Assembly: GCF_041886205.1 (NCBI RefSeq) | Contig: NZ_CP169029.1 | Strand: one strand, 5' to 3' | DNA length: 64,000 nucleotides | Source of the DNA: Escherichia coli | Lineage (GTDB): Bacteria; Pseudomonadota; Gammaproteobacteria; Enterobacterales; Enterobacteriaceae | Made by a program: the position numbers and the translations under genes | Shown: positions 1-64,000 of the stretch, piece by piece | Layout of the letters: each line of letters starts with the position of its first letter | Position numbering within the stretch: the first letter of the stretch is position 1 | Notes under the pieces: model-generated | What the model was told of the DNA's origin: nothing | Database searches by the model: none | Seen by the model: the letters and a program-made list of their open reading frames with translations, nothing else

Positions 1-289
1 TCACATCTCCGGCGCGGCCATACGCCTCACCAAAGTTGCGATTACCCGAAGCAATAACGCCATGCAGCAACGCCCGGTTATGCTCGTCGTTTAAAAAGCG
101 AATTACCTGTCGTGGCACCGCGCCAGCCGTACCGCCGCCGCCGTAAGAGGGCACGATCAGGATGTAAGGCTCGTCTACCTGAATCCGTTCCCGCTCATTG
201 AGCGGGATGCGCACCGCGGGCAGACCTAAACGTTCGATAAAACGCTGCGTATTTTCGGAGCTGCTGGAGAAGTAGACGAGCTGGCTCAT
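1..289 (-). CDS. nrdI: NrdI, class Ib ribonucleotide reductase flavodoxin-like protein; N-terminal part only, gene runs off the left edge
   Basis: Minus-strand ATG at 289-287 overlapping the nrdH stop; translation [36 protein letters not shown] matches NrdI; nrdH-nrdI synteny. Confidence 0.85.
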
Positions 290-531
290 GCACTGGCCGC
301 GTGTGGCGCTGGATGCAGACGGTTAATCATGTCCGGACGGAAACCAGACCAGCTAAGATCGCCAGCAATCACTACCGGCAACTGACGAAAGCCCTGAGCA
401 CGCAACGTTTCTGCCGCTTCAGGAACGCGATCGACATTAATCATTTCAAAATCAAAGCCCCGGTTTTCCATCGCCCGTTTGGTGGCGTGGCACTGAACGC
501 AATCGTTACGAGTGTAAATAGTAATGCGCAT
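286..531 (-). CDS. nrdH: NrdH glutaredoxin-like redoxin
   Basis: 81-aa ORF with CVQC redox motif ([21 protein letters not shown]...) recognised as NrdH; followed by nrdI. Confidence 0.93.
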
Positions 532-723
532 GATTCGTATTTCCGTTTAAAATGAAGATACGGCGCGATGATACGCGTCGGGTTGTCTCTCTGTTGATAC
601 AGAGATACTAGATGTAGTTGAAAAAAGATTCAACCACACAATATATAGCAAATAGTGGTCGAAATTACCCTGGATATGAGCGTGACGGGGTAGGGGGATT
701 TTTGTGATTCACCAAGTAAGAAG

Positions 724-748
724 AAACCCCGAAGACAGGCTTCGGGGT
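724..748 (-). terminator. Hairpin downstream of ygaM, probable intrinsic terminator
   Basis: Inverted repeat accccgaag...cttcggggt just 3' of the ygaM stop. Confidence 0.4.
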
Positions 749-778
749 CAAAGACGCGTATTTATTATCATTTTTGCA

Positions 779-1108
779 CTACGATTTGCGCATGCTTAAC
801 AGTGCGCCGATAAAAATACCTACCGCAGCTGCTGTACCCACGCTACACCAGGGTCTTTCACGAACAAAAGAATCCGCGCAGCCAACGGCATCGCGTGCGG
901 CTTGCTGGACGCGAGTACGACCATGCATTCGCGCCCTGGTTTCTTTCAGCAATGCCTGAGCTTTACTGCGTGCGGCTTCAGCTTCCCCTTTGGCGTCGCT
1001 GCCCCAGGACTTCAATACAGATTCGAGGCTGTCAGCTAATTGATTGACATCATTCTGGATATCCTGCACGCCATCATCAACGTCGTTGCGGTTCGGTCGG
1101 TTAAACAT
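779..1108 (-). CDS. ygaM: YgaM, DUF883 (ElaB/YqjD family) membrane-anchored ribosome-associated protein
   Basis: ORF 779-1120; start trimmed to MFNRPNRNDV...; C-terminal hydrophobic anchor; synteny with ygaC/alaE. Confidence 0.85.
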   Translation of the reverse strand: MFNRPNRNDVDDGVQDIQNDVNQLADSLESVLKSWGSDAKGEAEAARSKAQALLKETRARMHGRTRVQQAARDAVGCADSFVRERPWCSVGTAAAVGIFIGALLSMRKS

Positions 1109-1259
1109 ATGATCCCCCATTAGAATTCGATGTAATTTTCAGTGTAGACCATAATTTTCTTAACTGAGGTTCATCGCGGCTTTATGGACTTTTCTGAAAG
1201 CGTTGTGAATGCGCAATCAGGTAAGGTAGGCCCGCGGTTGATAATAACGAGGATCAAAT

Positions 1260-1604
1260 ATGTATTTACGACCAGACGAGGTGGCGCGCGTACTTGAAAA
1301 AGTCGGTTTTACTGTCGATGTGGTAACCCAGAAAGCTTATGGTTACCGCCGTGGGGAGAATTATGTCTATGTTAATCGCGAAGCGCGAATGGGACGTACC
1401 GCACTGGTAATTCATCCAACATTAAAAGAACGTAGTTCGACACTGGCTGAACCCGCTTCCGATATTAAAACTTGCGATCATTATCAACAATTTCCGCTCT
1501 ATTTAGCGGGTGAACGTCATGAGCATTACGGTATCCCGCATGGCTTTAGTTCGCGTGTTGCGCTTGAACGTTATTTAAATGGTTTATTTGGCGAAGCCAG
1601 TTAA
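1260..1604 (+). CDS. ygaC: YgaC, DUF2002 family protein
   Basis: 114-aa [20 protein letters not shown]...; conserved position between ygaM and alaE. Confidence 0.85.
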
Positions 1605-1607
1605 AGA

Positions 1608-1632
1608 CGCGACTGGCGATGCCAGTCGCGAA
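1608..1632. terminator. Bidirectional hairpin between convergent ygaC and alaE
   Basis: Inverted repeat cgcgactggcg...cgccagtcgcg between the two stops. Confidence 0.45.
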
Positions 1633-1640
1633 AAGAAGAG

Positions 1641-2090
1641 TCAGGCTTTTACCTGCTGGTAACGGCTGACTTTAAACAGTCGGCGGCAATAATCGAGGAA
1701 GTAGCCATAAACCGCCCCCATCAACATCGAAACAACGATGTTTGAACTGACCGCCGCCATAATCTGATGCCAGTCTGCGCCCACCACTAACAAGATCGCC
1801 ACATACACCGGTGACTGGAACGTCACATAAGCCAGGATATCCGCCAGATTTTTTATCCAGCCCGACGGGCTAACTTTGCGTGCCGCGCGCATAAACAGAT
1901 CGCGGTACATACCGTATGGCCATGCAATTAAGATGTTCACCGGAATCGCTACCAATCTGGAATAAAAAGACTGTTCGAAGCTCATTCCGGAGAGGAAAAC
2001 TTCAATACACATGTTCACGACAGAACAGTAAACAACCATCGCGAACGTATCTGCAACTGCATGACGCAAGCGTGACTGCGGTGAGAACAT
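1641..2090 (-). CDS. alaE: AlaE (YgaW), L-alanine exporter
   Basis: 149-aa hydrophobic [24 protein letters not shown]... recognised as AlaE; synteny. Confidence 0.88.
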
Positions 2091-2649
2091 GCTAATGCTC
2101 CTTAATAAAAGCGTAATGGGATGTTAATGGAGATGAAAGCAGTGGATCTCATTGCCATCTGCATTTTCGCATAGCGTATATCGCTGGCTATGACTAATCA
2201 ATTAGTGAAAAATTTTTATTTAATCAGTTTTTGTAGATAAAATATTCCGTAACGGCTCGTTTTTTGTACATTGTGGATTTTTACATGCCGATATGATTTA
2301 TTTTTAATTAAATCAATTAGATATGGGCTTGCCTCTAATTTCACTAATGCAAGTTTGGGGGTGAGGTAACGCTATAAGCGTAGAGAATTCGGTGTATGTA
2401 GTGGCCGGGTCATTTTCAGCATTTTTTATGCCAGACAATGTACATTAACAGCAGAAAGCACCGGTGATGGATGTTTTCTTTTATTCTGTTATATTGCATT
2501 TTTATTCACTTTGGTTTTGTCAGGCTTGCGGAATTAGCGAGCAGAGAGCGCCGTTCTGTTCACCAATAATCTAAATTACTCATCAAAATGGCTAATATAT
2601 AATCTTGAAATTATTCTGAGAGTTTCAGAAAATAACAGCTGAAATAATC

Positions 2650-5600
2650 TCGCGCAGGACTGGCATACTAATTTTGTGACATATAAGGTACGCCACATCG
2701 ACATCACCAATCAAATACATACTCTTTTTTGTTTTGGTGCTCCAGCTGTTCCAGCACCATGTCCAAATGAAGTTCAGAAGCACCTCCACTCTCCTCTTTT
2801 GCCTGGCCACTGTCCGCTCTCAACTCCTCCATCTCACGTTTGTACGCCGAAGAGTTCCAATGTCGTCATCAGAAGTAACTGGAAGAGCAAGAGAGACACA
2901 CACACACACAGCCAACTGCATAAAAATTACGACTGTGAATGTTATAGTTGTTAATTAGCCGCCTTAAAGTTGAGAGCTTGTTGCACACGCCGTAATAATG
3001 AGGTGTTACGGTTGGCCAAATATAAATGTCATCAGTGAGCGTGCCAGCCCCCAGTGTTGTCAGGCCCGGCACCTGGAGAGCAATTTGCTGAGCCTCTGAA
3101 AGGCAGATCTTTGTCACTTCCTATTCAATGACTCAGGCGCGCTGCATGTGGGTCTTGTTGCTCTCGAGCGGTTGTTTATGGCATCTTCATCCAGTTGGTA
3201 TTCACATAAGTTGTTATTGGAAACAGAGCCCTATAAGCAAGTCCCGTCGAAGAAGAAATCCTGCCATTTAATGGTATAACCGAGACAGCACACGTGCTCA
3301 TTAGATTAACTACTGGCACCATTCTGATCTTGCATTAACGGAAGGTTCAGATTTGAATCACCGGGATGATGGGATCCAGTGGTTTTTCAAGGAATTGAAG
3401 TCCCACTTTCAGTTAGCATTTGTGGCATGTTGGCTCAACGTCACGCCACCACGTGGTGTCACCTTGATGCTGGAGACGATGTAATCTTCAGGGAAGATGG
3501 TTTTTTATGCAGAATGAAGTGAAATCGCCTTCAAGTAATGACCGATGAGCAATCATCAAGTGCGACGAAGATCCATTAAATTCTCGCTTGTGGATCAGAA
3601 TTCTGGCATCATGTGAAGTTGTTGAAACCAATGGGTCTCAGGAAGAATACTTGAGGTGGCGAATACCATCATCTACCGGAGCGGCCAAGAATGTGTTGGC
3701 GATCCCGGTCTGGTCCATAGAACTCTTTCCGTTGCACAGGAGCAAGTTGAATGCGAAGGCACCTTATTTGTGCAATGGTGCACCAGCTTTCGTGCTTGTT
3801 GTATGGAGGAGACTACAAGAACCCAACTTGTTAGGCGATTGCTTCAGGAACAGGAGCCACGCTGTGCGCTTTACAGGGCGCTGAGATTGTGAGTTGAGCC
3901 ATCAAAGTCATTTTAAGCGTTAGTTAAAATCAAGAAAACGAAGGAGAGTTAACAGTACCAGTCAGGCACAGTGTAATGAAATAAGTTAGAAGCTGTCAAA
4001 GACCGGCCAGCCGGAATGAGATCAATGCCCAAGTATAGATATTTTTTCAACAAATTAGTTTAGTAGTTCATAAGGGAGTACATGTGTTTCTGAGAATTGT
4101 TATCACCGATTCGTCGTTAGCCGTAAGGGTTTGTCTGTCAATCATCAAAACATTGTTGACTGCTTGATCTCCTTGTTCATTTTAATGTGTTTTGCTGTGT
4201 AGTCTTATTAGTCTGTGCTCATTCCCGTGTGCACCAACGCGTCATTTTTGCCCACATTTTTCGAAGCGATTTGTTAGTCAGAAGCGATGGTTGTTTAATT
4301 TGTTGGAGACAGAGAGTGAGAGAGCTGTATGTGTGTCAAGGTCAGGGACCACAAGGTGCCATCAGGTGAAGAAGGTGGAGGAACATTGGACAAAACCGGT
4401 ATGTCAGGCATGTCGATGAGCAGAAGGCGTTATATTGAAATTGCTGATTGGCAAAAGCGTTACTGGTGACTGACTGCTGAACGATAAGGGGAGCCAGAAA
4501 CCGTTGCTGGCATTTTGCTGCATATCCAGGTCGATGTTCAGGTAATGCCACAATGCCGCTGCTGATGCCAGTTTAAATCCGTCAGTCCTGCATCTTGAAT
4601 GGGGATTTCCAGCAGCAGGCTTCATGGATAACGCCAGTTGCAGAAACAGATAATCTTCAGCGTAAAGGAATTATGACAAAGGCGCAGACGTTGGCGAGCG
4701 TTGGATTTGCTGAAGAGGTGATCAATGGCTATCGCCTGCTGGATGCGGGAATTGTGTCAGGAGCTGCTGGATTATCGACTGACTGCGCGGTGATCTCGTC
4801 AGCATAATCGCCAGTCAGGTTTGGTCGATCCGTTGAACATTTCCAGATGCCGCATAAAACCAGGTCGTCGAGGAGAATTGATGTAACGTTAATGACAGAT
4901 CCAGAATGCTGGATTTGCAGGGAGATGGAGTCATAGCCCGCCACCATTGCCGGATGAAGCCGATGATAGCATCCACTTTACCGCTATCTACTGCGTCAGC
5001 GCCCAGCCTTAAGCCATAATCCTTTGTTAGGTTGTCTCCCATCATCCCCTTAATTGTGCTAGCACACCAATTGTTTACAGGATACATTTGCTTCCATATT
5101 GTGGGTGTCAAAATATAACGAACATAAGTAGTCTTGCCTTCACAGCCACCCTTGTCCTCATCCTTTTAGCTCCACCACCCACTAGGCTGTTCTTAGAGAT
5201 GGAGTTGTTGTGAGAAGAGTTTTCTGTACTGTTAATGCCAAATGCATATAATGCCAGCAACTTATCCAGATTCTTTATCTGTTAAGATTATTGTGCTACA
5301 CATAATTCTTTTGAATGCTAGAGCCATTTTTGAGAAGGTTGAAACTGTTGATGGGTTACTTTCTTATCATTATTGGAGCAGTGGAAGACCATGAACTTGT
5401 TGCATACACAACCGGTTAGTCTTTTCAATGCAGGACAATCCACTGAGAAGATATAATCGTTGATCGCAAGGAGCCAGTGAAATAGACCTCGAATTGTTTG
5501 GCTGACGAATAGGATCCCATTCCATCATCACCAACAGGAGCCAGCAGCTGATGAGATGTTAGCAGAACCAATGGACAAGCCACTGCAATGAGTGAGTTCT

Positions 5601-8600
5601 CGTTCTTCTGCTCTGGAACAAACTGGAATTGCTAACTGGAGATGGAGGCCAATCAGGAGAAGGAAAAGTGCCAACAGTGGCCATATGCGGAAGCTGTTAT
5701 TAAAATTGAAACACCTCTTGAGTGCGGTGTGAAGTAGTCTACCACCACCAAATCTTAGAAGACCTGGTGGAGGAAGAGAAAGCATCTACCTAGTGTCCGA
5801 CGGCGGCGGATTAGTTGATCACCGGGAGGAAGCATCACCCCTACGTGAAGGGAAGAGGAACGCGACGTGAAGAGGGCCGAGTCGAGGCAAAGTCGACGAC
5901 GTAAGCACATCAAGGTCAATGAGTTATTCTACACTGGAATATGTCCGAGTATTTACTTAGTGAAGAACCAATGGCTTGATCTAGGTTGGTTACCCCCGAC
6001 TAACCAATGACTACACAGGAGAAAGAAATATATAAATAAATAATAATGACAAGACCTTAGCGGTGGCGTGGAGGTTTTTGTTGTTCATTGTGATGGACAG
6101 AGTTCTGCTCATAAGAAGTATGGACGTACACTGTGGTTTAGATCAGGATTTAGTCAGGTTTATTGATAACTGTTGAGCATCTAAATGCCTTTAGGTTGCC
6201 TTACTTCAGCAGTTGCTAGCGGTGATTGTCATCACACCAGAAGAACAGAGCCAGCAAAGCCCAGCCAATGCCAGGTCAGCAGAACTCGGTCGAGTCAGGA
6301 GAAACCATGAGCGAGCGAGGTACTAGTTAGCAATGATGGAATGCCTGGACCAGAATGAGGAGATCATAGTGGTGAGTGTGCTTTCAGTGACAAAACCAGA
6401 GCCAAAACCAACAGCAACTAGCTGATGGCAGAGCCAGCTGAATTGCCTTTGCCGAGTGAAAAAATGGATGGGTGAAACACCCATCCTCAGCATCAAAACC
6501 AGAACTGATGTGTTCTGTGACAGGTTGGAAGATTGGCGTGTAGCTGGTGATGCTGCTGAGGAAGACAAAGAGCTGCCACAGCAATGGCAGAGAGGATGGC
6601 TGCTGGCCACTTTCAGTGGCTTGCTAAACCAGGTGGTTGATCACCGGACCCGGAAGTGGTGCACCAGCGAGATGCCCCACATTTCGCGTCGGGTTAGTGG
6701 TTTAATTTGTTATTTTTTTGCGGAGTGGCTGCAGATTGTTAGGTTGATTCCTGTTGATGAGATTCCACTAGGTGGGTGCAAGCTCATCCAGTCTACCTCA
6801 TCTCGTAGCTGTAGAGTGAGGGATTGTTTTACACCAGTGTGGTGAGCACTTGCTTTGCCTCAGCAGAAACATGGTGATGGATTTCCAGAGACTGATGAAT
6901 TGATGTTGTCCAGGATGCTGAGTGGAGGATGTGAGAGCAGGTTGGAGAAGACGGTCAGAGGAAGAAAGAAATTACTTTATTGTGGTGCAGGCATGGCTAG
7001 CTGGCTTAGTCGTCTGCCATCCTCGATCCATGGACATTGTCCAGCGGCAACGTCATTGCTGTTGCATGCCAGAGGACTCGGTTCTTCAGCTTTGTCCAGA
7101 TTGTCGTCTTCCGCAGACACTTGCTGAGACCTCAACATTTCAGCTAGCCACCCAGAATCGGGTTACGCAGGTGCCCCCCCCCCCCCACATCTTGAGCCAT
7201 GAGAGATCCAGATCATTTTTGCTAGTTGTGATCTAGTGGAGGGGGCGGTTGGCCTCCATCGAAGGCGTGAGATCGGGTGCTAGGCCCCATTGAGTTGCTC
7301 GATGAAGTAGTTGTATGCCGGGCGCCTTGACGTCGCACGTACGGACAATGTCGCCTTGCCGTCACAGTGCCCAGAGCCTTGCGTGTTGTGTAGACGCGCC
7401 TCCGGCGAGCTGCTTGATGATGCATGGGACATCTTTGTGGTGTAGGGCGATCGAAGGGTTTGTGAGTGGCTGCACAACCTGCACCACCGATTGTTGCTGC
7501 AGTGGGTAAGGAGTAGTGGTGGAGAAACCTGGAGGTCAGTGATAGACGATTGAAGGCCAGGTGCACCGACCTTGTCAGGGCGATGGTGCAGGGAGGTGGC
7601 GCTGCTATGTGTGGAAGTGATGGTCGGCGTGTGTTGTGGTGGTGTGGTAATTCTTCAGTCTTACTGCTTCATAAAGTTGTTGTTACCAAGAGCTGTTGTT
7701 TGGTTAATCTGCAATCTTTGAATTTCATAGTTGCATCATAGTTTGTAAGCGATACTCGGCCTGAGCAGGTGTAGCCTTCAATTGTCTGCATGGCCAACCA
7801 CTTTGGATCAAGGTGCCGAATCAAGCACGGTCGCCCGAACGAGACGATGGCCTTGAATCGACGGCACCGGGAGTCTTGGTCAGCAAGTTTGGTTAACCGC
7901 TTCACCAACGAAGGAGACCCTCTCCAACCACGCCGCCACCCAGAGTTCATTGTCTTCTCCACGGCGATTTTTAGTTAATCTATGCATATTTATTTTAGTA
8001 GTTTTCACGAGACCGAACCTTCTCCATGTACCAGTGGAGCCTTTCCAACTAAGTTGCTCACCCATTGAAAAAGAACCCATCGTTGGTACCGATGCCACTT
8101 GTACTCGATGCTTTGCCTTATGCCAGCGGCATATTTATGGTGAGAAATAGTGGAAAACCAAGTTTGGCTGCTGGCACGACACGGCTTCAACGTCAAGCCG
8201 AACAAGTGGGGTGAGGCTGAATGTTTCTTCGACACTTGGCGTTGGCGAACGACGAACCTGCTGGCTGAATGTTTATTTGGCTCACTGCAAAAGCAGCTCT
8301 CTCCCAGGCCACCTGGAGCAGCAGGCCTTCACTCTTTGTCACCTCTCCCAAGCTGGATGGTGAGTGATTCAGCTCACCAACTCATGAGGAATTTTTGCAG
8401 CACAAAAGGTGTGACAGCTGCCGCGACCAATAAGCTGCTGCAGAGACGAAAACTTGTGCAGAAATTGAATTCAGATGAGCTTCCATGCTCTGTTGATTGC
8501 ATTAATCAAGTAACTAAGAAGATGTGTTGCCTCCAGTTTGAGCCGAGTAGTTTGATGGTTTTTACTATACTGTTCAGAACTGGTCAACTTGGTTGTAGCT

Positions 8601-11150
8601 GTAAAGATGAGTTGAGATGCTGCCTTTACCTTTGCACTCATGCTGGTGCGAGCTGTGACCAGGAGACGACGGAAGGCCGTGGAATTGCCAGCCTCACCAG
8701 CTCAGCCAGAAGCTGTGTCTGACGCCTGCTCAGGCCACTGTGGGCTGCCAATGCTAGTTGCTTTCAGACATTGCGCCAGGAATCGATGGCATAATGGTGT
8801 TGCTGGCTCCAGAACAATTAGGTGTATCTCTTCCTCCATGTAACTGTTGCAGAATGTGTTTGCCCTCCAGGAAGACGCTACCCAGACCAGAAGGAAGGGG
8901 TTACTTATTACTCTTGCTTCAGCTGGTACCTGTCCACTTTAGTGTAGACTGATGTCATCAACGAGCAATGAAATGGGTGGCGGAGGCCAGCCAATGAGTG
9001 GGCAAATGCGTTGTGTGTCATAGTGGTTTATCAGCACCATGCACCGAACGTGACCAGCTTGTTGTGGTTTTTGCTATGTTGTGAGGCCGATCACGGCTCA
9101 TCCCCGTCATGCTGTGAAGAAGGACTGTGCTGAAGTTTATTACTTATTTGTCCGAAGGTTATTAATTAGGGTACATGTTCACTTATGTTGTAGACGTGCT
9201 AGGTCGACGAGGACAAAGGAGATGGAGCTGATTGCCAGGCGGACGGTGGAGGAAAACGGACGAGCCCATTGTGATGGCTGGTCACTGTGAGTGAGTGAGG
9301 AAGATTGTGAGGAAAGTGGATGGAGCAGAGAGAGAGAGAGTCCAGTGAGCCCCCAAGACGGTTTGACCTCAACCACTCAGTGGTGCAACTGTTGATCTGC
9401 ACGCACCGAATGAGACAAGACCAGGTGGTTAGGAAATGCTGCACAGAAGTGGTGCGTCAGGATGCATGTTGTGATGCTGCCTCCACCAGTGTGGCCATCA
9501 AACCATGGTGGTGTCAAGTGGTGTTGTAATGGCGCCAGACACGAAAGTGAGGACAAACTGGCTGTTTATTGTTGCAGCACCGCACTCAGCGTGAGCATTA
9601 GGCCAGGAAGAGAGCAGTTACGAGTTATCCATGTTGCCTGTGCACCACCACTCGTCCAGCTGACTGCTTCTGCGTCAGACTATGCCCTTGCCGTAACCGT
9701 TGCCATTGCCGCGACGGAGCCAACGCCACGGAGCCAGCGTCTGCACATTTGTTGTCAACTCCATGTCAAGCGACCCCTCGGAACGGTTGTGACATTTATA
9801 TGCGGTGGCAGTTTGCCGCCGTTCCATTTCAGAGTTCAGGTGTGCGGGCGACAGAGCGACTCCTGATGAGTTGGTCATCAGAGCCATGCTCCCAAAAGCC
9901 ATGCTTTGAGCTGTCACGGGGACACAAATCCTAGGATCAGGCCTCGCCCTGTGTCTTCAGCAGGAATGTCATTTTACAGTACAACTGCAGTCCACCTCAC
10001 CAAAAAAAAATCAGACGCCCATCTGTGACTCATGAATGTTTGTAGTGGTTAGGTTAGGAGAGGCAGCCACCTAGATCATGTGCCAACATCCTTGCTAGTA
10101 AGTGGTTATGTGTGAGACCAGAAGAGGTTGTTAATTCAGAGTCAACTGCTGTAAGCGGTACAGGTAGCAGCTTACTGTTTCTATGTGTTCAAAGTGACTC
10201 ACCGACTAGTTGCTCTTTCTTTCAAATTTTTGCCAACTAACTTTATATACAACCACTCACCATCAGATCAATGATGAAATATTTTGCCGACTTGTGCAGG
10301 CACATCCATGCTATGTGTGGTGGAAGAGTGAATTTAGACAGCAGAAGTCATTGGAGGTCAAATAATCCTCCACGGTACCCTTTACCACTTTATTTTCACA
10401 CCCACAAATTGATGTCACCGGACAGGCCGTCCAATCACTAGGCCAACAAGCCGTTGAAATGTTCTGCCAGCAGAAGAAAATGTAAATATGCCGCCATTGC
10501 ATCGAATTTTAGTGACTGAGTGACCACCGCCTCACCCTAGCTTCACCATTCCTACCGCCTACATCTACAACCACTCAATTCATTAAACAGCCCTTCAGGC
10601 TCAGGAAGTCTTGCAGAATGTGTTGTAATTATCTAATACAATTGTCAAAGACTTGGTGACCAAAATGAAGTGATCCATCAGTTGCCCAGGTATGCATTGT
10701 AGTCAAGTGCCCTGTTTGTGATGTTATATATATATCTGATGAATGTAATAGGTTACACAGCAGAGTTGTGAATCACAGGTTGTTTTTTCAGTGGACGATG
10801 CATTCATGTAGCCATTCTTTTTACTAGATGAGGAAGGGAGCCATCATCATTTGAAGCTAATTTAAAACATCCAAAAATGTACCAGCTACAATTGTTTTTC
10901 ATCGAAAATAGAGGAGTTGAACATTTACAGTAGCCAGAATAAAGTGAGAGGAAAAATGAAATGCAGAAAGACAGGTTAGGCCAAGATACGGTCAAAGAAC
11001 TCAATAACTAGAGGAAACGACACACACCCGCCCTGTTTTAGGGTAATAAAACATGAGATGACAAACAACTGTGTGGCTGCTTCCGGAAATAAGATGCAGG
11101 CCCGAGCCAAGCATACAATTAGATATGTCACAAACGCCTCAACTAGTAGA
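2650..11150. other. About 8.5 kb block with no credible coding potential and atypical composition (approximate boundaries)
   Basis: Only short overlapping ORFs on both strands with low-complexity, Cys/Trp-rich translations; frequent CTAG; simple runs (CA)n at 2896-2910, C13 at 7174-7186, (GA)n at 9326-9340, (TA)n at 10725-10737; no RBS-led genes. Confidence 0.6.
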
Positions 11151-11155
11151 TATGA

Positions 11156-13285
11156 TCAATCAGTTGTGGAGAATCTTGAGGAACGAGAAACATGATCACT
11201 CCCTGAATGATTGATCTCTCTGATGTTGCTAGGTGAGAGGCAACCTCTCAACCTTCTTTTATTTATTATAACTAGTCCATCATGAGGAGAGTGATTAATG
11301 TTCACAGAATCCCCACGACTAAAGGCCAGAACGTTTTTAGTTGCAAATACACCCTCAAATGCGCTCCATATTCCTGCTTTATCTATATATAATGCGTGGA
11401 ATTCATTGTAGAGCTGCTGATAGGTAGAGCAACCTTTATTAAGCCACGCCTCACCGCCGACACGCGTCGACCCATCATCATTTTTAATTTCAGTCGTTGA
11501 TTTTAATACTTGGCCATCCCAGTAAACTAAAGGCCTGCTGAACGGGAGAGCGGCCATATATGCCATTGCTAATTGTTCATCTTGTTGATGGTTAAATAGA
11601 AAGTCATTGAAAAGATTGCCATTGTTAGGAAAATCGTGGTTAATGTTAATCAATATCCGTCTTTTTGATGGGATGCTTGAGATTGTTGAACCCGGTTTTG
11701 ATGCAAGGGTTTGGAGATCGCCACCAAATGAAAAAGCTTTTATCGTCTTCATGAGCAATGAAAAATCAATGGCGCTTAAATCATCTCTTTCATAAAGCAG
11801 CGATGACATTTGTTGTTCATCCAACTGACTAGTTACCAGATATTCCATGTAATTCATAACGGCTTTTTCATGATATTTTGGGTTAAATAAGTTAGTATTG
11901 TGTAATCGCTCATTATAATTTTTAAGCGGTGGGGTTATTGATCTTTCTATTTGTTCATGTTTTGAGTGTTTTGCTGCATCGTAACGTAAACCTCGTACGC
12001 CATATTTTCGCATTTCACGAACGTATTGATTTTGCAGCATAATAACCTGGTCACTTTTGGGGGTTGTTTTAGGCATTCCATTTAAACGCTTTTCTTTTAA
12101 TGCATAGAGGTTTTCCCATTCATCCTTAGAAATATTATCTTTACTTGCTTCGAAGTCTTTTGCAGTGAGATGTATATCTTCTGGATGGATTTGTTTACGT
12201 TCTTTTGTTACTGGATCTATAGTAAATGGAATCAAAACCTGACCTTGCCAATAGCCAGGGATACCACTTTCTATATCTTTACTGATCTTCGCTCGTATAT
12301 CAGTAGAGGGATAATCCAGGTCATTTTTACCACTACCCCCGATTCCCATAAAGTTAAAGGTATAATCAGGAATGATATCGATACCAAATTTTTTAGCATC
12401 TTTAACCAATGCGATAAAATCCTGCAAATCTCCCATTGGATTATGGATGGTACAAAGATCTTCGGGTTGATAAGCGTGAAACCAGTAACCTTTTTCTTCT
12501 TCGGGAGTTTCTGGTCCGTCGGCGCGGAAAGTTGTCACTGGAGGGATTTGTATATACCCATAATGGCAACGTGCAAACTCAGACATATTTTCCCTGATTT
12601 GCTGGTAGGTGGCATTAAAAGCATGAAGAATCGCTTCGCCAGGTTTTTTAGGGGTGATGATTTCACATTGTGATTTCTGAACAGCAGTAAGAGATTTACG
12701 CTCAAGTGTTTGCCGTAGATGTTCTGGATTGATTAATATTTTAAATGTTTCTTGCTGTCCGGAAGGTGACGTCACGTTAATATTATATACATCGGCTGCC
12801 AGCTCATAGTCAGGGATGTTAATAGCATATGCAACATATTTATCTTTTGGGGAGGGTTTTTCAGATATAATGTGGGTGAAATATTCAGCAGGACCATACT
12901 GGTGAACCCCCTTGTTATCTTCTCTTTCATTCATTGTATCTCTTTGATAAATCCATGTTTTTCCTTCTCCTATCCTGTCTGGCGCTGTAATGCTACGCTG
13001 TGCAGCTTTATTCAGTTCACGGTAAGTTGTATCTGGAAAAAGGGAAATTTTATAATCGTTTTTTAACAGATCATTAATGATTTTTTCTGCGTGAAAAGTT
13101 GATATAATTTCTCTGTCTTTTAAATCCTGAGGATAAACTCCACAAGCATTAATAATATTTGTTACACAGTTTAGATATTCTAATGTATTTAATTTGGAAT
13201 TTAGATCCCCGTCAGTAATGTTCCATGATAACAATGTGGGGGTGTCGATAGGTAAATTTCTTGGTCCTGGTTTTATAGAAAACAT
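11156..13285 (-). CDS. ygaQ: Glycoside hydrolase family 13 (alpha-amylase-like) protein, YgaQ-like
   Basis: 709-aa ORF; GVRGLRYDAAKH resembles GH13 conserved region II; lies beside ileY as ygaQ does in K-12; AT-rich; the C-terminal end may be affected by the junction with the anomalous block. Confidence 0.55.
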   Translation of the reverse strand: MFSIKPGPRNLPIDTPTLLSWNITDGDLNSKLNTLEYLNCVTNIINACGVYPQDLKDREIISTFHAEKIINDLLKNDYKISLFPDTTYRELNKAAQRSITAPDRIGEGKTWIYQRDTMNEREDNKGVHQYGPAEYFTHIISEKPSPKDKYVAYAINIPDYELAADVYNINVTSPSGQQETFKILINPEHLRQTLERKSLTAVQKSQCEIITPKKPGEAILHAFNATYQQIRENMSEFARCHYGYIQIPPVTTFRADGPETPEEEKGYWFHAYQPEDLCTIHNPMGDLQDFIALVKDAKKFGIDIIPDYTFNFMGIGGSGKNDLDYPSTDIRAKISKDIESGIPGYWQGQVLIPFTIDPVTKERKQIHPEDIHLTAKDFEASKDNISKDEWENLYALKEKRLNGMPKTTPKSDQVIMLQNQYVREMRKYGVRGLRYDAAKHSKHEQIERSITPPLKNYNERLHNTNLFNPKYHEKAVMNYMEYLVTSQLDEQQMSSLLYERDDLSAIDFSLLMKTIKAFSFGGDLQTLASKPGSTISSIPSKRRILININHDFPNNGNLFNDFLFNHQQDEQLAMAYMAALPFSRPLVYWDGQVLKSTTEIKNDDGSTRVGGEAWLNKGCSTYQQLYNEFHALYIDKAGIWSAFEGVFATKNVLAFSRGDSVNINHSPHDGLVIINKRRLRGCLSPSNIREINHSGSDHVSRSSRFSTTD

Positions 13286-13844
13286 AATAACGTTCCTCTA
13301 ATGGTAGAGTAATATGATGTATACGGAAACATAAAAATGTTTAATTGTTATGAAAGTAATTGCAAACAGATGTCCTATTTTTATCCAATATTTATATGGA
13401 AAAGGATAATGCTTAAATCTGTTTTTTTAATTATCGATGTGGTCTGGAGAGGCAACTGTCAAAAATCGCTCATACGAAACTAATTATTAGCAGAATAAGT
13501 TCTATAAAAGAATATATTGCTATATGAAGTTTATTTTTATGGAGTGAAAAGTAACAGATATCATAATGATGCGAAAACTCTTCAGTTAATGTAATAAACT
13601 TATATTATTAGATACAAAATCATTACAAAGTATCATTGAATCAATGATAACTATAGATAGTGTTAATTATTAACATTTGCTTGTTGACTGCGAGTATCGA
13701 CTTTGCGAATGGAGGCGATGTCGGGTTTTATGTCGCATGTATTGACGACCCAAGGTGAATGGGAACGCATAAAAATCTGTTATTTACATCATAAGATCAT
13801 CATGTTTATTGCGTGGTTTATAAGTATTGTTATTGCATACTTAA

Positions 13845-13920
13845 GGCCCTTTAGCTCAGTGGTTAGAGCAGGCGACTCATAATCGCTTGGTCGCTGGTTC
13901 AAGTCCAGCAGGGGCCACCA
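13845..13920 (+). tRNA. ileY: tRNA-Ile2 (anticodon CAT, lysidine-modified), ileY-type
   Basis: 76-nt cloverleaf ggccctttagctcagtggttagagcaggcgactCATaatcgc...ggggccacca with 7-bp acceptor stem and CCA end. Confidence 0.93.
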
Positions 13921-13928
13921 AATAAAAC

Positions 13929-13970
13929 AAGGACTTAGACAGGAAGCTGGCTAAGTCCTTTTTGTTTTGT
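13929..13970 (+). terminator. Intrinsic terminator after ileY
   Basis: Hairpin ggacttag...ctaagtcc followed by tttttgtttt. Confidence 0.6.
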
Positions 13971-13976
13971 TTCAAT

Positions 13977-14001
13977 CTGGGTGACGTAATGGGTGACGTA
14001 A
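13977..14001 (+). repeat. Tandem GGGTGACGTAA motifs at the tRNA-proximal island end; possible integrase arm-type or AlpA binding sites
   Basis: tgggtgacgtaatgggtgacgtaa; the same motif recurs at 33759-33804 next to the integrase start. Confidence 0.45.
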
Positions 14002-14036
14002 CTCAACTATAGGTGCCGTAGTCAGGGAGATTTAGC

Positions 14037-14831
14037 ATGAGCTTTAAGGATAAAGTTGAAGAGAAAAAAATGCGCCGTATGGCCCGTCCCCCTGAGTTAA
14101 CGGTAAAGGACTGGATTAGCCTTTATGATCTTCTTCGTTCAGCCAAAGCTCAAGACTCAGAAGCCATGTACGAAGACTTCGCCTCTGTGCTGTTAACTAC
14201 CCTGTCGGTTGAGCATCATCCGGAACTATACCGCCTGGACGGAAACAAACTAAACGCTGTTGCCGATGACCATTTTGCCTGGGACCTACTATCCGCCCCA
14301 ATGAAAGGGAAAATGTCCCCTGAAGAATTGGCGAAGCGCCCGAAGACCCTTTCCCAACTTCTTTGTATCTACGATGAAGATATCAGTAACGACGAGTCAC
14401 TTCGTACACATGGCTTCTTGCGTGACGCTATTGCCCCTATCCTCGATTTCGAGCTTCTGGATAGCATCGAAGATGAGCCTGACTACAAAGAAAAATATTT
14501 CGAGTTGCTAGCAGCGCAAAAGCACTCGACTCCCCCGCCACTAAGAGGGGAAAGTTATGCTATCAAACGAGAAGAGTTGCTGATCACAGCCCTTGCGGTT
14601 ATCTCTCAAAATCAAAGAGACGCTAATAAAAAGGTCGTCCCAACAGTTACTGAACTTCTGAATCAGATAGAAAAACATGCCTCTGCGTTCTGGCCTCACA
14701 GTAAACAACTTCCGATGTCTCGTGAGAATGCTTCTAAAGAGCTAGGCTTCGCCTTACATCTTTTAGAACAACCAAATCAGAATATTGAATTTCTTCGGGA
14801 AGCCAAAAAAGCAAAAAGAAAAAGTGCATAA
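14037..14831 (+). CDS. Hypothetical protein (264 aa), island-encoded
   Basis: Clean ORF with acidic helical composition and a lysine-rich C-terminus; no motif recognised. Confidence 0.5.
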   Translation: MSFKDKVEEKKMRRMARPPELTVKDWISLYDLLRSAKAQDSEAMYEDFASVLLTTLSVEHHPELYRLDGNKLNAVADDHFAWDLLSAPMKGKMSPEELAKRPKTLSQLLCIYDEDISNDESLRTHGFLRDAIAPILDFELLDSIEDEPDYKEKYFELLAAQKHSTPPPLRGESYAIKREELLITALAVISQNQRDANKKVVPTVTELLNQIEKHASAFWPHSKQLPMSRENASKELGFALHLLEQPNQNIEFLREAKKAKRKSA

Positions 14832-14963
14832 AAAGAAATAGTTACAAAAGGTACCCAGTAATCTTCAGGAAGGTACACGAGAAATATACCGTTCAGTTTG
14901 ATTAACTCCGTTCAGTTTCAGCTTTCACCACCAGGAGTTATTCAATTGAAAAATAAACCAACC

Positions 14964-15167
14964 ATGTCTGATAAGGTTGTCGCCCTTCATCAGCCCCAAC
15001 GTCTGATTCGCATTGATACAATGCTTCAGCTCCTCGATTGCAGTCGCACCACCCTCTACCGCTGGGTTAAAGCTGGCATTTTCCCACAGCCGATAATGCA
15101 TGAGGGCCGAACCGTAGGATGGCCAGCCAATACGTATCAATGCTGGCTTGAGCAAAATAACAAGTAA
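14964..15167 (+). CDS. AlpA-family phage transcriptional regulator (Prophage CP4-57 regulatory protein-like HTH)
   Basis: LIRIDTMLQLLDCSRTTLYRWVKAGIFPQPI matches the AlpA/MerR-like HTH pattern; start trimmed from ORF 14898 to MSDKVVAL. Confidence 0.65.
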   Translation: MSDKVVALHQPQRLIRIDTMLQLLDCSRTTLYRWVKAGIFPQPIMHEGRTVGWPANTYQCWLEQNNK

Positions 15168-15272
15168 TTCTGTTTGTTAAAGGGCTGAAATATTCAGCCC
15201 TTTCTTCATCTGACAATGAAACAAACTGGAACAAAAACGATTATTTTCACCTATTCTGCGACATGCTAAAAC

Positions 15273-16589
15273 ATGAGTAACTCTCTGATTAATCAAGTAA
15301 CAAAGCCCTCACCTGGTCAGGAACTCACCTCGGTATTTAATACTATTACGCCCGATAAGCCTGGCAACCTTGTTGAATATCAGCCAAAGGGAACGTTTGT
15401 TTTCAAAGAAGTGATGTGGTCTGTGCTGCCAGAGAAACGCAACCAGGACACGAAGATCATGAAAAGAATCTTCGGGGCAGTTGACAAGGTATCAGCGATG
15501 TCTCGCTTTCTTGCGGTCAGATATGATTTTCGGCTCCCGACCTACAGTGCGGATAATCGCATAATGGATGATTTCCATAATTTACTTTTCCGCCAGTTAA
15601 GTAAGAACTACCCAAAATCGTTTATCAGCTATCTTTGGGTAAGAGAGCAGGGCTCAGGGGAAGCACAGCATTATCACTATTTGTTGATGCTGGATGGCAA
15701 CTATATCCGTTATCCAAATAAGCTGAATACGATTGTCCGACATTGCTGGGAACAGGTTGCTGGTGGTTCGGTATGGTTCCCGGAAAACGGTTATTACTTT
15801 GTGAGCGAAAATGATCTCAAGACCTATACCGAATTGATGCTGAGAGTTAGCTATCTGGGTAAGCGCCGTACTAAAGAGTCAATTGATAAAGGTATCAAAC
15901 TTTTTGGCTCAGGCATGCGCAAACCGAAACCTGTCGCGCCTTCACGCCAAAAGTCTGCAATAACACCCTGCAAGCCAATCAACCAAAAAGCGGAGACGAA
16001 AACCAACGATCAGGATATGACGTTGAAATCCACCTACTCAGGAATGTTGGACAAATATTTTCTGGGCAAAGCCCGATTACCCGCCGTTCTGCGTAAACGT
16101 TCATCCTATGAACTTTATGACGAAAATAAATGGTGGTGTAATTCACCACGTTGGTCCGGCCATCGTCATAACTACGTGTTAGAGGCTCTGATTACTGGGA
16201 TCAGCCTTTCTGATTACGCACGCAAGTACAAGTTGAATCCAGTACGGGTATATGCAAACTGTCGCCGTGTTGGGGGGCAAAGCCTTAAAATTATTCACTG
16301 GGCATGGCATCGCTATTGCTTCCAGAAAAGCAAATCCACACAGGATGACTACATTAACAATCACCGGCTGAATCATAAAACAGCTAAAAAGCAGTTACGG
16401 CGTAAACCAATGAGCTCTCACTGGAGCCAGCACTTTGATCGATATTATCAAAAGTACTGGCCGAAAGGCTGGACTGTGGCCGACTACTGCCGTGAACACA
16501 ATCTGGTCGCCAGCACTGCCAGACGTTATATAGTCGATTTTCCATTTATAGGCCTGATAGACCCGTTCTTGTTGAAACCATGGTTATAG
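15273..16589 (+). CDS. YfjJ/YagK-family protein (inovirus Gp2-like), probable HUH-type replication initiator
   Basis: 438-aa ORF with HUH-like motif QHYHYLLML; AlpA-adjacent position as in CP4-57 yfjJ. Confidence 0.5.
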   Translation: MSNSLINQVTKPSPGQELTSVFNTITPDKPGNLVEYQPKGTFVFKEVMWSVLPEKRNQDTKIMKRIFGAVDKVSAMSRFLAVRYDFRLPTYSADNRIMDDFHNLLFRQLSKNYPKSFISYLWVREQGSGEAQHYHYLLMLDGNYIRYPNKLNTIVRHCWEQVAGGSVWFPENGYYFVSENDLKTYTELMLRVSYLGKRRTKESIDKGIKLFGSGMRKPKPVAPSRQKSAITPCKPINQKAETKTNDQDMTLKSTYSGMLDKYFLGKARLPAVLRKRSSYELYDENKWWCNSPRWSGHRHNYVLEALITGISLSDYARKYKLNPVRVYANCRRVGGQSLKIIHWAWHRYCFQKSKSTQDDYINNHRLNHKTAKKQLRRKPMSSHWSQHFDRYYQKYWPKGWTVADYCREHNLVASTARRYIVDFPFIGLIDPFLLKPWL

Positions 16590-17176
16590 AGATGAAAACA
16601 CCATAACAGTGTCACCTGGTATACTTACTGAGCGCGGCGTAACTTAAATATAAACACTTAGCCGCCATCAGTAAGCAGAGCCTTATCAACACTACCAGGG
16701 AATTATTGTGCAGCATGATAGCTGAGGTACCTCTCAATTCTTGACGGACATTAACGCACAGACAACGCTGATTACCTCCTGTAAGCCAATTTATATCTGC
16801 TTGCTGCCACATATCCGCTGGGACTAATCCCCTTTAAACACCTTTTACTTCAAAAAAATGTTTTCCTTCTGATTTATCCCATACGCGAAATAATGAAGAT
16901 TTTATTTTAATTACTAATACTTTCAATGAGATAAGATGCATACATTCTTACACTCATATGATCACTTTTATTTTTCTTTTAATATCAACACGTTATGAAT
17001 TGATCAGCACAAAAGTCACTGCAGGGGGTTAGCTGATTGAACGTTTCAGTTCGTTTCTAATGGCCACATATAGATTCACATCAAGAACTAGTGATCACTG
17101 TAGGGTAACGGTATGCCCAGATCAGCCTGCAGGGTATTCGCTGCGGATGACATGAAAAACAAAGACAGGGGATTGC

Positions 17177-17824
17177 TTACGGGTCAACAAACACACTGAT
17201 GGGGAGGTTAAACCGGCGCGCAAGTGCTCGCTTGTGATCCAGTGTTAATGTGCAATCCCCTTTCAGGATGCGACTCACCAGAGATTTATTACCAATCTCT
17301 TCTTCAAAATCGCTCTGAGTCAGTTTGTGCTGATCCATCAGTACGCGCAGTAAGGCAACACCCGTTGGGACCGCTGCAATACGGCTATTAAATTCAGCAA
17401 ACTCCGGCGCTTCATCTTCATACTGACCGATTTTCGCAACCAGAATATCCACCAGCGGATGGTCCGGCTCGTGTTCAATCAGATACTCGACCAGAGCCAG
17501 TGCATCTTCACTGTGGAAGCGTACGACTGATGTATAGGTAACATTTTGTTCAGTAATATATTTCATGGCTGCCAGTAAGTAGGAAGCTTTGAAAGTCACG
17601 TCCTGATAGTCCTTAGCTAACAAACTCCCATTCTCTTCAAACCGTTCAACAAATGCTGCAACTTCTTTTGGATCGATACGGCTGGTTTTATCTTTTCCGT
17701 TTCGAACAAACAGCTTTTGTTCTTCAGTATATAGCGTAAAAGGTACCTTCCTTGCCCCAGTAGACAGTTCAACTGGTTGGGAAAAAGACTCCAACATTAA
17801 ATGATAGAAATCTTTATAAGTCAT
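17177..17824 (-). CDS. Protein with C-terminal XRE-type helix-turn-helix and uncharacterised N-terminal domain
   Basis: C-terminal LTQSDFEEEIGNKSLVSRILKGDCTLTLDHKRALARRFNLPISVF resembles HigA/XRE HTH; immediately downstream of the McrC-like gene. Confidence 0.55.
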   Translation of the reverse strand: MTYKDFYHLMLESFSQPVELSTGARKVPFTLYTEEQKLFVRNGKDKTSRIDPKEVAAFVERFEENGSLLAKDYQDVTFKASYLLAAMKYITEQNVTYTSVVRFHSEDALALVEYLIEHEPDHPLVDILVAKIGQYEDEAPEFAEFNSRIAAVPTGVALLRVLMDQHKLTQSDFEEEIGNKSLVSRILKGDCTLTLDHKRALARRFNLPISVFVDP

Positions 17825-17913
17825 GATTACTACTCCCTCATCATTTTAGCACTCAAGAAAATACATGATGTGGTTGATTATCCGGTTGATAATTATGAAT
17901 CGTCATCGTCTCA

Positions 17914-19215
17914 TTACGGGGAAAACAGGGGGAAGGACGATTGCCACTCACCTTCCACTAATGCCCCTGATTCAAGCTCGAAGGGCACACACCAGAGCGA
18001 TAAATGTTTATCAAAATGGAACACTGGCAACGGAGTATCAAAAAACTGATGACGTGGATATATCAGCATCATATTCCCCTTCCCTTGCAGATATTTTTGC
18101 CCATAAGCGAACATCTGATACAGATCAGCCTGGTTAATTTCATACTTTCTCAGGCTGTTATCAGCTCGGCTGTCTAACAGCTTCCATTTGGCATCCAGTA
18201 CCATTACCTGCTCACCTGTGATGAGAAAGTCAGGTTTAAGCATGAACCATTGTTGAGGAGCCCTTTCGCCAGCAGGTACATGATCTAACAAATAATGACG
18301 TTTTGCCTGCTCAATAAGCTGATAATCCCTCAGCAAAGATAAAGCCAAACTGCGCCCCACCCAGCATTCATATAATTTTTCCATCGGGAACAACAGCGAG
18401 ATCCCCTGATGCAACCCATGCTGAAAATCTGGATTCAGTTTTTCCAGAATAAGTTGGCACCATGGCTTGATGGCACGATAAGCATAGAGATATTTACCGT
18501 TGCTCCATTGCGCCAGAGGCTGCGTTGTACTGCCACAAATTGGCTCTATACCGTCCAGTTGGTGGCTCAACGTGTTCGCCTGTCGCCAGCTCTGCCCCTC
18601 TTTGGTCATTTTAAGCACCCAATTCAGGGCCGTACGTAACAGACGGTTTTCAACTCGCTGAGGTGAAAACTCCGCATAACGCACATGAAAGCGAGCATCT
18701 CTACCAGGAGGCTGTCTCATTTGTGCCGTGATGTTCAACTGACCACGGATAAAAGCGCTGTGCTCATCCTCAACAAGGTGGTAGTCGAACCGCAACCCTT
18801 TGTGTACCAGTTCGGTAAGATGCCGCAAGAACTCGCTGAAAATCCACTCATGCATCGGCTGGTTGCTCCGCTGCAATGCAGCCTGATTAACTTCTCGGGG
18901 TGTAATCCCCAATGAAGCGCTGAGCATTCGACGTAAAAGCTGACGCAGGGGGATTATCTCAGTTGGCGCTTCAAATGTGGTTTTGGGCAGAATTTCAATT
19001 GACTCGCCATTCGGGGATTGTAGATAACCGACATAGCTTCCCAAACGCAAAAACCGCTTCCCTTCTCGGCTGAGAATTTGAGAGGTACCACTCCACTTTT
19101 GTTGCAATTGCTCAAGCCAGGAAAAGGTTGCCTCAGAGACAATTCCCAAATCCATACTGGCTGTTTGAGAACTATCACAAGTCAGCAGAGCATATTCCCG
19201 GACCTGGATCATCAT
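17914..19215 (-). CDS. McrC-like PD-(D/E)xK nuclease subunit
   Basis: 433 aa; C-terminal PDF...VLDAKWK catalytic-type motif; start overlaps the stop of the upstream McrB-like gene. Confidence 0.7.
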   Translation of the reverse strand: MMIQVREYALLTCDSSQTASMDLGIVSEATFSWLEQLQQKWSGTSQILSREGKRFLRLGSYVGYLQSPNGESIEILPKTTFEAPTEIIPLRQLLRRMLSASLGITPREVNQAALQRSNQPMHEWIFSEFLRHLTELVHKGLRFDYHLVEDEHSAFIRGQLNITAQMRQPPGRDARFHVRYAEFSPQRVENRLLRTALNWVLKMTKEGQSWRQANTLSHQLDGIEPICGSTTQPLAQWSNGKYLYAYRAIKPWCQLILEKLNPDFQHGLHQGISLLFPMEKLYECWVGRSLALSLLRDYQLIEQAKRHYLLDHVPAGERAPQQWFMLKPDFLITGEQVMVLDAKWKLLDSRADNSLRKYEINQADLYQMFAYGQKYLQGKGNMMLIYPRHQFFDTPLPVFHFDKHLSLWCVPFELESGALVEGEWQSSFPLFSP

Positions 19216-21194
19216 GTGACAATACCCTGATAAGCTTCTACCGACGCGAAAGCACGTTCATTGATGCGAAAACGCCTGTCAGACAAGCTATCCGCAATAT
19301 CTTTCGGGAATAGTTCAGAGAATGACGGTAATTGTGCTGACTGTTGCAACAGGATAAAACGGTTTTCTTTCGCTTTTACCGAATCATTAAGCACCCAACC
19401 AATGCGCTCATAATCATCAAAGAAATACTCTCTCAGTAATGGAATGATTTTGTTCTGGAAGATGCTGGCCAGACAGGCTTCGCGGTCGGCATTATTTTCT
19501 AATTTTTTTAGTGGCATAAAGTAAGCATGGCCAATCATATGTTCACTATCCAGCAGCGCTTCGATCCGCTGATTAATACGCGTTAACAACGTTTCGACAT
19601 CAACACCGAACGCAGTGACCCCAGCTAACAGCTCCGGTCGTGCGGGCATTTCGGTAAAGCTAAAGCGTCGTCTTAGCGCCAAGTCCATTTGGATGAGTGA
19701 TTTATCCGCAGTATTCATCGTCCCAATGACATAAACATTTTGCGGTACTGAGAATGCTTGCTTTGAATAAGGGAGCATCAGCGACCGCTCATCATCGGCC
19801 CCTTGACGTTTGTCCGGCTCAAGAAGAGTAATAAGCTCACCAAAGATACGTGCTATATTACCGCGGTTGATTTCATCTATTATCAGTACATGTGGTAGAT
19901 CCTGACTATCGGCATTCTCAACAGGAGCCAGCAACTGAGTTAATTTTTCACGATCAATCGTCGTATCCTGCAACTCATATAGGGTCATCTGAGATAGTGA
20001 CTTGATGAAAATTTGCTCTTTAGGAAGGCTTGGGGTGTATGTTCTTAACCATTTAACTGAACGCATTTGATGGTAATACTCACGTTCATCATTGGGTAAA
20101 TAACTATACTCACCTGTAATCTCAGCTATTGCACGGAACTTATGATTTCCATCAGAGACGACGACTAAATCGCCATTCTTAATAATATTTTTAAAGGTAT
20201 TCACGGCAACAGCCATATAATTACTGGTGCCTTCCAATGACTGTTTTTCTGATGCAATCCGAGCTTTGACTGACTCATAGGTAGAGCAGTTACTAAAATC
20301 GATATCTTCTCCCCAACCTAGCAGGACATAATTGTTTGCCAGGCAGTCCTCATACACATCCTCTTCTCCGCCCATGGTATTACCCAGAGACATCTTCCAG
20401 ATCCGCCGACCTTTGAGTGAGATAGATTGTGTTGCACTCCCCTGAACTTTAACCCTGGCATTCAGGCACAGCTGTTTAAAAATACCATCCACAACTTCGT
20501 AGCGAAGCGCGCCCGATTTTTCATCAGTAGTTGCGCGAATCCCTTCGATAAAATCTTCATAGGAGAAGCTCTGATGGAAGGTGGTAAACATAATGCGCTG
20601 CTTTTCTACCAACGCCTTATAGCGTTCATTTACCAACTCCCGTAAGTCATTGCCATGATGTTCGAGCGTAGCCTGTTGGTACCACGTATTATCGGCAATT
20701 TTGACCGCCATTTCGGTGGTACTGTAGGTTTTACCCGTGCCGGGTGGTCCAAAGAGAATTTGGTTTAAGGGATACATTAACGATTGTTCCTTATTTTCGT
20801 TGTCTCTTTTTAGTCTGGGTTGGGTAGTTATAGATGGTTTACCACCCAGCAAAGCCACCAGCGTCTGCAACGCTTCAACGGATTCAACATCAGCCGCGAA
20901 ACCATATTGGGATGTACCGTTATCTTTCGGATAACGGCGGTAGCTGGTGCTTTTTACTTTTTCCCAAAGGCAGTGGATACCCGAAATGCGATCAATTTCC
21001 GCTTTTACGGCAAGGGTTTCAGGTGCAAGAACCAATGGACTCTTTTTAACCACGCCGTCCCGGCTGCGTTTGACATACAGATACTTTCCATTCCCGAGCG
21101 CATGTTCGGATGCATAGCTTGGCTCGAATTTTCCCGCCTCAAGCCGGTAACCCAATTCATTCAACGCCTGGTATATCTCGAAAGAATTCAGCAT
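19212..21194 (-). CDS. McrB-like AAA+ GTPase subunit with an unusually long insertion inside the AAA+ module
   Basis: Walker A ILFGPPGTGKTY, McrB-signature LIIDEINRGN and RRRF; about 285 aa between Walker A and Walker B; AAGGAG RBS before the ATG. Confidence 0.75.
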   Translation of the reverse strand: MLNSFEIYQALNELGYRLEAGKFEPSYASEHALGNGKYLYVKRSRDGVVKKSPLVLAPETLAVKAEIDRISGIHCLWEKVKSTSYRRYPKDNGTSQYGFAADVESVEALQTLVALLGGKPSITTQPRLKRDNENKEQSLMYPLNQILFGPPGTGKTYSTTEMAVKIADNTWYQQATLEHHGNDLRELVNERYKALVEKQRIMFTTFHQSFSYEDFIEGIRATTDEKSGALRYEVVDGIFKQLCLNARVKVQGSATQSISLKGRRIWKMSLGNTMGGEEDVYEDCLANNYVLLGWGEDIDFSNCSTYESVKARIASEKQSLEGTSNYMAVAVNTFKNIIKNGDLVVVSDGNHKFRAIAEITGEYSYLPNDEREYYHQMRSVKWLRTYTPSLPKEQIFIKSLSQMTLYELQDTTIDREKLTQLLAPVENADSQDLPHVLIIDEINRGNIARIFGELITLLEPDKRQGADDERSLMLPYSKQAFSVPQNVYVIGTMNTADKSLIQMDLALRRRFSFTEMPARPELLAGVTAFGVDVETLLTRINQRIEALLDSEHMIGHAYFMPLKKLENNADREACLASIFQNKIIPLLREYFFDDYERIGWVLNDSVKAKENRFILLQQSAQLPSFSELFPKDIADSLSDRRFRINERAFASVEAYQGIVT

Positions 21195-21223
21195 TTCCTA
21201 CACCACTCCTTGATGAAAAAGCG

Positions 21224-24200
21224 TTAAGCCCCTTTCAACATATCAAACACCACGCGGGCAAAGCCCTTCGCCAGTTCAGGATTAGAGAGGTATTGCACCA
21301 TCATCTCCTGCTGGGCGTCGTTGCTGTCCATCACGGCATCATCAATGGCTTTCGGGAAATCGCCCAGCATCGCCTGCTCACGCGTATTGTTCGCAATCTG
21401 GGTCATCACCGCCTGGTTTTCTGACAGCTTGTCGCGCACCGCGAAGGCATAATTGATCATGTCTTTATCGGTCAGATTATCGGTGACGAACAGCTCGTTC
21501 AGGCGCGCCAGGATATTCGACAGAAACTCTTCTTTCTTGTCTTTCGGCTTCGCCGTACCGACATCATTCCCCGGTGTGATTTTGTATTCTGCCGCATCTT
21601 CCTGCAGCTTCAGATGCTGTTCGTGGAGTTTCGACAGGCGATAATGGCTCATCTCCACGTTGCTTAAATCAATCTCATCTTCTTCGATACGCTGTTCATG
21701 CAGTAACGGGCGCAGGTGGCGGGCAAATAGGCTCAGTTTTTCCAGGTTCTTGTCGTCGTAATCGACGATTTGCGACATAAACTCGTAAAAGCGGACAAAG
21801 CTGCCGAGGTCTTTCTTGAAGATATCCAGCTTACTTTTTTCTTTCTCGCACTCTTTGAAGCTGTTTTCCGCATTGGTGATCAGCACAACATCGCCGGTCT
21901 TCTTAGTACGTTCGAAGATCGCTTTGGCCTTTACATACTCGTCAATCGCCGAGGTGTAACGCTGTTTCCAGCGCTGCACCGCTGGTTTGCAGATATTACT
22001 AATGGCCGCGTTGGATTTGTTTTTGCTGAAGAACGCTTCGCAGAACTGCTCCACTTCGTTCCACAGGAAAATACCGCTGGTACGCAGCTTTTCAAAGAGC
22101 TCAAAGACCTGTTGCGGGTCGCTGACATCCGTCAGTTCTGCTGTCTGGTAGTACGGCTGGAAAGCCCCCAAAATCTCGTCGGGCTCGTTGTAGAAATCGA
22201 GCACAAAGGTGCCTGACTGCGCCTTCCCCGGATAGGTACGGTTCAGGCGTGACAGCGTCTGTACACACTCCACGCCGCCAAGCTTTTTATCCACATACAT
22301 GGCACACAGCTTGGGTTGGTCAAAACCGGTCTGGAATTTGTTGGCCACCAGCATCACCTGGTAGTCGTCGGTATCAAACGCTTTGCGCATATCCCGGCCT
22401 TTCAGGCCTGGGTTCATATTGATTTCGGTGAACTTCTGGTTAAGCAATGCAAGGCTATTGTGGTCATCTTCATGGAACTCAACTTCACCGGAGAACGCCA
22501 CCATTGCGCTGATCTTGTCGTATTTTTGCTCGGCGATGTATTTATCGAATGCCAGCTTATAGCGCACCGCTGCTTTACGCGAACTGGTCACCACCATCGC
22601 TTTCGCCTGACCAGCCAGTAAGTGCATCACATGCTTGCGGAAGTGCTCAACAATCACCTTCACTTTCTGCGACACGTTATGATCGTGCAGCGATACCCAC
22701 TGGTTGAGTTTGATCTTGGCTTTCTTGCTGTCTACTTCCCGGTCAGGATCGTCCAGCTTTTGCAGCAGCTTGTACGCCACCTTGTAGTTGGTGTAGTTCT
22801 TCAGCACATCAAGTATGAAGCCTTCTTCGATGGCCTGACGCATTGAGTAAACGTGAAACGCTTCCGGTTTGTTCGTTTTCGACGCCGGTTCCTGCGGATT
22901 AGGACGACGGCCAAACAGCTCCAGCGTTTTGGCTTTCGGCGTGGCGGTAAAGGCGTAATAGTTGAGATTGTTGCTGCCTTTACGTGCGGCGACGGTGGCA
23001 TCCAGAATATCTTCTGAAGACATCTCCACATCGTCATCCGCTTCTTCGGTCATAAGCACTTCTTTCAGCTGACGCGCCGTAGAACCACTCTGCGAGGAGT
23101 GCGCTTCATCGGCAATCACCGCGTATTTGCGCTGCTTGAGGCTGACGCTGTTTTCAATCGCCTTCAGGACAAACGGGAACGTCTGGATAGTGACGATAAT
23201 GATCGGCTGCGAGTTTTCCAGCGCGCTGGCCAGCTTCTCCGATTTAGAACCGTCGCCTTCTTTGTTATTGATCCGCCCGACCACGCCATCCTGATGCTCA
23301 AACTGATAGATGGTGTCCTGCAGCTGATCGTCAAGCACGGTGCGGTCCGTCACCACAATCACCGAATGGAACTGCTTCTCGCCATTTTCATCATACAGGC
23401 GGGAAAGCTGATGGGCCGTCCAGGCGATAGAGTTAGATTTGCCCGACCCGGCACTGTGCTGAATCAGGTATTTATTGCCGGTGCCTTCCACTGTGGCGGC
23501 GGTGATCAGTTTATTCACCACATCCCACTGGTGATAGCGTGGGAAAATCAGGCTCTCACTTTTGTACTTCAGGCCAATGGCATCTTCTTTTTCTACGATT
23601 TGCAGATGCACGAAGCTCGCGAGAATTTTCAGCAGATTGTCCGGCAGTAGCACCTCATTCCACAGGTAGCTGGTGGCGTAGTCGTTGGCATCTTCCGGGA
23701 TATCGTTCCCCGCACCGCCGTCATGGGTGCCTTTGTTAAACGGCAGGAAGAAGGTTTTATCGCCCTCGAGTTTGGTCGCCATAAACACTTCGTACTGGCT
23801 GACGGCAAAGTGCACCAGCGCGCCGCGTTTAAAGGTCAGCAGCGGCTCGGGTTTATTAGTGCCTGGGTCCTTTGGCAAACGCGTTTTCTTATATTGCGTA
23901 ATGGCGTTTTGCACCGTCTGCTTAAATTCAGACTTCAGTTCCAGGGTCGCTATCGGCAGGCCATTAACGAACAATACCAGGTCGATACGCCATTTCTTCG
24001 CTTTTATACCGGTATCTTCAAATGCGGCGTTCGATGCATGCGGGCTGTAAACCAGCTCCGGCACGATGCGGCAGATATTCTGTTTATAACGAGCCAGTGT
24101 TTCCGGATTGAGGTTATGTTCCGGCTTAAACTGGCACAGAGAAAAACGCGCGTTATGGCTTTTGATACCATGTCGCAGCACGCCTAAAGTGCCATAGGTG

Positions 24201-24472
24201 CGCGAAAGCATATCAGTAGCGTTGATGTCCGCTTTTTTCAGCTGCGCCACCAGCGCATCGAGGAAATGACGTTCGGTATCGGTAGGGTAAATTTTGGCAA
24301 ACTTCTCCCACTCCTGCGGCTGTGTGGTCTGCACAAAGGTCAGCACATCCTGGGAATACAGCGCACGTTCGCGATCATAGCCGTCAGTTTTGCCACAAAT
24401 CCAGCCTTTTGCTTTCATCTGAGCAATCATTTCGTTCTGGAAGATAAGCTCTTTGGTGCTGTCCATGCTCAT
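21224..24472 (-). CDS. hsdR: Type I restriction enzyme R subunit (HsdR)
   Basis: 1082 aa; N-terminal PD-(D/E)xK (IDLVLFVNGLPIATLELKSE), helicase motif I HSAGSGKSNS, DEAH box VIADEAHSSQ. Confidence 0.88.
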   Translation of the reverse strand: MSMDSTKELIFQNEMIAQMKAKGWICGKTDGYDRERALYSQDVLTFVQTTQPQEWEKFAKIYPTDTERHFLDALVAQLKKADINATDMLSRTYGTLGVLRHGIKSHNARFSLCQFKPEHNLNPETLARYKQNICRIVPELVYSPHASNAAFEDTGIKAKKWRIDLVLFVNGLPIATLELKSEFKQTVQNAITQYKKTRLPKDPGTNKPEPLLTFKRGALVHFAVSQYEVFMATKLEGDKTFFLPFNKGTHDGGAGNDIPEDANDYATSYLWNEVLLPDNLLKILASFVHLQIVEKEDAIGLKYKSESLIFPRYHQWDVVNKLITAATVEGTGNKYLIQHSAGSGKSNSIAWTAHQLSRLYDENGEKQFHSVIVVTDRTVLDDQLQDTIYQFEHQDGVVGRINNKEGDGSKSEKLASALENSQPIIIVTIQTFPFVLKAIENSVSLKQRKYAVIADEAHSSQSGSTARQLKEVLMTEEADDDVEMSSEDILDATVAARKGSNNLNYYAFTATPKAKTLELFGRRPNPQEPASKTNKPEAFHVYSMRQAIEEGFILDVLKNYTNYKVAYKLLQKLDDPDREVDSKKAKIKLNQWVSLHDHNVSQKVKVIVEHFRKHVMHLLAGQAKAMVVTSSRKAAVRYKLAFDKYIAEQKYDKISAMVAFSGEVEFHEDDHNSLALLNQKFTEINMNPGLKGRDMRKAFDTDDYQVMLVANKFQTGFDQPKLCAMYVDKKLGGVECVQTLSRLNRTYPGKAQSGTFVLDFYNEPDEILGAFQPYYQTAELTDVSDPQQVFELFEKLRTSGIFLWNEVEQFCEAFFSKNKSNAAISNICKPAVQRWKQRYTSAIDEYVKAKAIFERTKKTGDVVLITNAENSFKECEKEKSKLDIFKKDLGSFVRFYEFMSQIVDYDDKNLEKLSLFARHLRPLLHEQRIEEDEIDLSNVEMSHYRLSKLHEQHLKLQEDAAEYKITPGNDVGTAKPKDKKEEFLSNILARLNELFVTDNLTDKDMINYAFAVRDKLSENQAVMTQIANNTREQAMLGDFPKAIDDAVMDSNDAQQEMMVQYLSNPELAKGFARVVFDMLKGA

Positions 24473-25791
24473 GCGGTGGCCTCCTGTGGCTCCTCAGCGT
24501 CCTGCGTGTCAGGTGCTACCCAATCACGGACGTCGATTTTTCCGGTGACGGCAGCGGAGATCAGGGCGGTACGGCGTTCCTGGAGAATTTGAATAGTCTG
24601 CTCGACCATTTCTTGAGTTATTTGTATTTTGTCTATCTTTTCCAGTACTTTTTTTGCCAGATAAACCTGATCATCAAAAGGAATATCTCTCACGTAAAAA
24701 TTACTAATTTGCTCTGGACTAATATGCGGCACACTAACACCAGTCAAGTCTATTTCAGCATATTCTCTGAATTCATTGCTACTAAGACATAATTTAATAA
24801 ATGGTTGATATGATTTTATATTTGACCTTATCCTTGCAACTCGCTGCAATAAGAGGCAAGGTAAATCCTGCTCTTTAATTTCTGAAACCCTTGCTCCAGA
24901 ACTAATCCATGGTCTATCCATACCAAAAACAATATCGCCAGCCGCTAATAAATAATCACTGAGCCTATCGAGTGTTCTAACATCCCAATATACAACGTCA
25001 TCCCATTTTATGCTGTCAACACCGACATTAACCCCTCGTAAAAGAGGAATACTATTATCAGGTGAAAATTTAAATTTTGTACTTGAAAATGGATAGCCAG
25101 TTTGAATACTAACTAAGTTTTTTAGCTTAGTTTTCCTCTCATTACTACGTATACTGGCGACACTTGAGATCACGGCCTGACGCTTTTCTTTAAGTAGTTC
25201 AATTAGTTGCTGTTGCTTCTCGATCAGGTTATCGATTTTTGCAGTTTCGTGATCGAGGAAACTGTATATTTTTTCCTGCTCAGTCTTGTCTGGAAGCAGC
25301 AGCTCAATATTTCTAAATTCATCAGGATCCAGATCCCATTGATTGACTCGTATCCCCTTGGAGCGGCTCAGATATTGAGTAACGTAAATCGGGTTGCGAA
25401 GTAAATAATGCACATACCTTGGATGTGCCAGTTCAAAAAGGACATTGTTGGGTTTATAGACAAAATATGCCGGACTAACTATCCCTTCATACTCTGAAAT
25501 TGCGATTGAACCTTGCCAGGCTTTCATCTTATTCATAACCAAATCATTTGGCTCAACCAATTGATAGGGGGACAAATCCTCTGAAGGCTTATTATTGTTA
25601 TCATCTCTGCTTGATTTTGGTATAACACCATAGTCCCGATATACGGAAAGCAATTCTTTCTCTGTATATCCGGTCCGCTTGATCCTGGAAAACAATCTGG
25701 ATATGGATACGGTTTTCCAGTGATTCGGAATCTCCCCCAACCACTCAACCCCAGAATCCTTATACTCCGGATACATCTTATACTTCGCCAT
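24469..25791 (-). CDS. hsdS: Type I restriction-modification specificity subunit (HsdS)
   Basis: 440 aa with two target-recognition-domain-like halves separated by a coiled-coil-like spacer; overlaps hsdM stop and hsdR start. Confidence 0.8.
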   Translation of the reverse strand: MAKYKMYPEYKDSGVEWLGEIPNHWKTVSISRLFSRIKRTGYTEKELLSVYRDYGVIPKSSRDDNNNKPSEDLSPYQLVEPNDLVMNKMKAWQGSIAISEYEGIVSPAYFVYKPNNVLFELAHPRYVHYLLRNPIYVTQYLSRSKGIRVNQWDLDPDEFRNIELLLPDKTEQEKIYSFLDHETAKIDNLIEKQQQLIELLKEKRQAVISSVASIRSNERKTKLKNLVSIQTGYPFSSTKFKFSPDNSIPLLRGVNVGVDSIKWDDVVYWDVRTLDRLSDYLLAAGDIVFGMDRPWISSGARVSEIKEQDLPCLLLQRVARIRSNIKSYQPFIKLCLSSNEFREYAEIDLTGVSVPHISPEQISNFYVRDIPFDDQVYLAKKVLEKIDKIQITQEMVEQTIQILQERRTALISAAVTGKIDVRDWVAPDTQDAEEPQEATA

Positions 25792-28175
25792 CAGGAATGT
25801 ACCTCCCGCAGCAGCTTCATAATCTCGGTACTGACTGCATCCAGATCGGCATCAATCTCTTCCAGTGGGCGCGGCGGCTGATAGACGTAGAAATGGCGGT
25901 TAAACGGAATCTCATAACCGACAATTCCCACCTCACCATCTTTCGCATCACGCTTATCGGCGTTGATCCACGCATCATTTACATGCGGCAGCACTTCTGC
26001 TTTGAAGTAGTTTTCGATCAGGTCGCTGGTCGACATTGCCGGGTTCAGCGGCACGTTTTCGTTATCGCGCAGCTCGCCGTCCTGTTCGAACTCAACAACC
26101 TTGCCTTTGTACTCAAACGCACCGTACAGCGGCTGAGCGGCTTCTTTCAGCACCTTCTTCACCACCGGCTCGGCATCCGGGTTTTTCGTGGTAATGGCAT
26201 CGATAAACTGCTTGTTCTCTTTCGCATCCAGCTTCACGCCAGCCGTTTTGATGGCCCCTTTCAGGGTCAGTTGGAACTGATTGAAGTCATTGCTCACCCG
26301 CGTTTTGCCACCCGCCTGCGCACCCAATACCACCTGAATCTGCTGTGCTTTTTCCATGAACTCGCGCTGTGCCAGCCACAATTTGCTGTCGAGCAGGTCT
26401 TTAATCTGCTTCTCTTTCAGCTCTGCAAATTCGGCTTTGATGATGGCGCGCGCTTCGGCTTCCAGTTCGGAGAAATCACCATAGCTGTCCTCCCTCCACT
26501 GGGATGCGAACTCTTCATACAGGCGTTCCATTGGCGCGTTAAACGGCTTCGGCGCAAAGCGCAGAGTCGCAATCGCTTCATCAGTCACCTGTGCAGATAA
26601 CCGCAGCGGGCGCTCAATGGTCAGGCGGCGATAGCCAAAGTCGGTGCTGTTAAAGATTTTGCTGGCGAAGGTTTTCGGAGCTTCGGTTTTGGCCATGGCA
26701 GGCTGACGGCCACGGTTGGATTTTTGCTCGGCGGCTTTTTCCAGACCCAGTTCTTCCAGGGCTGTGACATCCACCACCTGAAAATCACCGAAGGTCTGCG
26801 TGATCAGTTTGATATCGTCTTCGCCCATCAGGTTGCGCTTGGAACCCAGCGATTTACGCATTTTGCCGCACAGGTTAGTGCCATCAATCAGCTGTACTTT
26901 TCCTTTACGCTCAGGCGCTTTCTTGTTGGAGAGGATCCAGACGTAGGTGGCAATACCGGTGTTGTAGAACATATCTGTTGGCAGCGCGACGATGCCTTCC
27001 AGCAAATCGGCTTCCAGAATGTAGCGACGGATTTCGCTCTCACCGCTGCCCGCACCACCAGTAAACAGTGGAGAGCCGTTAAGGATAATCCCGATACGTC
27101 CGCCGTTGCTCACGGTGCCATCCACATTGTGGTTGTCGCGCATTTTGCTGATCAGGTGCATCAGGAACAGCAGCGAGCCGTCGGAAACACGCGGCAGGCC
27201 CGGGCCAAAGCGACCGTTAAAGCCCTTTTGCGTATGTTCGTCGTTAATCTCGCCCTCAATCTTCTTCCAGTCCACGCCAAACGGTGGGTTAGACAGCATG
27301 TAGTCGAATTGATCCAGCGGTAACTGGTCGTTAGAGAGGGTGTTACCCAGCTTAATGCGGCTGACGTCCTGACCTTTGATCAGCATGTCGGCTTTACAGA
27401 TAGCGTAGGATTCCGGATTCAGCTCCTGACCAAAAGCGCGCATCACCGCGTTAGGGTTCAGCTCGTGCACATATTCCATGCCCGAAGAGAGGAAACCACC
27501 CGTCCCGGCCGTCGGGTCATAAATGGTGCGGATGATACCAGGCTGCGTCAGGGCTTCATCATCTTCCATAAACACCAGTGAAGTGGTCAGACGCACGATA
27601 TCGCGTGGGGTGAAGTGCTCACCGGCGGTCTCGTTAGATCTTTCCGCGAAACGACGGATAAGTTCTTCAAACACCAGGCCCATCTCATAGTTGGAAATCG
27701 CTTTCGGGCTGAGATCGGTGGTGGCGAATTTCTTCACTACTTTGAACAGCAAGTTGGCGTCTTCCAGCAGGCCGACGAACTCACTGAATTTAAAATGCTC
27801 GAAGATTTCACGCGCATCGGGCGAGAACGACTGGACGTAATTCTCCAGGTTGGCTTTGATGTCGTTCTGCCCCATCTTGCCAAGATCCATCTTCGAGGTG
27901 TTGAAGAAGGAAAGCTCGCTGGCGCGCAGCAGAAACTTCTCTTTGGCATCTTCCGGCAGCGTGCTGGTTTTTAATTCATCATATTTCGCCACCACCGCAT
28001 CTTTGGTCTCCGCCAACACACACTCAAGACGGCGCAGCAGCGTAAAGGGCAGGATCACGCGCCCGTACTGAGACTGTTTGAAATCACCGCGCAGTAGATC
28101 GGCCACCGACCATATAAACGCAGCCGTTTGAGAAAAGTTAGTGTTAGTCATAAGCGACACCCAAAAAAATGGCAT
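25791..28175 (-). CDS. hsdM: Type I restriction-modification methyltransferase subunit (HsdM), long form; alternative start at 28151
   Basis: N-terminal HsdM_N-like region ([37 protein letters not shown]), NPPF catalytic motif, about 250-aa C-terminal extension. Confidence 0.82.
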
Positions 28176-28358
28176 AAAAAAGTGGCAAGATTATACCCCA
28201 TCAGGCATAAGATGCTTTGACTTATAACGCATCAGTTTGAAACACAATGGTGATGGGGGTCACAGGGGCTGACATGTACTTTTAAGATTAAAAAGCATTA
28301 ACATCTACTTTTGAAGAAAACAGAAAAAAACAATCACAAACCTTTAAAAACAAAAACT

Positions 28359-31300
28359 ATGCCAATTATTAATAAAAAGTATCAAGAGCTTCAGTTAACA
28401 GATGAGTACATTACCGATCCACTGCTCATGGCCCTAGCCTGGAAGAAAAGCCATCACTACATACGTACCACAAATTGGTATGCTGACAACTTTGAACTAG
28501 ACCTGTCGGCTTTGGACCTAATGCAGCACTGTAAAGATTGGGTCAAGAGAATGCAGGACAAAAAAGAATTTAAATTTTCAGAGCTACAACTTGTTCCTGT
28601 ACCAAAAGCCTGTAAATGGGAGTTTAAGACTGTCGAAAATAAGGTTCTATGGCAACCTTGTGATGAAAAAGAACTTACCCTACGCCCCCTTGCCCATATA
28701 CCCATAGCTGAACAAACCATCATGACATTAGTCATGATGTGCCTAGCCAATACAATAGAAACCAAGCAAGGAAACCCAGACACCAGCTATGACATCGTCC
28801 ACCAGAAAGGTATCGTCAATTACGGAAATAGACTTTATTGTCAGTATATTGACGATAAAGCAGAGCACAGCTTCGGTGCAACAGTGACATATAGTAAATA
28901 CTTCACTGATTATCGGAAATTTTTAAATAGGCCTTATCATTTTGCGTCAAAAGCGCAAGGTGAAATTTCGCCGGACGAAGCCGTTTACATCATAGAACTA
29001 GATCTTGCGAAGTTTTTCGATTTAGTAAACAGGAAGACTCTAATTCAAAAGATAAAAAACCATATCAGTGAGTCAATAAACAATAAAGAAAACCCACTCG
29101 CCAATCATTTATTTAAATGTTTTGCAAACTGGGACTGGACTGCATCTAGCATAAAAAATTATGACATATGCAAGTCAGACGAAGTAACAGAAATACCAAA
29201 AGGCATCCCTCAAGGATTGGTTGCAGCAGGGTTTCTATCAAATATTTACTTACTTGAATTAGATCAATTCTTGCATAATAAAATTAACACAGACATAACT
29301 GATGACATTAAATTTGTTGATTACTGTCGATATGTCGATGACATGCGATTTGTGGTTAAGGTTAAAAAATCAAAAAATAATAATACCGCATTCATAAATG
29401 ATGTAATAACCAATCTTCTTAAAAATGAGATAGATAATCTTGGACTGATAATTAATCCTAAAAAAACAAAAGTAGAAATTTTTAGAGGCAAATCCGCAGG
29501 CATCTCGCGTAGCTTGGAAAACATCCAGACCAGATTAAGCGGCCCAATATCAATGGATAGCGCCAACGAACAACTTGGGCATCTTGAGTCATTATTAAGT
29601 CTGACAAAAACCGATTTTGAACCACCGAAAAATGGTAAATCAAATAGATTAGCTGAGATTGAAAAAGACCGTTTCGATGTCAGGGAGGACACTCTTAAGC
29701 GCTTTTCTGCCAATAAAATCAGTAAGATACTAAAAGAGTTAAGACATTTCATCTCGCAGGATATAGATACTGATGGGGAGGTTATTGCCGGGGAATGGGA
29801 TTATCTGCAAGAACGTTTGGCACGGCGTTTTATTGTCTGTTGGAGCCATGACCCGTCACTGGCACTGCTACTCAAGAAAGGGCTGGAACTTTTCCCTGAT
29901 CCTAAGCTATTAGACCCTATACTTGAACAGCTTTGCTCACTCATTGAAAGCGATAATGAAAAACAAAGTGCAGTAGCTACTTATTGCCTTGCTGAAATAT
30001 TTCGACATTCAGCAATGACTATTCATAAAAAAGACACCTATGCATTCCCTGCACAAGCCAATGTGGATGGGTACTTTGAAAAAATACAACATTGCGCCGC
30101 GACATTCATTAATAAGCGCAGCGCCTCTGACAACGAAACTTGGAACCTGTTAATTAATCAGGCTAGTTTTCTGTTGCTTGTGCGTTTAGATAATACATTA
30201 GAAAAAAATGGCACTGATGCCAGGCATGATCTTATCTTAAAACTGGCATCAGGCTTTAGAACAATTACACTTCCCACTAAAATGGATAGCAAGACTATAG
30301 CCTCATGTATTTTGTTGGCTAGTCAATTAGTTAAAGATAACAAACCATTTATTCGCTCCTGCGCTTCTTTGTGCGAAAGAATTTATGACAAAGAACACGT
30401 CATAAAATTGAAGAAAATAGTTAGCATAATATCACATCAAAACTTATCATTGTTTAAATCCTTAGTTTATCATTCACGACCTTTACAACAGAAGTGGCTA
30501 AACTCAGACTCCGTGAAAATAATAATTAATGAATGCCATATAGATATACAACCTTTGGCGACTTCTTTAGGCATGATAAAAAGTAGTCACTCATTACTTA
30601 GAATCATATCAAGACCTGATAACCCATTTGCCAATGAGATAATGGCATTAAAACTGATGCAAGCCCTTTTATTGGACAGGATTGTTTGCCTGGATAATAA
30701 AAAAGATTATCAAATAAGTGTAGCAAACACCAAAGTGACGTTTCATAACTACTCCAACCCTCCAACATCGAATGTCTTCGATGCAGGAATGGATATGGAT
30801 GCAAAATTATTCAAATCATCGGGATGGGTCGATTCTATTTTCACGGATGATGCAGACACTCAAATATTGTATAGAGTTGCCATGTGCATCCGTTCAGTAC
30901 TACTCGGCAAACAAGACTGGACAGATTTTGGTCAAGCAATTTCCCCCAAACAGGGTTATCGGGGTATTAAAACTAGTAGAGACAAACGTCAATTGGGGAT
31001 GATGACAACACCTGAGTCCATTGCCGGTGAGAACTCTCAGGTTTCTGGTTGGCTTACCACACTCTTATCCAAGTTGCTTGCCTGGCCGGGAATTTCAGTG
31101 GGTGATAATGGATATCAATGGCCAGCAATTTTTACAGTAGATGCTGTCAGAAAACTAGTTGATGCTCGGCTGAGTAAACTTAAGCAGGATTACTGCAAAC
31201 TATCAGGAACTCCGGGACTTACAGAAAAAATACAGTTCAACTGGTCTGACTCGAAAAAAGCCCTAACAGTTGCTATGGTCCAGTCAAAACTGCCTGCAAC

Positions 31301-32135
31301 GAAAGATTTTGTCAGCCATGGACTTCTTTTAAACTCCGCAAAGTATAGAGTGATTCATCGCAGACATGTTGCTGAAGTGGCTGATTTAGTTGTAAAACAC
31401 ACGCTTGCACAAAAAACAACTCAACGAACTCATGGTGAAAAAATAGAGAACATTGATTTAATAGTATGGCCTGAGCTCGCTGTACATAGTGACGATTTGG
31501 ATGTACTCATCGCCTTATCTAGAAAAACGAATGCAATCATATACTCGGGCCTGACATTTATTGAGCAACCTGGAATCAAAGGACCAAATAATTGTGCCGT
31601 TTGGATTGTCCCACCTAAAAGCAATAGCAGCCAGAAAGAAATGATAAGACTTCAAGGCAAGCATAATATGATGGAAGATGAGAAAGGCCGGGTTGAACCC
31701 TGGAGACCATACCAATTGATGCTTGAACTTGTTCACCCCCAATTTACTGATAAAAAAGGATTTGTTCTCACAGGCTCCATTTGTTATGACGCAACCGACA
31801 TCGCGCTAAGTGCAGATCTCAGGGATAAATCAAATGCTTATCTTGTAGCAGCATTAAACAGGGATGTTAATACATTCGATTCCATGGTTGAAGCACTGCA
31901 TTATCATATGTACCAGCATGTTGTGCTCGTTAACTCAGGGGAATTCGGAGGATCTTACGCTAAAGCACCTTACAAGGAGCCGTTTAATCGTTTGATTGCT
32001 CATGTTCATGGCAATGATCAGGTAGCTATAAGTACGTTTGAAATGAACATGTTTGATTTCCGTCGTGATAATATAGGAAAAAGTATGCAATCCGGGTTAG
32101 ATAAAAAAACTGCTCCTGCAGGAATCATAATGTAA
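28359..32135 (+). CDS. Reverse transcriptase-nitrilase fusion, defence-associated RT type 1 (UG1)-like
   Basis: RT motifs GIPQGLVAAGFLSNIYLLELD and YCRYVDDMRFVV (YVDD); C-terminal carbon-nitrogen hydrolase motifs IVWPELAV and LTGSICYDATD; start trimmed from the TTG-initiated ORF 28311 to ATG at 28359. Confidence 0.75.
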   Translation: MPIINKKYQELQLTDEYITDPLLMALAWKKSHHYIRTTNWYADNFELDLSALDLMQHCKDWVKRMQDKKEFKFSELQLVPVPKACKWEFKTVENKVLWQPCDEKELTLRPLAHIPIAEQTIMTLVMMCLANTIETKQGNPDTSYDIVHQKGIVNYGNRLYCQYIDDKAEHSFGATVTYSKYFTDYRKFLNRPYHFASKAQGEISPDEAVYIIELDLAKFFDLVNRKTLIQKIKNHISESINNKENPLANHLFKCFANWDWTASSIKNYDICKSDEVTEIPKGIPQGLVAAGFLSNIYLLELDQFLHNKINTDITDDIKFVDYCRYVDDMRFVVKVKKSKNNNTAFINDVITNLLKNEIDNLGLIINPKKTKVEIFRGKSAGISRSLENIQTRLSGPISMDSANEQLGHLESLLSLTKTDFEPPKNGKSNRLAEIEKDRFDVREDTLKRFSANKISKILKELRHFISQDIDTDGEVIAGEWDYLQERLARRFIVCWSHDPSLALLLKKGLELFPDPKLLDPILEQLCSLIESDNEKQSAVATYCLAEIFRHSAMTIHKKDTYAFPAQANVDGYFEKIQHCAATFINKRSASDNETWNLLINQASFLLLVRLDNTLEKNGTDARHDLILKLASGFRTITLPTKMDSKTIASCILLASQLVKDNKPFIRSCASLCERIYDKEHVIKLKKIVSIISHQNLSLFKSLVYHSRPLQQKWLNSDSVKIIINECHIDIQPLATSLGMIKSSHSLLRIISRPDNPFANEIMALKLMQALLLDRIVCLDNKKDYQISVANTKVTFHNYSNPPTSNVFDAGMDMDAKLFKSSGWVDSIFTDDADTQILYRVAMCIRSVLLGKQDWTDFGQAISPKQGYRGIKTSRDKRQLGMMTTPESIAGENSQVSGWLTTLLSKLLAWPGISVGDNGYQWPAIFTVDAVRKLVDARLSKLKQDYCKLSGTPGLTEKIQFNWSDSKKALTVAMVQSKLPATKDFVSHGLLLNSAKYRVIHRRHVAEVADLVVKHTLAQKTTQRTHGEKIENIDLIVWPELAVHSDDLDVLIALSRKTNAIIYSGLTFIEQPGIKGPNNCAVWIVPPKSNSSQKEMIRLQGKHNMMEDEKGRVEPWRPYQLMLELVHPQFTDKKGFVLTGSICYDATDIALSADLRDKSNAYLVAALNRDVNTFDSMVEALHYHMYQHVVLVNSGEFGGSYAKAPYKEPFNRLIAHVHGNDQVAISTFEMNMFDFRRDNIGKSMQSGLDKKTAPAGIIM

Positions 32136-32155
32136 TAAATATTAGATATTTTTAT

Positions 32156-32194
32156 ATTAGAGGTGAGGAGATGGCGTCACCTCTAATATTTTCG
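32156..32194 (+). terminator. Intrinsic terminator after the RT-nitrilase gene
   Basis: Perfect 10-bp inverted repeat ttagaggtga/tcacctctaa followed by tatttt. Confidence 0.6.
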
Positions 32195-32428
32195 CTGATT
32201 GTATTTAGCATCAAATAATAAAGGTACAATTAATTTAAGTGACTATCATGAAAAAATTAGTTCCGCCATATCAAGTAACCCCGGCACAAATCTATCGTTC
32301 CGTTGCCAGTTCTACAGCCATTGAAACCGGAAAACCCGTGCAAGAAATTGAGCGACAGCTCAAACGTAACCGAACGCTGGCGAAGAACGTCGGCCTCGCC
32401 AGCAAATCCAGAGATCCGATTTAAGCCT

Positions 32429-33736
32429 CTATCTCTGCCCAAACAGGTTAACGACATTGTTTTCCTGCTGTTGCTGGTGGTTATTCACCCGAGACTCCCA
32501 GATCTCGAGAGCCTTACGCTTTTCAACCAGGTAATCGTAACGATCGTAGTGTTTAGAACTCACATCCTGTAGAGCATGGTTCTGAATGCGGTCACGCAGG
32601 TCTTTAGCAATACCCGCTTCGCCCATCAGGGTCTTACAGGTACGACGAATATCACGCGCAATAAAAGATGGGCTCAACGCAAAGTGTTGCCGGTAATAAA
32701 TGATGGCTTGTGCAAAGCTGTCTGTGCGTAGATGCTGTTCCGGTTTAATACGCTGCGGGAAGATGTAAGGACTCTGACTATGATTCTCAGCTTTCAACTT
32801 TTCGAGTATCTCAATGGCTGACTCAGTCAAAGGCACCAGATGATCCCTTTTATTTTTCGACACATCCGCCACTATCAATAACGTTTTTTCTTCCCAGTTA
32901 ACGGCATCCCAACGGCTGGAAACCAGTTCATGAGGCCGCTGGCCACCCGTATAGACACACAAGTTAAGCAATTGGCTGATTAACGGGCCGACCTTTGGTG
33001 CTTTAGGGAAATCCCCCATCAGTTGCTGCAACTCATCCAGCTTCAGCCAGTTTGTCCCTGCCTTCTCCGCTGCAGATTGTTTGGGTATGACACTCACTGG
33101 GTTCATTTGAAGCCCAAACATCACGTTCTGCTGGTGGTTTGCCGGATCGTTGTCAGCCTTCAACCCATAATTGAATGCTGCCATCAGATAAGAGCGAACA
33201 CGATTTGCTTCAACTGATGCGCCACGTTTAATAATGGTGGCCAGAATTTGTTTGATATGAGCGGGGATAACGTCACGCGCTTTCGTCGCTTTAGGTATAA
33301 ATGGATAGGTTTCTTTTTCCAGCCGGTACAAAACCTGTTGCCAGGTGCGTTTACCGTCTTCACGCATTTTGGTGGTGTAACCCAAAATGAGTTGCTCAAT
33401 GCTGCCTTTGAGCTGGTCTTCACGTTGTTGTTGTTCGGCAGAGAAAAGCTGCTCTGCGATTTCAGCTTTGGGGTCTTTCCCTTCTTTAAGAAGACCCGCA
33501 TGTTCTTTACATTGCTGTCTTGCCTGCGCGAGTGACAACTCTGGGAAACGGCCAAGCAGAATGAATTGCCGTTTTCCTTGCCAAAAATAACGATAGTAAA
33601 ATACTCGCTGACCCGATGGCTCAACTTTCACCCCTAATCGCCCTGCCCCACGCTCACCACTTTTATCCCATTCATAATAAGCAGTAGTCTTCGGCTTCAA
33701 GCCACTAATCATTGAGACAGTTAAATTATCAGCCAT
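32429..33736 (-). CDS. P4-type tyrosine integrase of the ileY island
   Basis: N-terminal arm-binding-like domain (MADNLTVSMISGLKPKTTAYYEWDKSG...RVFYYRYFWQGKRQ); start trimmed from ORF 33838 to ATG at 33736; adjacent to attR. Confidence 0.82.
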   Translation of the reverse strand: MADNLTVSMISGLKPKTTAYYEWDKSGERGAGRLGVKVEPSGQRVFYYRYFWQGKRQFILLGRFPELSLAQARQQCKEHAGLLKEGKDPKAEIAEQLFSAEQQQREDQLKGSIEQLILGYTTKMREDGKRTWQQVLYRLEKETYPFIPKATKARDVIPAHIKQILATIIKRGASVEANRVRSYLMAAFNYGLKADNDPANHQQNVMFGLQMNPVSVIPKQSAAEKAGTNWLKLDELQQLMGDFPKAPKVGPLISQLLNLCVYTGGQRPHELVSSRWDAVNWEEKTLLIVADVSKNKRDHLVPLTESAIEILEKLKAENHSQSPYIFPQRIKPEQHLRTDSFAQAIIYYRQHFALSPSFIARDIRRTCKTLMGEAGIAKDLRDRIQNHALQDVSSKHYDRYDYLVEKRKALEIWESRVNNHQQQQENNVVNLFGQR

Positions 33737-33758
33737 AGTATTTTTCAGTCCTTTGTTC

Positions 33759-33804
33759 GTTACGTCACCCAGTCTGATTCTGGGTGACGTAGTGGGTGAC
33801 GTAA
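33759..33804. repeat. Three GGGTGACGTA motifs (one inverted, two direct) upstream of the island integrase
   Basis: gttacgtcaccc ... tgggtgacgtagtgggtgacgtaa; same motif as 13977-14001. Confidence 0.45.
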
Positions 33805-33929
33805 GGATGATACTGAAGGTAAAAACGCAGAACAACATGAAACAACAACCAGCAAATAACCTACTGTTATTTATTAAATTTAATCTAACGTGAAAAAAGA
33901 TGCAAAATCATGAAACATGGATTTCATAT

Positions 33930-33976
33930 GACTCATAATCGCTTGGTCGCTGGTTCAAGTCCAGCAGGGGCCACCA
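33930..33976 (+). repeat. 47-bp direct repeat of the ileY 3' end (attR of the island)
   Basis: Identical to tRNA positions 13874-13920. Confidence 0.85.
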
Positions 33977-34731
33977 AATCATCATTCATGTATCAGGAAG
34001 AGTTAAGGGTACAAGGGGTACTCGATGGCGGTCTATATTTCACGATTAACGCCATTTCAAGGAAGAAGTGCGGTGGGTGGTTTCGAATGAGGGCTGGTGT
34101 TTTGGTACGTGGCATGCCACTGCAATGTATTTATCCATCAGTACTCATTCAAAAGTACCTGGAAAAAATGCCCGCTATGCCAAGCGGGCAAATTGCTTAC
34201 ATGTGGAATTAAGTAATTAACGATAAAGCCAGAGTATTATCATTTATCATGCCTCTTCATTTAATCAGGTTAATTACTCAAATCACTGAACTATTCTCTG
34301 TTCGCTTACTGATGATAAGTGAAGTGTCACAACCACGATTTGTATGTGGACCAATGCCGTAGAGTAAGGATGAAATGTCTCTGCCACGCATTAAACATCT
34401 ACTACTGACCAGAACACCCGCCGCAGGCAGATGAGTCTTGTGAGTATTACAGAAGCATGGCTATGCTCATTAACCAACTCTAATAGATATAAATTCCTAA
34501 CACTCGAAAAACGAATTTCACTAATAAGTCATAACGGGTGATTTTTATCATACAGCGAAATAACCTTTTGTTTATTAAATTTAACATTCTTGTGCTTATT
34601 TAATTAAAAATTCCATGCGTAGCATGTGAAACAGTTAATGTCAGCAAATGTCTCAAATGAGCGATTTTTTATAGTGACAAACAGTAATAACGTTAAAAAT
34701 AGCCATGAAGACATTAACTGAGGAATAGACA

Positions 34732-36081
34732 ATGTTAGTTAGTAAAAGCAACGAATTTAACACTAGCGCAGTTTTGGCTAGCAGGAATTATAATGAAAAC
34801 AATTCTTCCAACCCCATGGGGCTACTAGCTTATAGTATTTTAAATTTAATTTGTAAGGAAGCTGCCTCAGGGACGTACAACGGTGCTATTGAAATTTTAC
34901 AAAAAATGATGTCTGAATGTAAATATCAAGAAGGCAACGCCTTTGTCATTATGGGATCTGGAGAACAATTAAAACGTATTAAATATGATGTTGATGAAAA
35001 TAACTTAAAAGTATTCAACGTACACTTTAATAATAATGAAGAGTTAGTTACTGATGGTGAGCCTGACGTAGTATGTTTAAGCAAGCAGGAGTGGGAAAAT
35101 CTTCTCATTAAATTAAAACCGGAGATTAAAGAAAATGTGTTTTCTGAAAATAACAAATCATCGAGAGAAAATAATGTTGATCAGTATGTTCAATCCGCTA
35201 AAAGAAATGAACAGGCCCTTTTCGATAATATAATAAAAAGTGATTTTCATGTTGCTTCACTTCAGCCAGGTAGTACGCGTAGTGTTATTTCAGAAACGCC
35301 ACGAAATGTCTGTATGGAACCACGTAATTCCTATGAAACCAAAATAGATGAGATTTCATCTTTGTCAGAGTCAAAGGAACACTCCATAGATATTCAAGAA
35401 AAAACAGATGCGTTTGTGAATGAGTTCAAGGGGATATTATTTGATAAAAATGGAACGTCTTCAGAGTTTCTACTTAATTTTTATGAATGTTGCTATGAGT
35501 TTTTACCAAGAGCGCAGCCTCAGGATAAAATCGATAGCTATAATTCAGCACTGCAAGCTTTTTCCATCTTTTGTTCATCTACGTTGACACATAATAATAT
35601 AGGCTTTGATTTCAAATTATTTCCAGAAGTCAAGCTGTCTAGAGAACATCTTGAAACGGTATTCAAATACAAAAATGGCGATGATGTCCGGGAGATAGCC
35701 AAAATTAACATTACTCTCCAAAAAGAAGAGGGTGGTTTATATAATTTACGTGGATTAGATTTTAAGGGATGCTTCTTTTCTGGACAGAACTTCAGTAACT
35801 ATGATATTCAATATGTGAACTGGGGAACGTCATTGTTTGATCTTGATACTCCATGTATTTTTAATGCGCCTGCTTACAACAAGAGTAATGAAAAATCATT
35901 AGAACGCGTCAGCGAAAACGGTTTAAGTGGAGTCTTGTCTGATCGTAATAAAAAAATAAAACTCATCACGGGCGTGGCACCATTCGATGATATTTTATTT
36001 ATGGATGACGACTTTGATGATAGTTCCTCTGAGGATGATCCCGTTGAGAATAGTCCTGTTGTGACTAGTCCCCTTGTATAA
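34732..36081 (+). CDS. Hypothetical AT-rich protein (449 aa), possibly YpjC-like; acidic Ser/Asp-rich C-terminus
   Basis: Long clean ORF, low GC, Asn/Lys-rich; position equivalent to ypjC next to the ancestral ileY junction. Confidence 0.45.
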   Translation: MLVSKSNEFNTSAVLASRNYNENNSSNPMGLLAYSILNLICKEAASGTYNGAIEILQKMMSECKYQEGNAFVIMGSGEQLKRIKYDVDENNLKVFNVHFNNNEELVTDGEPDVVCLSKQEWENLLIKLKPEIKENVFSENNKSSRENNVDQYVQSAKRNEQALFDNIIKSDFHVASLQPGSTRSVISETPRNVCMEPRNSYETKIDEISSLSESKEHSIDIQEKTDAFVNEFKGILFDKNGTSSEFLLNFYECCYEFLPRAQPQDKIDSYNSALQAFSIFCSSTLTHNNIGFDFKLFPEVKLSREHLETVFKYKNGDDVREIAKINITLQKEEGGLYNLRGLDFKGCFFSGQNFSNYDIQYVNWGTSLFDLDTPCIFNAPAYNKSNEKSLERVSENGLSGVLSDRNKKIKLITGVAPFDDILFMDDDFDDSSSEDDPVENSPVVTSPLV

Positions 36082-36485
36082 AGTTCTAAAAGCAGTTTTC
36101 AATGATAAATAAATGGCTATTTTTACGAAGAGATAATAACGTAGATTGAAACAATATGTATTATTGATTGAGTAAACGGGATTATTATTCACACTACATC
36201 CATTTTAGTGTCACTACCAAAGAAAAAGGGGCTACGTTTTCATGTAACCCCTTGATTTATTTGGTGGGCTGGCAGTGACTGAATTGGTGCTGTAATTGGT
36301 TGAAATATTTCATCTAATGTCTGGTTTAACTTTCCTTAGCTGCCTGAAAGTTTTTTGATCTCACCCAGCAATAACAGCGTTACGGTGCACCACGACTGAC
36401 TGAAGAACTGCGTGCTCAGGGTTACCACTTCAACGTAAAACCGTGGCAGGAGGTCCGGACTGAAAAAACTGCTCAGGACATTATC

Positions 36486-36612
36486 GGCAGGGTACGCACT
36501 GGTAGTCTGTAAACTGAACCGACTGGGGCGCAGTATGTGGCATCTTGTCGTGCTGTTGGAGGAGCTGTGCGAACGTGGTATTAACTTTCGTGCTCTGGCC
36601 CAATCTATATTT
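36486..36612 (+). pseudogene. pinH: Serine recombinase (Pin/Gin invertase family) fragment, pinH-like
   Basis: Translation ...[37 protein letters not shown] matches the resolvase catalytic-domain motif; no intact N- or C-terminus. Confidence 0.6.
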
Positions 36613-37007
36613 GCCCAACAATGGGGGGACGGAAGCTGTAAAAGTAAAACAATCTGCGATCTCAGAGTTATTGTGTGATTTTTATGTGAGCAGAAGATAT
36701 TCATCAGAAACGATTATGTAAATCATTTTATTTTGCCGACTGCCTGATTGTCGAAAGAAAAGAATACGCCCGGGTTTCCTGAATAGATTGACTTTTTTAT
36801 CCAACCACACTTCAGCGCACTGCGTTTAAAAAATGCCTCATTCTTATGCGGAATATCATCATTTCATCATGATGTCTTTGATGAGCGGTGAACACAATAC
36901 ACTTGCGCTGTCTCTTCAGGATGAATCCCCTGGTCTGGTGCCTGTGGGCTGATGTTGCAGCAAAGCTAAGGTCGCTTAAACGCTACTCAGTATTCACTTT
37001 TCAGAGG

Positions 37008-40000
37008 ATGAAATTTATGAACAGGACCAGTCCCTATTATTTTCGCCGCTCAGTACTTTCCTTATTGATATCTGCCCTGATATATGCTCCGCCCGGGATG
37101 GCGGCCTTTACTACTAATGTTATTGGTGTGGTAAATGATGAGACTGTAGATGGCAACCAACGAGTAGATGAACGAGGTACAACAAATAACACTCATATTA
37201 TCAACCATGGCCAGCAGAGTGTTTATGGCGGAGTATCTAATGGAAGTATTATTGAATCGGGTGGATATCAAGATGTTGGAAGGAATAACAATTATATGGG
37301 GCAGTCTAATAATACAACCATTAACGGAGGAAGACAGACAATTCATGACGGGGGCATTTCCACCGGTACGATAATCGACAGTGGCAATCAGGACGTTTAT
37401 ACAGGTGGTATCAGCAATGGAACGACAATTAAGGGTGGTAATTCACACATAAGTGGGGGGACTGCGAATGGAACAATCATTGATGGTGGCAGCCAACGAG
37501 TAACAACGCAGGGGCATGTTGACAGTACAACGATAAATAAGTCTGGCTCTCAGGACATCACGCAAGGAAGTCTGGCGACGAACACAATCATAAATGGTGG
37601 ACGACAGTATGTTGAACAGAGCACAGTAGGAACAACCACCATTAAAAATGGCGGTGAGCAAAGAGTATATGAAAGCCATGCGCTGGACACGACGATTGAA
37701 GGTGGAACTCAGTCTCTGAATAATAAGTCAACGGCAAAAAATACTCAGATCTATTCTGGTGGTACGCAAATTGTTGATAACACCAGCACCTCGGATGTTA
37801 TTGAAGTTTATTCCGGTGGCGTGCTTGATGTTAGTGGTGGTACGGCAACAAATGTTACCCAGCACGATGGTGCAATTTTAAAAACAAACACTAACGGTAC
37901 GACGGTGAACGGTACGAATAGTGAAGGTGCATTCTCCATCCACAATCACGTGGCAGACAATGTGTTGCTGGAAAACGGTGGTCATTTAGACATAAACGCA
38001 TATGGTTCGGCAAACAAGACTATTATCAAAGATAAAGGAACAATGTCAGTTTTAACCAATGCTAAAGCTGATGCGACCCGAATAGATAACGGCGGGGTAA
38101 TGGATGTTGCCGGAAACGCGACCAATACCATAATTAATGGTGGCACACAGAATATTAATAATTATGGCATAGCCACGGGAACCAATATCAACAGCGGAAC
38201 GCAAAATATCAAGAGCGGCGGGAAAGCTGACACGACAATTATATCCTCCGGGAGCCGGCAGGTTGTTGAGAAAGATGGTACGGCAACTGGCAGCAATATT
38301 AGCGCCGGAGGCTCGCTGATTGTCTATACCGGCGGTATTGCACATGGGGTTAACCAGGAGACGGGCAGTGCTTTAGTTGCCAACACGGGTGCAGGGACTG
38401 ATATCGAAGGATACAACAAGCTCTCTCACTTCACTATTACCGGAGGGGAGGCTAATTATGTTGTGCTGGAAAATACCGGCGAACTGACGGTAGTGGCTAA
38501 AACCTCGGCGAAAAATACTACCATTGATACTGGCGGTAAGCTGATTGTCCAGAAGGAGGCTAAAACAGATAGCACCAGACTTAATAATGGCGGCGTTCTG
38601 GAGGTTCAGGACGGTGGTGAGGCTAAGCATGTTGAGCAACAATCCGGCGGCGCATTAATTGCTTCCACGACCTCCGGAACACTTATCGAAGGAACCAACA
38701 GTTATGGTGATGCTTTCTACATCAGGAATTCAGAAGCTAAAAATGTAGTGCTGGAAAACGCTGGCTCATTAACAGTCGTCACTGGTTCCCGGGCAGTTGA
38801 TACGATTATTAATGCCAATGGCAAAATGGATGTTTATGGAAAAGATGTTGGCACTGTACTTAATAGTGCTGGCACCCAAACAATATATGCCAGTGCCACT
38901 TCTGATAAAGCAAATATCAAAGGTGGCAAGCAAACGGTATATGGTTTAGCCACTGAAGCAAATATCGAAAGTGGTGAACAAATTGTTGATGGTGGGTCAA
39001 CAGAGAAAACACACATCAATGGTGGCACGCAAATCGTTCAGAATTATGGTAAGGCAATCAATACCGATATCGTCTCTGGCCTACAACAAATTATGGCAAA
39101 CGGGACAGCGGAAGGTTCCATTATTAATGGGGGTTCACAGGTAGTTAATGAGGGCGGTCTGGCTGAAAACTCGGTGCTTAATGACGGCGGCACACTCGAT
39201 GTGCGGGAGAAAGGCAGCGCAACGGGGATACAGCAGAGTAGCCAGGGCGCTTTGGTTGCAACCACCAGGGCGACGCGGGTCACAGGAACACGCGCGGATG
39301 GCGTCGCGTTCAGCATCGAGCAGGGTGCGGCGAACAATATCCTGCTGGCAAATGGCGGCGTGTTAACCGTGGAGTCAGACACCTCTTCTGACAAAACACA
39401 GGTCAATATGGGCGGACGGGAGATCGTCAAAACAAAAGCCACTGCGACAGGCACGACGCTCACCGGCGGTGAACAAATTGTCGAGGGTGTGGCGAATGAG
39501 ACAACAATTAACGACGGCGGAATACAAACAGTTTCAGCTAACGGAGAGGCAATAAAAACAAAGATCAATGAAGGCGGTACGCTGACAGTCAACGATAATG
39601 GCAAAGCGACAGATATCGTCCAGAACAGCGGTGCCGCTCTCCAGACGAGCACGGCTAACGGTATTGAAATCAGCGGTACTCACCAGTACGGTACTTTTTC
39701 CATTTCCGGCAATTTAGCGACCAATATGTTGCTGGAAAATGGCGGTAATTTATTGGTATTAGCAGGTACCGAAGCTCGCGACTCCACGGTTGGCAAGGGT
39801 GGGGCAATGCAAAACCTGGGTCAGGACTCCGCCACAAAGGTTAACTCTGGCGGGCAATATACCCTTGGGCGGTCAAAAGATGAGTTTCAGGCTCTGGCCC
39901 GGGCAGAAGATCTCCAGGTCGCTGGCGGTACGGCAATCGTCTACGCAGGTACGCTGGCGGATGCATCGGTCAGTGGCGCGACAGGAAGCCTGTCGTTAAT

Positions 40001-41597
40001 GACGCCACGGGATAATGTTACGCCAGTTAAACTCGAAGGGGCGGTCCGGATTACCGATAGCGCGACATTGACTCTGGGAAATGGCGTCGATACCACGCTT
40101 GCCGACCTGACGGCTGCCAGCCGGGGCAGTGTCTGGCTTAACAGCAATAATTCCTGTGCAGGTACCAGCAACTGCGAATATAGAGTAAACAGTTTGCTAC
40201 TCAACGACGGTGATGTTTATTTGTCAGCACAAACAGCAGCGCCTGCCACAACTAACGGTATCTACAATACGCTGACAACCAATGAACTTTCCGGTAGCGG
40301 TAATTTCTACCTGCATACCAACGTTGCAGGCTCCCGGGGCGATCAACTGGTCGTCAACAACAACGCCACTGGTAATTTTAAAATCTTTGTTCAGGATACC
40401 GGCGTCAGCCCACAGTCTGACGACGCGATGACGCTGGTGAAAACAGGGGGAGGGGATGCTTCGTTTACGCTGGGCAATACCGGCGGTTTCGTTGATCTTG
40501 GGACCTATGAGTATGTCCTGAAAAGTGACGGCAACAGCAACTGGAACCTGACCAATGATGTCAAACCCAACCCGGACCCCATCCCAAATCCAAAGCCAGA
40601 CCCAAAACCCGATCCAAAGCCAGACCCAAATCCAAAACCAGACCCTACTCCCGATCCAACGCCGACACCCGTTCCGGAGAAACGCATTACGCCTTCTACG
40701 GCAGCCGTACTCAATATGGCAGCAACATTACCGTTGGTATTTGATGCTGAGCTAAACAGTATTCGCGAGCGGTTGAACATAATGAAAGCGAGTCCACACA
40801 ACAATAATGTCTGGGGGGCGACGTATAACACCCGTAATAATGTCACCACCGATGCGGGTGCCGGGTTTGAGCAGACGCTGACCGGAATGACAGTGGGGAT
40901 CGACAGCCGTAATGATATTCCTGAAGGAATTACCACGCTAGGCGCTTTTATGGGCTATTCCCATTCACATATCGGTTTTGATCGCGGAGGACATGGCAGT
41001 GTGGGCAGTTATTCTCTGGGCGGCTATGCCAGTTGGGAACATGAAAGTGGTTTCTATCTGGACGGTGTCGTGAAGCTGAACCGTTTTAAAAGTAACGTAG
41101 CAGGTAAAATGAGCAGCGGTGGAGCCGCCAATGGCAGTTACCACAGCAACGGGCTGGGCGGTCACATTGAAACCGGGATGCGATTTACCGATGGTAACTG
41201 GAACCTGACGCCGTATGCATCGTTAACGGGGTTCACCGCTGATAACCCCGAATATCATTTATCCAATGGCATGGAATCGAAATCAGTCGATACCCGCAGT
41301 ATATATCGTGAACTGGGTGCAACGCTGAGTTACAACATGCGTCTGGGGAACGGTATGGAAGTTGAGCCGTGGCTGAAGGCGGCTGTGCGCAAAGAATTTG
41401 TCGATGATAACCGGGTGAAGGTGAATAATGACGGTAATTTCGTCAATGATTTGTCGGGCAGACGTGGAATATACCAGGCAGGTATTAAAGCCTCATTCAG
41501 TAGTACGTTAAGCGGGCATCTCGGGGTGGGGTATAGCCATGGTGCCGGTGTGGAATCACCGTGGAACGCGGTGGCTGGTGTGAACTGGTCGTTCTGA
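37008..41597 (+). CDS. ypjA: AIDA-I-type autotransporter adhesin, YpjA-like
   Basis: Signal peptide (MKFMNRTSPYYFRRSVLSLLISALIYAPPGMAAF), long repetitive GG-x-Q/T beta-helix passenger, Pro-rich linker, C-terminal beta-barrel ending ...AGVNWSF; start trimmed from ORF 36888. Confidence 0.85.
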   Translation: MKFMNRTSPYYFRRSVLSLLISALIYAPPGMAAFTTNVIGVVNDETVDGNQRVDERGTTNNTHIINHGQQSVYGGVSNGSIIESGGYQDVGRNNNYMGQSNNTTINGGRQTIHDGGISTGTIIDSGNQDVYTGGISNGTTIKGGNSHISGGTANGTIIDGGSQRVTTQGHVDSTTINKSGSQDITQGSLATNTIINGGRQYVEQSTVGTTTIKNGGEQRVYESHALDTTIEGGTQSLNNKSTAKNTQIYSGGTQIVDNTSTSDVIEVYSGGVLDVSGGTATNVTQHDGAILKTNTNGTTVNGTNSEGAFSIHNHVADNVLLENGGHLDINAYGSANKTIIKDKGTMSVLTNAKADATRIDNGGVMDVAGNATNTIINGGTQNINNYGIATGTNINSGTQNIKSGGKADTTIISSGSRQVVEKDGTATGSNISAGGSLIVYTGGIAHGVNQETGSALVANTGAGTDIEGYNKLSHFTITGGEANYVVLENTGELTVVAKTSAKNTTIDTGGKLIVQKEAKTDSTRLNNGGVLEVQDGGEAKHVEQQSGGALIASTTSGTLIEGTNSYGDAFYIRNSEAKNVVLENAGSLTVVTGSRAVDTIINANGKMDVYGKDVGTVLNSAGTQTIYASATSDKANIKGGKQTVYGLATEANIESGEQIVDGGSTEKTHINGGTQIVQNYGKAINTDIVSGLQQIMANGTAEGSIINGGSQVVNEGGLAENSVLNDGGTLDVREKGSATGIQQSSQGALVATTRATRVTGTRADGVAFSIEQGAANNILLANGGVLTVESDTSSDKTQVNMGGREIVKTKATATGTTLTGGEQIVEGVANETTINDGGIQTVSANGEAIKTKINEGGTLTVNDNGKATDIVQNSGAALQTSTANGIEISGTHQYGTFSISGNLATNMLLENGGNLLVLAGTEARDSTVGKGGAMQNLGQDSATKVNSGGQYTLGRSKDEFQALARAEDLQVAGGTAIVYAGTLADASVSGATGSLSLMTPRDNVTPVKLEGAVRITDSATLTLGNGVDTTLADLTAASRGSVWLNSNNSCAGTSNCEYRVNSLLLNDGDVYLSAQTAAPATTNGIYNTLTTNELSGSGNFYLHTNVAGSRGDQLVVNNNATGNFKIFVQDTGVSPQSDDAMTLVKTGGGDASFTLGNTGGFVDLGTYEYVLKSDGNSNWNLTNDVKPNPDPIPNPKPDPKPDPKPDPNPKPDPTPDPTPTPVPEKRITPSTAAVLNMAATLPLVFDAELNSIRERLNIMKASPHNNNVWGATYNTRNNVTTDAGAGFEQTLTGMTVGIDSRNDIPEGITTLGAFMGYSHSHIGFDRGGHGSVGSYSLGGYASWEHESGFYLDGVVKLNRFKSNVAGKMSSGGAANGSYHSNGLGGHIETGMRFTDGNWNLTPYASLTGFTADNPEYHLSNGMESKSVDTRSIYRELGATLSYNMRLGNGMEVEPWLKAAVRKEFVDDNRVKVNNDGNFVNDLSGRRGIYQAGIKASFSSTLSGHLGVGYSHGAGVESPWNAVAGVNWSF
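40561..40672 (+). repeat. Tandem short repeats encoding the (P-D/N/K-P) linker inside ypjA
   Basis: cccaaatccaaagccagacccaaaacccgatccaaagccagacccaaatccaaaaccagaccc, encoding PNPDPIPNPKPDPKPDPKPDPNPKPDPTPDPTPTP. Confidence 0.7.
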
Positions 41598-41609
41598 CCA
41601 TCAACGAAA

Positions 41610-41640
41610 AAGCCCACATCTGTGGGCTTTCATGTTACCA
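41610..41640 (+). terminator. Intrinsic terminator after ypjA
   Basis: Hairpin aaagcccacatctgtgggcttt immediately after the stop. Confidence 0.55.
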
Positions 41641-41825
41641 GGAGCCGCGGCTCTTTTGCGTATCCTGTTTTGTCTCCTCACCGTCTGGTCGGTGTCCTGC
41701 TGAGGCTGCTAACTTCCTGTTTTTGTTGGTGTTGTCCTTACACCGTCCAATCATGATTGGGCTGGCGGAGTCTGAATAACATTTGCAACATAATGTTTTT
41801 ATTGTTTATTTTCCAATTCAACTTT

Positions 41826-41854
41826 CATTGGTATACCTAAGCGTATACCAATGG
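41826..41854. repeat. Palindromic GGTATAC-containing repeat at the left end of the P4-like element
   Basis: cattggtatacctaagcgtataccaatgg; close copy of cgtatacctaaacgtataccaat at 53200-53222. Confidence 0.5.
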
Positions 41855-41932
41855 CGATTTGTTGCAATGATTCCTGTGGTTAAGCGAACTTGTTGTTGAA
41901 TAGCTCACATCAAGAAAAAAACTTTTTTTACG

Positions 41933-42034
41933 GAAAACTGTTCACACTGTTCACTCGCCATTATTTGTCTTTAATTTCAATGTGATATACGGTGAATAGT
42001 CCGTGAACAGTGAACACTTTACTGTTCACTTTCC
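41933..42034. promoter_or_regulatory. Cluster of TGTTCAC/GTGAACA octamer iterons downstream of the primase gene, P4 ori-like
   Basis: ctgttcacactgttcac ... ggtgaatagtccgtgaacagtgaacactttactgttcac; resembles P4 type I iterons bound by alpha. Confidence 0.5.
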
Positions 42035-42079
42035 GGGATTTCAGGTAAAAAAAGACCGGCTGATGCCGGTCCGGGTAGG

Positions 42080-44413
42080 TTATGTCGCGGTGGTTTCGTC
42101 GCACCGGGGCAGCCAGTCGGCGTTGCTTTCCTCCCTGAGCGCAAGGTTCGTCTGCATCCCCTGATTTGTTCGCCGCCTGGCGTAATTCAGCCCGTACTCT
42201 TTCAGCATCGATGACAGCCCTTTGCCGAACATGGTCAGGCTGAGGGTGTTCTTGTAGCCGTGCGCCTCCATGTAAACCAGATAGGCGTGATACAGGTACA
42301 GGCGCGGCTGTCGCGGGATGATATTCGCATTCCCCATGTACATACCGTCAGGCTCGGGCAGCGCCTCCAGATAGCCACAAAAATCGAATGTCGGGTCAGC
42401 GTCGCGCTTGATGCTGAGTGCCTCGTCGGAGTTCTGCTGCGACTGGAGCAGTGTGCGCGCGGTCATCGGGTCGCTGAACGTCTGCATAAGCTGACGCACG
42501 ATGACGGCCAGCTCGCGGGCAATTTTATCTTTCAGCTTCGGGTCACGCTCCTCCGGGGCAATCTGTTCCGGGAAGTGCATTATCACCCGGCGACGCGACA
42601 CGCCGCCGCTGCGGTCGGTGAAGCGCATCGGATTGTTGTTTACGGCCAGTATCACCGCCGGAATATGGGTGGAGTACGCATCGCGGTATTTCGGGTCAAC
42701 CGAGACCGCATCCCCGCCGGTGATGGCCTTGAGTCCTGCCCCGTCACCGCTCCATTTCTCCTGGTCAGGCAGACGTATCAGCGAGAAGCCAATCAGCGCC
42801 GCGCGCTCGCGGGGGGATTCCAGCGTTTCGATAGTCGCTGACGTGGCGTTATCTTCCCCGGCGAGCATGGTCGCTATTTCGGCCAGAATACTTTTCCCGC
42901 TGCCACCGGGACCGGTCACTTCGAGGAAGAGCTGCCAGTCGTAGCGGTTCGCCAGCACCATAAACAGCGCGGCGAGTATCACGTCACGTTTATCGGCACG
43001 CGAACCGGCGGCGCGGTCGAGCCAGCGCCAGAAATTCGGCGCGTGCGTCTCCAGCGTTTCCCCCTCCACCGGCGGGGTGAAATCCACGTCGCACAGGGTG
43101 CGCAGCCAGTGCGTTTTGCTGTGCGGGCTGAATATACCGGTACTGGTATCAAGCACGCCGTTGCGAAAGCCAATCAGCCGCCGTGGCGGGGCATCCTGCT
43201 GCGGAATAATCAGTTTCAGGGTGTCCACCACCGAGGCAATTTTCCCCGACGAAAACGGGGCGCGCAGACGCTGGAACAGCCCGGCCACGTCGCGCGCAAA
43301 GTCTGACGGCGGAATGATTTTCCATATACCGGCTTCATAGCGGGACAGGAGCTGCCCGTTCGCATCCACCGCCAGCGCTTCGCCGTAATGCTCATGCACC
43401 CGCATGGCTTTCTCACTGGTGCTCATGGCGGTAAATTCCGCCTCGCTCATGGTAGAGAAAGGGCTTTCAGCCGGTGGCCGGATGGCGTCATACATGGCTT
43501 TACGCGTGGCCTCCCCACCGTGCTGTGTATACGCATCATTCCAGTCACCGAACACCGGCGGCAGGGCGACCACGCCCTCACAGGACTCTGCGGCCGCAGA
43601 CGCTTTGGTCTGGCCGTCGCCGTTAAGGTCACGGTCGGCGGCAATGACAATCCGGCAGGCCGGGTATTTGTGACGGGCAAGGCTCGCCAGAGAAAGGAGG
43701 TTCACCGACGACAGCGCCACCATGACGGTTTCGCCGGTCAGGTGATGCACGGTGAGCGCGGTCGCGTAGCCCTCCGCTATCCACAGCCGTTTTCCCGCCT
43801 CTTTTTTCCCGTCGAGAATATGACATGTCCCTTTTACCTGCCCCCCTTTCAGGGTGCGCTTGAGACCGTCCGCGTTAATGAGCTGGACGTTAACCAGTGC
43901 GCCGCTATCGTCATACAGCGGGACAACCACATCCCCGGCACGGTACGTCACACCGCCGGTTTTGTGCATGGCCGTCAGTACCTGACATTCCCGGCCGGGA
44001 AAGCCCTTGCGGGTGAGGTAGGCGTTGCCGGTGGCCGGTTGGGTTTTCTCCATCAGTCTGGCGGCCAGCGCGGCCGCCGCTTTGCGGTCGGCCTCCGTTT
44101 CAGCGTCTGCGGCCGCAGTCACCGCCGGGGATACCGGAGGCAGGTTGCCGGTCACGGCGTTCACCTTCCCGGCCGCCTCTGACGGGGTCACGCCGAACAC
44201 TTTCTCAACCAGTTTCAGACCGTCCCCCGCGCCGCACTGGTTACAGAACCACGTCCCGCGTCCCTCCTTATCGTCAAAGCGAAAGCGGTCGGAGCCGCCA
44301 CACACCGGACAGGCCTGATGACGGTTTTTGATGACCGTTACCCCCAGCGCCGGGAGAATGCGCGGCCAGTGGCCGCACGCCTGTTTCACGGTGTCCGTTA
44401 CGTTCATTTTCAT
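42080..44413 (-). CDS. P4 alpha-type primase-helicase
   Basis: 777 aa; N-terminal zinc-binding primase region CPVCGGSDRFRFDDKEGRGTWFCNQCG; Walker A-like GPGGSGKS. Confidence 0.85.
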   Translation of the reverse strand: MKMNVTDTVKQACGHWPRILPALGVTVIKNRHQACPVCGGSDRFRFDDKEGRGTWFCNQCGAGDGLKLVEKVFGVTPSEAAGKVNAVTGNLPPVSPAVTAAADAETEADRKAAAALAARLMEKTQPATGNAYLTRKGFPGRECQVLTAMHKTGGVTYRAGDVVVPLYDDSGALVNVQLINADGLKRTLKGGQVKGTCHILDGKKEAGKRLWIAEGYATALTVHHLTGETVMVALSSVNLLSLASLARHKYPACRIVIAADRDLNGDGQTKASAAAESCEGVVALPPVFGDWNDAYTQHGGEATRKAMYDAIRPPAESPFSTMSEAEFTAMSTSEKAMRVHEHYGEALAVDANGQLLSRYEAGIWKIIPPSDFARDVAGLFQRLRAPFSSGKIASVVDTLKLIIPQQDAPPRRLIGFRNGVLDTSTGIFSPHSKTHWLRTLCDVDFTPPVEGETLETHAPNFWRWLDRAAGSRADKRDVILAALFMVLANRYDWQLFLEVTGPGGSGKSILAEIATMLAGEDNATSATIETLESPRERAALIGFSLIRLPDQEKWSGDGAGLKAITGGDAVSVDPKYRDAYSTHIPAVILAVNNNPMRFTDRSGGVSRRRVIMHFPEQIAPEERDPKLKDKIARELAVIVRQLMQTFSDPMTARTLLQSQQNSDEALSIKRDADPTFDFCGYLEALPEPDGMYMGNANIIPRQPRLYLYHAYLVYMEAHGYKNTLSLTMFGKGLSSMLKEYGLNYARRRTNQGMQTNLALREESNADWLPRCDETTAT

Positions 44414-44424
44414 GGTGTTCTCCC

Positions 44425-44745
44425 TCAGTGCAGCGCCGGTGCGGTGATATGACGGGCGCAGAGTTCATCCATCACGGCCAGCCCGAGAAAGGACAGCGAC
44501 GGCGCGGCCTTGAGTGGTCCGGCTTCCATTAAATCTTCGAGCAGGGCACAGGCAATCTGACGGCCTTTTTCCTCGCCATGCTGGCGCAGGTAGAAGCCCT
44601 CCAGCTCGGTCGCAATGGCGCTTTCCAGCGTACTGAGCGTGAGCTGCGGGTAGCGGTGCTGACGTTCGCACAGGGTCAGCCATGCACAGGCCACGGCGCG
44701 GCGATAGAGCGCGGCGCGTAAGACGGGCGTTAATGGCTTTTTCAT
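44425..44745 (-). CDS. Hypothetical protein, 106 aa (same size and position as P4 orf106)
   Basis: ORF immediately upstream of the primase, start overlapping the upstream ORF stop. Confidence 0.45.
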
Positions 44746-45047
44746 ACGTTGCGCTCCCCGGCCAGCCAGCGCTGATTGCAGCGTTCGACCACACCTTCAA
44801 GCCGGGCGGTCATGAGGTAAATCACCGAGGTGAGCTGTAGCTGCTGCGCCGGATTGTGGCGCAAAGAGGTGCAGTCCTGCACCTGCATCAGTTCGCCGAC
44901 GAGCTGGCCGACGTTGCGAAGATGTTCGAGGCATTCGAGGTCTGCCCGGCTGATGGTGGGCTGGTTTATATTCTGCGACCGTTCCGTACTGTTAACAGGC
45001 ATTATTTCGTCTCCTGAGGACGTGCGTATCCCTGCGCAGATACGCAC
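44742..45047 (-). CDS. Hypothetical P4-like small protein, 101 aa
   Basis: Translationally coupled to neighbouring ORFs in the primase-upstream cluster. Confidence 0.45.
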
Positions 45048-45073
45048 ATTTTATTTTGGGGTGTCGTTTTTAA

Positions 45074-45523
45074 TTACAGATAACGGCGGTAGCTGTTATC
45101 CGGTTTTATTTCCGTTTCCAGCCTGAAATTATTCCGCCATTTATGCGCCACCGGCGCCGGGCGTTTAACCGGGGGAATATCATCAGGATAGTTATCGATA
45201 TTCCGCGCCCGGTATTGCTGTAATGCCGGGTCGGCCGCTATTTCGCGTAATACGGCGTGGCGGTTTTCAGGGTTGCGCTTAAATACATCGGGATGCTCAC
45301 AGGTAAAGTCCCGCAAAAAACGACTGAGCGGAATTTCTGCCATACGGCCACCGGCAATAATACGAATGAGGATGGTGTAGGTGCGCCGGTAAGGGTTCCA
45401 GACCAGCCCCGGACAGCGGTACGGCATATCCCACGGAATACCGTCGGCCAGCACGCCCGACACCACCACATCAGGAAATCCTGTACAGCGATATGTTTCG
45501 CCCGGCTGAGGGAAATCAAACAT
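45074..45523 (-). CDS. Hypothetical P4-like protein, about 149 aa
   Basis: ORF 45074-45565 trimmed to ATG at 45523, which overlaps the stop of the upstream small gene. Confidence 0.4.
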   Translation of the reverse strand: MFDFPQPGETYRCTGFPDVVVSGVLADGIPWDMPYRCPGLVWNPYRRTYTILIRIIAGGRMAEIPLSRFLRDFTCEHPDVFKRNPENRHAVLREIAADPALQQYRARNIDNYPDDIPPVKRPAPVAHKWRNNFRLETEIKPDNSYRRYL

Positions 45524-45815
45524 GGTGCTCCCCTCCGTTTCCCGACGTCGTGGCGAGAAAGTCACGGCACAGGCCTTTGGCTTTCAGCTCTTCCAGGACG
45601 TAGCTGACGTCCTCATGGATATAACTAAAAATCTGCGGCAGGTATAGCTGGTGTAAACCGTTCAGCTCACGGCGCAGCAAATCTCCACCGATGAACTGCG
45701 AGACGGCGCTGGCGCGATTGAGTTTATGGTACGCCTCAATGCTGAGGTGTTCCTGCATGGGGTTAAGGTCATCACGACGCGCTGAGATGGTCTGAGGGGT
45801 GTTTTTATTATGCAT
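45516..45815 (-). CDS. Hypothetical small protein, 99 aa
   Basis: ATG at 45815 preceded by a GGAGG RBS; the N-terminal part of the longer listed ORF is low-complexity and probably not translated. Confidence 0.4.
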
Positions 45816-46403
45816 GTGACACCTCCACAACCGGCAGACGGGCGGCAAGGGAAAGCACGTATTCCCGGACAAGGGTGCGGCGGGCGGCCAGCTCGTCACC
45901 GGCCACGGTGCGGAGCATACAGATACGGGGTTTACGGTCTGCACGACGGACGGCGGCAAACACAAAGACAAACTGAGGGTGTGACGGGGTGAGGGTCGTA
46001 GCCATAAGGCAACCTCCTTCGAGTAGCAAATTATTGCTATCGCCGGAGTTCTCACGCTCAGTGGCGATAGCCCAGACGGGGGTGAGAATACCGGCCTCGA
46101 AGAATACCGGCCAGCCCGAGGGCTGCCCCGCCTGAGCTACCATTGACATGACAGCATGATATGCGATTGCGGACAGGAGACACAAAGTGACGTCTGCACG
46201 ACGATCCGCACACCACGCCATTATCTGGCGCTCTGTGGCGTTAGTTGCGACACAAAAAAAGACGCATGGCGCGTCTGGTGTCGCCTTCGAGTTACTCGGG
46301 TTCTCACGCCCGGTTACCGATTTTGCGGCAACAGCAAAACTGTACCAGGAAACACACAACGGATGCAAGCCAGAAAAAGGGGCTTTGTGAAATCGGCTCT
46401 GAT

Positions 46404-46622
46404 TCATGCGTCGTATTTCCGGTTGCGGTGCGCGACACGTTCTTCCATCCATGCCGTGATTTCAGACTGTAGCCAGGCGACATTTTTACCCCCGAGGGAA
46501 ACCTGCGCCGGGAAAGCGTTACGGGCGATTAAATCGTAGAGCGTGGAGCGGGACAGGCCGCACTGATGAATGACTTCCGGGAGACGTAAAAAACGTTCCT
46601 GAGTCGGGGCTGAAACCGGCAT
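46404..46622 (-). CDS. alpA: AlpA-family transcriptional regulator of the P4-like element
   Basis: [49 protein letters not shown] matches the AlpA HTH family; start trimmed to MPVSAP. Confidence 0.7.
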
Positions 46623-46944
46623 CGGGTGCGCGGCAGTGGGGGACGGTGGTGCTGATGAAACTGTGTGCATAACGCTACCTCGTTAATATCCGCAGAGATC
46701 CGGACGTATCCGTCCGGTATCAGGTAGCGCTCTATTTTGTGAATATTTTTCTTCAATGCAACAGAGGCATGTTGTGTCGTGGAGCAGTTTTGTCTGTTAT
46801 TTAAGCAGCGACCTGAAAATATGAAAAATAATTGGCACATGACGCGCTGAGACGTTCATAAATCACAGTCAATTGATATCGCCTATCAATAGATAAAAAT
46901 ATAATTATTAAAACAATGACTCTCTAAAAGGAGCTTGCCGAAAC

Positions 46945-47050
46945 CAGTGAACAGTAGTGAACAGTTGGTGAACACTTTTCTCTCAACTGTTCACTCTTTA
47001 ATTTATTGTTTTATTTATATTTTTATACTGAGTGAACAGTAGTGAATAGT
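46945..47050. promoter_or_regulatory. Second TGAACAGT iteron cluster, P4 crr-like
   Basis: cagtgaacagtagtgaacagttggtgaacac ... caactgttcac ... gagtgaacagtagtgaatagt, about 5 kb from the ori-like cluster. Confidence 0.5.
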
Positions 47051-47218
47051 TATATGTAAAAAAACAAATAGAGTGAGGGGTTTTCCTGCGACCTTTCTCT
47101 GGCCAGCCGGGTTTTTAAGTCCTGTTTGTGCCATGTCTGCGACAACGGCAATGAATCGAGTTGTTGTCTGAGGGACGGCAGAATGGCGTCAGGTTGAAAA
47201 CACAGAGAGAACCCGACG

Positions 47219-48022
47219 ATGAAACCAGATTTGTTTACCGCAGTAATGAAAACCATCGGCAGCACGCAGGATGAGAACATCCGCACGGCCATTGACAGCG
47301 CACTGGATACCCTTAACGAGAAAGCAAACCAGAACGCAGAGGCCACGATAAATAATGCGCTTGAGGCATTCAGCAAGGCCAAATCCGCGCACACGGAAAA
47401 TATGCTGAAACTGAATGATATTGATGCGGCCATTACCCGCAGTGAGAAAGAGCGTCAGAACGCCCTGAATGAAAGTGCCGAAGCGGAACAGAACTGGCGT
47501 ACCCGTTTTCGCGAACTGCGCGGCATGATGACCCCGGAACTGAAAGCCGAACACAGTCAGCGAGTGGCCGGTCGGGAGCTGGCGGAGGAATTCACCGCCC
47601 TGATTGATGAGCTCAACGATGATAAAGCCAGTACCATGCTGGCCGCCTGTACATCAGGAGATAAGTACGTCGGCACGCATTTTACGGTGTTCTCTGCCTA
47701 CTCCCGGAATGAGTGGGCGACCGTGATGAAAGACATCCCTCCCTCACTGGTGCGCGCATTTGCGTTACGTCTGCGTGAACTCGAAATGAAAGGAGAAGAA
47801 CACCCTCACAACGTTCTCATTCAGGAACTGGGGGAGAATGTACTGGCGCAAAGCAGGTACTACACATTCAACATGGCGCAGGAGCCGGTAATTTCAAAAA
47901 TTGGGCTTCACCGTCCGGCACTCACCGGCGTGGATATGAAACTCTATAAAAGCCCGGTTCTCAGAATGGCGCGGGCTAAAGAGCTGGCACAGAAGAAAAA
48001 ATCGCGGGGGGTTAAGCCATGA
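47219..48022 (+). CDS. Possible Sid-like capsid size determination protein
   Basis: 267-aa alpha-helical protein immediately upstream of the Delta and Psu homologs, in the P4 sid-delta-psu order. Confidence 0.4.
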   Translation: MKPDLFTAVMKTIGSTQDENIRTAIDSALDTLNEKANQNAEATINNALEAFSKAKSAHTENMLKLNDIDAAITRSEKERQNALNESAEAEQNWRTRFRELRGMMTPELKAEHSQRVAGRELAEEFTALIDELNDDKASTMLAACTSGDKYVGTHFTVFSAYSRNEWATVMKDIPPSLVRAFALRLRELEMKGEEHPHNVLIQELGENVLAQSRYYTFNMAQEPVISKIGLHRPALTGVDMKLYKSPVLRMARAKELAQKKKSRGVKP

Positions 48023-48261
48023 TGCGCTGTCCGTACTGCAAACAGGCTGCCCATGTCCGTACCAGCCGTTACCTGTCGGATAACGTCAAACAGAGCTACC
48101 TCCAGTGCGTGAATGTCTTTTGCTCCGCAACCTTTCGCACCACCGAGTCTATCGACGAGGTAATACGGCCACCGGCAGAAGAAAAGCCCGAACCGCCGCA
48201 GACAGTACCAGAAACACCGCCCCGAATTCTGGACTGCGCCCGGTCATCGCTGCGCCACTGA
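48019..48261 (+). CDS. Ogr/Delta-family zinc-finger late transcription activator
   Basis: CPYCKQAAHVRTSRYLSDNVKQSYLQCVNVFCSATF matches the Ogr/Delta C-x2-C...C-x4-C pattern. Confidence 0.8.
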   Translation: MMRCPYCKQAAHVRTSRYLSDNVKQSYLQCVNVFCSATFRTTESIDEVIRPPAEEKPEPPQTVPETPPRILDCARSSLRH

Positions 48262-48277
48262 TTCAGGAGAAAAGACA

Positions 48278-48853
48278 ATGGCACGAGCACTACTGGAACA
48301 GGCCTTTGAAACCTGTCAGAAGAATAAATCGGACTGGGTGAGCAGCAAGTCAGCACTGGCGCGGGCTGAAATGGCGCTGAAAGAGCTGGAGCTGACCTGC
48401 ACCCGTTATGAACCGGAGGCCGCACAGGCGCTGCGGGATGATATTGACCTGAAAAAATGGGCGGTAAATCAGTCGGCCGGGCAGTACATCCGGTCACATG
48501 AGGCCGTGCAGCGTATCAGTATCCGGCGTCAGCTCCACGCCTTTATGCAGGTAAGCGGCGACGCGCTGGCCGCCGCACTGGCACCGGAATTAATGCATCT
48601 CTGCGAACAACCTGACATTGTCAGAGAACGGGCTCTCGACCGGGCGGCCGCCAGTGTTCGCGAAGCGCTGTCCGTTTATGTAACCCGCGGAGGAAATATT
48701 GATTACGCAGAGGATGATCGCGACATTCTGACAACCATCGGTTTCCGGCCTGACAGAGCATCGAGAGACGACAACCGGGCAAAATATACGCCTGAACAGA
48801 GTCAGATTTTCATGCGCCGACAGGCCGCGCAGACCCGCAAAAAATCCGCATAA
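48278..48853 (+). CDS. Psu-like polarity suppression protein
   Basis: 191 aa; remembered Psu-like motifs (KKWAVNQSAGQYIRSHEAVQ, AAALAPELM, DILTTIGFRPD); position after delta. Confidence 0.6.
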   Translation: MARALLEQAFETCQKNKSDWVSSKSALARAEMALKELELTCTRYEPEAAQALRDDIDLKKWAVNQSAGQYIRSHEAVQRISIRRQLHAFMQVSGDALAAALAPELMHLCEQPDIVRERALDRAAASVREALSVYVTRGGNIDYAEDDRDILTTIGFRPDRASRDDNRAKYTPEQSQIFMRRQAAQTRKKSA

Positions 48854-49113
48854 AACGCCCCGAAAATACCCGTCTTTTTAATAAAAATAGCCATGCATGC
48901 CTACGCTGCATGGCTTTGCATGCAAAAACCTGAATTTTCCACACCCCGCCGCACCAGCACTGGCGCGGCCTGAGTCCCTTCATGCGCCTGCATTAAAAGT
49001 GCCCCACGAAGCGGGCAGGCGTGGCGGGGAGAGCATTGCGCGCCAAGCGATATATAATTAATTAATGAAGAAGGATAGAATTAACCATATAGCCATAAAA
49101 AAGGATGCGGGTG

Positions 49114-50685
49114 ATGAAGGCGAGTGATATGCAGCACTTATGTAATATAGCCAGAGAGCTTGTTTCTGATGGCAAGTTTGAAAAGGCGTATGAGTTCACG
49201 TTGCAGATTTATAAATCCCTTGACGAAAATATCTTTGGGGATAATTACTATATACTTCTTTATAATATGGCTGCGAATTTTGTTGATATAGGAGGAATGC
49301 AACCGAATAAAGAGGCTTCTCTGCTAGGCTATAACTTAATGAATGAGCACTTTGACTCTTTTTCTAAAATTATGGATGAATCTACGCTCTATTATAACCT
49401 AGCAAACGCAAAGTCAAACTTGGTTGAAAAAGGCAGTGTTTTTAAACAAACGTTTACAACAATTGAGGATATGGTGGATGTAAAAAATTTATACTGGAAG
49501 GCATTTAAATTACTCGGTGATGATAATACTATATATAGCAAAGAACTGAAGGTCAATTTAGCAAACTCACTCAAGCAACAGTTTAGAGTTGTAGAGTCTA
49601 TTTCATATTATGATGATGTTATTTCCTCGGGGGAAGATATACCGCAAGCATGGATTAACAGGTCTGAAGCCTTAATGCTATTGCTGCAACTCTCTGGTTC
49701 TCATACTATAAAGCATATAAGAGAGATTAGACTTGGATATATGAAAGCAATTGAATCAACAGAGATGCCACCGCCATGGAAACCACACTTTCAATCACGT
49801 GCTGAAAAACTCACGGAAGATATAATCGAAATGTCGGGAAAACCATTTTTTGAAAAAGAAGATGAGCTTGATGAAAAACAGACGCTAGAAGAATATAGCA
49901 AACTTAATAATTATCAAAAATTCGTTTTAGATAACCACTTTGTTCTTTCTGAGCATGGGGTGTATTGTCCTTGCGTAGTTGGGGCTAAAGATAACCTAAC
50001 AATATTACCAACACATAATGATGTTTCTGGTGATTTTATTATTCCCATGGAAATGGTTTTGAATAGGCTAAAGTCTGAATATGCTTTGGCAAGGCGCTCG
50101 TTATTCGAGTATGAGTACATGGAGGAAGTTGATGATGTGGCCTGTTATTCAGAGTTGTATAACGATGAAGTTTTAAATGTTGGTGTTGAGAAGATAAGAA
50201 ATGCATTTCGTATATGTTTTGGTGTGTTAGATAAAATAGCTATTGCAATATGTGAGTTATACGATGTTTATCCAGCCAATAAAATAGTGTACTTTGAAAA
50301 TTTTTGGCAATTAAACCAAAATGGGCGAAGGGATAAGTTTGAAGAAATAAAAACTCCAGCTTTACTGGCTTTATATAGTCTAGCTACTGACCTAAATGAT
50401 AGAAAGAATGGTGAATTATCCTTTTATAAGGATTGGAGAAATGATTTGGAACATAATATAGTGATCGTTCATAAAGATTGCGAGCCTTTAGATATATATA
50501 ATTCCTACGGTTACATGAAGAATATTAGGTTGATATCGGAGTCTGATTTTACTAGACATTTTAAAGTGTTATTGCAAATAGTACGCTCAGCAATTTTTCT
50601 TTTTACCTTTATGGTAAGAGAAGAGGGGGGTAAAAGTAACAAGGATTCATTTTTGATATCAAACTCACTAGATTGGAAAATATGA
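49114..50685 (+). CDS. Hotspot cargo: TPR-like N-terminus plus C-terminal HEPN-like domain, candidate abortive-infection protein
   Basis: AT-rich 523-aa ORF; TPR-like helical repeats; R-x4-H motif in WRNDLEHNIV; start trimmed from ORF 49105 for RBS spacing. Confidence 0.55.
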   Translation: MKASDMQHLCNIARELVSDGKFEKAYEFTLQIYKSLDENIFGDNYYILLYNMAANFVDIGGMQPNKEASLLGYNLMNEHFDSFSKIMDESTLYYNLANAKSNLVEKGSVFKQTFTTIEDMVDVKNLYWKAFKLLGDDNTIYSKELKVNLANSLKQQFRVVESISYYDDVISSGEDIPQAWINRSEALMLLLQLSGSHTIKHIREIRLGYMKAIESTEMPPPWKPHFQSRAEKLTEDIIEMSGKPFFEKEDELDEKQTLEEYSKLNNYQKFVLDNHFVLSEHGVYCPCVVGAKDNLTILPTHNDVSGDFIIPMEMVLNRLKSEYALARRSLFEYEYMEEVDDVACYSELYNDEVLNVGVEKIRNAFRICFGVLDKIAIAICELYDVYPANKIVYFENFWQLNQNGRRDKFEEIKTPALLALYSLATDLNDRKNGELSFYKDWRNDLEHNIVIVHKDCEPLDIYNSYGYMKNIRLISESDFTRHFKVLLQIVRSAIFLFTFMVREEGGKSNKDSFLISNSLDWKI

Positions 50686-50814
50686 AAACATTACGTTGCA
50701 AGTATATCTTGTATTCGTTCAACTTTGACCTGACACACCTCTGGCACAAAGCCCCAATCTCATAGGCGGTTCTATGCCAGGGGCTGAAAGTCTGTCTCTG
50801 GTAACATACACTTA

Positions 50815-51801
50815 TTATGTTATATTGAGGAAATCTGGGATATTAGCTGGTTCAAGGTCAAAAATATATTTAATGATTCCGGCTTTTAGGTTCTCCTCAA
50901 TTCCTTTCCTGAAATCTAGAATACTTGAGATTGTTGCATCATGTTGTAAATGATGTCGCCAGTGAACATCTTTTTCTCGACTATGAAAAGATAACAATCG
51001 GGTTAGAGCCATATGTGCGAACATTCCTGATTGTTCATCGATTGTATAATGGGCAACCACGTGGGAATCAGAATATGATTCTTTCGTAGAAAGATCCCAA
51101 GAATGAAATAATTGCTGAGCAATTGGTGATAGATCCCTTATTTGTTCATTTCTTCCGTTAGTGAAGTAAACATCATCTATGACGGTATGCCAGTTTTCTT
51201 GTGTCCCTTCATCTGTTTCAATGGTTTCAATAATATTTTCTTTCTTGAAACTTATATGAACACCTGAATTAACTTGTGGAGTGTAGGTGAAGTCACCTAA
51301 AACTTTACTCATTAAGCTATTACGCATTGCATCATTGAAATTAAGATTGAAATTTGTTTTTGCCTTTGTAAATAAATCTAGATCTACCAGGCTCCAAATT
51401 CCATGTCTTCTCCAGGCAATTAAAACGGGCAGCCCTAATAATTGGCCGTAAGCTCTTAATCTGGACACGTAATCTGGACGAAAAGACAAAACATTTCCCA
51501 TGTAAGATTTAACTTCAATCAAAACAGTAGTCTTGCCTGCGCCACGCACATTAAAATTTGCTAGTAAATCTGGAACCTGAAAAGTCTTGTTAGAAGTAGT
51601 TGGATACTGCTGTTGATCCAATTTATGGACTAGGTTGCATTGACCTAGCCAACCACAGATAATCGAAAACTCGTCTTCTAACGGGAGGCCAATATTAAGT
51701 CTATTTACACGTTCAGCGATAGCCTTAGCGTCAGCCTCCCAACCCAGTTGCTCTAGAGATTCATGTATAAGTCTCTCTAAATCTGTCGGCTTATCTTTCA
51801 A
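50815..51801 (-). CDS. Hotspot cargo: putative PD-(D/E)xK-fold nuclease-like protein (328 aa)
   Basis: AT-rich ORF convergent with the HEPN-like gene; N-terminal motif FQVPDLL...VLIEVKS. Confidence 0.55.
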   Translation of the reverse strand: MKDKPTDLERLIHESLEQLGWEADAKAIAERVNRLNIGLPLEDEFSIICGWLGQCNLVHKLDQQQYPTTSNKTFQVPDLLANFNVRGAGKTTVLIEVKSYMGNVLSFRPDYVSRLRAYGQLLGLPVLIAWRRHGIWSLVDLDLFTKAKTNFNLNFNDAMRNSLMSKVLGDFTYTPQVNSGVHISFKKENIIETIETDEGTQENWHTVIDDVYFTNGRNEQIRDLSPIAQQLFHSWDLSTKESYSDSHVVAHYTIDEQSGMFAHMALTRLLSFHSREKDVHWRHHLQHDATISSILDFRKGIEENLKAGIIKYIFDLEPANIPDFLNIT

Positions 51802-51960
51802 GGTAGCTCCCTATAGGTTTAGTTCGAACTCAATAAGTTATATGTCATTAACATATTACAAAGTTATGCCATTATCGCTTAAAGCCGATCATCATGTAAG
51901 AATACATTATATCCGTGGCAACGGTTAGTGCTAATTCACAGATATACTGAGCAAAAATTT

Positions 51961-53148
51961 TTAATGATTTACTTTATCTCCCCACCAATCCATCAACTCA
52001 ACTCTTTGAAGTAAATAAGTTGAACGGTTGTAAGCTTTTCGAACTTCATTTTTGTCTGAGTGTGCTAATGCTGCTTCAATAACATCAGAATTAAATCCGG
52101 CTTCATTGAGTGCAGTACTTGCGATGGACCGTAACCCGTGAGCAACTAATTTCCCACCATAACCAATACGCTTAAGTGCGGCATTAGCAGTCTGACTATT
52201 CATTGGTTGCTTAGGGTTATTTCTGCTGGGAAAAACATGTTCACGGTGAGCGCTGATTGGTTTCATCACTTCCAGAATATCTAACGCCTGAGGAGATAGT
52301 GGGACTATGTGCTCACGCTTAGCTTTCATCCGTTCGGCAGGAATTGTCCAGAGCTTTGCATCAAGATCGATCTCTGCCCACCGGGTACTGGAAGCCTCAG
52401 AAGGGCGCACAAGGGTCAGGAGTTGCCATTCGATTAGACAGCGAGTCGGAACAGACAGATTTGACATGACTAAAGAACGCATCAGCTTCGGCAATTCTTC
52501 TGGCCGCAACGTCGGCATGTTTTGCTTTTTGGGCTTCTCAAAGGCCATGCCAACACCGGATGCTGGATTGGCATCAATCAGACCAGTGTTTACGGCATAA
52601 ATCATGATTTCGTTAATGCGCTGCACCAGTCGACGTACAGTCTCAAGCGCCCCACGTGCTTTTATTGGCTCAAGGGCTTCAACCAAAGTTCGGGCTTTGA
52701 TTTGCTGAACGGGGATCTCACCGATGGCAGGGAATACATCTTTCTCCAGTGAACGCCAAATGTCTTTTGCGTAATCAGGGGTAACGCTTTTGCTTTTGAG
52801 ATGGAACCAGTTAGCGGCGACCGTTGAAAAAATACTGTCCAGAGCGATTTGCTGCTGTTCCTCTGCAACTTCGGCCTGAATTTGCGGGTCAATTCCGTTG
52901 GCTAACAAGGCAAGGTAATCCGCTCTTAACCCTCGGGCGTCAGCAAGTGAGAGGGCGGGGAAAGCACCTAGCCCCATCATTGTCCGCTGTTTTGTCGCCG
53001 GACGTTGATAACGGAAACGCCAGAGCTTTTTCCCGCTGGTTTTCACTATCAGGAAAAGGCCATCGCCATCATGCAGCGTTAGATCCTTCTCTAACGCTTT
53101 AGCGCGCAGAACTTCGGTGTTGGTCAGGGGGCGTGTTGTCCGTGCCAC
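51961..53148 (-). CDS. intA: P4-type tyrosine integrase, IntA (CP4-57)-like
   Basis: MARTTRPLTNTEVLRAKALEKDLTLHDGDGLFLIVKTSGKKLWRFRYQRP... resembles the IntA N-terminus; located immediately 3' of ssrA. Confidence 0.88.
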   Translation of the reverse strand: MARTTRPLTNTEVLRAKALEKDLTLHDGDGLFLIVKTSGKKLWRFRYQRPATKQRTMMGLGAFPALSLADARGLRADYLALLANGIDPQIQAEVAEEQQQIALDSIFSTVAANWFHLKSKSVTPDYAKDIWRSLEKDVFPAIGEIPVQQIKARTLVEALEPIKARGALETVRRLVQRINEIMIYAVNTGLIDANPASGVGMAFEKPKKQNMPTLRPEELPKLMRSLVMSNLSVPTRCLIEWQLLTLVRPSEASSTRWAEIDLDAKLWTIPAERMKAKREHIVPLSPQALDILEVMKPISAHREHVFPSRNNPKQPMNSQTANAALKRIGYGGKLVAHGLRSIASTALNEAGFNSDVIEAALAHSDKNEVRKAYNRSTYLLQRVELMDWWGDKVNH

Positions 53149-53166
53149 TGTGGCCGCTCCTTCATG

Positions 53167-53226
53167 AATTGGTATACGCTTTTAGGTATACATCCTACCG
53201 TATACCTAAACGTATACCAATAATCA
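53167..53226. repeat. GGTATAC-rich repeats between the integrase start and ssrA, probable integrase binding or attachment region
   Basis: aattggtatacgcttttaggtatacatcctaccgtatacctaaacgtataccaataatc; matches the repeat at 41826-41854. Confidence 0.5.
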
Positions 53227-53332
53227 CCGGATTTAGCCGGATGTTCTCGGACAACTACAGACACAAAAAAGCCCGCAGAGCTTGTGCTATACGGGCTTTC
53301 TGTACTTCACCGGACGTATCCGGATCATCATT

Positions 53333-53695
53333 TGGTGGAGCTGGCGGGAGTTGAACCCGCGTCCGAAATTCCTACGTCCTCGGTACTACATGCTTAGTCA
53401 GTCTTTACATTCGCTTGCCAGCTGCGGACGGACACGCCACTAACAAACTAGCCTGATTAAGTTTTAACGCTTCAACCCCAGGCAGGGCTTCCACGCGATC
53501 TCTTTTGGGTTTGACCTCTCTTGATCCCCGTCCTAAGAGCGGAGGCTAGGGAGAGAGGGCTCTAAGCAGGTTATTAAGCTGCTAAAGCGTAGTTTTCGTC
53601 GTTTGCGACTATTTTTTGCGGCTTTTTACGAGGCCAACCGCCCCTCGGCATGCACCTTGGGTTTCGCAAATCCCGTCGAATCCAGAATCAGCCCC
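53333..53695 (-). ncRNA. ssrA: tmRNA (SsrA)
   Basis: Reverse complement reads GGGGCTGATTCTGGATTCGACGGGATTTGCGAAACCC ... GGTTCAACTCCCGCCAGCTCCACCA, matching E. coli ssrA over its length. Confidence 0.95.
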
Positions 53696-53909
53696 AATGT
53701 GTAACGATAAGTATACCAGATTTATGAGCGCCATGACCAGCCTCAATGGCGTTATCGTTAAAGATTTAGCACCCATGTAGCCTGATTTTTATTCGATTAA
53801 GCAATGGGATGGCAACATTTTCGTCGGATGTGATAGCCAATAAGATGTTCATTCGCGCCGCCGGAGAGGGAGGCGCGGTGAGGAACTGGTCAATAATTGG
53901 AGTGCAGGT

Positions 53910-54392
53910 TTAACGGTGGGCGTTTTTCATGATACGCGCTTTATCCACCTGCCATTCGCGCTCTTTGATATCTGAACGTTTATCGTGCTGTTTCTTACCT
54001 TTGGCGACGCCGATTTTCACTTTGCACCAGGCATTTTTCCAGTACAGGGAGAGCGCCACTACGGTATAGCCTTCTCGATTGACGCGACCGTACAATGAGT
54101 CCAGTTCGCGCTGGTTGAGAAGTAACTTGCGGGTACGGGTAGGATCGCACACCACATGCGTGGAGGCCACTGCCATTGGCGTGATGTTTGCGCCAAACAG
54201 GAACGCTTCTCCGTCACGCAGAAGGACATAGCTGTCGCTGATATTGGCTTTTCCTGCGCGCAGGGATTTAACTTCCCAGCCTTGCAGGGCAAGTCCCGCT
54301 TCGAACTCTTCTTCGATAAAGTATTCGTGACGGGCGCGCTTGTTAAGCGCGATGGTCGCTGAACCAGGTTTATGTGCTTTTTTCTTCGTCAT
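53910..54392 (-). CDS. smpB: SsrA-binding protein SmpB
   Basis: 160-aa [36 protein letters not shown]... recognised as SmpB; adjacent to ssrA. Confidence 0.95.
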
Positions 54393-54523
54393 AAGCGTCG
54401 TGAATCATCGGTAATCTGAAATCGAAAACACCCCATATCAATCCTGCGGGGGACAAGGCTCTATCTTAGCATGAACCCGATGTTACCCAGCGCCGGGATA
54501 GCGTTTTTTTTACAGCAGGATAA

Positions 54524-55000
54524 ATGATATTATTTGTTGGATTTTTGTTGATGGAAATTGTTATGCCTCAGATTAGCCGGACCGCACTGGTACCCTACAG
54601 CGCGGAGCAAATGTATCAGTTAGTGAATGACGTTCAGTCTTATCCTCAGTTTTTGCCGGGTTGTACCGGAAGTCGGATTCTGGAGTCCACTCCTGGGCAG
54701 ATGACTGCGGCGGTAGATGTCTCTAAGGCTGGGATCAGCAAAACGTTTACTACCCGCAACCAGTTGACCAGTAACCAAAGTATTCTTATGAATCTGGTGG
54801 ATGGGCCGTTTAAGAAATTGATCGGCGGCTGGACGTTTACGCCGCTGAGCCAGGAGGCGTGTCGTATCGAGTTTCATCTCGACTTTGAGTTTACCAATAA
54901 GTTGATTGAACTCGCCTTTGGTCGCGTGTTTAAAGAGCTGGCGGCTAATATGGTCCAGGCTTTTACGGTTCGTGCGAAAGAGGTTTACAGTGCCAGGTAA
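54524..55000 (+). CDS. ratA: RatA (YfjG), ribosome association toxin, SRPBCC family
   Basis: 158-aa ORF recognised as RatA; synteny smpB-ratA-ratB. Confidence 0.88.
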
Positions 55001-55280
55001 AATTGCCGTTGAGGTGGCTTATGCGCTACCTGAGAAGCAGTACATGCAGCGTGTGACGCTGCAGGAGGGTGCGACGGTTGAAGAAGCTATTCGCGCCAGT
55101 GGCTTGCTGGAATTGCGTACCGATATCGATTTAACTAAAAACAAAGTCGGCATTTACAGCCGTCCGGCAAAACTAAGCGATAGTGTGCATGATGGCGATC
55201 GGGTGGAGATTTATCGCCCTCTCATTGCCGATCCGAAAGAGCTGCGCAGGCAACGAGCAGAAAAATCAGCAAATAAATAA
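54990..55280 (+). CDS. ratB: RatB (YfjF)
   Basis: GTG start at 54990 overlapping the ratA stop; product [27 protein letters not shown]... about 96 aa. Confidence 0.8.
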
Positions 55281-55289
55281 CAGACAGGA

Positions 55290-55317
55290 AAAAGGTGCTC
55301 ATTGAGCACCTTTTTTA
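55290..55317. terminator. Bidirectional terminator between ratB and bamE
   Basis: Hairpin aaaaggtgctcattgagcaccttttt. Confidence 0.6.
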
Positions 55318-55341
55318 ACGTTTTTGAGAGCAACTTTATTA

Positions 55342-55683
55342 TTAATTACCACTCAGCGCAGGTTTGTTATCAATGTTGGTCAACACACCGCTACTGTTAA
55401 AGGTCAGCGTCAGCGTTTGCTGCGTTACACCTTCATGACCTGGTTGCTGGCGGAAGACATAGAACCAGGTATTCGTACCAAATGGATCGGACATCAGCGG
55501 TGTACCCAATGCGTACGCAACTTGTTGTTGCGTCATGCCAACACGTATTTTGGATACGTCGTTAGCGGTCAGATAGTTCCCCTGGTTGATGTCAGGACGG
55601 TAAACCACTCGCTCCAGAGTGGAACAGCCTGCGGTCAACATCAATAGTACTGCTGCTGCAGCAGTCAGCGTTTTACAGCGCAT
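55342..55683 (-). CDS. bamE: BamE (SmpA) outer membrane protein assembly lipoprotein
   Basis: 113-aa ORF with lipobox LTAGCS; recognised as BamE. Confidence 0.9.
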
Positions 55684-55831
55684 AGTGATTTGATTCCTTT
55701 TCGGGCCCGAGCAGTACGTGGCTCATCTGTAATATGCCGATGATAATAGACCTTTCATCACTTTAAAACCTTTTGCTTTCCGGTCTTACGGCGTTTTGCT
55801 GTTTACTCTGACCGTGAAGCAGGAAAAAAGT

Positions 55832-57493
55832 TTACGCCGCAAGCAGTTCTTTCGCATTCGCCAGTGTGTTACGTGTGACTTCGCTGCCACCAAGCAGGCG
55901 CGCCAGCTCTTGTAACCGCGCTTTTTTATCCAGGGATTGCATATGCGTTTCTGTCATCGCACCATCGGTTTCTTTGCTGACAAAATAGTGTTGATGACCA
56001 CATCCCGCGACTTGTGGCAGGTGGGTAACACACATTACCTGAGTTGATTCGCCGAGTTGACGCAGCAGTTTGCCGACAACTGCCGCTGTTGGACCGCTAA
56101 TCCCTACATCCACTTCATCAAAAATCAGTGCCGGGGTTTCCATTTTACGCGCGGTAATGACCTGGATTGCCAGTGCGATGCGGGACAATTCACCACCGGA
56201 TGCGACTTTGGCAATAGGCTGCATTGGCTGACCAGGGTTGGTGGTTACCCGAAATTCAATACGATCGGCACCGTCAGCGCCCAGGTGATGCTCGTCAAAT
56301 TTAACATCGATCGTAAACTGCCCATGCGGCATTGAGAGCGCATGCATACTGTCGGTGATCAGCTGTGCAAGTTCTTCTGCATATTGCTGGCGTTGTTGGT
56401 GTAATGCGCGCGCGGTTTCCAGTGCCTGCTGATGATGTTTCGTTACCGCCAGCGCGAGCGTTTCTTGTGAGTCGGCCTGATCGTCCAGTTGCTGCTGTTC
56501 TTCCAGTAGCGACTGGTAATACTGTGGTAATGCCTCAGGGCTGACGTGATGTTTACGTGCCAGCGAAATCTGTTTTGAGAGGCGCTGTTCAAGTTCAAAC
56601 AGTCGGTTGGGATCGAGATCCAGATGATCGCAGTAGTGGCGAAGTTCATCGCTGGCTTCAGCAATCTGGATGGTAGCTTCTTCCAGCATATCAAGTACGC
56701 CGGACAGTTTGCTGTCCATGCCAATCAATTCGCTCACCAGTTGTTTAGCCGTGTAAAGCTGACTTTGCAGGTTTGCGTCTTCACCGTCGGCCATTAATGC
56801 CAATGCATTCTGGCTGGTAGTCAGCAATTGACCGCTGTTCGCCAGACGTTTGTACTCTTCGTCGATTTGCTCAAACTCTCCGGGCTGCGGATTAAATTCG
56901 TTAAGTTCTTTCAATTGGTATTGCAGTAGTTCCGCACGGGCGGCGCGTTCCTGACTTAACTGTTGATGATGCGCGAGGTCGCGGCAGCTTTGATGCCACA
57001 ACTGATAACGTGCGGTCATTTCCTGAAGCAGAGAGGTTTCATTGGCATAGCCATCAAGCAGGAATTTTTGGTGCTCGGGTTTGGTGAGTAACTGATGAGC
57101 GTGCTGACCATGGATCTGAATCAGCAACTGACCCAGTTCGCGCAGTTGTGACAGAGGAACAGCTGTACCGTTGATGAAACCACGGGAGCGACCATCGCTG
57201 CTGATTACGCGACGAAGCAAACATTCATGCCCGTCTTCAAGCTGGTTTTCTTCCAGCCAGCGCAGGGCCGCTGGCGTATCTTTCAGAGAAAAACGGGCGC
57301 ACAGGTCAGCGCGAGCAGCGCCATTACGCACCATGTCGGCTTCAGCTCGACCACCGAGACAAAGGCCGAGGGCATCTATCGCAATAGATTTACCCGCGCC
57401 GGTTTCACCGGTTATTACGGTCATGCCGCTGTGAAAATCAATCTCAAGCTCACGAACGATAGCAAAGTTGCTGATGGTCAGTTGTGCCAACAT
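55832..57493 (-). CDS. recN: DNA repair protein RecN
   Basis: 553 aa; Walker A GETGAGKS; SMC-like coiled coil; recognised as RecN. Confidence 0.95.
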
Positions 57494-57578
57494 AGTCGTT
57501 TTCCTGTATGAAAAACCATTACTGTTATTGTGTACAGTATAAACTGGTTTTATATACAGTAAAGAGGCTGGCGTAAAA

Positions 57579-58457
57579 TTAGAATAATTTTTTTGACCAG
57601 CCGAGCTTTGTGCTTAATGTATTGAAATAACTGTAATCTTTAGGATGAATCAGATTCAGATGGTAATCACAGCGACGAATCAAGACATCTTCACCTTCCT
57701 GAATAGGTAGTGCTATCTGGCTGTCGCAACTGATTTCCAGGTCGTTACGGCGATGCGAAAAACGCAGACGGATCGTGCTGCTGCTGTTTATGACCAGTGG
57801 TCTTGCTGACAACGTATGCGGGAACATGGGCACCAGGGTAATCGCATCCAGAGAGGGGGTCAGAATAGGACCGCCTGCAGAGAGGGAATAAGCGGTGGAG
57901 CCTGTTGGTGTCGAAATAATCAGGCCATCAGATCGCTGAGAAAACGCAAAGATCTCGTCGATATACACTTCGAACTCAATCATATGCGCCACTTTACCAG
58001 GATGAAGTACCACTTCATTTATCGCGGTGCTGATGCGCTTTTGGCAATCTTGCTGACAGACTTGCGCTTCCAGCAAAAAACGTTTCTCGCTGATGTAGTG
58101 ACCTTCCAGCACATCGGCTAATTGTTGCTGGGCGTTATCGGGGTCAAGATCAGTCAGGAAACCCAGGTTGCCACGGTTGATTCCAATAACTTTTATATCG
58201 TAACGGGCGAGCGTGCGCGCCGCGCCCAGCATATTACCGTCGCCACCAACGACTACCGCGAGATCAGCCAGTTGCCCAATCTCCGCGAGCGTGCCAGTTT
58301 TCACATTCTTCAGTTGCAGTTCGTGAGCGATTTGCTGCTCAACGATGACCTCGTAACCTTTTGTGCACAGCCAGCGGTAGAGCATTTCATGTGTTGTCAG
58401 TGCAGTGGGGTGCCGTGGGTGTCCCACAATGCCAATACACTTGAAATGATTATTCAT
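57579..58457 (-). CDS. nadK: NAD kinase
   Basis: 292 aa; GGDGN motif ([14 protein letters not shown]); recognised as NadK. Confidence 0.95.
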
Positions 58458-58546
58458 TTTTCCGAGGTCCTTGTTGCGAAGATTGATGACAATGTGAGTG
58501 CTTCCCTTGAAACCCTGAAACTGATCCCCATAATAAGCGAAGTTAG

Positions 58547-59173
<627 letters not shown>

Positions 59174-59195
59174 TTTCTGTTTTCGTAATAAATAA

Positions 59196-59229
59196 CGGCC
59201 CAGCATGCGAATGCCGGGCCGTTTTTTTA
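59196..59229. terminator. Bidirectional terminator between grpE and yfjD
   Basis: Hairpin cggcccagcatgcgaatgccgggccg followed by a T-run. Confidence 0.6.
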
Positions 59230-60489
59230 CTCCGCCACACTCTCGCGCAGCGGTTTCACAGGAAAAACTTTTACCTGCTTAATCATATTGTCCTGTACGT
59301 CGAGAATATCGATATCGTACTCGCCAATACGCACGCGGGTGCCAGCGACAGGGATCTCTTCCAGAGCTTCAAGAATGACGCCATTAACCGTGCGGGCATC
59401 GTCTTCAGGTAGATGCCAGTTAAAGGCTTTGTTGATTTCTCGCACGTTGGCGGTGCCATCGATAATCACCGAACCGTCGTTTTGCGGCGTAACCTCTTCG
59501 GCAAGTGTTGGCGACATCGACGTAGTGAAATCGCCGACAATCTCTTCCAGAATATCTTCAACCGTCACCAGCCCCTGAATGTCTCCATACTCGTTGACGA
59601 CCAGGCCGACTTTCTTTTTGTTGCGCTGAAACTTCACCAACTGTGTGCTGAGCGGCGTACCTTCCGGTACAAAATAGATCTCGTCCGCGGCGCGCAGCAT
59701 GGTTTCTTTGGTGAACTCTTTTTTCTCCGACATCAACCGCCAGGCTTCACGTACTCGCAGCATACTGATGGCGTCGTCCAGCGAATCACGGTAGAGCACG
59801 ATGCGCCCGTGAGGTGAGTGGGAGAGTTGGCGCAGAATCGATTTCCAGTCATCGTTGATATCAATACCGATAATTTCACTGCGCGGCACCATGATGTCAT
59901 CAACGGTCATCTTTTCCAGATCGAGCACAGACAGCAGCATATCCTGATTGCGACGGGAAATTTGTGAGCGTGATTCGTGCACGATAGTGCGCAACTCTTC
60001 TTTGCTCAAAGAGCCGCTAACCACGATATCGGTTTTGATACCCATCATGCGCATCAGCATACGGGTGATAGCATTCAGCAACCAGACCAGCGGCATCATC
60101 AAAATTTGCAGCGGAGCCAGCAGAAAACTACTCGGATAAGCGACTTTTTCCGGGTACAGCGCGGCAATGGTTTTCGGCAATACCTCAGCAAAAACCAGTA
60201 CGACAAAAGTCAGCACACCAGTCGCAATTGCCACGCCCGCATCGCCGTACAAACGCATCCCGACAATAGTGCCGAGCGCAGAGGCAAGAATATTGACCAG
60301 GTTATTGCCGATTAACACCAGGCTTATCAGGCGGTCTGGCTTACGCAGCAATTTTTCGACGCGTTTGGCCGAGCGATTACCCTGTTTCGCCATATGTCGA
60401 AGACGATAGCGGTTGAGGGTCATCATTCCGGTTTCGGACCCGGAAAAATAGGCTGAAATGACCACCATGATGATCAGAATAATGATCAA
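59227..60489 (-). CDS. yfjD: YfjD, CNNM/CorC-family inner membrane protein with CBS domains (UPF0053)
   Basis: 420-aa ORF with N-terminal DUF21-type transmembrane region then CBS pair and CorC_HlyC-like C-terminus; synteny. Confidence 0.85.
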   Translation of the reverse strand: MIIILIIMVVISAYFSGSETGMMTLNRYRLRHMAKQGNRSAKRVEKLLRKPDRLISLVLIGNNLVNILASALGTIVGMRLYGDAGVAIATGVLTFVVLVFAEVLPKTIAALYPEKVAYPSSFLLAPLQILMMPLVWLLNAITRMLMRMMGIKTDIVVSGSLSKEELRTIVHESRSQISRRNQDMLLSVLDLEKMTVDDIMVPRSEIIGIDINDDWKSILRQLSHSPHGRIVLYRDSLDDAISMLRVREAWRLMSEKKEFTKETMLRAADEIYFVPEGTPLSTQLVKFQRNKKKVGLVVNEYGDIQGLVTVEDILEEIVGDFTTSMSPTLAEEVTPQNDGSVIIDGTANVREINKAFNWHLPEDDARTVNGVILEALEEIPVAGTRVRIGEYDIDILDVQDNMIKQVKVFPVKPLRESVAE

Positions 60490-60533
60490 CGTAGTAGTAG
60501 AAATGTGTTCCAGGGGAAACTCCTTTTCTGGGT

Positions 60534-61325
60534 TTAGCTGATTAACTGCTGGACAATTCGGCTGCCGAAGTAGGCCAGTGTCAGAATTACCGCGCCCGCA
60601 ACGTTAAACCAGACGACGCGGCGTCCACGCCATCCTTCATGGTAATGTCCCCACAGCAGCACAATATAGACAAACCACGCCACGATAGAGAGCACAGCCT
60701 TGTCGATATTTTCCATGCTAAATAGGTTGTGCATGTAGAACAGGCCAGTGCAAAGCGTGAGCGTTAGCAGCACCACGCCAATCTGCGTGATGTGGAACAT
60801 TTTACGCTCGATACTCATCAATGGCGGCATTTCCTGGTTAAATGCCAGCTTCTTGTTCTTCAGTTGGTAATCAATCCACGCCAGTTGCAGCGCGTACAGG
60901 GCGGCGATAATTAGCGTGGCATAGGAAAAGAGCGATAAGCCAATGTGCACCAGCATCCCAGGCGTTGCTTCCAGATGGGTGATGTATTCATTGGGCATGA
61001 AGGTCGCCAGCGCCAGGTTGATAAGCGCAAAGGCATAGACAATGGGTAGCAGCAACCAGCCACGATTGCGAGAAGCCACAATGGTCATTACCGTACAGAT
61101 CATCAAACTGACCAATGAACCAACGTTCAGCAGGCTGAGGTTTTGTCCGCTATCACCGTCGGGTAGGATGCGGGCTTCCAGAGCGATTGCGTGGCAGACC
61201 AGCGCGATGACCGCAGAAATAATAGCCATGCGCCGCCAGCCGCCGTTTTTTTGCAGCAGACCGGGAACAATCAGCGCAAGACTGACGGAGTAGGCGACAA
61301 GCGCGAGCAGAGCAAAAACGGGCAT
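60534..61325 (-). CDS. ypjD: YpjD, inner membrane protein (cytochrome c assembly family)
   Basis: Hydrophobic ORF 60534-61400; start trimmed to MPVFALLALVAY (263 aa). Confidence 0.8.
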   Translation of the reverse strand: MPVFALLALVAYSVSLALIVPGLLQKNGGWRRMAIISAVIALVCHAIALEARILPDGDSGQNLSLLNVGSLVSLMICTVMTIVASRNRGWLLLPIVYAFALINLALATFMPNEYITHLEATPGMLVHIGLSLFSYATLIIAALYALQLAWIDYQLKNKKLAFNQEMPPLMSIERKMFHITQIGVVLLTLTLCTGLFYMHNLFSMENIDKAVLSIVAWFVYIVLLWGHYHEGWRGRRVVWFNVAGAVILTLAYFGSRIVQQLIS

Positions 61326-61491
61326 AGTAATGTCGACAGTTTGAGCAATAAGAAAGAGAAGCAGTATAGCGTCAGGTGAACGCTGCTCCAACCGTTGCAT
61401 AACAACAAAGACGCCTTCATGTTATACTGCGGCAAAATACTGATGATGTGTCGCGATTGCGGCCAACCGTTTCCACCCCAGGCGAGAGACA

Positions 61492-62853
61492 ATGTTTGAT
61501 AATTTAACCGATCGTTTGTCGCGCACGCTGCGCAATATCAGTGGCCGTGGACGCCTCACTGAAGACAACGTAAAAGATACGCTGCGCGAAGTGCGCATGG
61601 CGCTGCTGGAGGCGGATGTCGCTCTGCCGGTAGTGCGTGAGTTTATCAATCGCGTAAAAGAGAAAGCGGTTGGTCATGAAGTTAATAAGAGCCTGACGCC
61701 GGGGCAGGAGTTCGTCAAAATCGTCCGTAACGAACTGGTTGCGGCGATGGGCGAAGAGAACCAGACCCTGAATCTTGCAGCACAACCGCCTGCGGTCGTG
61801 CTGATGGCAGGCCTGCAAGGTGCTGGTAAAACAACCAGCGTTGGTAAACTTGGTAAGTTCCTGCGCGAGAAGCACAAGAAGAAAGTGCTGGTGGTTTCTG
61901 CCGACGTTTATCGCCCGGCGGCAATCAAACAGCTTGAGACGCTGGCAGAGCAGGTGGGCGTTGATTTCTTCCCTTCTGATGTTGGTCAGAAGCCGGTTGA
62001 TATTGTTAACGCGGCGCTGAAAGAAGCCAAACTGAAATTCTACGACGTGCTGCTGGTGGATACCGCTGGTCGTCTGCACGTTGACGAAGCGATGATGGAC
62101 GAGATCAAACAAGTCCATGCGTCGATTAACCCGGTTGAAACCCTGTTTGTGGTTGACGCCATGACCGGTCAGGATGCGGCCAATACGGCAAAAGCATTCA
62201 ATGAAGCGTTACCGCTTACCGGCGTAGTGTTGACCAAAGTGGACGGCGATGCCCGCGGCGGTGCGGCGCTCTCTATTCGTCACATCACTGGCAAACCGAT
62301 CAAGTTCCTCGGTGTTGGCGAGAAAACAGAGGCGCTGGAGCCGTTCCATCCGGACCGCATCGCGTCGCGTATTCTCGGCATGGGCGACGTACTGTCGCTG
62401 ATCGAAGATATCGAAAGCAAAGTTGACCGCGCGCAGGCAGAGAAATTAGCCAGCAAGCTGAAAAAAGGCGACGGCTTCGATCTCAACGATTTTCTTGAGC
62501 AACTGCGCCAGATGAAAAATATGGGCGGCATGGCTAGCCTGATGGGCAAGCTGCCGGGCATGGGGCAGATCCCGGATAATGTTAAGTCTCAGATGGACGA
62601 TAAAGTGCTGGTGCGTATGGAAGCCATCATCAACTCGATGACGATGAAAGAGCGCGCTAAGCCAGAAATCATCAAAGGTTCGCGTAAGCGTCGTATCGCT
62701 GCCGGTTGCGGTATGCAGGTGCAGGACGTTAACCGCCTTCTGAAGCAGTTCGACGACATGCAGCGCATGATGAAGAAAATGAAGAAAGGCGGAATGGCGA
62801 AGATGATGAGAAGCATGAAAGGGATGATGCCACCGGGATTTCCTGGTCGCTAA
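61492..62853 (+). CDS. ffh: Signal recognition particle protein Ffh
   Basis: 453 aa; GTPase motifs GLQGAGKTT, DTAGR, TKVDGD; Met-rich C-terminal M domain. Confidence 0.95.
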   Translation: MFDNLTDRLSRTLRNISGRGRLTEDNVKDTLREVRMALLEADVALPVVREFINRVKEKAVGHEVNKSLTPGQEFVKIVRNELVAAMGEENQTLNLAAQPPAVVLMAGLQGAGKTTSVGKLGKFLREKHKKKVLVVSADVYRPAAIKQLETLAEQVGVDFFPSDVGQKPVDIVNAALKEAKLKFYDVLLVDTAGRLHVDEAMMDEIKQVHASINPVETLFVVDAMTGQDAANTAKAFNEALPLTGVVLTKVDGDARGGAALSIRHITGKPIKFLGVGEKTEALEPFHPDRIASRILGMGDVLSLIEDIESKVDRAQAEKLASKLKKGDGFDLNDFLEQLRQMKNMGGMASLMGKLPGMGQIPDNVKSQMDDKVLVRMEAIINSMTMKERAKPEIIKGSRKRRIAAGCGMQVQDVNRLLKQFDDMQRMMKKMKKGGMAKMMRSMKGMMPPGFPGR

Positions 62854-62911
62854 ATGACCTTATGCGATAGAGTTATTAACTGCTGATTGCATTTTCTCCA
62901 GAAATCAGTAA

Positions 62912-63238
<327 letters not shown>

Positions 63239-63256
63239 TCTGTCACGGTGGTCATG

Positions 63257-63805
63257 ATGAGCAAACAACTCACTGCGCAAGCACCTGTTGATCCCATCGT
63301 TTTGGGAAAAATGGGTTCGTCTTACGGTATTCGTGGGTGGCTCAGAGTGTTTTCTTCCACCGAAGACGCCGAAAGCATTTTTGACTATCAGCCCTGGTTT
63401 ATCCAGAAGGCGGGTCAGTGGCAGCAAGTCCAGCTGGAAAGCTGGAAGCACCACAATCAGGACATGATCATCAAGCTGAAAGGCGTTGACGATCGTGATG
63501 CGGCGAACCTGCTGACGAATTGTGAAATTGTCGTGGATTCATCGCAACTGCCTCAGCTTGAAGAGGGTGACTACTACTGGAAAGACCTGATGGGCTGCCA
63601 GGTAGTAACCACTGAAGGCTACGATCTCGGTAAAGTCGTCGATATGATGGAAACCGGATCCAATGACGTTCTCGTCATTAAGGCAAACCTGAAAGATGCG
63701 TTTGGTATCAAGGAACGCCTCGTACCGTTCCTCGATGGGCAGGTTATCAAGAAAGTCGATCTCACTACTCGTTCAATCGAAGTAGATTGGGATCCTGGTT
63801 TTTAA
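63257..63805 (+). CDS. rimM: Ribosome maturation factor RimM
   Basis: [32 protein letters not shown]...; rpsP-rimM-trmD operon order. Confidence 0.9.
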
Positions 63806-63835
63806 ACCACCGGATAAACGGTAAAAGACGGCGCT

Positions 63836-64000
63836 ATGTGGATTGGCATAATTAGCCTGTTTCCTGAAATGTTCCGCGCAATTACCGATTACGGGGTAAC
63901 TGGCCGGGCAGTTAAAAATGGCCTGCTGAGCATCCAGAGCTGGAGTCCTCGCGACTTCACGCATGACCGGCACCGTACCGTGGACGATCGTCCTTACGGC
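63836..64000 (+). CDS. trmD: tRNA (guanine-N1)-methyltransferase TrmD, N-terminal part; continues beyond the window
   Basis: ATG at 63836; translation [55 protein letters not shown]. Confidence 0.9.

What the first reader, a model, noticed from the sequence alone, without database searches (positions are those of the whole stretch)
17177..17824. HTH-containing protein immediately downstream of the McrC-like gene
A 215-aa protein with an uncharacterised N-terminal domain and a C-terminal XRE/HigA-like helix-turn-helix is encoded about 90 bp downstream of the McrC-like gene on the same strand. It could be a regulator of the restriction operon, an antitoxin-like component, or an additional defence-associated sensor.
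Basis: inference. Interest (0 to 1): 0.4.

Follow-up and report, generated by a model that had tools for sequence, protein, structure and literature searches.

The report
Fusion of McrBC-partner and HigA genes
The 215-codon gene after the McrC-like gene is an in-frame fusion left by a deletion: the front half of a small gene that normally follows this kind of McrBC restriction system joined to the rear four-fifths of a HigA antitoxin gene. Only the antitoxin-derived half still looks selected, so it is an orphan antitoxin remnant, not a dedicated regulator of the restriction genes.

Summary
The ORF is real: 17177-17824, minus strand, 215 aa, ATG with a good Shine-Dalgarno. It is a chimera. Residues 1-~105 are about 85% identical to the N-terminal domain of an unannotated ~205-aa family ("X"). 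X lies directly after a DUF8426-type McrB/McrC pair in every locus examined. Residues ~106-215 are about 83% identical to residues 30-139 of plasmid-type HigA antitoxins (about 50-57% to E. coli K-12 HigA). The junction is a GAAGA(T) microhomology at 17504-17509. X's Cys/His C-domain, higB and the first ~29 higA codons are absent from the window.

The same junction occurs in at least five intact alleles in E. coli, Citrobacter and Salmonella. Some of those islands have lost McrBC and the type I R-M genes, keeping only ~210 nt of mcrC. After the fusion, the higA-derived half evolved under purifying selection (omega ~0.16, P=1.6e-4). The X-derived half is relaxed (omega ~0.5).

There is no higB and no HigA-operator-like palindrome in the window. 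The "~90 bp gap" comes from a +1 frameshift in mcrC (G5 run 17928-17932); relatives have 21-28 nt.

Verdict: a deletion-made orphan-antitoxin fusion of modest interest. The more interesting by-product is X itself, an undescribed conserved third gene of this McrBC subtype.

The parts
17177..17824 (-). Chimeric ORF, 215 aa (X N-terminal domain fused in frame to HigA residues ~30-139). The exact protein is P0271, seen on 88 contigs.
17510..17824 (-). X-derived part (codons 1-105): the complete N-terminal domain of the McrBC-linked ~205-aa family, plus the first strand (VVRFHS) of its C-domain.
   Evidence: 84-87% identity to intact X. DNA about 90% identical to L006 X up to ...CACAGTGAAGA. Modelled pLDDT 82-94 for aa 6-93.
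17504..17509 (-). Fusion junction: GAAGAT (E106-D107), a 5-6 nt microhomology shared by X-like and higA-like relatives.
   Evidence: tblastn ranges of X (17824-17504) and HigA (17509-17183) overlap here.
17177..17509 (-). higA-derived part (codons 106-215): HigA lacking its first ~29 residues, with the C-terminal XRE-type HTH retained. PGAP annotates exactly this stretch as a pseudogene.
   Evidence: Post-fusion omega ~0.16.
17833..17839 (-). Shine-Dalgarno GAGGGAG, inherited from gene X; 8 nt before the ATG.
   Evidence: conserved in intact-X loci
17853..17913 (-). Former 3' tail of mcrC, now out of frame. The ancestral stop is TGA at 17853-17855.
17928..17932 (-). Five-base run (C5 on the coding strand, C4 in relatives). 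The extra base frameshifts mcrC, giving 433 aa instead of 453.
   Evidence: The 434-aa form is also seen in L034/L035.
17914..19215 (-). McrC-family gene (Pfam McrBC, E=7e-88), frameshifted at its extreme 3' end.
19212..21194 (-). McrB-like AAA+ protein, 660 aa, with an inserted domain (precomputed Pfam DUF8426 + McrB_lid in identical-length relatives; PADLOC PDC-S02 similarity at aa 265-408).
16590..17176 (.). 587-bp non-coding spacer between the chimera and yagK/yfjJ-like gene. It is part of the island backbone that always accompanies the chimera (90-97% identical between islands) and served as the neutral yardstick.
14037..16589 (+). Island backbone genes always found beside the chimera: 264-aa hypothetical protein, AlpA-like HTH, YagK/YfjJ-domain protein. 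They are adjacent to tRNA-Ile(CAT) at 13845-13920.

Best explanation
The ORF is an in-frame fusion made by a deletion or illegitimate recombination at a GAAGA(T) microhomology. The left parent is gene X, a ~205-aa, two-domain gene that is the conserved third gene of a DUF8426-type McrB/McrC module. The right parent is higA of a plasmid-type higBA toxin-antitoxin module. X's Cys/His C-domain, higB, the first ~29 codons of higA and anything between them are missing from the window.

The fusion keeps X's ribosome-binding site and start codon, so it is probably translated at the tail of the mcrBC transcript (inferred). The predicted product has a folded X N-domain, a disordered junction, and a helical HigA body with its C-terminal HTH.

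Since the fusion, selection has acted on the higA-derived half only. I therefore think the protein works as an orphan antitoxin-type HTH protein acting in trans. It could bind the conserved operator of related, mostly plasmid-borne higBA loci, or bind their HigB toxin (anti-addiction). The X-derived domain would be largely a passenger. It is not a dedicated regulator of the McrBC/type I R-M genes.

Shown: chimeric origin, junction, distribution, loss of McrBC in some carriers, and the selection asymmetry. Inferred: expression, DNA or toxin binding, and the trans target.
For: Chimeric origin:
- aa 1-~105 match only the N-half of ~205-aa proteins (84-87% identity); aa 107-215 match only residues ~30-139 of 138-139-aa HigAs (up to 83%).
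- DNA similarity to intact X stops, and similarity to higA starts, within GAAGAT at 17504-17509.
- PDB HigA matches at E=6e-29 by sequence and ~1e-9 by Foldseek.
- PGAP flags the higA part as lacking its N-terminus.

X is McrBC-linked:
- It lies 0-60 nt after McrC in HsdMSR, WYL, mdoG, mug-rpoD and other settings, and in 7 of 7 species-representative genomes.

The fusion is a single, not very recent event:
- The same junction occurs in five intact alleles (up to 18 aa differences) in E. coli, Citrobacter and Salmonella.
- It is always next to the YagK-AlpA-264aa backbone.
- In L029-L033 it sits beside invasin-like genes, with only a ~210-nt mcrC remnant upstream.

Selection after the fusion:
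- higA half: 12 synonymous, 6 nonsynonymous events; omega ~0.16; neutrality rejected at P=1.6e-4.
- X half: 9 synonymous, 17 nonsynonymous events; omega ~0.5; P(neutral)=0.08; relaxed relative to intact X (omega 0.04-0.11) at P<=1.4e-4. Changes hit X-invariant residues (K4R, H104Y).
- Flank divergence of ~9-10% shows there was enough time to decay.

No cis partner:
- No higB, second higA or X C-domain in the 64 kb.
- The palindrome TTATGTTTCCA-N3-TGGAAACACAA, conserved upstream of higB in L014 and an E. coli plasmid, has no match (<=3 mismatches) in the window.
- Closest E. coli higA relatives are on plasmids in 70 of 74 places, paired with HigB.
Against: - No pre-deletion locus (X...higB-higA with this flank) was found, so the deletion is inferred from non-parental relatives. 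A two-step history cannot be excluded.
- The selection test rests on only five alleles and 44 events. Branch-wise tests are weak. Recombination among islands is evident: mcrB/mcrC dS is 0.12-0.14 against ~0.02 for the chimera between the window and L008.
- Disrupted copies exist (P0274, P0275, P0284), and PGAP treats the gene as a pseudogene.
- The missing HigA N-terminus may be needed for toxin binding (not tested).
- The chimera's HTH differs from plasmid HigA at a few positions, so operator recognition is unproven.
- Natural 101-aa N-domain-only forms of X follow McrBC in some species. The retained N-domain could therefore still matter where McrBC is present.
Confidence: 0.6

Rival explanations
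1. Dead remnant: the ORF is a non-functional pseudogene fusion that happens to be in frame and has not yet decayed, as PGAP's annotation implies.
For: - PGAP calls 17177-17509 a pseudogene missing its N-terminus.
- Both parents are truncated.
- There is no higB and no operator in the window.
- Truncated or frameshifted versions exist in some genomes (P0274, P0275, P0284).
- The X-derived half is statistically indistinguishable from neutral (P=0.08).
- An in-frame outcome has a 1-in-3 prior.
Against: - Five intact alleles span ~9-10% flank divergence without a stop or indel.
- The higA-derived half has 12 synonymous against 6 nonsynonymous events, omega ~0.16, rejecting neutrality at P=1.6e-4. 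The pattern persists on branches that lack McrBC (5 against 3, P=0.024).
- The ORF as a whole has diverged less (about 5%) than the adjacent spacer (about 10%).
Confidence: 0.25
2. One reading: a dedicated regulator, antitoxin-like brake or sensor of the McrBC/type I R-M operon. The N-domain would contact McrBC and the HTH would control the operon.
For: - The N-domain comes from a family strictly linked to this McrBC subtype, and it is retained whole.
- N-domain-only X forms occur naturally after McrBC.
- The gene keeps X's position and RBS just after mcrC.
- N-domain relatives are sometimes fused to another DNA-binding domain, RHH.
Against: - Intact alleles persist where McrBC and R-M have been deleted.
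- The conserved partner of McrBC is intact X or the short X form, not this fusion.
- The X-derived half is under relaxed constraint.
- The gene lies at the 3' end of the operon, unlike controller proteins.
- The HTH is about 50% identical to HigA, but matches C.BclI/C.AhdI only as a generic HTH (E 0.4-0.7, about 19% identity).
- No HigA-type operator exists in the window.
Confidence: 0.1
3. Cryptic toxin-antitoxin pair: the chimera is still an antitoxin for a non-HigB toxin encoded nearby, for example McrBC itself or an unrecognised small ORF.
For: The higA-derived half is under purifying selection. TA-like control of defence nucleases is a known theme (general knowledge, not tested here).
Against: - No HigB-like or other RelE/ParE-like hit in the window.
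- The chimera survives loss of McrBC.
- The only constant neighbours are YagK/AlpA/264-aa backbone genes on the opposite strand, 587 bp away.
Confidence: 0.05

Closest known systems
HigA antitoxin of the E. coli K-12 / Shigella type (YgjM; PDB 5IFG, 5YCL, 6JQ4, 6KML), HTH at the C-terminus
   Same: aa 107-214 align to HigA residues 29-138 (E=6e-29, about 50-57% identity; up to 83% to plasmid-type 139-aa HigAs). The predicted fold is the same (Foldseek E~1e-9). The C-terminal XRE HTH is retained (HTH position per PMC6987408).
   Different: It lacks the first ~29 HigA residues, which are replaced by ~105 unrelated residues. There is no upstream higB and no operator palindrome in the window. Toxin neutralisation and autoregulation are untested.
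Unannotated ~205-aa 'X' family, the third gene of DUF8426-type McrB/McrC modules (e.g. P0011, 'hypothetical protein [Enterobacteriaceae]')
   Same: aa 1-~105 are 84-87% identical to X's N-domain. It has the same start, the same RBS and the same position right after mcrC.
   Different: X's C-domain is missing. That domain has a W..NP.GFVLN...LH..C...FTG..Y.K.C...C..C motif and is fused to HNH, TIR or NOV_C effectors in relatives. Unlike X, the chimera also occurs without McrBC.
Orphan antitoxins / anti-addiction modules of E. coli chromosomes (PMC10790755, PMC7354431)
   Same: An antitoxin-derived gene without its toxin, on a chromosomal island, whose closest intact relatives are plasmid TA modules. 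The proposed roles in those papers (anti-addiction, trans regulation) fit the selection pattern.
   Different: Here the antitoxin is N-terminally truncated and fused to a foreign domain. No functional data exist.
R-M controller (C) proteins such as C.AhdI and C.BclI
   Same: XRE-type HTH encoded beside restriction genes.
   Different: Similarity is only generic HTH (E 0.4-0.7, about 19% identity). C proteins are ~70-100 aa and sit upstream of R genes with C-box operators. This gene is 215 aa, at the 3' end, and HigA-derived.

Membership tests
HigA antitoxin (K-12 type, type II TA) | Sequence and fold homology to HigA, including the C-terminal XRE-type HTH | tested here: met
   phmmer against PDB E=6e-29 over aa 107-214; Foldseek 6jq4/6kml E~1e-9; up to 83% identity to 139-aa HigAs
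HigA antitoxin (K-12 type, type II TA) | Complete antitoxin including the N-terminal ~29 residues | tested here: not met
   Alignment begins at HigA residue 29-30. PGAP: 'missing N-terminus'.
HigA antitoxin (K-12 type, type II TA) | Adjacent upstream higB toxin gene (higB-higA operon) | tested here: not met
   No HigB-like sequence anywhere in the window by tblastn at E<=10. Intact relatives have HigB immediately upstream.
HigA antitoxin (K-12 type, type II TA) | Autoregulatory operator palindrome in its own promoter | tested here: not met
   The palindrome TTATGTTTCCA-N3-TGGAAACACAA is conserved upstream of higB in L014 and L046. It has 0 matches with <=3 mismatches in the window. That this palindrome is the operator is inferred, not shown.
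HigA antitoxin (K-12 type, type II TA) | Neutralises HigB and binds DNA as a dimer | not testable with these tools
   Needs biochemistry or genetics
X family (third gene of DUF8426-type McrBC modules) | N-terminal domain homology | tested here: met
   84-87% identity over aa 1-~105; same predicted topology
X family (third gene of DUF8426-type McrBC modules) | C-terminal Cys/His domain (full-length form), or the conserved short tail ..NPDNK/..KPENK (101-aa form) | tested here: not met
   Replaced by HigA sequence after VVRFHSE. No C-domain remnant in the window. Short-form tails are seen in L044, L045 and P0122.
X family (third gene of DUF8426-type McrBC modules) | Located immediately downstream of mcrC | tested here: met
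   Met in this window (28 nt from the ancestral mcrC stop). Chimera alleles P0273 and P0279 have only a mcrC remnant upstream.
R-M controller (C) protein | Small (~70-100 aa) HTH protein upstream of, or overlapping, the restriction gene, with a C-box operator | tested here: not met
   215 aa, at the 3' end of the gene row. Only generic HTH similarity to C.BclI/C.AhdI. A C-box was not searched for specifically.
PD-Lambda-2 component B (PADLOC) | Full-length match to the 402-position model and presence of partner genes | tested here: not met
   Only aa 107-213 match model positions 15-118 of 402 (E=9e-7), which is the shared HigA-like HTH region. No partner genes were seen.

The most novel reading that the evidence does not exclude
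The fusion is a neo-functionalised gene. The X N-domain is the part of X that always accompanies McrBC, even in natural 101-aa short forms. Tethered to a dimeric HigA DNA-binding body, it could give a McrBC-interacting or invader-sensing module new DNA targeting or regulation. More broadly, X would be a genuine, undescribed third subunit of a McrBC subtype. Its C-domain is a new reader domain shared with HNH and TIR effectors.
Probability: 0.1. Interest if true: 0.6.

Novelty: new variant of a known kind. Interest (0 to 1): 0.33.

Why it matters
It is a fusion in which only one parent's half is still under selection. It gives a small, clean example of how deletions at the cargo/backbone boundary of a defence island create orphan antitoxin derivatives, and of such a derivative outliving the defence genes next to it. 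If the higA-derived half acts in trans on plasmid higBA modules, it could affect plasmid addiction in Enterobacteriaceae. The more useful lead is a by-product: a conserved, unannotated third gene (X) of a DUF8426-type McrBC module. Its C-domain recurs fused to HNH and TIR effectors, making it a candidate new specificity or sensor component of type IV restriction.

Tried and rejected
- Pfam, NCBIfam, PHROGs and PADLOC on the N-terminal half and on intact X: no significant family.
- Profile of N-domain relatives against PDB sequences: no hit.
- Search for the pre-deletion locus with the 3' flank probe AATCCCCTGTCTTTGTTTTTCA: 0 hits in species-representative genomes; 2 metagenome hits, both the same chimera.
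- Promoter/terminator scan around the ORF: no more sites than in shuffles.
- Rfam on 13000-18500: only the tRNA.
- HigB, a second higA and the X C-domain were searched for in the window and not found.
- Literature: nothing on X, DUF8426 or a third McrBC gene of this type.
- Considered and rejected a C-protein identity and PD-Lambda-2 membership.
- The idea that the breakpoint falls exactly at X's domain boundary was wrong: standalone C-domain proteins begin with the VxFxS strand. The chimera therefore retains one orphan strand, which is predicted to be disordered.

Full report
**Observation.** The window matches the E. coli GDSC2227PM chromosome at 100% over the 1.4-kb stretch compared. That stretch occurs in only 1 of 5,426 complete E. 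coli genomes. An ORF of 215 aa lies at 17177-17824 on the minus strand. It starts with ATG, preceded by GAGGGAG 8 nt upstream. It follows, on the same strand, hsdM-hsdS-hsdR (28175-21224), a 660-aa McrB-like AAA+ gene (21194-19212) and a McrC-family gene (19215-17914). All of this lies on an island inserted next to tRNA-Ile(CAT) at 13845-13920. The C-terminal half is HigA-like: phmmer against PDB finds E. coli/Shigella HigA at E=6e-29 over aa 107-214, aligned to HigA residues 29-138. The N-terminal ~105 aa hit nothing in Pfam, NCBIfam, PHROGs or PDB. NCBI's pipeline annotates only 17177-17509, as a pseudogene missing its N-terminus.

**The ORF is a chimera of two genes.**
- A search of 5.8 billion proteins returned two kinds of partial relatives besides identical copies. 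About 205-aa 'hypothetical proteins' match only the first half (84-87% identity). HigAs of 138-139 aa match only the second half (up to 83%).
- The 205-aa proteins ('X') continue after ...VVRFHSE into a Cys/His-rich domain that is absent here. The HigAs have ~29 N-terminal residues that are absent here.
- At DNA level, the window follows an intact X gene (L006) at about 90% identity up to ...CACAGTGAAGA and then diverges abruptly. It follows higA (L014) from ...TGAAGAYGC... to a few bases past the stop codon.
- The X and HigA tblastn ranges overlap by 6 nt, GAAGAT at 17504-17509. This is a 5-6-nt microhomology, typical of illegitimate recombination.
- No higB, no second higA and no X C-domain remnant exists anywhere in the 64 kb.

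**The '~90 bp gap'.** In relatives, mcrC ends 21-28 nt (in one lineage 0 nt) before the next start codon. The window has one extra base in a short run (17928-17932). Deleting it restores a 453-aa McrC whose tail is identical to the Citrobacter copy and which ends at TGA 17853-17855. The same shortened form occurs in some other carriers. The affected 20-aa tail is poorly conserved between lineages, so the functional consequence is uncertain.

**What X is.**
- Intact X lies immediately after a McrB (precomputed Pfam DUF8426 + McrB_lid) / McrC pair in every setting examined: with hsdMSR; with a WYL regulator (where the intervening '163-aa gene' is an HsdR C-terminal remnant); between mdoG and an acetyltransferase gene; next to mug-rpoD; and in 7 of 7 species-representative genomes found by a pattern scan.
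- X has no Pfam, PADLOC or PHROG family and no convincing structural neighbour.
- A profile search of 1.84 billion representatives shows that its two halves are independent modules, each occurring alone as ~100-aa proteins.
- The C-domain has the motif W..NP.GFVLN...LH..C...FTG..Y.K.C...C..C. In 38 longer relatives scanned, HNH-type Pfam families matched 15 (HNH), 7 (HNH_2) and 4 (HNH_5) members, TIR families up to 3, and NOV_C 1. That profile fits a target-reading or sensor domain of defence nucleases (inference).
- The N-domain is occasionally fused to ribbon-helix-helix domains. A natural 101-aa N-domain-only form of X, with a conserved tail, follows McrBC in Kluyvera and another Enterobacterales genome.
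- I found no paper describing X.

**History of the fusion.**
- The exact window protein (P0271) is on 88 contigs. Its 90% cluster holds four further intact 215-aa alleles in Citrobacter, Salmonella and metagenomes, differing by up to 18 residues, plus truncated or frameshifted versions (P0274, P0275, P0284). All share the junction, so there was one event followed by spread.
- Every copy sits beside the same backbone: a 587-bp spacer, a YagK/YfjJ gene, AlpA and a 264-aa gene.
- The upstream cargo varies. The two most divergent alleles (L029-L033) have intimin/invasin-like genes instead of hsd-mcrBC, with only ~210 nt of the mcrC 3' end (carrying a 2-nt deletion) left upstream of the chimera. 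The fusion thus outlived the restriction genes.
- No pre-deletion locus was recovered.

**Selection after the fusion.**
- Among the five intact alleles, the higA-derived half shows 12 synonymous and 6 nonsynonymous events (omega ~0.16). Neutrality is rejected at P=1.6e-4.
- The X-derived half shows 9 synonymous and 17 nonsynonymous events (omega ~0.5). It is not distinguishable from neutrality (P=0.08) but is clearly relaxed relative to intact X (omega 0.04-0.11; P<=1.4e-4). Its changes include substitutions at residues invariant in intact X (K4R, H104Y).
- The adjacent spacer has diverged 9-10% between the most distant islands, so an unconstrained ORF had time to decay.
- On the McrBC-less terminal branches the asymmetry persists, with little power: N half 4:8, C half 5:3 (P=0.024).
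- Caveats: few alleles, and evident mosaicism. mcrB/mcrC dS is 0.12-0.14 between the window and L008, against ~0.02 in the chimera.

**Structure.** A model built with homologs of both halves gives a confident X N-domain (aa 6-93, pLDDT 82-94, the same topology as in intact X). The junction is disordered (aa 95-106, pLDDT below 50), and the HigA body is all-helical (pLDDT 61-80). Foldseek matches it to K-12 HigA (6jq4, 6kml; E~1e-9). R-M controller proteins appear only as generic HTH matches (E 0.4-0.7). K-12-type HigA carries its HTH at the C-terminus (PMC6987408), so the DNA-binding end is retained.

**Likely mode of action.**
- Intact relatives of the higA half are paired with HigB. In E. 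coli they are overwhelmingly on plasmids: 70 of 74 places, 81.5% nucleotide identity.
- Their promoters carry a conserved palindrome, TTATGTTTCCA-N3-TGGAAACACAA, 13 nt upstream of higB. The window has no match with up to 3 mismatches.
- The simplest reading of a selected, toxin-less, operator-less HigA body on a chromosomal island is an orphan antitoxin acting in trans. It would repress related higBA operons or sequester their toxin (anti-addiction). These roles are discussed for E. coli orphan antitoxins in PMC10790755 and PMC7354431.
- This step is inference. The missing ~29 N-terminal residues may matter for toxin binding, which I could not test.
- A role as regulator of the restriction operon is unlikely. 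The gene is at the 3' end, survives loss of the operon, and the McrBC-linked half is the relaxed one.

**Verdict.**
- The chimeric origin is shown; I put it above 0.9.
- The higA-derived half being functional: about 0.6.
- The specific trans-acting mechanism: about 0.3.
- A dead remnant remains a serious rival (0.25).
- The finding is a new variant of a known kind, an orphan antitoxin derivative, and of modest interest. The X family as a conserved third gene of a McrBC subtype deserves its own follow-up.

Noticed in passing
window 17928-17932 (and 17853-17913): mcrC carries a +1 frameshift in a five-base run, giving a 433-aa instead of a 453-aa product. The same short form (434 aa) occurs in some other carriers, while sister contigs have the long form. 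The change is therefore recurrent or polymorphic. The affected tail is poorly conserved, so the effect on McrC is unclear.
   Followed up: yes
L002-L007, L015-L025, L039-L045 (intact relatives of window 17510-17824): An unannotated ~205-aa two-domain protein (X) is the conserved third gene after a DUF8426-type McrB/McrC pair in all loci examined. It has no Pfam, PADLOC or PHROG family, and I found no paper on it. A natural 101-aa N-domain-only form also exists (L044, L045, P0122).
   Followed up: partly
proteins P0123-P0270; alignment A7: X's C-terminal domain (W..NP.GFVLN...LH..C...FTG..Y.K.C...C..C) is a widespread mobile module. It occurs standalone (~100 aa) and in triple tandem (P0137). 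Among 38 longer relatives, HNH-type Pfam families matched 15, 7 and 4 members, TIR up to 3, and NOV_C 1. It is possibly an undescribed Zn-binding reader or sensor domain of defence effectors.
   Followed up: partly
window 19212-21194: The McrB-like protein (660 aa) has a ~140-aa insertion inside the AAA+ domain (aa ~265-408). The insertion matches PADLOC candidate-system PDC-S02 models and corresponds to Pfam DUF8426 in relatives. It also has an uncharacterised N-terminal ~140 aa.
   Followed up: no
window 13845-13920; L008, L031, L034: The same island backbone (264-aa gene, AlpA, YagK/YfjJ) sits at a tRNA-Ile(CAT) gene near the gab/ygaQ region in this E. coli, but next to mug-rpoD in Citrobacter and Salmonella. 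This suggests integration at paralogous tRNA-Ile(CAT) genes. ARAGORN calls the tRNA Met(CAT); PGAP calls it Ile.
   Followed up: partly
window vs L008 (mcrB, mcrC, chimera): Mosaic divergence: mcrB and mcrC differ at dS 0.12-0.14 between the E. coli and C. freundii islands, while the adjacent chimera differs at dS ~0.02. This indicates recombination within the island.
   Followed up: partly
L014 1093-1117; L046 ~2570-2594: A conserved palindrome, TTATGTTTCCA-N3-TGGAAACACAA, lies just upstream of higB in two unrelated higBA loci. It is a candidate operator of this HigA subfamily and is absent from the window.
   Followed up: yes
L002/L003/L005 6121-6612: The '163-aa gene' between the WYL regulator and mcrB in one context is a C-terminal remnant of hsdR (92-94% identical to the HsdR end). 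The WYL-McrBC-X arrangement therefore derives from the hsdR-linked one.
   Followed up: yes
window ~11156-13285 and ~28400-29200: Two IS1A copies flank the region: one interrupts the amylase-like ygaQ-type gene left of the tRNA, and one lies just beyond hsdM (per RefSeq annotation of the matching record). Further right are two ParB-like genes, a recombinase and integrases, then a P2-like prophage start. A tmRNA gene is at 53333-53695.
   Followed up: no
L026 6523-7324: A standalone X N-domain homolog (P0127, 107 aa) sits 23 nt after a 151-aa gene of unknown function, in a different island rich in defence or TA-like genes (zeta toxin, M78 peptidase, Endonuclease_NS, P4 cII-like). A standalone C-domain protein (P0123) overlaps a 124-aa unknown gene (L027).
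   Followed up: no

Follow-up and report, generated by a model that had tools for sequence, protein, structure and literature searches.

In a 64,000-nt stretch of Escherichia coli DNA (RefSeq assembly GCF_041886205.1, contig NZ_CP169029.1; hereafter the window), five genes, hsdM, hsdS, hsdR, mcrB-like and mcrC-like, follow one another in one direction on the minus strand, within an island integrated at a tRNA gene. The features of the region, in positions of the window, are as follows.

13845-13920, plus strand: tRNA with CAT anticodon, ileY, integration site of the island
13874-13923, plus strand: attL, perfect 50-bp direct repeat of the 3' part of the tRNA
17177-17824, minus strand: sixth gene, 215 aa, N-terminal half without assignment and C-terminal HTH; 89 bp downstream of mcrC
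17914-19215, minus strand: McrC-like nuclease subunit, 433 aa, DUF2357/McrBC domain with intact PD...D-A-K motif (LKPDF...VLDAKWK)
19212-21194, minus strand: McrB-like AAA+ GTPase, 660 aa, with Walker A GPPGTGKT, HQSFSYEDF, Walker B IIDEINR and the NxxD signature NTAD
19890-20462, minus strand: insert in the McrB-like GTPase, aa ~245-435, Pfam DUF8426, YTH/EVE (PUA-like) fold, putative modified-base reader
20841-21194, minus strand: N-terminal domain of the McrB-like protein, aa 1-118, YgaC/DUF2002-like fold
21195-21223, minus strand: hsdR/mcrB spacer, 29 nt, containing AAGGAG
21224-24472, minus strand: HsdR, 1082 aa, with HSDR_N nuclease, SF2 motor and T1R_D3 domain
24469-25791, minus strand: HsdS specificity subunit, 440 aa, hypervariable between cassettes (36-65% identity)
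25791-28151, minus strand: HsdM, 786 aa from the ATG at 28151, with HsdM_N, N6_Mtase and a C-terminal extension of ~320 aa
28152-28310, no strand assigned: divergent hsdM-drt1a intergenic region, with a perfect TATAAT at 28190-28195 on the minus strand
32429-33838, minus strand: tyrosine integrase of the island (NF007246, E 3e-27)
33930-33979, plus strand: attR, second copy of the 50-bp repeat, 20,056 bp from attL

The open reading frames lie where the initial annotation had placed them, and its description of a compact co-directional string with overlapping or nearly overlapping junctions is borne out by direct reading of the latter. At the hsdM/hsdS junction, TGATG, the genes share 1 nt (25791), and GGAGG lies upstream; hsdS and hsdR share the 4 nt of ATGA (24469-24472), preceded by AGGAGG; and the mcrB/mcrC junction is again ATGA, with a 4-nt overlap at 19212-19215. 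The gap between hsdR and mcrB is short, as claimed, but measures 29 nt rather than 30. Only the start codon of HsdM had to be moved, from 28175 to 28151: the longest hsdM frame occupies 25791-28175 (794 aa), and RefSeq and the homologues start at 28151. We rejected a mis-called or fused frame as the origin of the 794-aa product, since the PADLOC profile MTase_I PDLC03029 matches HsdM over its full length with 947 bits and the RefSeq and Klebsiella proteins have 786 aa.

All five gene names were upheld by profile and homologue matches. HsdM contains the HsdM N-terminal domain (PF12161, E 1e-26) and an N6-adenine methyltransferase domain (PF02384, E 4e-55), and it matches Type I M subunits in the PDB with E 1.5e-30. 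Its TIGR00497 score of 78.5 lies below the equivalog cut-off of 242.75, which places it in a divergent Type I family. HsdS matches PADLOC Specificity_I with 338 bits in two stretches, and its homologues are recorded as Methylase_S. HsdR carries the HSDR_N, SWI2_SNF2, ResIII and T1R_D3-like domains; its match to TIGR00348 has E 2e-51, but its 175 bits are below the cut-off of 284.55, and the match to EcoR124 HsdR has E 2e-11. Judged by this domain content, hsdM-hsdS-hsdR is a complete Type I restriction-modification system of a family with a long (786-aa) HsdM. A related hsdMSR set, with 78% identity, occurs without McrBC in 115 E. coli genomes.

The McrB-like protein is related to McrB of Thermococcus gammatolerans (E 1e-56) and of E. 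coli (E 6e-33), and its motifs GPPGTGKT, IIDEINR and MNTAD are invariant in 18 homologues. The McrC-like protein matches Pfam McrBC (PF10117, E 8e-88) over residues 56-387, and the nuclease motif of the latter and the catalytic motifs of the former are intact. The pair stays below the EcoKMcrBC orthology cut-offs, with 120.8 against 637 bits for NF008457 and 62.1 against 338 bits for NF007277. The domain search of the McrB-like protein gave no match to MrcB_N; the N-terminus is YgaC-like instead. Membership in the CoCoNuT group was rejected, because the signature NTAD is NxxD rather than NxD and the domain models contain no coiled coil.

The DUF8426 insert, placed between Walker A and Walker B, has a PUA-like beta-barrel fold as in YTH and EVE domains. 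Fold matches have 11-20% identity, the best of them being m6A readers, and there was no match to the Pfam EVE or YTH models and no sequence match in the PDB. W266, W382 and Y406, candidates for an aromatic binding cage, are invariant. From its fold we predict that DUF8426 is a modified-base reader of the YTH/EVE type located inside the GTPase ring subunit, and this fold suggests that the McrBC-like pair may act in a modification-dependent manner. Pfam lists DUF8426 as a domain without an assigned function, so that the assignment of a reader fold goes beyond the current annotation; likewise, a restriction enzyme is now seen to contain the orphan YgaC/DUF2002 fold as one of its modules. The architecture differs from those of related enzymes: EcoKMcrB reads DNA by its N-terminal domain, a 5mC reader of the DUF3578 type, while here the candidate reader is the GTPase insert; McrB of T. 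gammatolerans, one of several McrB homologues with EVE or YTH domains, has its YTH domain at the N-terminus, while here the reader fold is inside AAA+ and an extra YgaC-like N-terminus is present. N-terminal domains are swapped or absent among relatives of the McrB family, and two proteins, P0050 and P0053, begin at the GTPase.

Host DNA carries m6A from HsdM, although the best fold matches of DUF8426 are m6A readers; it is also marked with m6A by Dam.

A different activity of the pair, that of a modification-blocked enzyme of the LlaJI kind, would involve cutting of an unmodified site read by accessory domains, with HsdM or another methylase protecting the host. LlaJI provides the precedent, in which genes for an McrB-like NTPase, an McrC-like nuclease and methyltransferases likewise share one operon (EcoSal review, PMC12707154); many McrBC branches are associated with methyltransferases (Bell et al., PMC11090510), and the GTPase core here weakly matches the PADLOC 'REase_II' models (E 5e-14 and 8e-10). 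LlaJI, however, reads its unmodified site with a B3 domain and depends on two methylases, whereas the inserted domain here folds as a modified-base reader, and in Enterobacter soli (L006) the module has no adjacent methyltransferase. In addition, between cassettes HsdS shows 36-65% identity and McrB 85-95%, which would be unexpected if McrB had to match the site specified by HsdS; variability of HsdS itself is expected for specificity switching. We regard a LlaJI-like enzyme as very improbable.

The five genes share one direction, their junctions are very short or overlapping, no internal terminator was found, and the geometry is kept in homologues. The same junctions (M/S 1 nt, S/R 4-nt overlap, R/B gap of 28-29 nt, B/C 4-nt overlap) recur in Silvania, Kluyvera, Klebsiella and an unclassified Enterobacterales isolate. 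By established operon-prediction practice, E. coli genes spaced this closely are strongly expected to be co-transcribed. The initial annotation had named a promoter and terminator between hsdR and the McrB-like gene as evidence against a single unit; a consensus scan, which could miss an internal promoter inside the 3' coding region of hsdR, detected neither a promoter-like nor a terminator-like site in the 29-nt spacer. Over the whole region, promoter matches were at the level of shuffled sequences (18 against 17.8 expected), and terminator matches numbered 10 against 12.5 expected from shuffles. About 26 of the 29 spacer nucleotides are nearly invariant in all nine aligned loci, including those without hsdR, while the synonymous sites of mcrB have diverged (dS 0.18-0.99). 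Gene spacing thus indicates that the five genes probably belong to one transcription unit: the overlapping stop and start codons and the spacer with its conserved ribosome-binding site argue for co-transcription from a promoter upstream of hsdM and for coupled translation. The TATAAT about 39 nt upstream of the hsdM ATG is a candidate promoter of this operon, and a weaker consensus match lies at 28385-28356.

Tight spacing could instead be without functional meaning, the result of mere packing in a defence island, with a separate mcrBC promoter located in the last part of hsdR. Defence genes do cluster generally, as seen in Drt1a next door and in Zorya beside the Klebsiella copy, and breaks in the cassettes fall precisely at the ends of genes: Buttiauxella has an insertion of three genes that separates hsdR from mcrB, together with a duplicated stretch of about 36 bp from the 3' end of hsdR, and in E. 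sichuanensis an hsdR 3' remnant is all that is left. Packing alone fits poorly with the orientation bias, as 37 of the 80 species-level loci of this McrB family have co-directional Type I genes and only one has them on the opposite strand, or with the recurrence of short and overlapping junctions in unrelated Type I families. The spacer itself fits a ribosome-binding site and is too short for a promoter, and the prediction of co-transcription from gap size weighs against an independent unit. We consider packing without meaning unlikely.

These locus counts are approximate, since the iterated HsdR model may take in non-Type I SF2 helicases. Type I genes were detected by iterated HMMs with NCBIfam spot checks; a single-query phmmer search missed other Type I families, such as the 1154-aa EcoKI-like HsdR of locus L029. 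The spot checks distinguished two different families, L030 with hsdM at 285 bits and hsdR at 479 bits, both above cut-off, and L029 with PRK11448 at 1433 bits. At least three Type I families are represented overall, in the gene orders MSR-BC, MS-BC-R and RMS-x-BC. Among the 48 loci having at least 7 kb on either side, 20 have both HsdM and HsdR, and about half of the McrB-family loci are without Type I genes. Within E. coli the cassette is rare (1 of 5,426 complete genomes). The unusualness implied by the initial annotation was not sustained, as the same pairing recurs across genera and Type I families and has already been described in general terms (Bell et al., PMC11090510).

Klebsiella, Kluyvera and Silvania carry the same cassette in intact form and under purifying selection, with dN/dS of 0.035-0.08 for HsdM and HsdR and 0.08-0.14 for McrB and McrC and with no internal stops. 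Pseudogenisation of McrB and McrC in homologous loci, raised initially as a further sign against the proposed unit, was accordingly rejected; the M, S, B and C genes are split only in Kluyvera YDC799 (L008), perhaps through indels in the assembly. The hsdM/R block has not diverged to the same degree as the mcrB/C block, and mcrB and mcrC can differ even from each other in this respect (in L003, McrB dS 0.18 and McrC dS 1.05), so the blocks recombine independently and co-inheritance is not strict. In E. soli, McrBC and the HTH gene stand among housekeeping genes without Type I genes, the homology begins exactly at the hsdR/mcrB spacer, and expression of the module must come from unrelated upstream DNA.

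The occurrence of each half alone makes two autonomous enzymes, linked and co-transcribed, the most likely arrangement, rather than one fused machine. We therefore read the locus as a conserved, horizontally mobile defence cassette that joins two self-sufficient restriction systems, probably on one transcript, and assign this reading a probability of about 0.7. From family membership, HsdS would direct m6A methylation of bipartite sites in the host, and HsdR would translocate and then, with ATP and at a distance from the site, cut DNA without this mark. The McrB-like GTPase would bind DNA with a modified base absent from the host, and the McrC-like PD-(D/E)xK subunit would then cut the bound DNA. 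The two would provide complementary cover, phages that escape Type I by base modification becoming targets of McrBC, and co-inheritance as a single transferable block is a further likely benefit. Two opposite restriction logics, cutting of unmarked and cutting of marked DNA, would thus be packaged for joint transfer and probably joint expression, and conservation in Klebsiella and other Enterobacteriaceae means that the cassette may bar plasmid or phage entry in clinical strains.

Functional integration of the halves would mean that the Type I complex restrains or recruits the McrBC pair, as a back-up that acts once phage anti-restriction proteins inhibit the Type I enzyme, in the manner of PrrC within EcoprrI, or as an extra nuclease for sites bound by HsdM/HsdS. 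At least 10 loci (L011, L019, L027, L030-L032, L036-L038 and L064) place McrBC between hsdS and hsdR (MS-BC-R), and the junctions to hsdR are tight there, ranging between a 4-nt overlap and 61 nt. Type I systems of three families show the linkage, and docking could be the role of the YgaC-like N-terminal domain. Besides the separate occurrence of the halves, the loci without Type I genes and the swapping or absence of N-terminal domains in relatives speak against integration, as does the retention of HsdR in 20 of 20 well-flanked loci having HsdM and HsdS. That last count also led us to reject McrBC as a replacement for HsdR, a lead that came from Klebsiella pneumoniae NUH66. The 'Type I-like' system of NUH66 combines hsdM/hsdS with a complete adjacent McrBC, as the cassette does, and shows HsdS-dependent restriction with no detectable HsdR, which favours integration (Oo et al. 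2025, PMC12456054). NUH66 lacks HsdR and carries its McrBC, which may belong to another McrB family, upstream; an intact 1082-aa HsdR is present in the cassette and in the Klebsiella homologues of the latter (L083-L087). On balance, we find integration rather improbable.

A specific form of integration, which we also hold to be unlikely, would make McrBC a second layer that depends on the Type I system: the pair would be silenced by or docked to HsdM/S/R, perhaps via the YgaC-like domain, and its release or recruitment would follow once a phage had disabled or evaded Type I restriction. Its model would be EcoprrI-PrrC, where a Type I hsd operon likewise encodes a second effector, internally or at its end. 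The Type I enzyme EcoprrI physically masks PrrC, an anticodon nuclease (RNase), and the place of McrBC in the MS-BC-R relatives is the one that prrC takes in EcoprrI. In the cassette McrBC comes after hsdR, and masking of this kind would be hypothetical. If true, the dependent layer would be a DNA-cutting counterpart of this guard arrangement and would explain the repeated insertion of DUF8426-family McrBC in or at the end of unrelated hsd operons.

A familiar arrangement close to this one is the immigration control region of K-12, where a Type I system and McrBC also lie side by side and co-directionally. The contrast drawn in the initial annotation is correct, in that hsd and mcrBC stand apart there, the genes being separated by 200, 227 and 161 bp and by symE/symR. 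The K-12 order is hsdR-hsdM-hsdS-symE-mcrB-mcrC, with symE/symR between hsdS and mcrB, against hsdM-hsdS-hsdR-mcrB-mcrC in the cassette, and EcoKI belongs to a different Type I family. Within the cassette, an Rfam scan detected neither an RNA gene nor a symE/symR-like element, and a repeat search gave only short, chance-level matches.

Type I genes and McrBC in one putative operon are already in the literature, and a specialist would not be surprised by the pairing. Bell, Sahakyan, Makarova, Wolf and Koonin (eLife 2024, PMC11090510) noted both Type I/McrBC putative operons and inserts in the GTPase domain, gave the Type I-associated branch without detail and deferred it to a forthcoming publication. 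Their branch has the NxxD signature, as does the McrB described here (NTAD). That paper does not contain the YTH/EVE-like fold of DUF8426 or the YgaC-like N-terminal domain, both of which come from the present analysis.

The tRNA-integrated island noted earlier is confirmed by the perfect 50-bp repeats of the 3' end of ileY, for which 0 matches are expected in shuffles, lying 20,056 bp apart with the integrase inside. ARAGORN calls the tRNA Met(CAT), and RefSeq, for the identical strain, gives tRNA-Ile (ileY). Beyond attR the K-12 backbone resumes with ypjC/B and a ypjA-like autotransporter, and within the island the reverse-transcriptase defence gene drt1a adjoins the cassette, divergent from hsdM.

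RefSeq labels the 215-aa gene downstream of mcrC as a pseudogene fragment. Its product matches HTH_3 (E 0.0014), the transcriptional regulator phrog_1373 (E 1e-7) and PD-Lambda-2_B (E 9e-7), and the gene is kept after McrC in the enterobacterial cassettes with dN/dS of 0.16-0.39.

Family searches identify the five minus-strand ORFs as HsdM, HsdS, HsdR, a McrB-like AAA+ protein and a McrC-family protein, all present as the initial annotation had described. Read directly, the sequence has hsdM and hsdS sharing a single base at 25791 (TGATG), and ATGA overlaps at hsdS/hsdR (24469–24472) and mcrB/mcrC (19212–19215), as claimed; the hsdR/mcrB gap, given as 30 bp, is a 29-nt spacer (21195–21223) with AAGGAG. 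hsdM probably starts at ATG 28151 (786 aa) and not at 28175, matching RefSeq and homologues, and a perfect TATAAT lies upstream at 28190–28195. Promoter and terminator consensus counts across 16.5–29 kb equal the shuffle expectation, and the consensus scan of the hsdR/mcrB gap, where an independent promoter or terminator might separate the two units, gave no promoter-like and no terminator-like sites. A sixth gene lies beyond mcrC:

17177–17824, minus strand, ORF of 215 aa, 89 bp past mcrC, C-terminal half HTH regulator-like

RefSeq lists a pseudogene there ("transcriptional regulator, missing N-terminus") that covers only the C-terminal part. The complete ORF is kept after McrC in 9 of the 11 close enterobacterial and Klebsiella loci checked, with dN/dS of 0.16–0.39, and its homologue is shortened to 101 aa in both K. 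quasipneumoniae loci.

The fusion of Type I and McrBC genes is not special to this DNA, as indicated by close relatives, distant relatives and the literature. Silvania, Kluyvera, an unclassified Enterobacterales isolate and Klebsiella all have copies of the cassette whose junctions are arranged identically, comprising a 786-aa HsdM, a variable HsdS, a 1082-aa HsdR, a 660-aa McrB, a McrC of about 440 aa and usually the HTH gene, and these copies adjoin other defence genes, e.g., Zorya. Against close copies, dN/dS is 0.035–0.08 for HsdM/R and 0.08–0.14 for McrB/C, with no internal stops, which speaks against pseudogenisation of the McrB/McrC pair in these copies; HsdS identity is only 36–65%. 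On these comparisons the cassette genes are functional, with a diversifying specificity subunit.

For distant relatives, one genome per species yielded 80 loci of this McrB family, in which Type I genes were detected with iterated HMMs seeded with the proteins of the window. Type I genes were co-directional in 37 loci and on the opposite strand in one, and both HsdM and HsdR were found in 20 of the 48 loci having at least 7 kb on each side. Three orders were observed: hsdMSR-mcrBC, as in the window; hsdMS-mcrBC-hsdR, with McrBC embedded before hsdR; and hsdRMS followed by extra genes and mcrBC. Many of the junctions to the Type I genes are tight, ranging from an overlap of 4 nt to a gap of about 60 nt. 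The 37:1 orientation bias and the recurrence of tight junctions make it unlikely that the adjacency reflects nothing more than defence-island packing, with mcrBC under its own promoter. By NCBIfam, the Type I partners come from more than one family, with classical hsdM/hsdR above cut-off in Microbulbifer and an EcoKI-like HsdR (1433 bits) in Aliivibrio. Putative operons that combine Type I and McrBC genes are already noted by Bell et al. (eLife 2024, PMC11090510). In K-12, the order hsdR-hsdM-hsdS-symE-mcrB-mcrC is co-directional like the window's cassette, but the gaps are 161–227 bp, which bears out the earlier statement that hsd and mcrBC are neighbours there but separate units. Loci of the third order (L029, L067, L074 and L077, from Aliivibrio, Vibrio, Shewanella and Rheinheimera) carry two or three extra genes between hsdS and mcrB, resembling the rlo-type inserts of hsd loci; those of L029 encode an AAA ATPase of the ABC/OLD type (381 aa; MADS3-like, E 2e-24) and a partner of 231 aa without an assigned family.

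The McrB-like protein retains all core motifs (Walker A GPPGTGKT, HQSFSYEDF, Walker B IIDEINR and the NxxD signature NTAD) and is clearly related to McrB of T. gammatolerans (TgMcrB; E 1e-56) and E. coli (E 6e-33). Orthology to EcoKMcrB was rejected (121 bits; cut-off 637). Residues 144–164 and 200–249 align with TgMcrB 25–104, and residues 435–613 with TgMcrB 166–366; residues ~250–434 therefore form an insert within the GTPase domain. Precomputed Pfam annotation assigns this segment to DUF8426, beside McrB_lid, and its predicted fold is YTH/EVE. Inserts "likely encoding specificity domains" are frequent in McrB GTPase domains (Bell et al., eLife 2024, PMC11090510). McrC has a full PF10117 domain (E 8e-88) with an intact PD...DAK motif. 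Outside the HsdR domains that Pfam recognises, the C-terminal ~80 residues of HsdR (aa 999–1080; 21224–21469) give a hit to PDC-S15, a PADLOC candidate family (E 7e-11).

Our best reading is that selection has repeatedly brought two autonomous restriction enzymes together in a single block of genes that share a direction and probably a transcript. Initiation upstream of hsdM, where the perfect TATAAT lies, would give a transcript running through all five genes and perhaps the sixth, and the overlapping codons would couple translation along the string. The Type I enzyme would methylate HsdS-specified host sites and cut unmethylated invaders, while a McrB hexamer would bind DNA bearing a host-absent modification through the DUF8426 reader, possibly also through the YgaC-like domain, after which McrC would cut. 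The best structural matches of DUF8426 read m6A. Host DNA itself carries m6A, from Dam as well as HsdM, so a cytosine modification or hypermodified base seems the more likely target. That the McrBC-like pair is instead a LlaJI-like enzyme blocked by methylation is very improbable given the predicted reader fold, the McrBC copy without a methylase and the free variation of HsdS next to a conserved McrB.

Each half of the cassette exists alone. Of 5,426 complete E. coli genomes, 115 have an hsdMSR that is 78% identical and is not accompanied by McrBC; the sole such locus inspected lies in the yjiS–yjiA immigration control region, next to a GmrSD enzyme. In Enterobacter soli, McrBC and the HTH gene follow a 579-aa ORF with no assigned identity and housekeeping genes, and homology to the window begins precisely at the 29-nt spacer. 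This independence weighs against a guard-type or otherwise integrated Type I/McrBC system, analogous to EcoprrI-PrrC, which we consider improbable even though the embedded hsdMS-mcrBC-hsdR order would suit it, as would Klebsiella NUH66, where restriction depends on HsdS, without HsdR, beside a McrBC (PMC12456054). HsdR is kept in 20/20 well-flanked loci with HsdM and HsdS; McrBC is thus no substitute for HsdR in this McrB family, and its replacement of HsdR was rejected.

The hsdR/mcrB spacer, too short for a promoter, is nearly invariant over most of its length in 9/9 aligned loci, consistent with a conserved translation-initiation region. In E. sichuanensis hsdR is reduced to a 3' remnant, and in Buttiauxella an insert of three genes separates hsdR from mcrB, with a duplicate of about 36 bp from the 3' end of hsdR ahead of mcrB. 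The inserted co-directional genes (B. massiliensis locus L007, 5798–9949) encode proteins of 362 and 450 aa, neither with a family match, and an Hsp70/DnaK-like ATPase of 591 aa; the insert is a possible uncharacterised defence module for which this junction served as the insertion point. Synonymous divergence is uneven: against the Silvania copy (L003 10001–13338 versus 17914–21194), dS rises from 0.18 in mcrB to 1.05 in mcrC, and against Klebsiella copies it is 0.27–0.39 for hsdM/R and 0.66–1.14 for mcrB/C. This makes the cassette a recombination mosaic.

Overall, the initial observation was accurate, its functional reading is reasonable but unproven as regards transcript and substrate, and the arrangement is a new, uncharacterised instance of a known, published pattern. 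The additions are modest: the predicted YTH/EVE fold of DUF8426 in the GTPase domain, the YgaC-like N-terminal domain, evidence of cassette modularity and exact island boundaries. The window spans ygaM to smpB of the E. coli chromosome, and the island is delimited as follows:

13845–13920, tRNA with CAT anticodon (ileY in RefSeq), followed by the island
13874–13923 and 33930–33979, perfect 50-bp tRNA 3' segment in two copies 20,056 bp apart, the second being the island end
28311–32135, plus strand, full-length Drt1a, UG1 reverse transcriptase-nitrilase defence gene (PADLOC 1396 bits)
32429–33838, tyrosine integrase

Past attR, the K-12 backbone returns, with ypjC/B and an autotransporter resembling ypjA. 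The tRNA, second perfect copy, integrase and backbone together make the earlier term "tRNA-integrated island" correct. Drt1a is divergent from hsdM, with a common intergenic region of ~160 bp. One complete genome, GDSC2227PM, is 100% identical to 17000–28370; it has IS1 in place of Drt1a. A second repeat pair, GGGTGACGTA(A/G)TGGGTGACGTAA, at 13969–14001 and 33772–33804, just within both island ends, may represent arm-type integrase binding sites. Directly upstream of ileY, an intact 709-aa ORF (11156–13285, minus strand) gave no family matches; its GDSC2227PM counterpart is interrupted by IS1 and appears in the annotation as a pair of pseudogene fragments.

A second mobile element (42080–53148) lies at ssrA:

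42080–44413, P4-family primase
46060–46147, C4 antisense RNA
46255–46332, isrK
49105–50685 (526 aa) and 50815–51801 (328 aa), two low-GC ORFs adjoining the integrase
51961–53148, integrase

The two low-GC ORFs had no match in NCBIfam, PADLOC or PHROGs, and their position is one that P4-like satellites typically use for anti-phage cargo.

Follow-up and report, generated by a model that had tools for sequence, protein, structure and literature searches.

The first DRT1 shown to defend was that of Klebsiella pneumoniae (Gao et al. 2020, cited through PMC9226505). The UG1 proteins to which it belongs are 1200-1300 aa long and place a helical extension between a reverse transcriptase (RT) and a C-terminal carbon-nitrogen hydrolase (PMC9226505), and in the class 3 RTs the linker is of unknown function (Mestre et al., PMC9226505). 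A transmembrane partner, Drt1b, accompanies 33 of 175 UG1 loci (about 18%) and is optional (PMC9226505). In a cryo-EM and functional study of 2026 the DNA synthesis of DRT1 was found to be template-free and protein-primed, giving A-rich ssDNA adducts which assemble dormant filaments that restrain the nitrilase effector until phage infection (PMC13275509). The characterised protein (PDB 9YFD) defends when cloned alone, in the host MG1655, and does so without Drt1b; DNA synthesis alone is not enough for defence, for which D324/D325, S402, C1116, K1219 and A1223 are all needed, with K1219A and A1223F abolishing it (PMC13275509). The remark in the initial annotation of the present locus that the mechanism is not well characterised is thus outdated.

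The locus was analysed within a 64,000-nucleotide stretch of Escherichia coli DNA (the window). It carries an intact copy of the known antiphage gene DRT1, which is an ordinary member of its family.

Gene, family and domains of the E. coli DRT1

The gene, drt1 (Drt1a/UG1), is located at 28359..32135 on the + strand and encodes, in order, an RT, an alpha-helical middle and a nitrilase. The ORF of about 1258 aa recognised initially was confirmed on translation, which gives 1258 codons without an internal stop followed by a stop codon. The longest ORF at the locus begins with a TTG at 28311; the predicted start at ATG 28359 is supported, and is favoured because homologues begin there, including the solved DRT1 (MKLLNKKY vs MPIINKKY). 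The GC content is 38.8%, compared to 46.9% for the window. Comparison with homologues whose proteins are 97%, 90% and 75% identical gave dN/dS values of 0.16, 0.14 and 0.09 respectively; drt1 is therefore under purifying selection and is no chance ORF.

The RT core was matched by Pfam RVT_1 (residues 207-373, E 5e-14; 28977..29477, + strand) and holds all of the motifs that had been read from the sequence, PQG at residue 284, SNIYL at residue 294 and YVDD at residues 325-328 (nt 29331-29342), the latter within YCRYVDDMRFVV. D327 and D328 are the counterparts of D324/D325, which are essential in 9YFD, and both are invariant (81/81) in an alignment of 81 family members, which is the source of all residue conservation counts given here. 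The UG1/DRT type 1 architecture proposed in the initial annotation was borne out by a full-length match to the PADLOC Drt1a profile PDLC03745 (E=0, 1396 bits; positions 4-1176 of the 1176 in the profile aligned to residues 4-1256) and by the PDB search, in which the sole strong match of the protein was 9YFD, 'Defense-associated reverse transcriptase 1' (E 8e-152). A second PADLOC Drt1a model scored 580 bits; the PADLOC profiles of other RT classes reached at most 138 bits, with the next RT classes at 80 bits or less and matching the RT core only. Identity to 9YFD is 31% in the N-terminal 558 aa and rises to 35% in the C-terminal 495 aa, and a C-terminal profile matched it at E 1.7e-140, spanning 9YFD residues 830-1228 with the tail. 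The protein is very probably a single-protein DRT1 antiphage system (UG1, class 3 UG/Abi) with the mechanism of its homologue 9YFD.

Ser394 (29538..29540, + strand), which lies in an invariant SGP motif, is the predicted protein-priming serine and the counterpart of S402 of 9YFD. Its column in the multiple alignment holds Ser in 81/81 family members, and in the 9YFD-like member (L090) the first Ser of GTSS (S402) falls in this column, the GT being an insertion. The pairwise phmmer alignment is offset here and places S402 of 9YFD opposite I397, so that the probable equivalence of S394 and S402 is seen on the multiple alignment only. The middle alpha-helical region comprises about residues 440-849 (29676..30905, + strand), of which residues 559-741 had no pairwise similarity to 9YFD.

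The C-terminal carbon-nitrogen hydrolase had been proposed on the basis of its WPE and ICYD motifs, which are present at residues 1037 and 1141. A Pfam search of the C-terminal 558 aa gave no CN_hydrolase match, and the nitrilase assignment was therefore checked by another route. An AlphaFold2 model of residues 850-1258 (30906..32132, + strand; pLDDT 84, pTM 0.85) matched PDB entries for amidases, formamidases and nitrilases of this superfamily (probability 1.0, E 1e-12 to 1e-9), among them the nitrilase filament 8UXU, and the modelled fold is that of the nitrilase superfamily. On alignment the catalytic tetrad consists of E1039, K1101, E1108 and C1142 (nt 31473-31475, 31659-31661, 31680-31682 and 31782-31784, + strand), with C1142 aligned to C1116 of 9YFD. 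The Glu-Lys-Cys triad, which the initial annotation had made the test of this domain, is invariant (E1039, K1101 and C1142, each 81/81) and the second Glu is present as well (E1108, 80/81). Close to the C-terminus, the 'lid' K1250-T-A-P-A1254-G1255 (32106..32123, + strand) aligns with K1219-T-Q-P-A1223-G of 9YFD and is similarly conserved (K1250 79/81, P 79/81, A1254 80/81). All residues that are essential in the characterised DRT1 are therefore present here, and are invariant or nearly so across the 81 members.

By homology to the characterised DRT1 (9YFD; PMC13275509), we infer an adduct and filament mechanism for this protein. The RT domain would use no RNA template and prime on its own Ser394, and polymerisation from this residue would yield short, A-rich, semirandom ssDNA which stays covalently bound. 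The adducts would then give rise to nitrilase-mediated tetramers and these to stacked filaments, in which the C-terminal tail of the neighbouring protomer (K1250...A1254) is predicted to shut the nitrilase active site formed by E1039, K1101, E1108 and C1142, so that the effector stays dormant. This block would be lifted once a susceptible phage infects, for T4 with a requirement for the Dda ssDNA helicase and further factors, and the freed nitrilase would act on an essential substrate, resulting in abortive infection. The DRT1 here would operate without the Drt1b membrane partner. As it shares 31-35% identity with the only characterised DRT1, and residues 559-741 cannot be aligned pairwise, this clade could deviate from 9YFD in the geometry of its filaments, the composition of its adducts, and its phage range and trigger.

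The defence island and the question of a template RNA

The gene is carried on a mobile defence island of ~20 kb that is integrated at tRNA-Ile (ileY, 13845-13920; ARAGORN calls this gene, with its CAT anticodon, as Met). The 3' part of the tRNA gene contributes to a 50-bp direct repeat, attL (13874..13923, + strand), whose identical second copy, attR (33930..33979, + strand), forms the island boundary. A tyrosine integrase is encoded at 32429..33838 on the - strand (469 aa as the longest ORF, 435 aa according to gene callers). The same strand holds a McrC-family gene (17914..19215), a gene for a McrB-like AAA ATPase (19212..21194) and, divergent from drt1, a type I restriction-modification (R-M) operon (21224..28175; hsdM 25791-28175, hsdS 24469-25791, hsdR 21224-24472). 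Together, the type I R-M and McrBC-like genes, integrase and att repeats provide the context for a defence role. Drt1b was absent from the window (tblastn E above 3) and the small downstream ORF had no PADLOC match; Drt1b is present in the Shewanella baltica member of this clade.

The intergenic region (28176..28358) from which hsdM and drt1 diverge, described initially as shared by the two genes, was confirmed and is presumed to bear promoters. It is 183-207 bp long depending on the hsdM start, for which a position 8 codons inside the longest ORF is favoured by gene callers and the PADLOC alignment.

RNA templates are common among defence RTs, and the initial annotation had raised the search for one in the flanks, at 28176-28358 or 32136-32428, from which the RT would copy an encoded ncRNA as in retrons, DRT2, DRT9 and DRT10. 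Non-coding sequence is available on both sides, the intergenic region upstream and about 290 bp downstream, and a stable hairpin occurs right after the drt1 stop. However, no Rfam match was found in 27800-32800, the upstream sequence is no more structured than shuffled copies of it (z -0.27), and the hairpin (32154..32195, + strand; dG -21.2 kcal/mol, z -4.8), which starts 19 nt past the stop, consists of a 13-bp stem and then a U-rich tract, and is kept in the Pantoea homologue, reads as an intrinsic terminator. Nucleotide conservation against the Pantoea locus is confined to 28325-32166, reaching 34 nt beyond the ORF on the upstream side and 31 nt on the downstream side, and the flanks of clade members are often coding up to drt1: the upstream gene stops 12-14 bp short of it in many homologues, and in many clade members only -1 to 5 bp lie between drt1 and a downstream drt1b. 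A class 2 DRT (DRT2/DRT9/DRT10), a small RT lacking any added domain and accompanied by a conserved neighbouring ncRNA template, was rejected as the Drt2 profile reached 68 bits where the cut-off is 390, a nitrilase domain is present and the flanks are not conserved. As Rfam gave no match and the flanks hold no RNA that is conserved or unusually structured, an RNA-templated system is highly improbable; the lack of a conserved non-coding element is also indirect support for template-free synthesis by this protein. Since, moreover, DRT1 synthesis was found to be template-free and protein-primed (PMC13275509), looking for a template RNA beside the gene would probably yield none. That drt1 is instead the RT of a mobile retroelement, either a group II intron or a retron, or a decaying and non-functional island remnant, would be in keeping with weak matches of the RT domain to models for group II introns and for retrons, with an AT-rich foreign gene on a mobile island, and with one E. 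coli genome in which drt1 is deleted and an IS1 is adjacent. These scores are, however, far under the curated cut-offs, at 61 bits against 300 for the group II intron RT/maturase model TIGR04416 and 46.5 bits against 235 for the retron RT model NF038233; no intron or msr/msd RNA was matched by Rfam in 27800-32800, the upstream region shows no unusual structure, and the ORF is intact, with dN/dS of 0.09-0.16, all catalytic residues kept and an identical protein on at least 18 contigs. This reading is effectively refuted, and the RT falls outside the two groups whose membership had been set as a test of the DRT1 proposal.

Linkage of drt1 to type I restriction-modification

The juxtaposition with hsdM is real, and more meaningful than the initial annotation had implied. 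A type I R-M gene was present within 500 bp of drt1 at 20 of the 27 evaluable loci of this clade, compared to 8/42 in other clades (Fisher p 1e-5, a value which overstates independence as the loci are phylogenetically related). At 18/27 clade loci the R-M gene immediately precedes drt1 in the same orientation, the distance from the hsdS stop to the drt1 start being typically 12-14 bp. Three unrelated R-M families adjoin drt1 in the clade (HsdM 23-35% identical between families), which suggests that the association may have arisen repeatedly. The hsdRSM/drt1 module is also kept in E. coli and in the 97% and Hafnia 90% variants, despite their differing hsdS. No R-M gene adjoins drt1 at the remaining 7/27 loci, among them that of the 75%-identical gene from Pantoea.

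Such tight linkage hints at a possible dependency. By analogy with the anticodon nuclease PrrC, which EcoprrI restrains, the DRT1 of this clade might be a fourth component of type I R-M, co-transcribed with hsdRMS and kept latent via, or sensing, the Hsd complex, so that it fires abortive infection as a back-up when a phage disables or evades restriction, for example under phage anti-restriction proteins; the divergent hsdM and drt1 seen here would then be a rearranged cassette. The linkage counts, the involvement of three unrelated R-M families and the retention of the module through hsdS divergence are consistent with this proposal. Against it stand the clade loci without an R-M neighbour, Pantoea among them, the divergent rather than operonic arrangement here, and the defence shown by the characterised DRT1 when cloned alone, though that was in MG1655. 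MG1655 carries EcoKI. Defence genes are known to accumulate at type I hsd loci, and co-transfer or co-transcription without physical coupling therefore suffices to account for the data. On balance, a coupled fourth component appears unlikely, and a DRT1 system carried beside an R-M operon is preferred.

Family membership, the kept residues, the nitrilase fold, purifying selection and the mobile defence-island setting are established here. A confident annotation is possible both for the gene, as drt1 (Drt1a/UG1), and for its island, as a defence island at tRNA-Ile (ileY) with McrBC-like genes, type I R-M and DRT1. The DRT1 family and mechanism are already published; the less ordinary result is the R-M adjacency of this clade, for which no report was found in a targeted literature search, and it is the only aspect able to raise a new question, that of layered or coupled restriction and abortive infection. 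This copy is divergent (31-35% to one studied protein), is naturally without Drt1b and comes from E. coli, where phage panels and genetics are easiest, which makes it a convenient second test case for the mechanism across UG1, the nitrilase substrate and the trigger of the system.

Comparison with known systems

The protein resembles DRT1/UG1 (9YFD) in its length class of 1200-1300 aa, in the order of RT, helical linker and C-N hydrolase, in YVDD, the priming Ser, the E-K-E-C tetrad and the C-terminal K..PAG lid, and in being a single-gene system in a defence island. It differs in sharing only 31-35% identity with 9YFD and in belonging to a different UG1 clade (marine Gammaproteobacteria and a few Enterobacterales), most members of which adjoin type I R-M operons; its priming loop lacks the two-residue GT insertion and part of its helical middle is unalignable pairwise. 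Whereas the nearest sampled relative of 9YFD (Pectobacterium, 84%) has a Drt1b neighbour, none is present here. The attachment to a type I hsd locus recalls PrrC-EcoprrI, likewise an abortive-infection effector gene; this is an analogy of genomic arrangement only, as the PrrC anticodon nuclease has no sequence or fold relationship to DRT1.

UG5-large (DRT5L/DRT11) likewise joins an RT to a C-terminal nitrilase, and the nitrilases of both belong to one UG-specific radiation. It sometimes occurs with a TM protein, and its abortive-infection-like phenotype needs both domains (10.64898/2025.12.16.694600). It was rejected as an assignment for the present protein, as the PADLOC RT_UG5-nitrilase profile gave 138 bits over residues 1030-1237, the nitrilase part only, compared to 1396 bits for the full-length Drt1a match. 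DRT5 synthesis was likewise shown to be protein-primed and to need no template, whereas other class 3 DRTs are reported not to conserve the S402-type priming serine (PMC13275509).

Class 1 UG/Abi RTs (AbiK, AbiP2, DRT4, DRT7) are, like DRT1, homo-oligomeric RTs that make random or semirandom ssDNA in a template-independent, protein-primed manner, but they lack a nitrilase effector, their C-terminal alpha-repeat architecture is different and they prime on another residue. In retrons, such as the RT-toprim fusion Eco2, non-genomic DNA made by the RT likewise acts as an antitoxin-like element and keeps the effector dormant in a filament. DRT1 differs from them in using no msr/msd RNA template, its DNA being of undefined sequence and serine-linked to the protein, and the authors of the DRT1 study have termed it a 'minimal retron' (PMC13275509).

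The drt1 gene and its family

The open reading frame of about 1258 aa that the initial annotation had reported was confirmed at 28359-32135 (+), where 1258 uninterrupted codons are followed by a stop. A TTG 16 codons 5' of the ATG at 28359 gives the longest version of this ORF; the ATG is the supported start, as it is used by gene calls on other contigs and its product begins MPIINKKY, to which the solved homologue aligns its own MKLLNKKY. The named RT motifs (PQG 284, SNIYL 294 and YVDD 325-328) and nitrilase motifs (WPE 1037 and ICYD 1141) were all located, and Pfam places RVT_1 at residues 207-373. The G+C content of drt1 is 38.8%, against 46.9% for the window, and dN/dS was 0.16, 0.14 and 0.09 in comparisons with homologues at 97%, 90% and 75% protein identity respectively; these values mark drt1 as a genuine gene that was acquired horizontally and is under selection.

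The PADLOC Drt1a model PDLC03745 matched residues 4 to 1256 (E=0, 1396 bits), and a second Drt1a model gave 580 bits. The UG5 RT-nitrilase model reached 138 bits over the nitrilase part only, and all remaining PADLOC RT classes scored at most 80 bits, over the RT core only. Scores for the NCBIfam models of Drt2, group II intron RT, AbiA, Drt3a and retron RT were all far under their curated cut-offs, so affiliation with group II intron or retron RTs is not indicated. A search of the PDB returned one strong match, 9YFD ('Defense-associated reverse transcriptase 1', E 8e-152). In BLASTP against 9YFD, the N-terminal 558 residues showed 31% identity and the C-terminal 495 showed 35%. With a full-length Drt1a match and 9YFD as the sole strong structural match, the proposed UG1/DRT type 1 assignment stands.

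The two domains on either side of the middle helical region (window 29976-31050, about residues 541-760) resemble the solved DRT1, but the region itself has no pairwise similarity to it. A phmmer search of the PDB with residues 541-760 gave only a chance match to CENP-W and none to 9YFD. As the inter-tetramer contacts of 9YFD involve residues 689-715, filament packing could differ in the clade of the window gene.

Pfam gave no match in the C-terminal 558 aa, and the nitrilase claim was for this reason checked through homology to 9YFD and a fold search. Residues 850-1258 were modelled with AlphaFold2 from an input alignment of 28 sequences (pLDDT 84, pTM 0.85). Foldseek matched this model to aliphatic amidases, formamidases, Nit proteins and the Rhodococcus nitrilase filament 8UXU in the PDB, the nitrilase-superfamily matches having E-values of 1e-12 to 1e-9 and a probability of 1.0. 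The fold of the C-terminal domain is thus that of the nitrilase superfamily.

The island and the sequences flanking drt1

The backbone of the window is that of E. coli, with parts of 13000-36500 matching 5,423 of 5,426 complete genomes. Two exact 50-bp direct repeats (13874-13923 and 33930-33979), which correspond to the 3' part of tRNA-Ile (ileY), bound an integrative island of approximately 20 kb; the CAT anticodon of the repeat-associated tRNA was called Met by ARAGORN. In addition to drt1 the island encodes an AlpA-like excisionase (14898-15167), a YagK/YfjJ-domain protein, hsdR, hsdS and hsdM, and a tyrosine integrase (32429-33838). Directly downstream of hsdR, at 17914-21194 (-), are a McrC-family gene and a 660-aa McrB-like AAA ATPase (DUF8426, AAA_5 and McrB_lid by Pfam on an identical protein), which form a probable type IV restriction module. 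On its right the island is followed by YpjCB (intact, 449 aa) and a 1569-aa YpjA/Ag43-like autotransporter (34732-41597), and by the tmRNA gene on the minus strand (53333-53695). This layout matches the ssrA/CP4-57 to ileY neighbourhood of K-12.

Between drt1 and the integrase is an ORF of 58 aa (32248-32424 (+), MKKLVPPYQV...), which is conserved and gene-called in homologous islands at 97% and 90% identity; it has no PADLOC or PHROGs match and no transmembrane character. The module of hsdRSM, drt1, the 58-aa ORF and the integrase is kept in the 97% variant and in the 90% variant from Hafnia, with differing hsdS genes.

The drt1 gene was absent from all 5,426 complete E. coli genomes searched. 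Exact-protein look-up found an identical DRT1 on at least 18 contigs from draft and read-archive assemblies, with unchanged neighbours. The island is carried by a single complete RefSeq E. coli genome, NZ_CP135595.1 (L007). Its copy agrees with that of the window at 99.9% identity as far as the 11th base of drt1, at which point an IS1 sets in. There, positions 18094-19065 stand in place of window 28369 onward, and the remainder of drt1 has been replaced together with the integrase and the backbone downstream, an apparent IS1-associated deletion of drt1.

The initial annotation had also proposed a search for a template RNA beside the gene, and none was found by Rfam, by folding against shuffled sequences or by nucleotide conservation. 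At permissive thresholds Rfam returned only two chance-level matches across 27800-32800, both inside the ORF on the opposite strand, and the upstream intergenic region is no more stably folded than its shuffles (z -0.27). Nineteen nt 3' of the drt1 stop is a hairpin (dG -21.2, z -4.8) that leads into a U-rich run and is kept in Pantoea; it reads as a terminator. Consensus scans for promoters and terminators were at background level and missed this hairpin, hence it was folded directly.

By BLASTN, the locus of Pantoea coffeiphila (75% protein identity, in another neighbourhood) is similar from 28325 to 32166 only. A conserved 5' element of about 190 nt shared with Pantoea, suggested by MAFFT, was rejected because significant BLASTN similarity starts just 34 nt upstream of the gene. 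In many members of the clade drt1 is closely flanked by genes: the one before it stops 12-14 bp short of the drt1 start, and the next one, drt1b or another, comes a few bases after its end.

No match to the Shewanella Drt1b, the optional transmembrane partner, was obtained in the window by tblastn, and the small ORF downstream of drt1 had no PADLOC match. The Shewanella baltica homologue is accompanied by Drt1b (E 1e-60). Among the species-level loci, the protein nearest to the solved DRT1 is that of Pectobacterium aroidearum (L090, 6001-9696), the two being 84% identical across 523 aligned C-terminal positions; a Drt1b-like gene of 144 aa lies 11 bp downstream of it, and the published protein works without Drt1b.

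Type I R-M genes beside drt1

Neighbouring genes were scored in the 80 species-level loci and in individually fetched ones, using profiles of HsdM, HsdS, HsdR and Drt1b built iteratively from seeds. DRT1 proteins were clustered into clades by identity, and that of the window gene comprises 33 sequences (mean 53% identity to the window protein), mostly from marine Gammaproteobacteria. Counts were limited to loci with enough upstream sequence, 27 of them in this clade. A type I R-M gene lies within 500 bp of drt1 in 20/27 clade loci versus 8/42 in other clades (Fisher p 1e-5, in which phylogenetically related loci are counted as if independent). Single-subunit matches are ambiguous because the HsdR profile also catches other SF2 helicases (e.g. 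at locus L028); under a stricter count of at least two subunits the figures are 13/27 and 4/42 (p 5e-4).

The R-M gene is directly upstream of drt1 on the same strand in 18 clade loci. The genes usually run hsdR-hsdM-hsdS-drt1, the hsdS stop and the drt1 start being 12-14 bp apart; a Vibrio subgroup instead has hsdM-hsdS-hsdR-drt1 and an hsdR-drt1 gap of about 54 bp. The R-M-adjacent loci include L015, L019, L020, L023-L026, L031, L039-L042, L045, L095 and L100, in which drt1 is at about 6001 or at 4001/5001. The divergent hsd/drt1 arrangement (25791-28358) was seen only in the window among the scored loci. Three unrelated R-M families are represented, their HsdM proteins being 23-35% identical to each other. 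The HsdM of the window (25791-28175 (-)) has 786-794 aa, against approximately 500 aa beside most clade members, and its match to PADLOC MTase_I PDLC03029 is full-length; it therefore extends far past the N6_Mtase core.

In Vibrio cholerae (L019, 9489-13912) an hsdRMS-drt1-drt1b cassette adjoins tniQ and cas genes of Csy2/Csy3/Csy4 type, which suggests that the cassette is cargo of a CRISPR-associated transposon-like element.

The enrichment could indicate that the DRT1 proteins of this clade are functionally coupled to type I R-M, a reading that we regard as improbable, since the loci are not phylogenetically independent and 7/27 clade members, the Pantoea gene among them, have no R-M neighbour. 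Co-transfer and co-transcription of layered defences at hsd loci may be all that lies behind the linkage. A targeted, non-exhaustive literature search returned no report of a link between type I R-M and DRT.

Functional residues and comparison with characterised DRT1

UG1 belongs to the class 3 UG/Abi RTs, its proteins being 1200-1300 aa long and carrying a C-N hydrolase at the C-terminus; a transmembrane protein accompanies it in 33/175 cases, and nitrilase mutations abolish defence by the DRT type 1 of Klebsiella pneumoniae (Mestre et al., PMC9226505). The initial annotation called the mechanism not well characterised, which is out of date: it was reported in 2026 (Neville et al. 2026, PMC13275509). 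In that work DNA synthesis was insensitive to RNase A, the product was freed by proteinase K only, and the priming residue was S402. The adducts were >70% dA and about 17-30 nt in native preparations, and they are needed for tetramers and filaments, RT-dead protein being monomeric. The 2.6 A filament structure shows the nitrilase active site covered by domain-swapped C-termini. Defence, which acts by abortive infection, was lost in D324N/D325N, S402A, C1116A, K1219A, A1223F and C-terminal deletions; T4 escapers carried mutations in the dda helicase gene, and Drt1b was dispensable (PMC13275509).

Conservation was counted in 81 full-length sequences, drawn from the window protein, protein-database homologues and the 80 UG1 loci (one genome per species). 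D327 and D328 (D324 and D325 of 9YFD), S394 (S402) and C1142 (C1116) are conserved in 81/81, as are E1039 and K1101, so the Glu-Lys-Cys triad is complete. E1108 is conserved in 80/81, K1250 (K1219) in 79/81, P1253 in 79/81 and A1254 (A1223) in 80/81. Pairwise phmmer ended at 9YFD residue 1211, and the tails could be aligned only with a family profile, by which K1250-TAP-A1254-G corresponds to K1219-TQP-A1223-G.

S394 is the predicted priming residue, an assignment resting on the multiple alignment and differing from pairwise phmmer, in which S402 of 9YFD is opposite I397. In the multiple alignment the Pectobacterium protein (L090), which is 84% identical to the C-terminal fragment of 9YFD, carries two inserted residues, GT, and its first serine lines up with the invariant Ser column; it is on this placement that S394 was chosen.

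As all experimentally defined functional residues are conserved, the published mechanism is, by homology, the best explanation for the window protein. It would make template-free, serine-primed ssDNA adducts, these would assemble it into dormant filaments, and phage would release the nitrilase effector, leading to abortive infection. The window gene adds a new and divergent member to the known DRT1/UG1 family, and the linkage of its clade to type I R-M is the only lead here that goes beyond what is known of DRT1.

Follow-up and report, generated by a model that had tools for sequence, protein, structure and literature searches.

The locus considered here raises the question of where the DNA caught between two integrative elements came from. 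In a 64,000-nt stretch of Escherichia coli DNA (contig NZ_CP169029.1; hereafter the window), a 7.8-kb segment is flanked by an island at ileY and by a P4-like satellite at ssrA, and it could be part of one of these elements, a relic of an earlier one, or chromosome that has never moved. A reading made from the sequence alone had taken the segment, placed at 34000-41780, for a CP4-57-like remnant: an older prophage end left behind while ssrA was re-occupied and ileY gained an island of its own, in a tandem array of three generations of mobile elements. CP4-57 is a cryptic prophage of E. coli K-12 with a P4-type, ssrA-specific integrase. The basis of that reading was gene names known from K-12, and not the evidence that does speak for an older element.

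The segment and its two neighbors

The ileY gene, a tRNA-Ile2 gene with anticodon CAU (13845-13920, + strand), was called by ARAGORN as tRNA-Met (cat) and is colinear with K-12 ileY. It forms the live left junction of the ileY island: a 50-bp direct repeat at its 3' end (13874-13923, +) is 100% identical to a displaced ileY 3' fragment at 33930-33979 (+), which is the island's right junction and which, in genomes with an empty site, is the position of the 3' end of an intact ileY. The 20 kb between the repeats (13924-33929) carry defense genes (Pfam, PADLOC), and among the products encoded are McrBC-like proteins, a type I restriction-modification system (hsdRSM), a Drt1a reverse transcriptase (28311-32135) and a YfjJ-like protein, the last being the nearest thing to CP4-57-type gene content in the window, located in this island rather than in the segment. 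A tyrosine integrase gene (32429-33838, -) sits at the far end, and arm-type repeats (CTGGGTGACGTARTGGGTGACGTAA) are found at both ends. A single complete genome has 72% of the island, likewise at ileY. In 2,912 genomes the ileY site is empty, with its junction intact. With its perfect repeats, its integrase and a site so often empty, this is a tRNA-gene integrative island, and it is a separate event, as had been claimed. Farther left in the window, eukaryote-like DNA at 2663-11253 may be an assembly chimera.

On the other side, the P4-like satellite (41769-53332, 11.6 kb; Pfam) begins at ssrA, the tmRNA gene (53333-53695, -; ARAGORN), which is its left junction at a tRNA-like 3' end. It encodes a P4-type integrase (51961-53148, -), a HEPN protein (49105-50685), Psu (48278-48853) and a primase-helicase (42080-44413, -), and a related element in wlxctx60 is annotated with sid, an Icd-like gene and derepression genes. 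Its live right junction (41758-41768, +) is an ssrA 3' fragment with a 4-nt deletion; aligned with the empty site and with the K-12 and wlxctx60 junctions, the damaged fragment at 41757-41768 reads TTGG----GCTGGCGG. Both flanking elements are genuine integrative elements, and both are rare and recently acquired.

The segment runs from 33980, just past the right repeat of the ileY island, to 41757, just before the P4-like right junction, and the limits first proposed were right to within about 25 bp. It holds intact ypjCB, a 56-codon invertase fragment (pinH) and an intact ypjA autotransporter gene, and, as the sequence-only reading had it, no integrase was found in 33980-41757. The only integrase-sized frames in the ORF list are ypjCB and ypjA, Pfam detected no integrase domain in the four segment ORFs tested, and the RefSeq annotation of wlxctx60, whose segment is identical in sequence, gives a recombinase fragment only. 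There were no Rfam matches across 33700-42100.

By blastn, 33930-41777 is colinear with ileY-ypjC-ypjB-pinH-ypjA-psaA of K-12 at 96.5% identity. The segment is outside both current elements, as had been stated, since the P4-like right junction lies past ypjA. Over 7.85 kb, the K-12 MG1655 region (ileY-psaA, b2647-b2652) agrees with it in its ends (ileY and an ssrA fragment), in its pinH fragment and in the internal junction described below. The two genomes differ in that ypjCB is intact in the window and split into ypjC and ypjB in K-12, that the ileY site is occupied in the window and empty in K-12, that ssrA holds the P4-like satellite in one and CP4-57 in the other, and that the live ssrA junction of K-12 has lost 1 nt instead of 4. 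The K-12 annotation places the matching ileY-ypjA region outside CP4-57.

At least 80% of the segment, with the same ends, is present in about half of the complete E. coli genomes (2,710 of 5,426, K-12 included). An intact empty-ssrA junction beside ypjA occurs in 1,393 genomes; strain 1303 has the segment with both the ileY and ssrA sites empty, and in strain LHM10-1 ssrA lies directly against ypjA with no element between. The occupant of ssrA beside the segment may be CP4-57, a P4-like element, a P2/186-like prophage, or none. The segment is independent of the elements that flank it.

A degenerate ssrA junction within the segment

At 36259-36301 (+), a degenerate ssrA 3' fragment, TGGTGG-GCTGGCAG (36262-36275), is followed by a CP4-57-type element terminus, so that a displaced, co-oriented ssrA 3' fragment and a CP4-57-like right terminal sequence together form a boundary inside the segment. 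Of the 43 bases, 35 agree with K-12 psaA and the right end of CP4-57, which is the top match in the whole window; in 200 shuffles the best match averaged 24.5 and reached a maximum of 29. The BLAST E-value against the K-12 locus is 3e-7. The strand and polarity of this fossil junction are those of the live ssrA junction, and its element side therefore faces ssrA. The fossil shares the one-base ssrA deletion, CGCCAGC-CCACCA, given for CP4-57 (PMC10107115, Table 1), and past the shared CTGAAT, the stretch that distinguishes the families agrees with CP4-57 at 14 of 19 positions and with the P4-like end at 6 of the 19. The one-base deletion that CP4-57 leaves behind has been shown to inactivate tmRNA (PMC10107115). 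Two substitutions are present in the fossil core. The fossil junction is conserved in K-12, 1303, D72 and L011, and it occurs in 2,933 complete E. coli genomes, O157:H7 and K-12 among them; among the 45 rows listed, no annotation lies under the match. A strong terminator hairpin, read from the sequence, stands on the ssrA strand at 36226-36253 (-), 8 nt past the fossil ssrA fragment.

Beyond about 43 nt the likeness to CP4-57 ends. The segment has none of the genes of K-12 CP4-57, neither its integrase nor its toxin-antitoxin pair: blastn of the window against the whole prophage gave no homologues in the segment (alpA, yfjI/J, cbtA/cbeA and others), and a P4-type tyrosine integrase beside ssrA that would belong to such a remnant was not found in the ORF list, in the four ORFs tested with Pfam or in the RefSeq annotation of wlxctx60. 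Searches inside the segment for other ssrA or ileY relics (up to 3 mismatches; short-word BLAST) found none.

Judged by its sequence, the fossil is most likely the decayed end of an older ssrA-integrated element of CP4-57 type; it could also be a secondary-site scar or an element end translocated from elsewhere. Because the junction shuts off the ssrA-side 5.5 kb of the segment, 36276-41757 most likely lies within DNA that entered through ssrA, and this 5.5 kb probably represents what older insertions left behind. The proposal of an older prophage end left behind holds up in part, in that a CP4-57-type far end is present in the correct orientation, but ypjCB and the DNA leftward of it are on the flank side of the fossil. 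The proposed tandem array fares similarly. Two co-oriented ssrA 3' fragments (41758-41768 and 36262-36275, with ssrA at 53333) have foreign DNA between them and place the P4-like element and the fossil in tandem at ssrA, but the three supposed generations do not share one site, the third being at ileY.

Deposits on either side of the junction

On the ileY side, the first approximately 320 bp (33980-34298) are ancestral flanking DNA. E. albertii shares ygaQ, ileY and this flank, with 34074-34298 having 85% identity to its ileY-adjacent DNA (L014 9047-9273), while the remainder of the segment, 34299-41757, has no match in E. albertii.

The ypjCB gene (34732-36081, +; 35% G+C) encodes an intact protein of 449 amino acids with Pfam domains DUF5507 and DUF5508, scoring 939 bits against the NCBIfam model Ecoli_YpjCB (cut-off 650). 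All 120 homologues among the matches listed are from E. coli, and a search of 1.84 billion representative proteins returned 44 matches, comprising one full-length cluster and otherwise nearly all short fragments of the same family at 60-100% identity. A scan of species-representative genomes gave only two stray contigs, from a Planococcaceae MAG and an Arthrobacter assembly, which we take to be E. coli contamination, and its negative result is a weak one because the peptides queried were specific to the allele in the window. From these comparisons, ypjCB appears to be an orphan gene confined to E. coli, on the chromosomal side of the fossil junction. The AlphaFold model has a mean pLDDT of 44; residues 340-378 give an impression, and only that, of pentapeptide-like periodicity.

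On the ssrA side, the translation at 36375-36449 (+) contains an internal fragment of an IS3-family transposase, 25 codons long, with matches to HTH_21 (E 5e-4) and transpos_IS3 (E 0.03) that are both below curated cut-offs. The pinH fragment (about 36442-36609, +) is a dead internal piece of a phage-type DNA invertase, some 56 codons with stop codons on both sides, covering only positions 48-102 of the 145 in the Resolvase domain (E 3.7e-10). Its DNA is 83-85% identical to Escherichia phage genes annotated as DNA invertase, in records that include those named phage P2 and pro483. Unlike the tail-fiber invertases Pin, Hin, Gin and Cin, it has neither the catalytic serine region nor the DNA-binding domain, and with an incomplete catalytic domain it is not a functional serine recombinase.

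The ypjA cassette (36637-41607, +) is made up of an upstream region, a 39-codon ORF (36833-36952) and ypjA (37017-41597). YpjA, at 1526 amino acids, has AIDA in 10 stretches, Pertactin and the Autotransporter beta-barrel (Pfam), and TIGR01414 as well, so that all parts of an AIDA-type autotransporter adhesin (YpjA/EhaD) are in one open frame. The ends of the cassette, 36637-36987 and 41253-41607, match, at 88% and 97% identity, an autotransporter relic with an internal deletion that lies between ymgJ and minE, and this relic, or at least such a match, is present in 5,423 of the 5,426 genomes. Since the core genome has a paralogous relic, the cassette may have arrived by duplication or recombination and not as the cargo of an element.

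The last 151 bp before the live junction (41607-41757) carry on the ssrA strand a hairpin read from the sequence, GCCCAC-N4-GTGGGC, with T5 after it. This flank is 89% identical to ssrA-adjacent DNA in a genome without the whole ygaQ-ypjA block (L004). In the block-less genome, a 333-bp filler is without a convincing ORF and does not resemble the block. We considered the 151 bp as an element arm, but local alignment with the arms that CP4-57 and the P4-like element have beside ssrA gave z = 1.3-1.6, the level of shuffled sequence, while those two arms against each other gave z = 17. The flank may thus be native and not the arm of the old element, because it is found in block-less genomes and has no likeness to element arms. 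A native flank in this place is unexpected under a simple history of integration followed by decay.

Origin of the segment

The reading we favor, with reasonable confidence, is that 33980-41757 is a resident, non-mobile spacer between the 3'-end sites of ileY and ssrA, a layered fossil bed that includes a decayed right junction of CP4-57 type. Counted from ileY, its layers would be the ancestral flank, ypjCB ending in its terminator, the decayed junction, and 5.5 kb of DNA that arrived later or was rearranged, namely the IS3 and invertase fragments, the ypjA cassette and the 151-bp flank with its own terminator. A P4-type integrase would have joined the attP of an element to the 3' end of ssrA, so that a damaged piece of ssrA came to lie at the far end of the element, and IS insertion and deletions would then have stripped out almost all the rest, the integrase included. 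All of the DNA from the fossil to ssrA would in that case have come in through ssrA, with ypjA riding in with that element or after it. The site, with ssrA still intact, would later have taken up CP4-57 in K-12, the P4-like satellite in the window and a P2-like prophage in another genome; in many genomes it is empty.

Plain, never-mobile chromosome was our first reading of the segment, and it was dropped on finding the fossil junction. It can be held in the form that the 43-nt motif is a chance match or a one-off secondary-site scar that says nothing of the origin of pinH and ypjA. The fixed ends of the segment, stable in about 2,700-2,900 genomes, the genomes in which both sites are empty, the flank common to block-less genomes and the core-genome paralogue of ypjA are all what native DNA would give. 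It is nevertheless doubtful, as 35 of 43 matches exceed anything seen in the shuffles, the polarity is correct, CP4-57's specific one-base deletion is shared, and IS and phage invertase fragments lie directly on the element side of the fossil. Furthermore, 34299-41757 is wholly absent from E. albertii, and ypjCB is an orphan of 35% G+C.

That all of 34000-41780, with ypjC, pinH and ypjA, is one leftover CP4-57-like prophage end is a good deal less probable still. The segment does adjoin CP4-57 in K-12, and it has a recombinase fragment, low G+C over ypjCB and a CP4-57-type terminus. However, the fossil is inside the segment, with ypjCB on its flank side, and no second, more distal ssrA fragment was found between ileY and ypjCB in the searches for relics described above. 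YpjCB has no relatives in mobile elements, those listed being all from E. coli. A remnant of this extent is also at odds with the 320 bp of ancestral DNA beside ileY, the lack of any CP4-57 gene homologue, and a K-12 counterpart that is outside CP4-57. There is practically no chance that ypjA and pinH belong to the current P4-like element with its true right end beyond them, as we found nothing in favor of this, its right junction is at 41758-41768, ssrA abuts ypjA in LHM10-1, 1303 and about 1,393 genomes with no element between, and the sole other ssrA-like fragment is degenerate, of CP4-57 type, and present in genomes without the P4-like element.

To return to the layered spacer, we consider it an even question whether the fossil is a second pseudo-ssrA, left by a CP4-57-type element whose integration at ssrA was older than the split of the sampled E. 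coli lineages, with the CP4-57 of K-12 the outer layer of two and ypjA in the older one. If so, ypjA would be either the cargo of that older layer or a cassette that was copied into its wreckage from ymgJ-minE, and the native terminator of ssrA would be the hairpin at 36226-36253. One ssrA site has served repeatedly for insertion, and the fossil would be a marker placing one insertion earlier than the divergence of those lineages. The well-known K-12 neighborhood should also be reread, with ypjA and pinH outside CP4-57 and any live element, behind an old unannotated ssrA scar. For island-calling in E. coli genomes, the exact junctions also give a reference for what an "empty" or an "occupied" ileY or ssrA looks like. 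The find is a fairly ordinary one and leaves current understanding in place.

Arrays of integrated elements with damaged attachment sites have reportedly been described at ssrA. The locus differs from these in its inner member, which consists of fragments only, with no integrase. It resembles them in its plan: an intact ssrA, then two co-oriented 3' fragments, each with a small deletion, and element DNA between.

The flanking elements and the live junction at ssrA

The window runs in reverse orientation to K-12, with ileY (tRNA-Ile2, anticodon CAU; 13845-13920, + strand) to the left and ssrA (53333-53695, - strand) to the right. Two identical 50-bp copies of the ileY 3' end, in direct orientation (13874-13923 and 33930-33979), flank the 20-kb ileY island. 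The island has matching arm-type repeats near each end, and its genes specify a YfjJ-like protein, McrBC-like proteins, a type I restriction-modification system, a Drt1a reverse transcriptase and a tyrosine integrase. Drt1a, a reverse transcriptase-nitrilase defence gene, occupies 28311-32135, and the integrase gene (32429-33838) is far from the intact tRNA gene and adjoins the displaced tRNA fragment, a placement also seen in the different ileY island of strain LHM10-1. The second element is an 11.6-kb P4-like satellite at ssrA (about 41769-53332), with a P4-type integrase, a primase-helicase, Psu and a HEPN protein. Its psu-to-integrase interval (49105-51801) encodes this LA2681-like HEPN-domain protein (526 aa) and a 328-aa protein without a family match; none of the PADLOC models matches either, and the two are possibly uncharacterised defence cargo.

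Both elements are rare and recently acquired. In a complete-genome search, 72% of the ileY island was common to only one complete genome, at the same site; for the Drt1a-integrase end, no complete E. coli genome offers a close DNA match. Strain GDSC2227PM has the remainder of the island at 100% identity, with an IS1 truncating it. Coverage of the P4-like element is at most 62% in every genome compared.

The limits of the P4-like element follow from a four-sequence alignment at its right junction, where the empty site of LHM10-1 reads CATGATTGGTGGAGCTGGCGGGAGTTGAACC, this window CATGATTGG----GCTGGCGGAGTCTGAATAAC and K-12 (psaA) CATGATTGGTGG-GCTGGCGGAGTCTGAATTGG; the element has left an ssrA fragment with a 4-nt deletion at 41758-41768. 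Small deletions at the ssrA junctions of P4-type integrases are already known (Table 1, PMC10107115), and CP4-57 leaves a one-base deletion in ssrA (PMC10107115). By analogy with the latter, the tmRNA gene that remains after excision of the P4-like element would probably be defective, with 4 nt missing (41758-41768, 53333-53350).

At the far left, 8.6 kb (2663-11253) stands in place of 10.2 kb of K-12 and its closest relatives, namely stpA through glaH plus the end of ygaQ. None of 5,426 complete E. coli genomes has a close match to this DNA, which lacks ORFs longer than 190 aa and contains an (AC)7.5 microsatellite; its CpG observed/expected ratio is 0.59, and CA and TG stand at about 1.38. 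It looks like eukaryotic, methylation-depleted DNA, and for that reason probably reflects a chimeric assembly, contamination or an inserted decoy, not bacterial sequence.

The segment between the elements

The intervening segment (33980-41757) carries an intact ypjCB (34732-36081; DUF5507 + DUF5508; NCBIfam Ecoli_YpjCB, 939 bits), a resolvase fragment (pinH, about 36442-36609, positions 48-102 of 145), a 39-codon ORF in the upstream region of the ypjA cassette, and an intact ypjA (37017-41597). Neither the ORF list nor Pfam searches on four of the segment's ORFs yielded an integrase here, which bears out the sequence-only reading that a ypjC-like ORF, a pinH fragment and ypjA lie between two elements without an integrase of their own. 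When aligned with the K-12 locus, window 33930-41777 matches ileY-ypjC-ypjB-pinH-ypjA-psaA in one colinear blastn alignment (7,856 bp, 96.5%). CP4-57 as annotated in K-12 ends at psaA, before ypjA, and its interior has no blastn match anywhere in the segment. This is the K-12 segment, and it lies outside CP4-57.

At least 80% of the segment is carried by 2,710 of the 5,426 complete genomes, and the ileY-segment junction is uninterrupted in 2,912. Strain 1303 has the order glaH-ygaQ-ileY-ypjCB-pin fragment-ypjA-ssrA with both the ileY and ssrA sites empty, and elsewhere the ssrA occupant may be CP4-57, a P4-like element, a P2/186-like prophage, or none. The segment is independent of the occupant at either site. 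Placement of ypjA and pinH within the P4-like element, which would have refuted the sequence-only reading, is excluded: the right junction is at 41758-41768, and ypjA-ssrA is uninterrupted in 1,393 genomes.

YpjCB appears to be a true orphan: all of the 120 matches listed are from E. coli, and 1.84 billion representative proteins yielded one full-length cluster plus fragments. No other part of the segment diverges as fast as this gene (92.7% DNA identity to K-12, with indels); between E. coli lineages the protein differs by about 14%, against 2-4% for neighbouring DNA. Residues 340-378 give the impression, and only that, of a five-residue periodicity, and the AlphaFold model is too poor for use.

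A fossil junction at 36259-36301

A search with the element-side junction motif gave a second site at 36268, which was extended to 36259-36301 (TTTGGTGGGCTGGCAGTGACTGAATTGGTGCTGTAATTGGTTG). This fossil junction is identical to K-12 psaA plus the CP4-57 right end (ATTGGTGGGCTGGCGGAGTCTGAATTGGTTGTGTAACTTGTTG) at 35 of 43 positions, ungapped (BLAST E against the K-12 locus, 3e-7). It is the best match to the K-12 43-mer in the window, the live junction reaching only 31/43 and the best matches in 200 shuffles averaging 24.5 and never exceeding 29. Strand and polarity are those of the live junction, with flank to the left and element side towards ssrA, exactly what a tandem array requires. The one-base deletion in its ssrA fragment (CGCCAGC-CCACCA) is that listed for CP4-57 (PMC10107115), and past the common CTGAAT the fossil agrees with CP4-57 at 14 of 19 bases and with the P4-like end at 6. 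Beyond the fossil, at a distance of 8 nt, the ssrA strand carries a strong terminator (36226-36253). The fossil is found in 2,933 genomes and is kept in K-12, 1303, D72 and one divergent genome; among the 45 matches listed, no annotated feature underlies it.

The 380 bp directly on its ssrA side are a mosaic of tiny internal fragments. A 25-codon IS3-family transposase fragment (36375-36449) has weak family matches, and the invertase fragment is 83-85% identical in DNA to Escherichia phage genes annotated as DNA invertase, among them genes in the records named phage P2 and pro483. The ends of the ypjA cassette (36637-41607) match a relic autotransporter gene that has an internal deletion and is located between ymgJ and minE (L013 4501-5203), at 88% identity for 36637-36987 and 97% for 41253-41607. 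The former, matched end is the upstream region that includes the 39-codon ORF. A relic-type match occurs in 5,423 of the 5,426 genomes. YpjA itself has been described as a biofilm-associated autotransporter adhesin (PMC9289746).

Absence states and the origin of the layers

The cassette's right end, 41607, is exactly the breakpoint against block-less genomes, those without the ygaQ-ypjA DNA. In one of these, strain K56-43-un, presumably of phylogroup B2, glaH is 0.68 kb from ssrA, and ygaQ, ileY, ypjCB, pinH and ypjA are all absent; it shares only the ssrA-adjoining 151 bp (41607-41757). The order in E. albertii is ssrA, a truncated P4-type integrase, ykgR/ykgM/ykgO-like genes, about 320 bp homologous to window 33980-34298 (85%), ileY, a ygaQ homologue (59% amino-acid identity) and glaH. 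From this order, ygaQ, ileY and the 320-bp flank are ancestral, and genomes without the block have lost it by deletion. Independent losses of ileY through IS elements have been described in strains B and W (PMC3032704). The whole of 34299-41757 is without a match in E. albertii and is E. coli-specific. Right after ssrA, the E. albertii record (L014 6988-7330) has a P4-like arm with a terminator, then the integrase's first ~30 codons ending in a stop; the zinc-independent paralogues of ribosomal proteins (ykgM/ykgO-like) come next. The sister species has its own, distinct fossil at this site.

The spacer between the ileY and ssrA sites is a layered fossil bed. Since 36276-41757 has a displaced ssrA fragment to its left and the intact gene to its right, it most likely entered through ssrA, or inserted into DNA that had. 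Against entry through ssrA, the 151-bp flank is common to block-less genomes and unlike known element arms, ypjA has a core-genome paralogue, and the CP4-57 likeness of the fossil is confined to about 43 nt. This layer and the P4-like element make up a two-member array at ssrA. The sequence-only reading had taken the whole of 34000-41780 as an older CP4-57-like remnant, and this is partly supported: what survives is the CP4-57-type junction, while ypjCB and the ileY flank are on the chromosomal side of it and no CP4-57 interior is matched. Its tandem array of three generations likewise shrinks to two members at ssrA, the ileY island being an unrelated event at another site. The locus adds a new and clearly bounded case to a known phenomenon.
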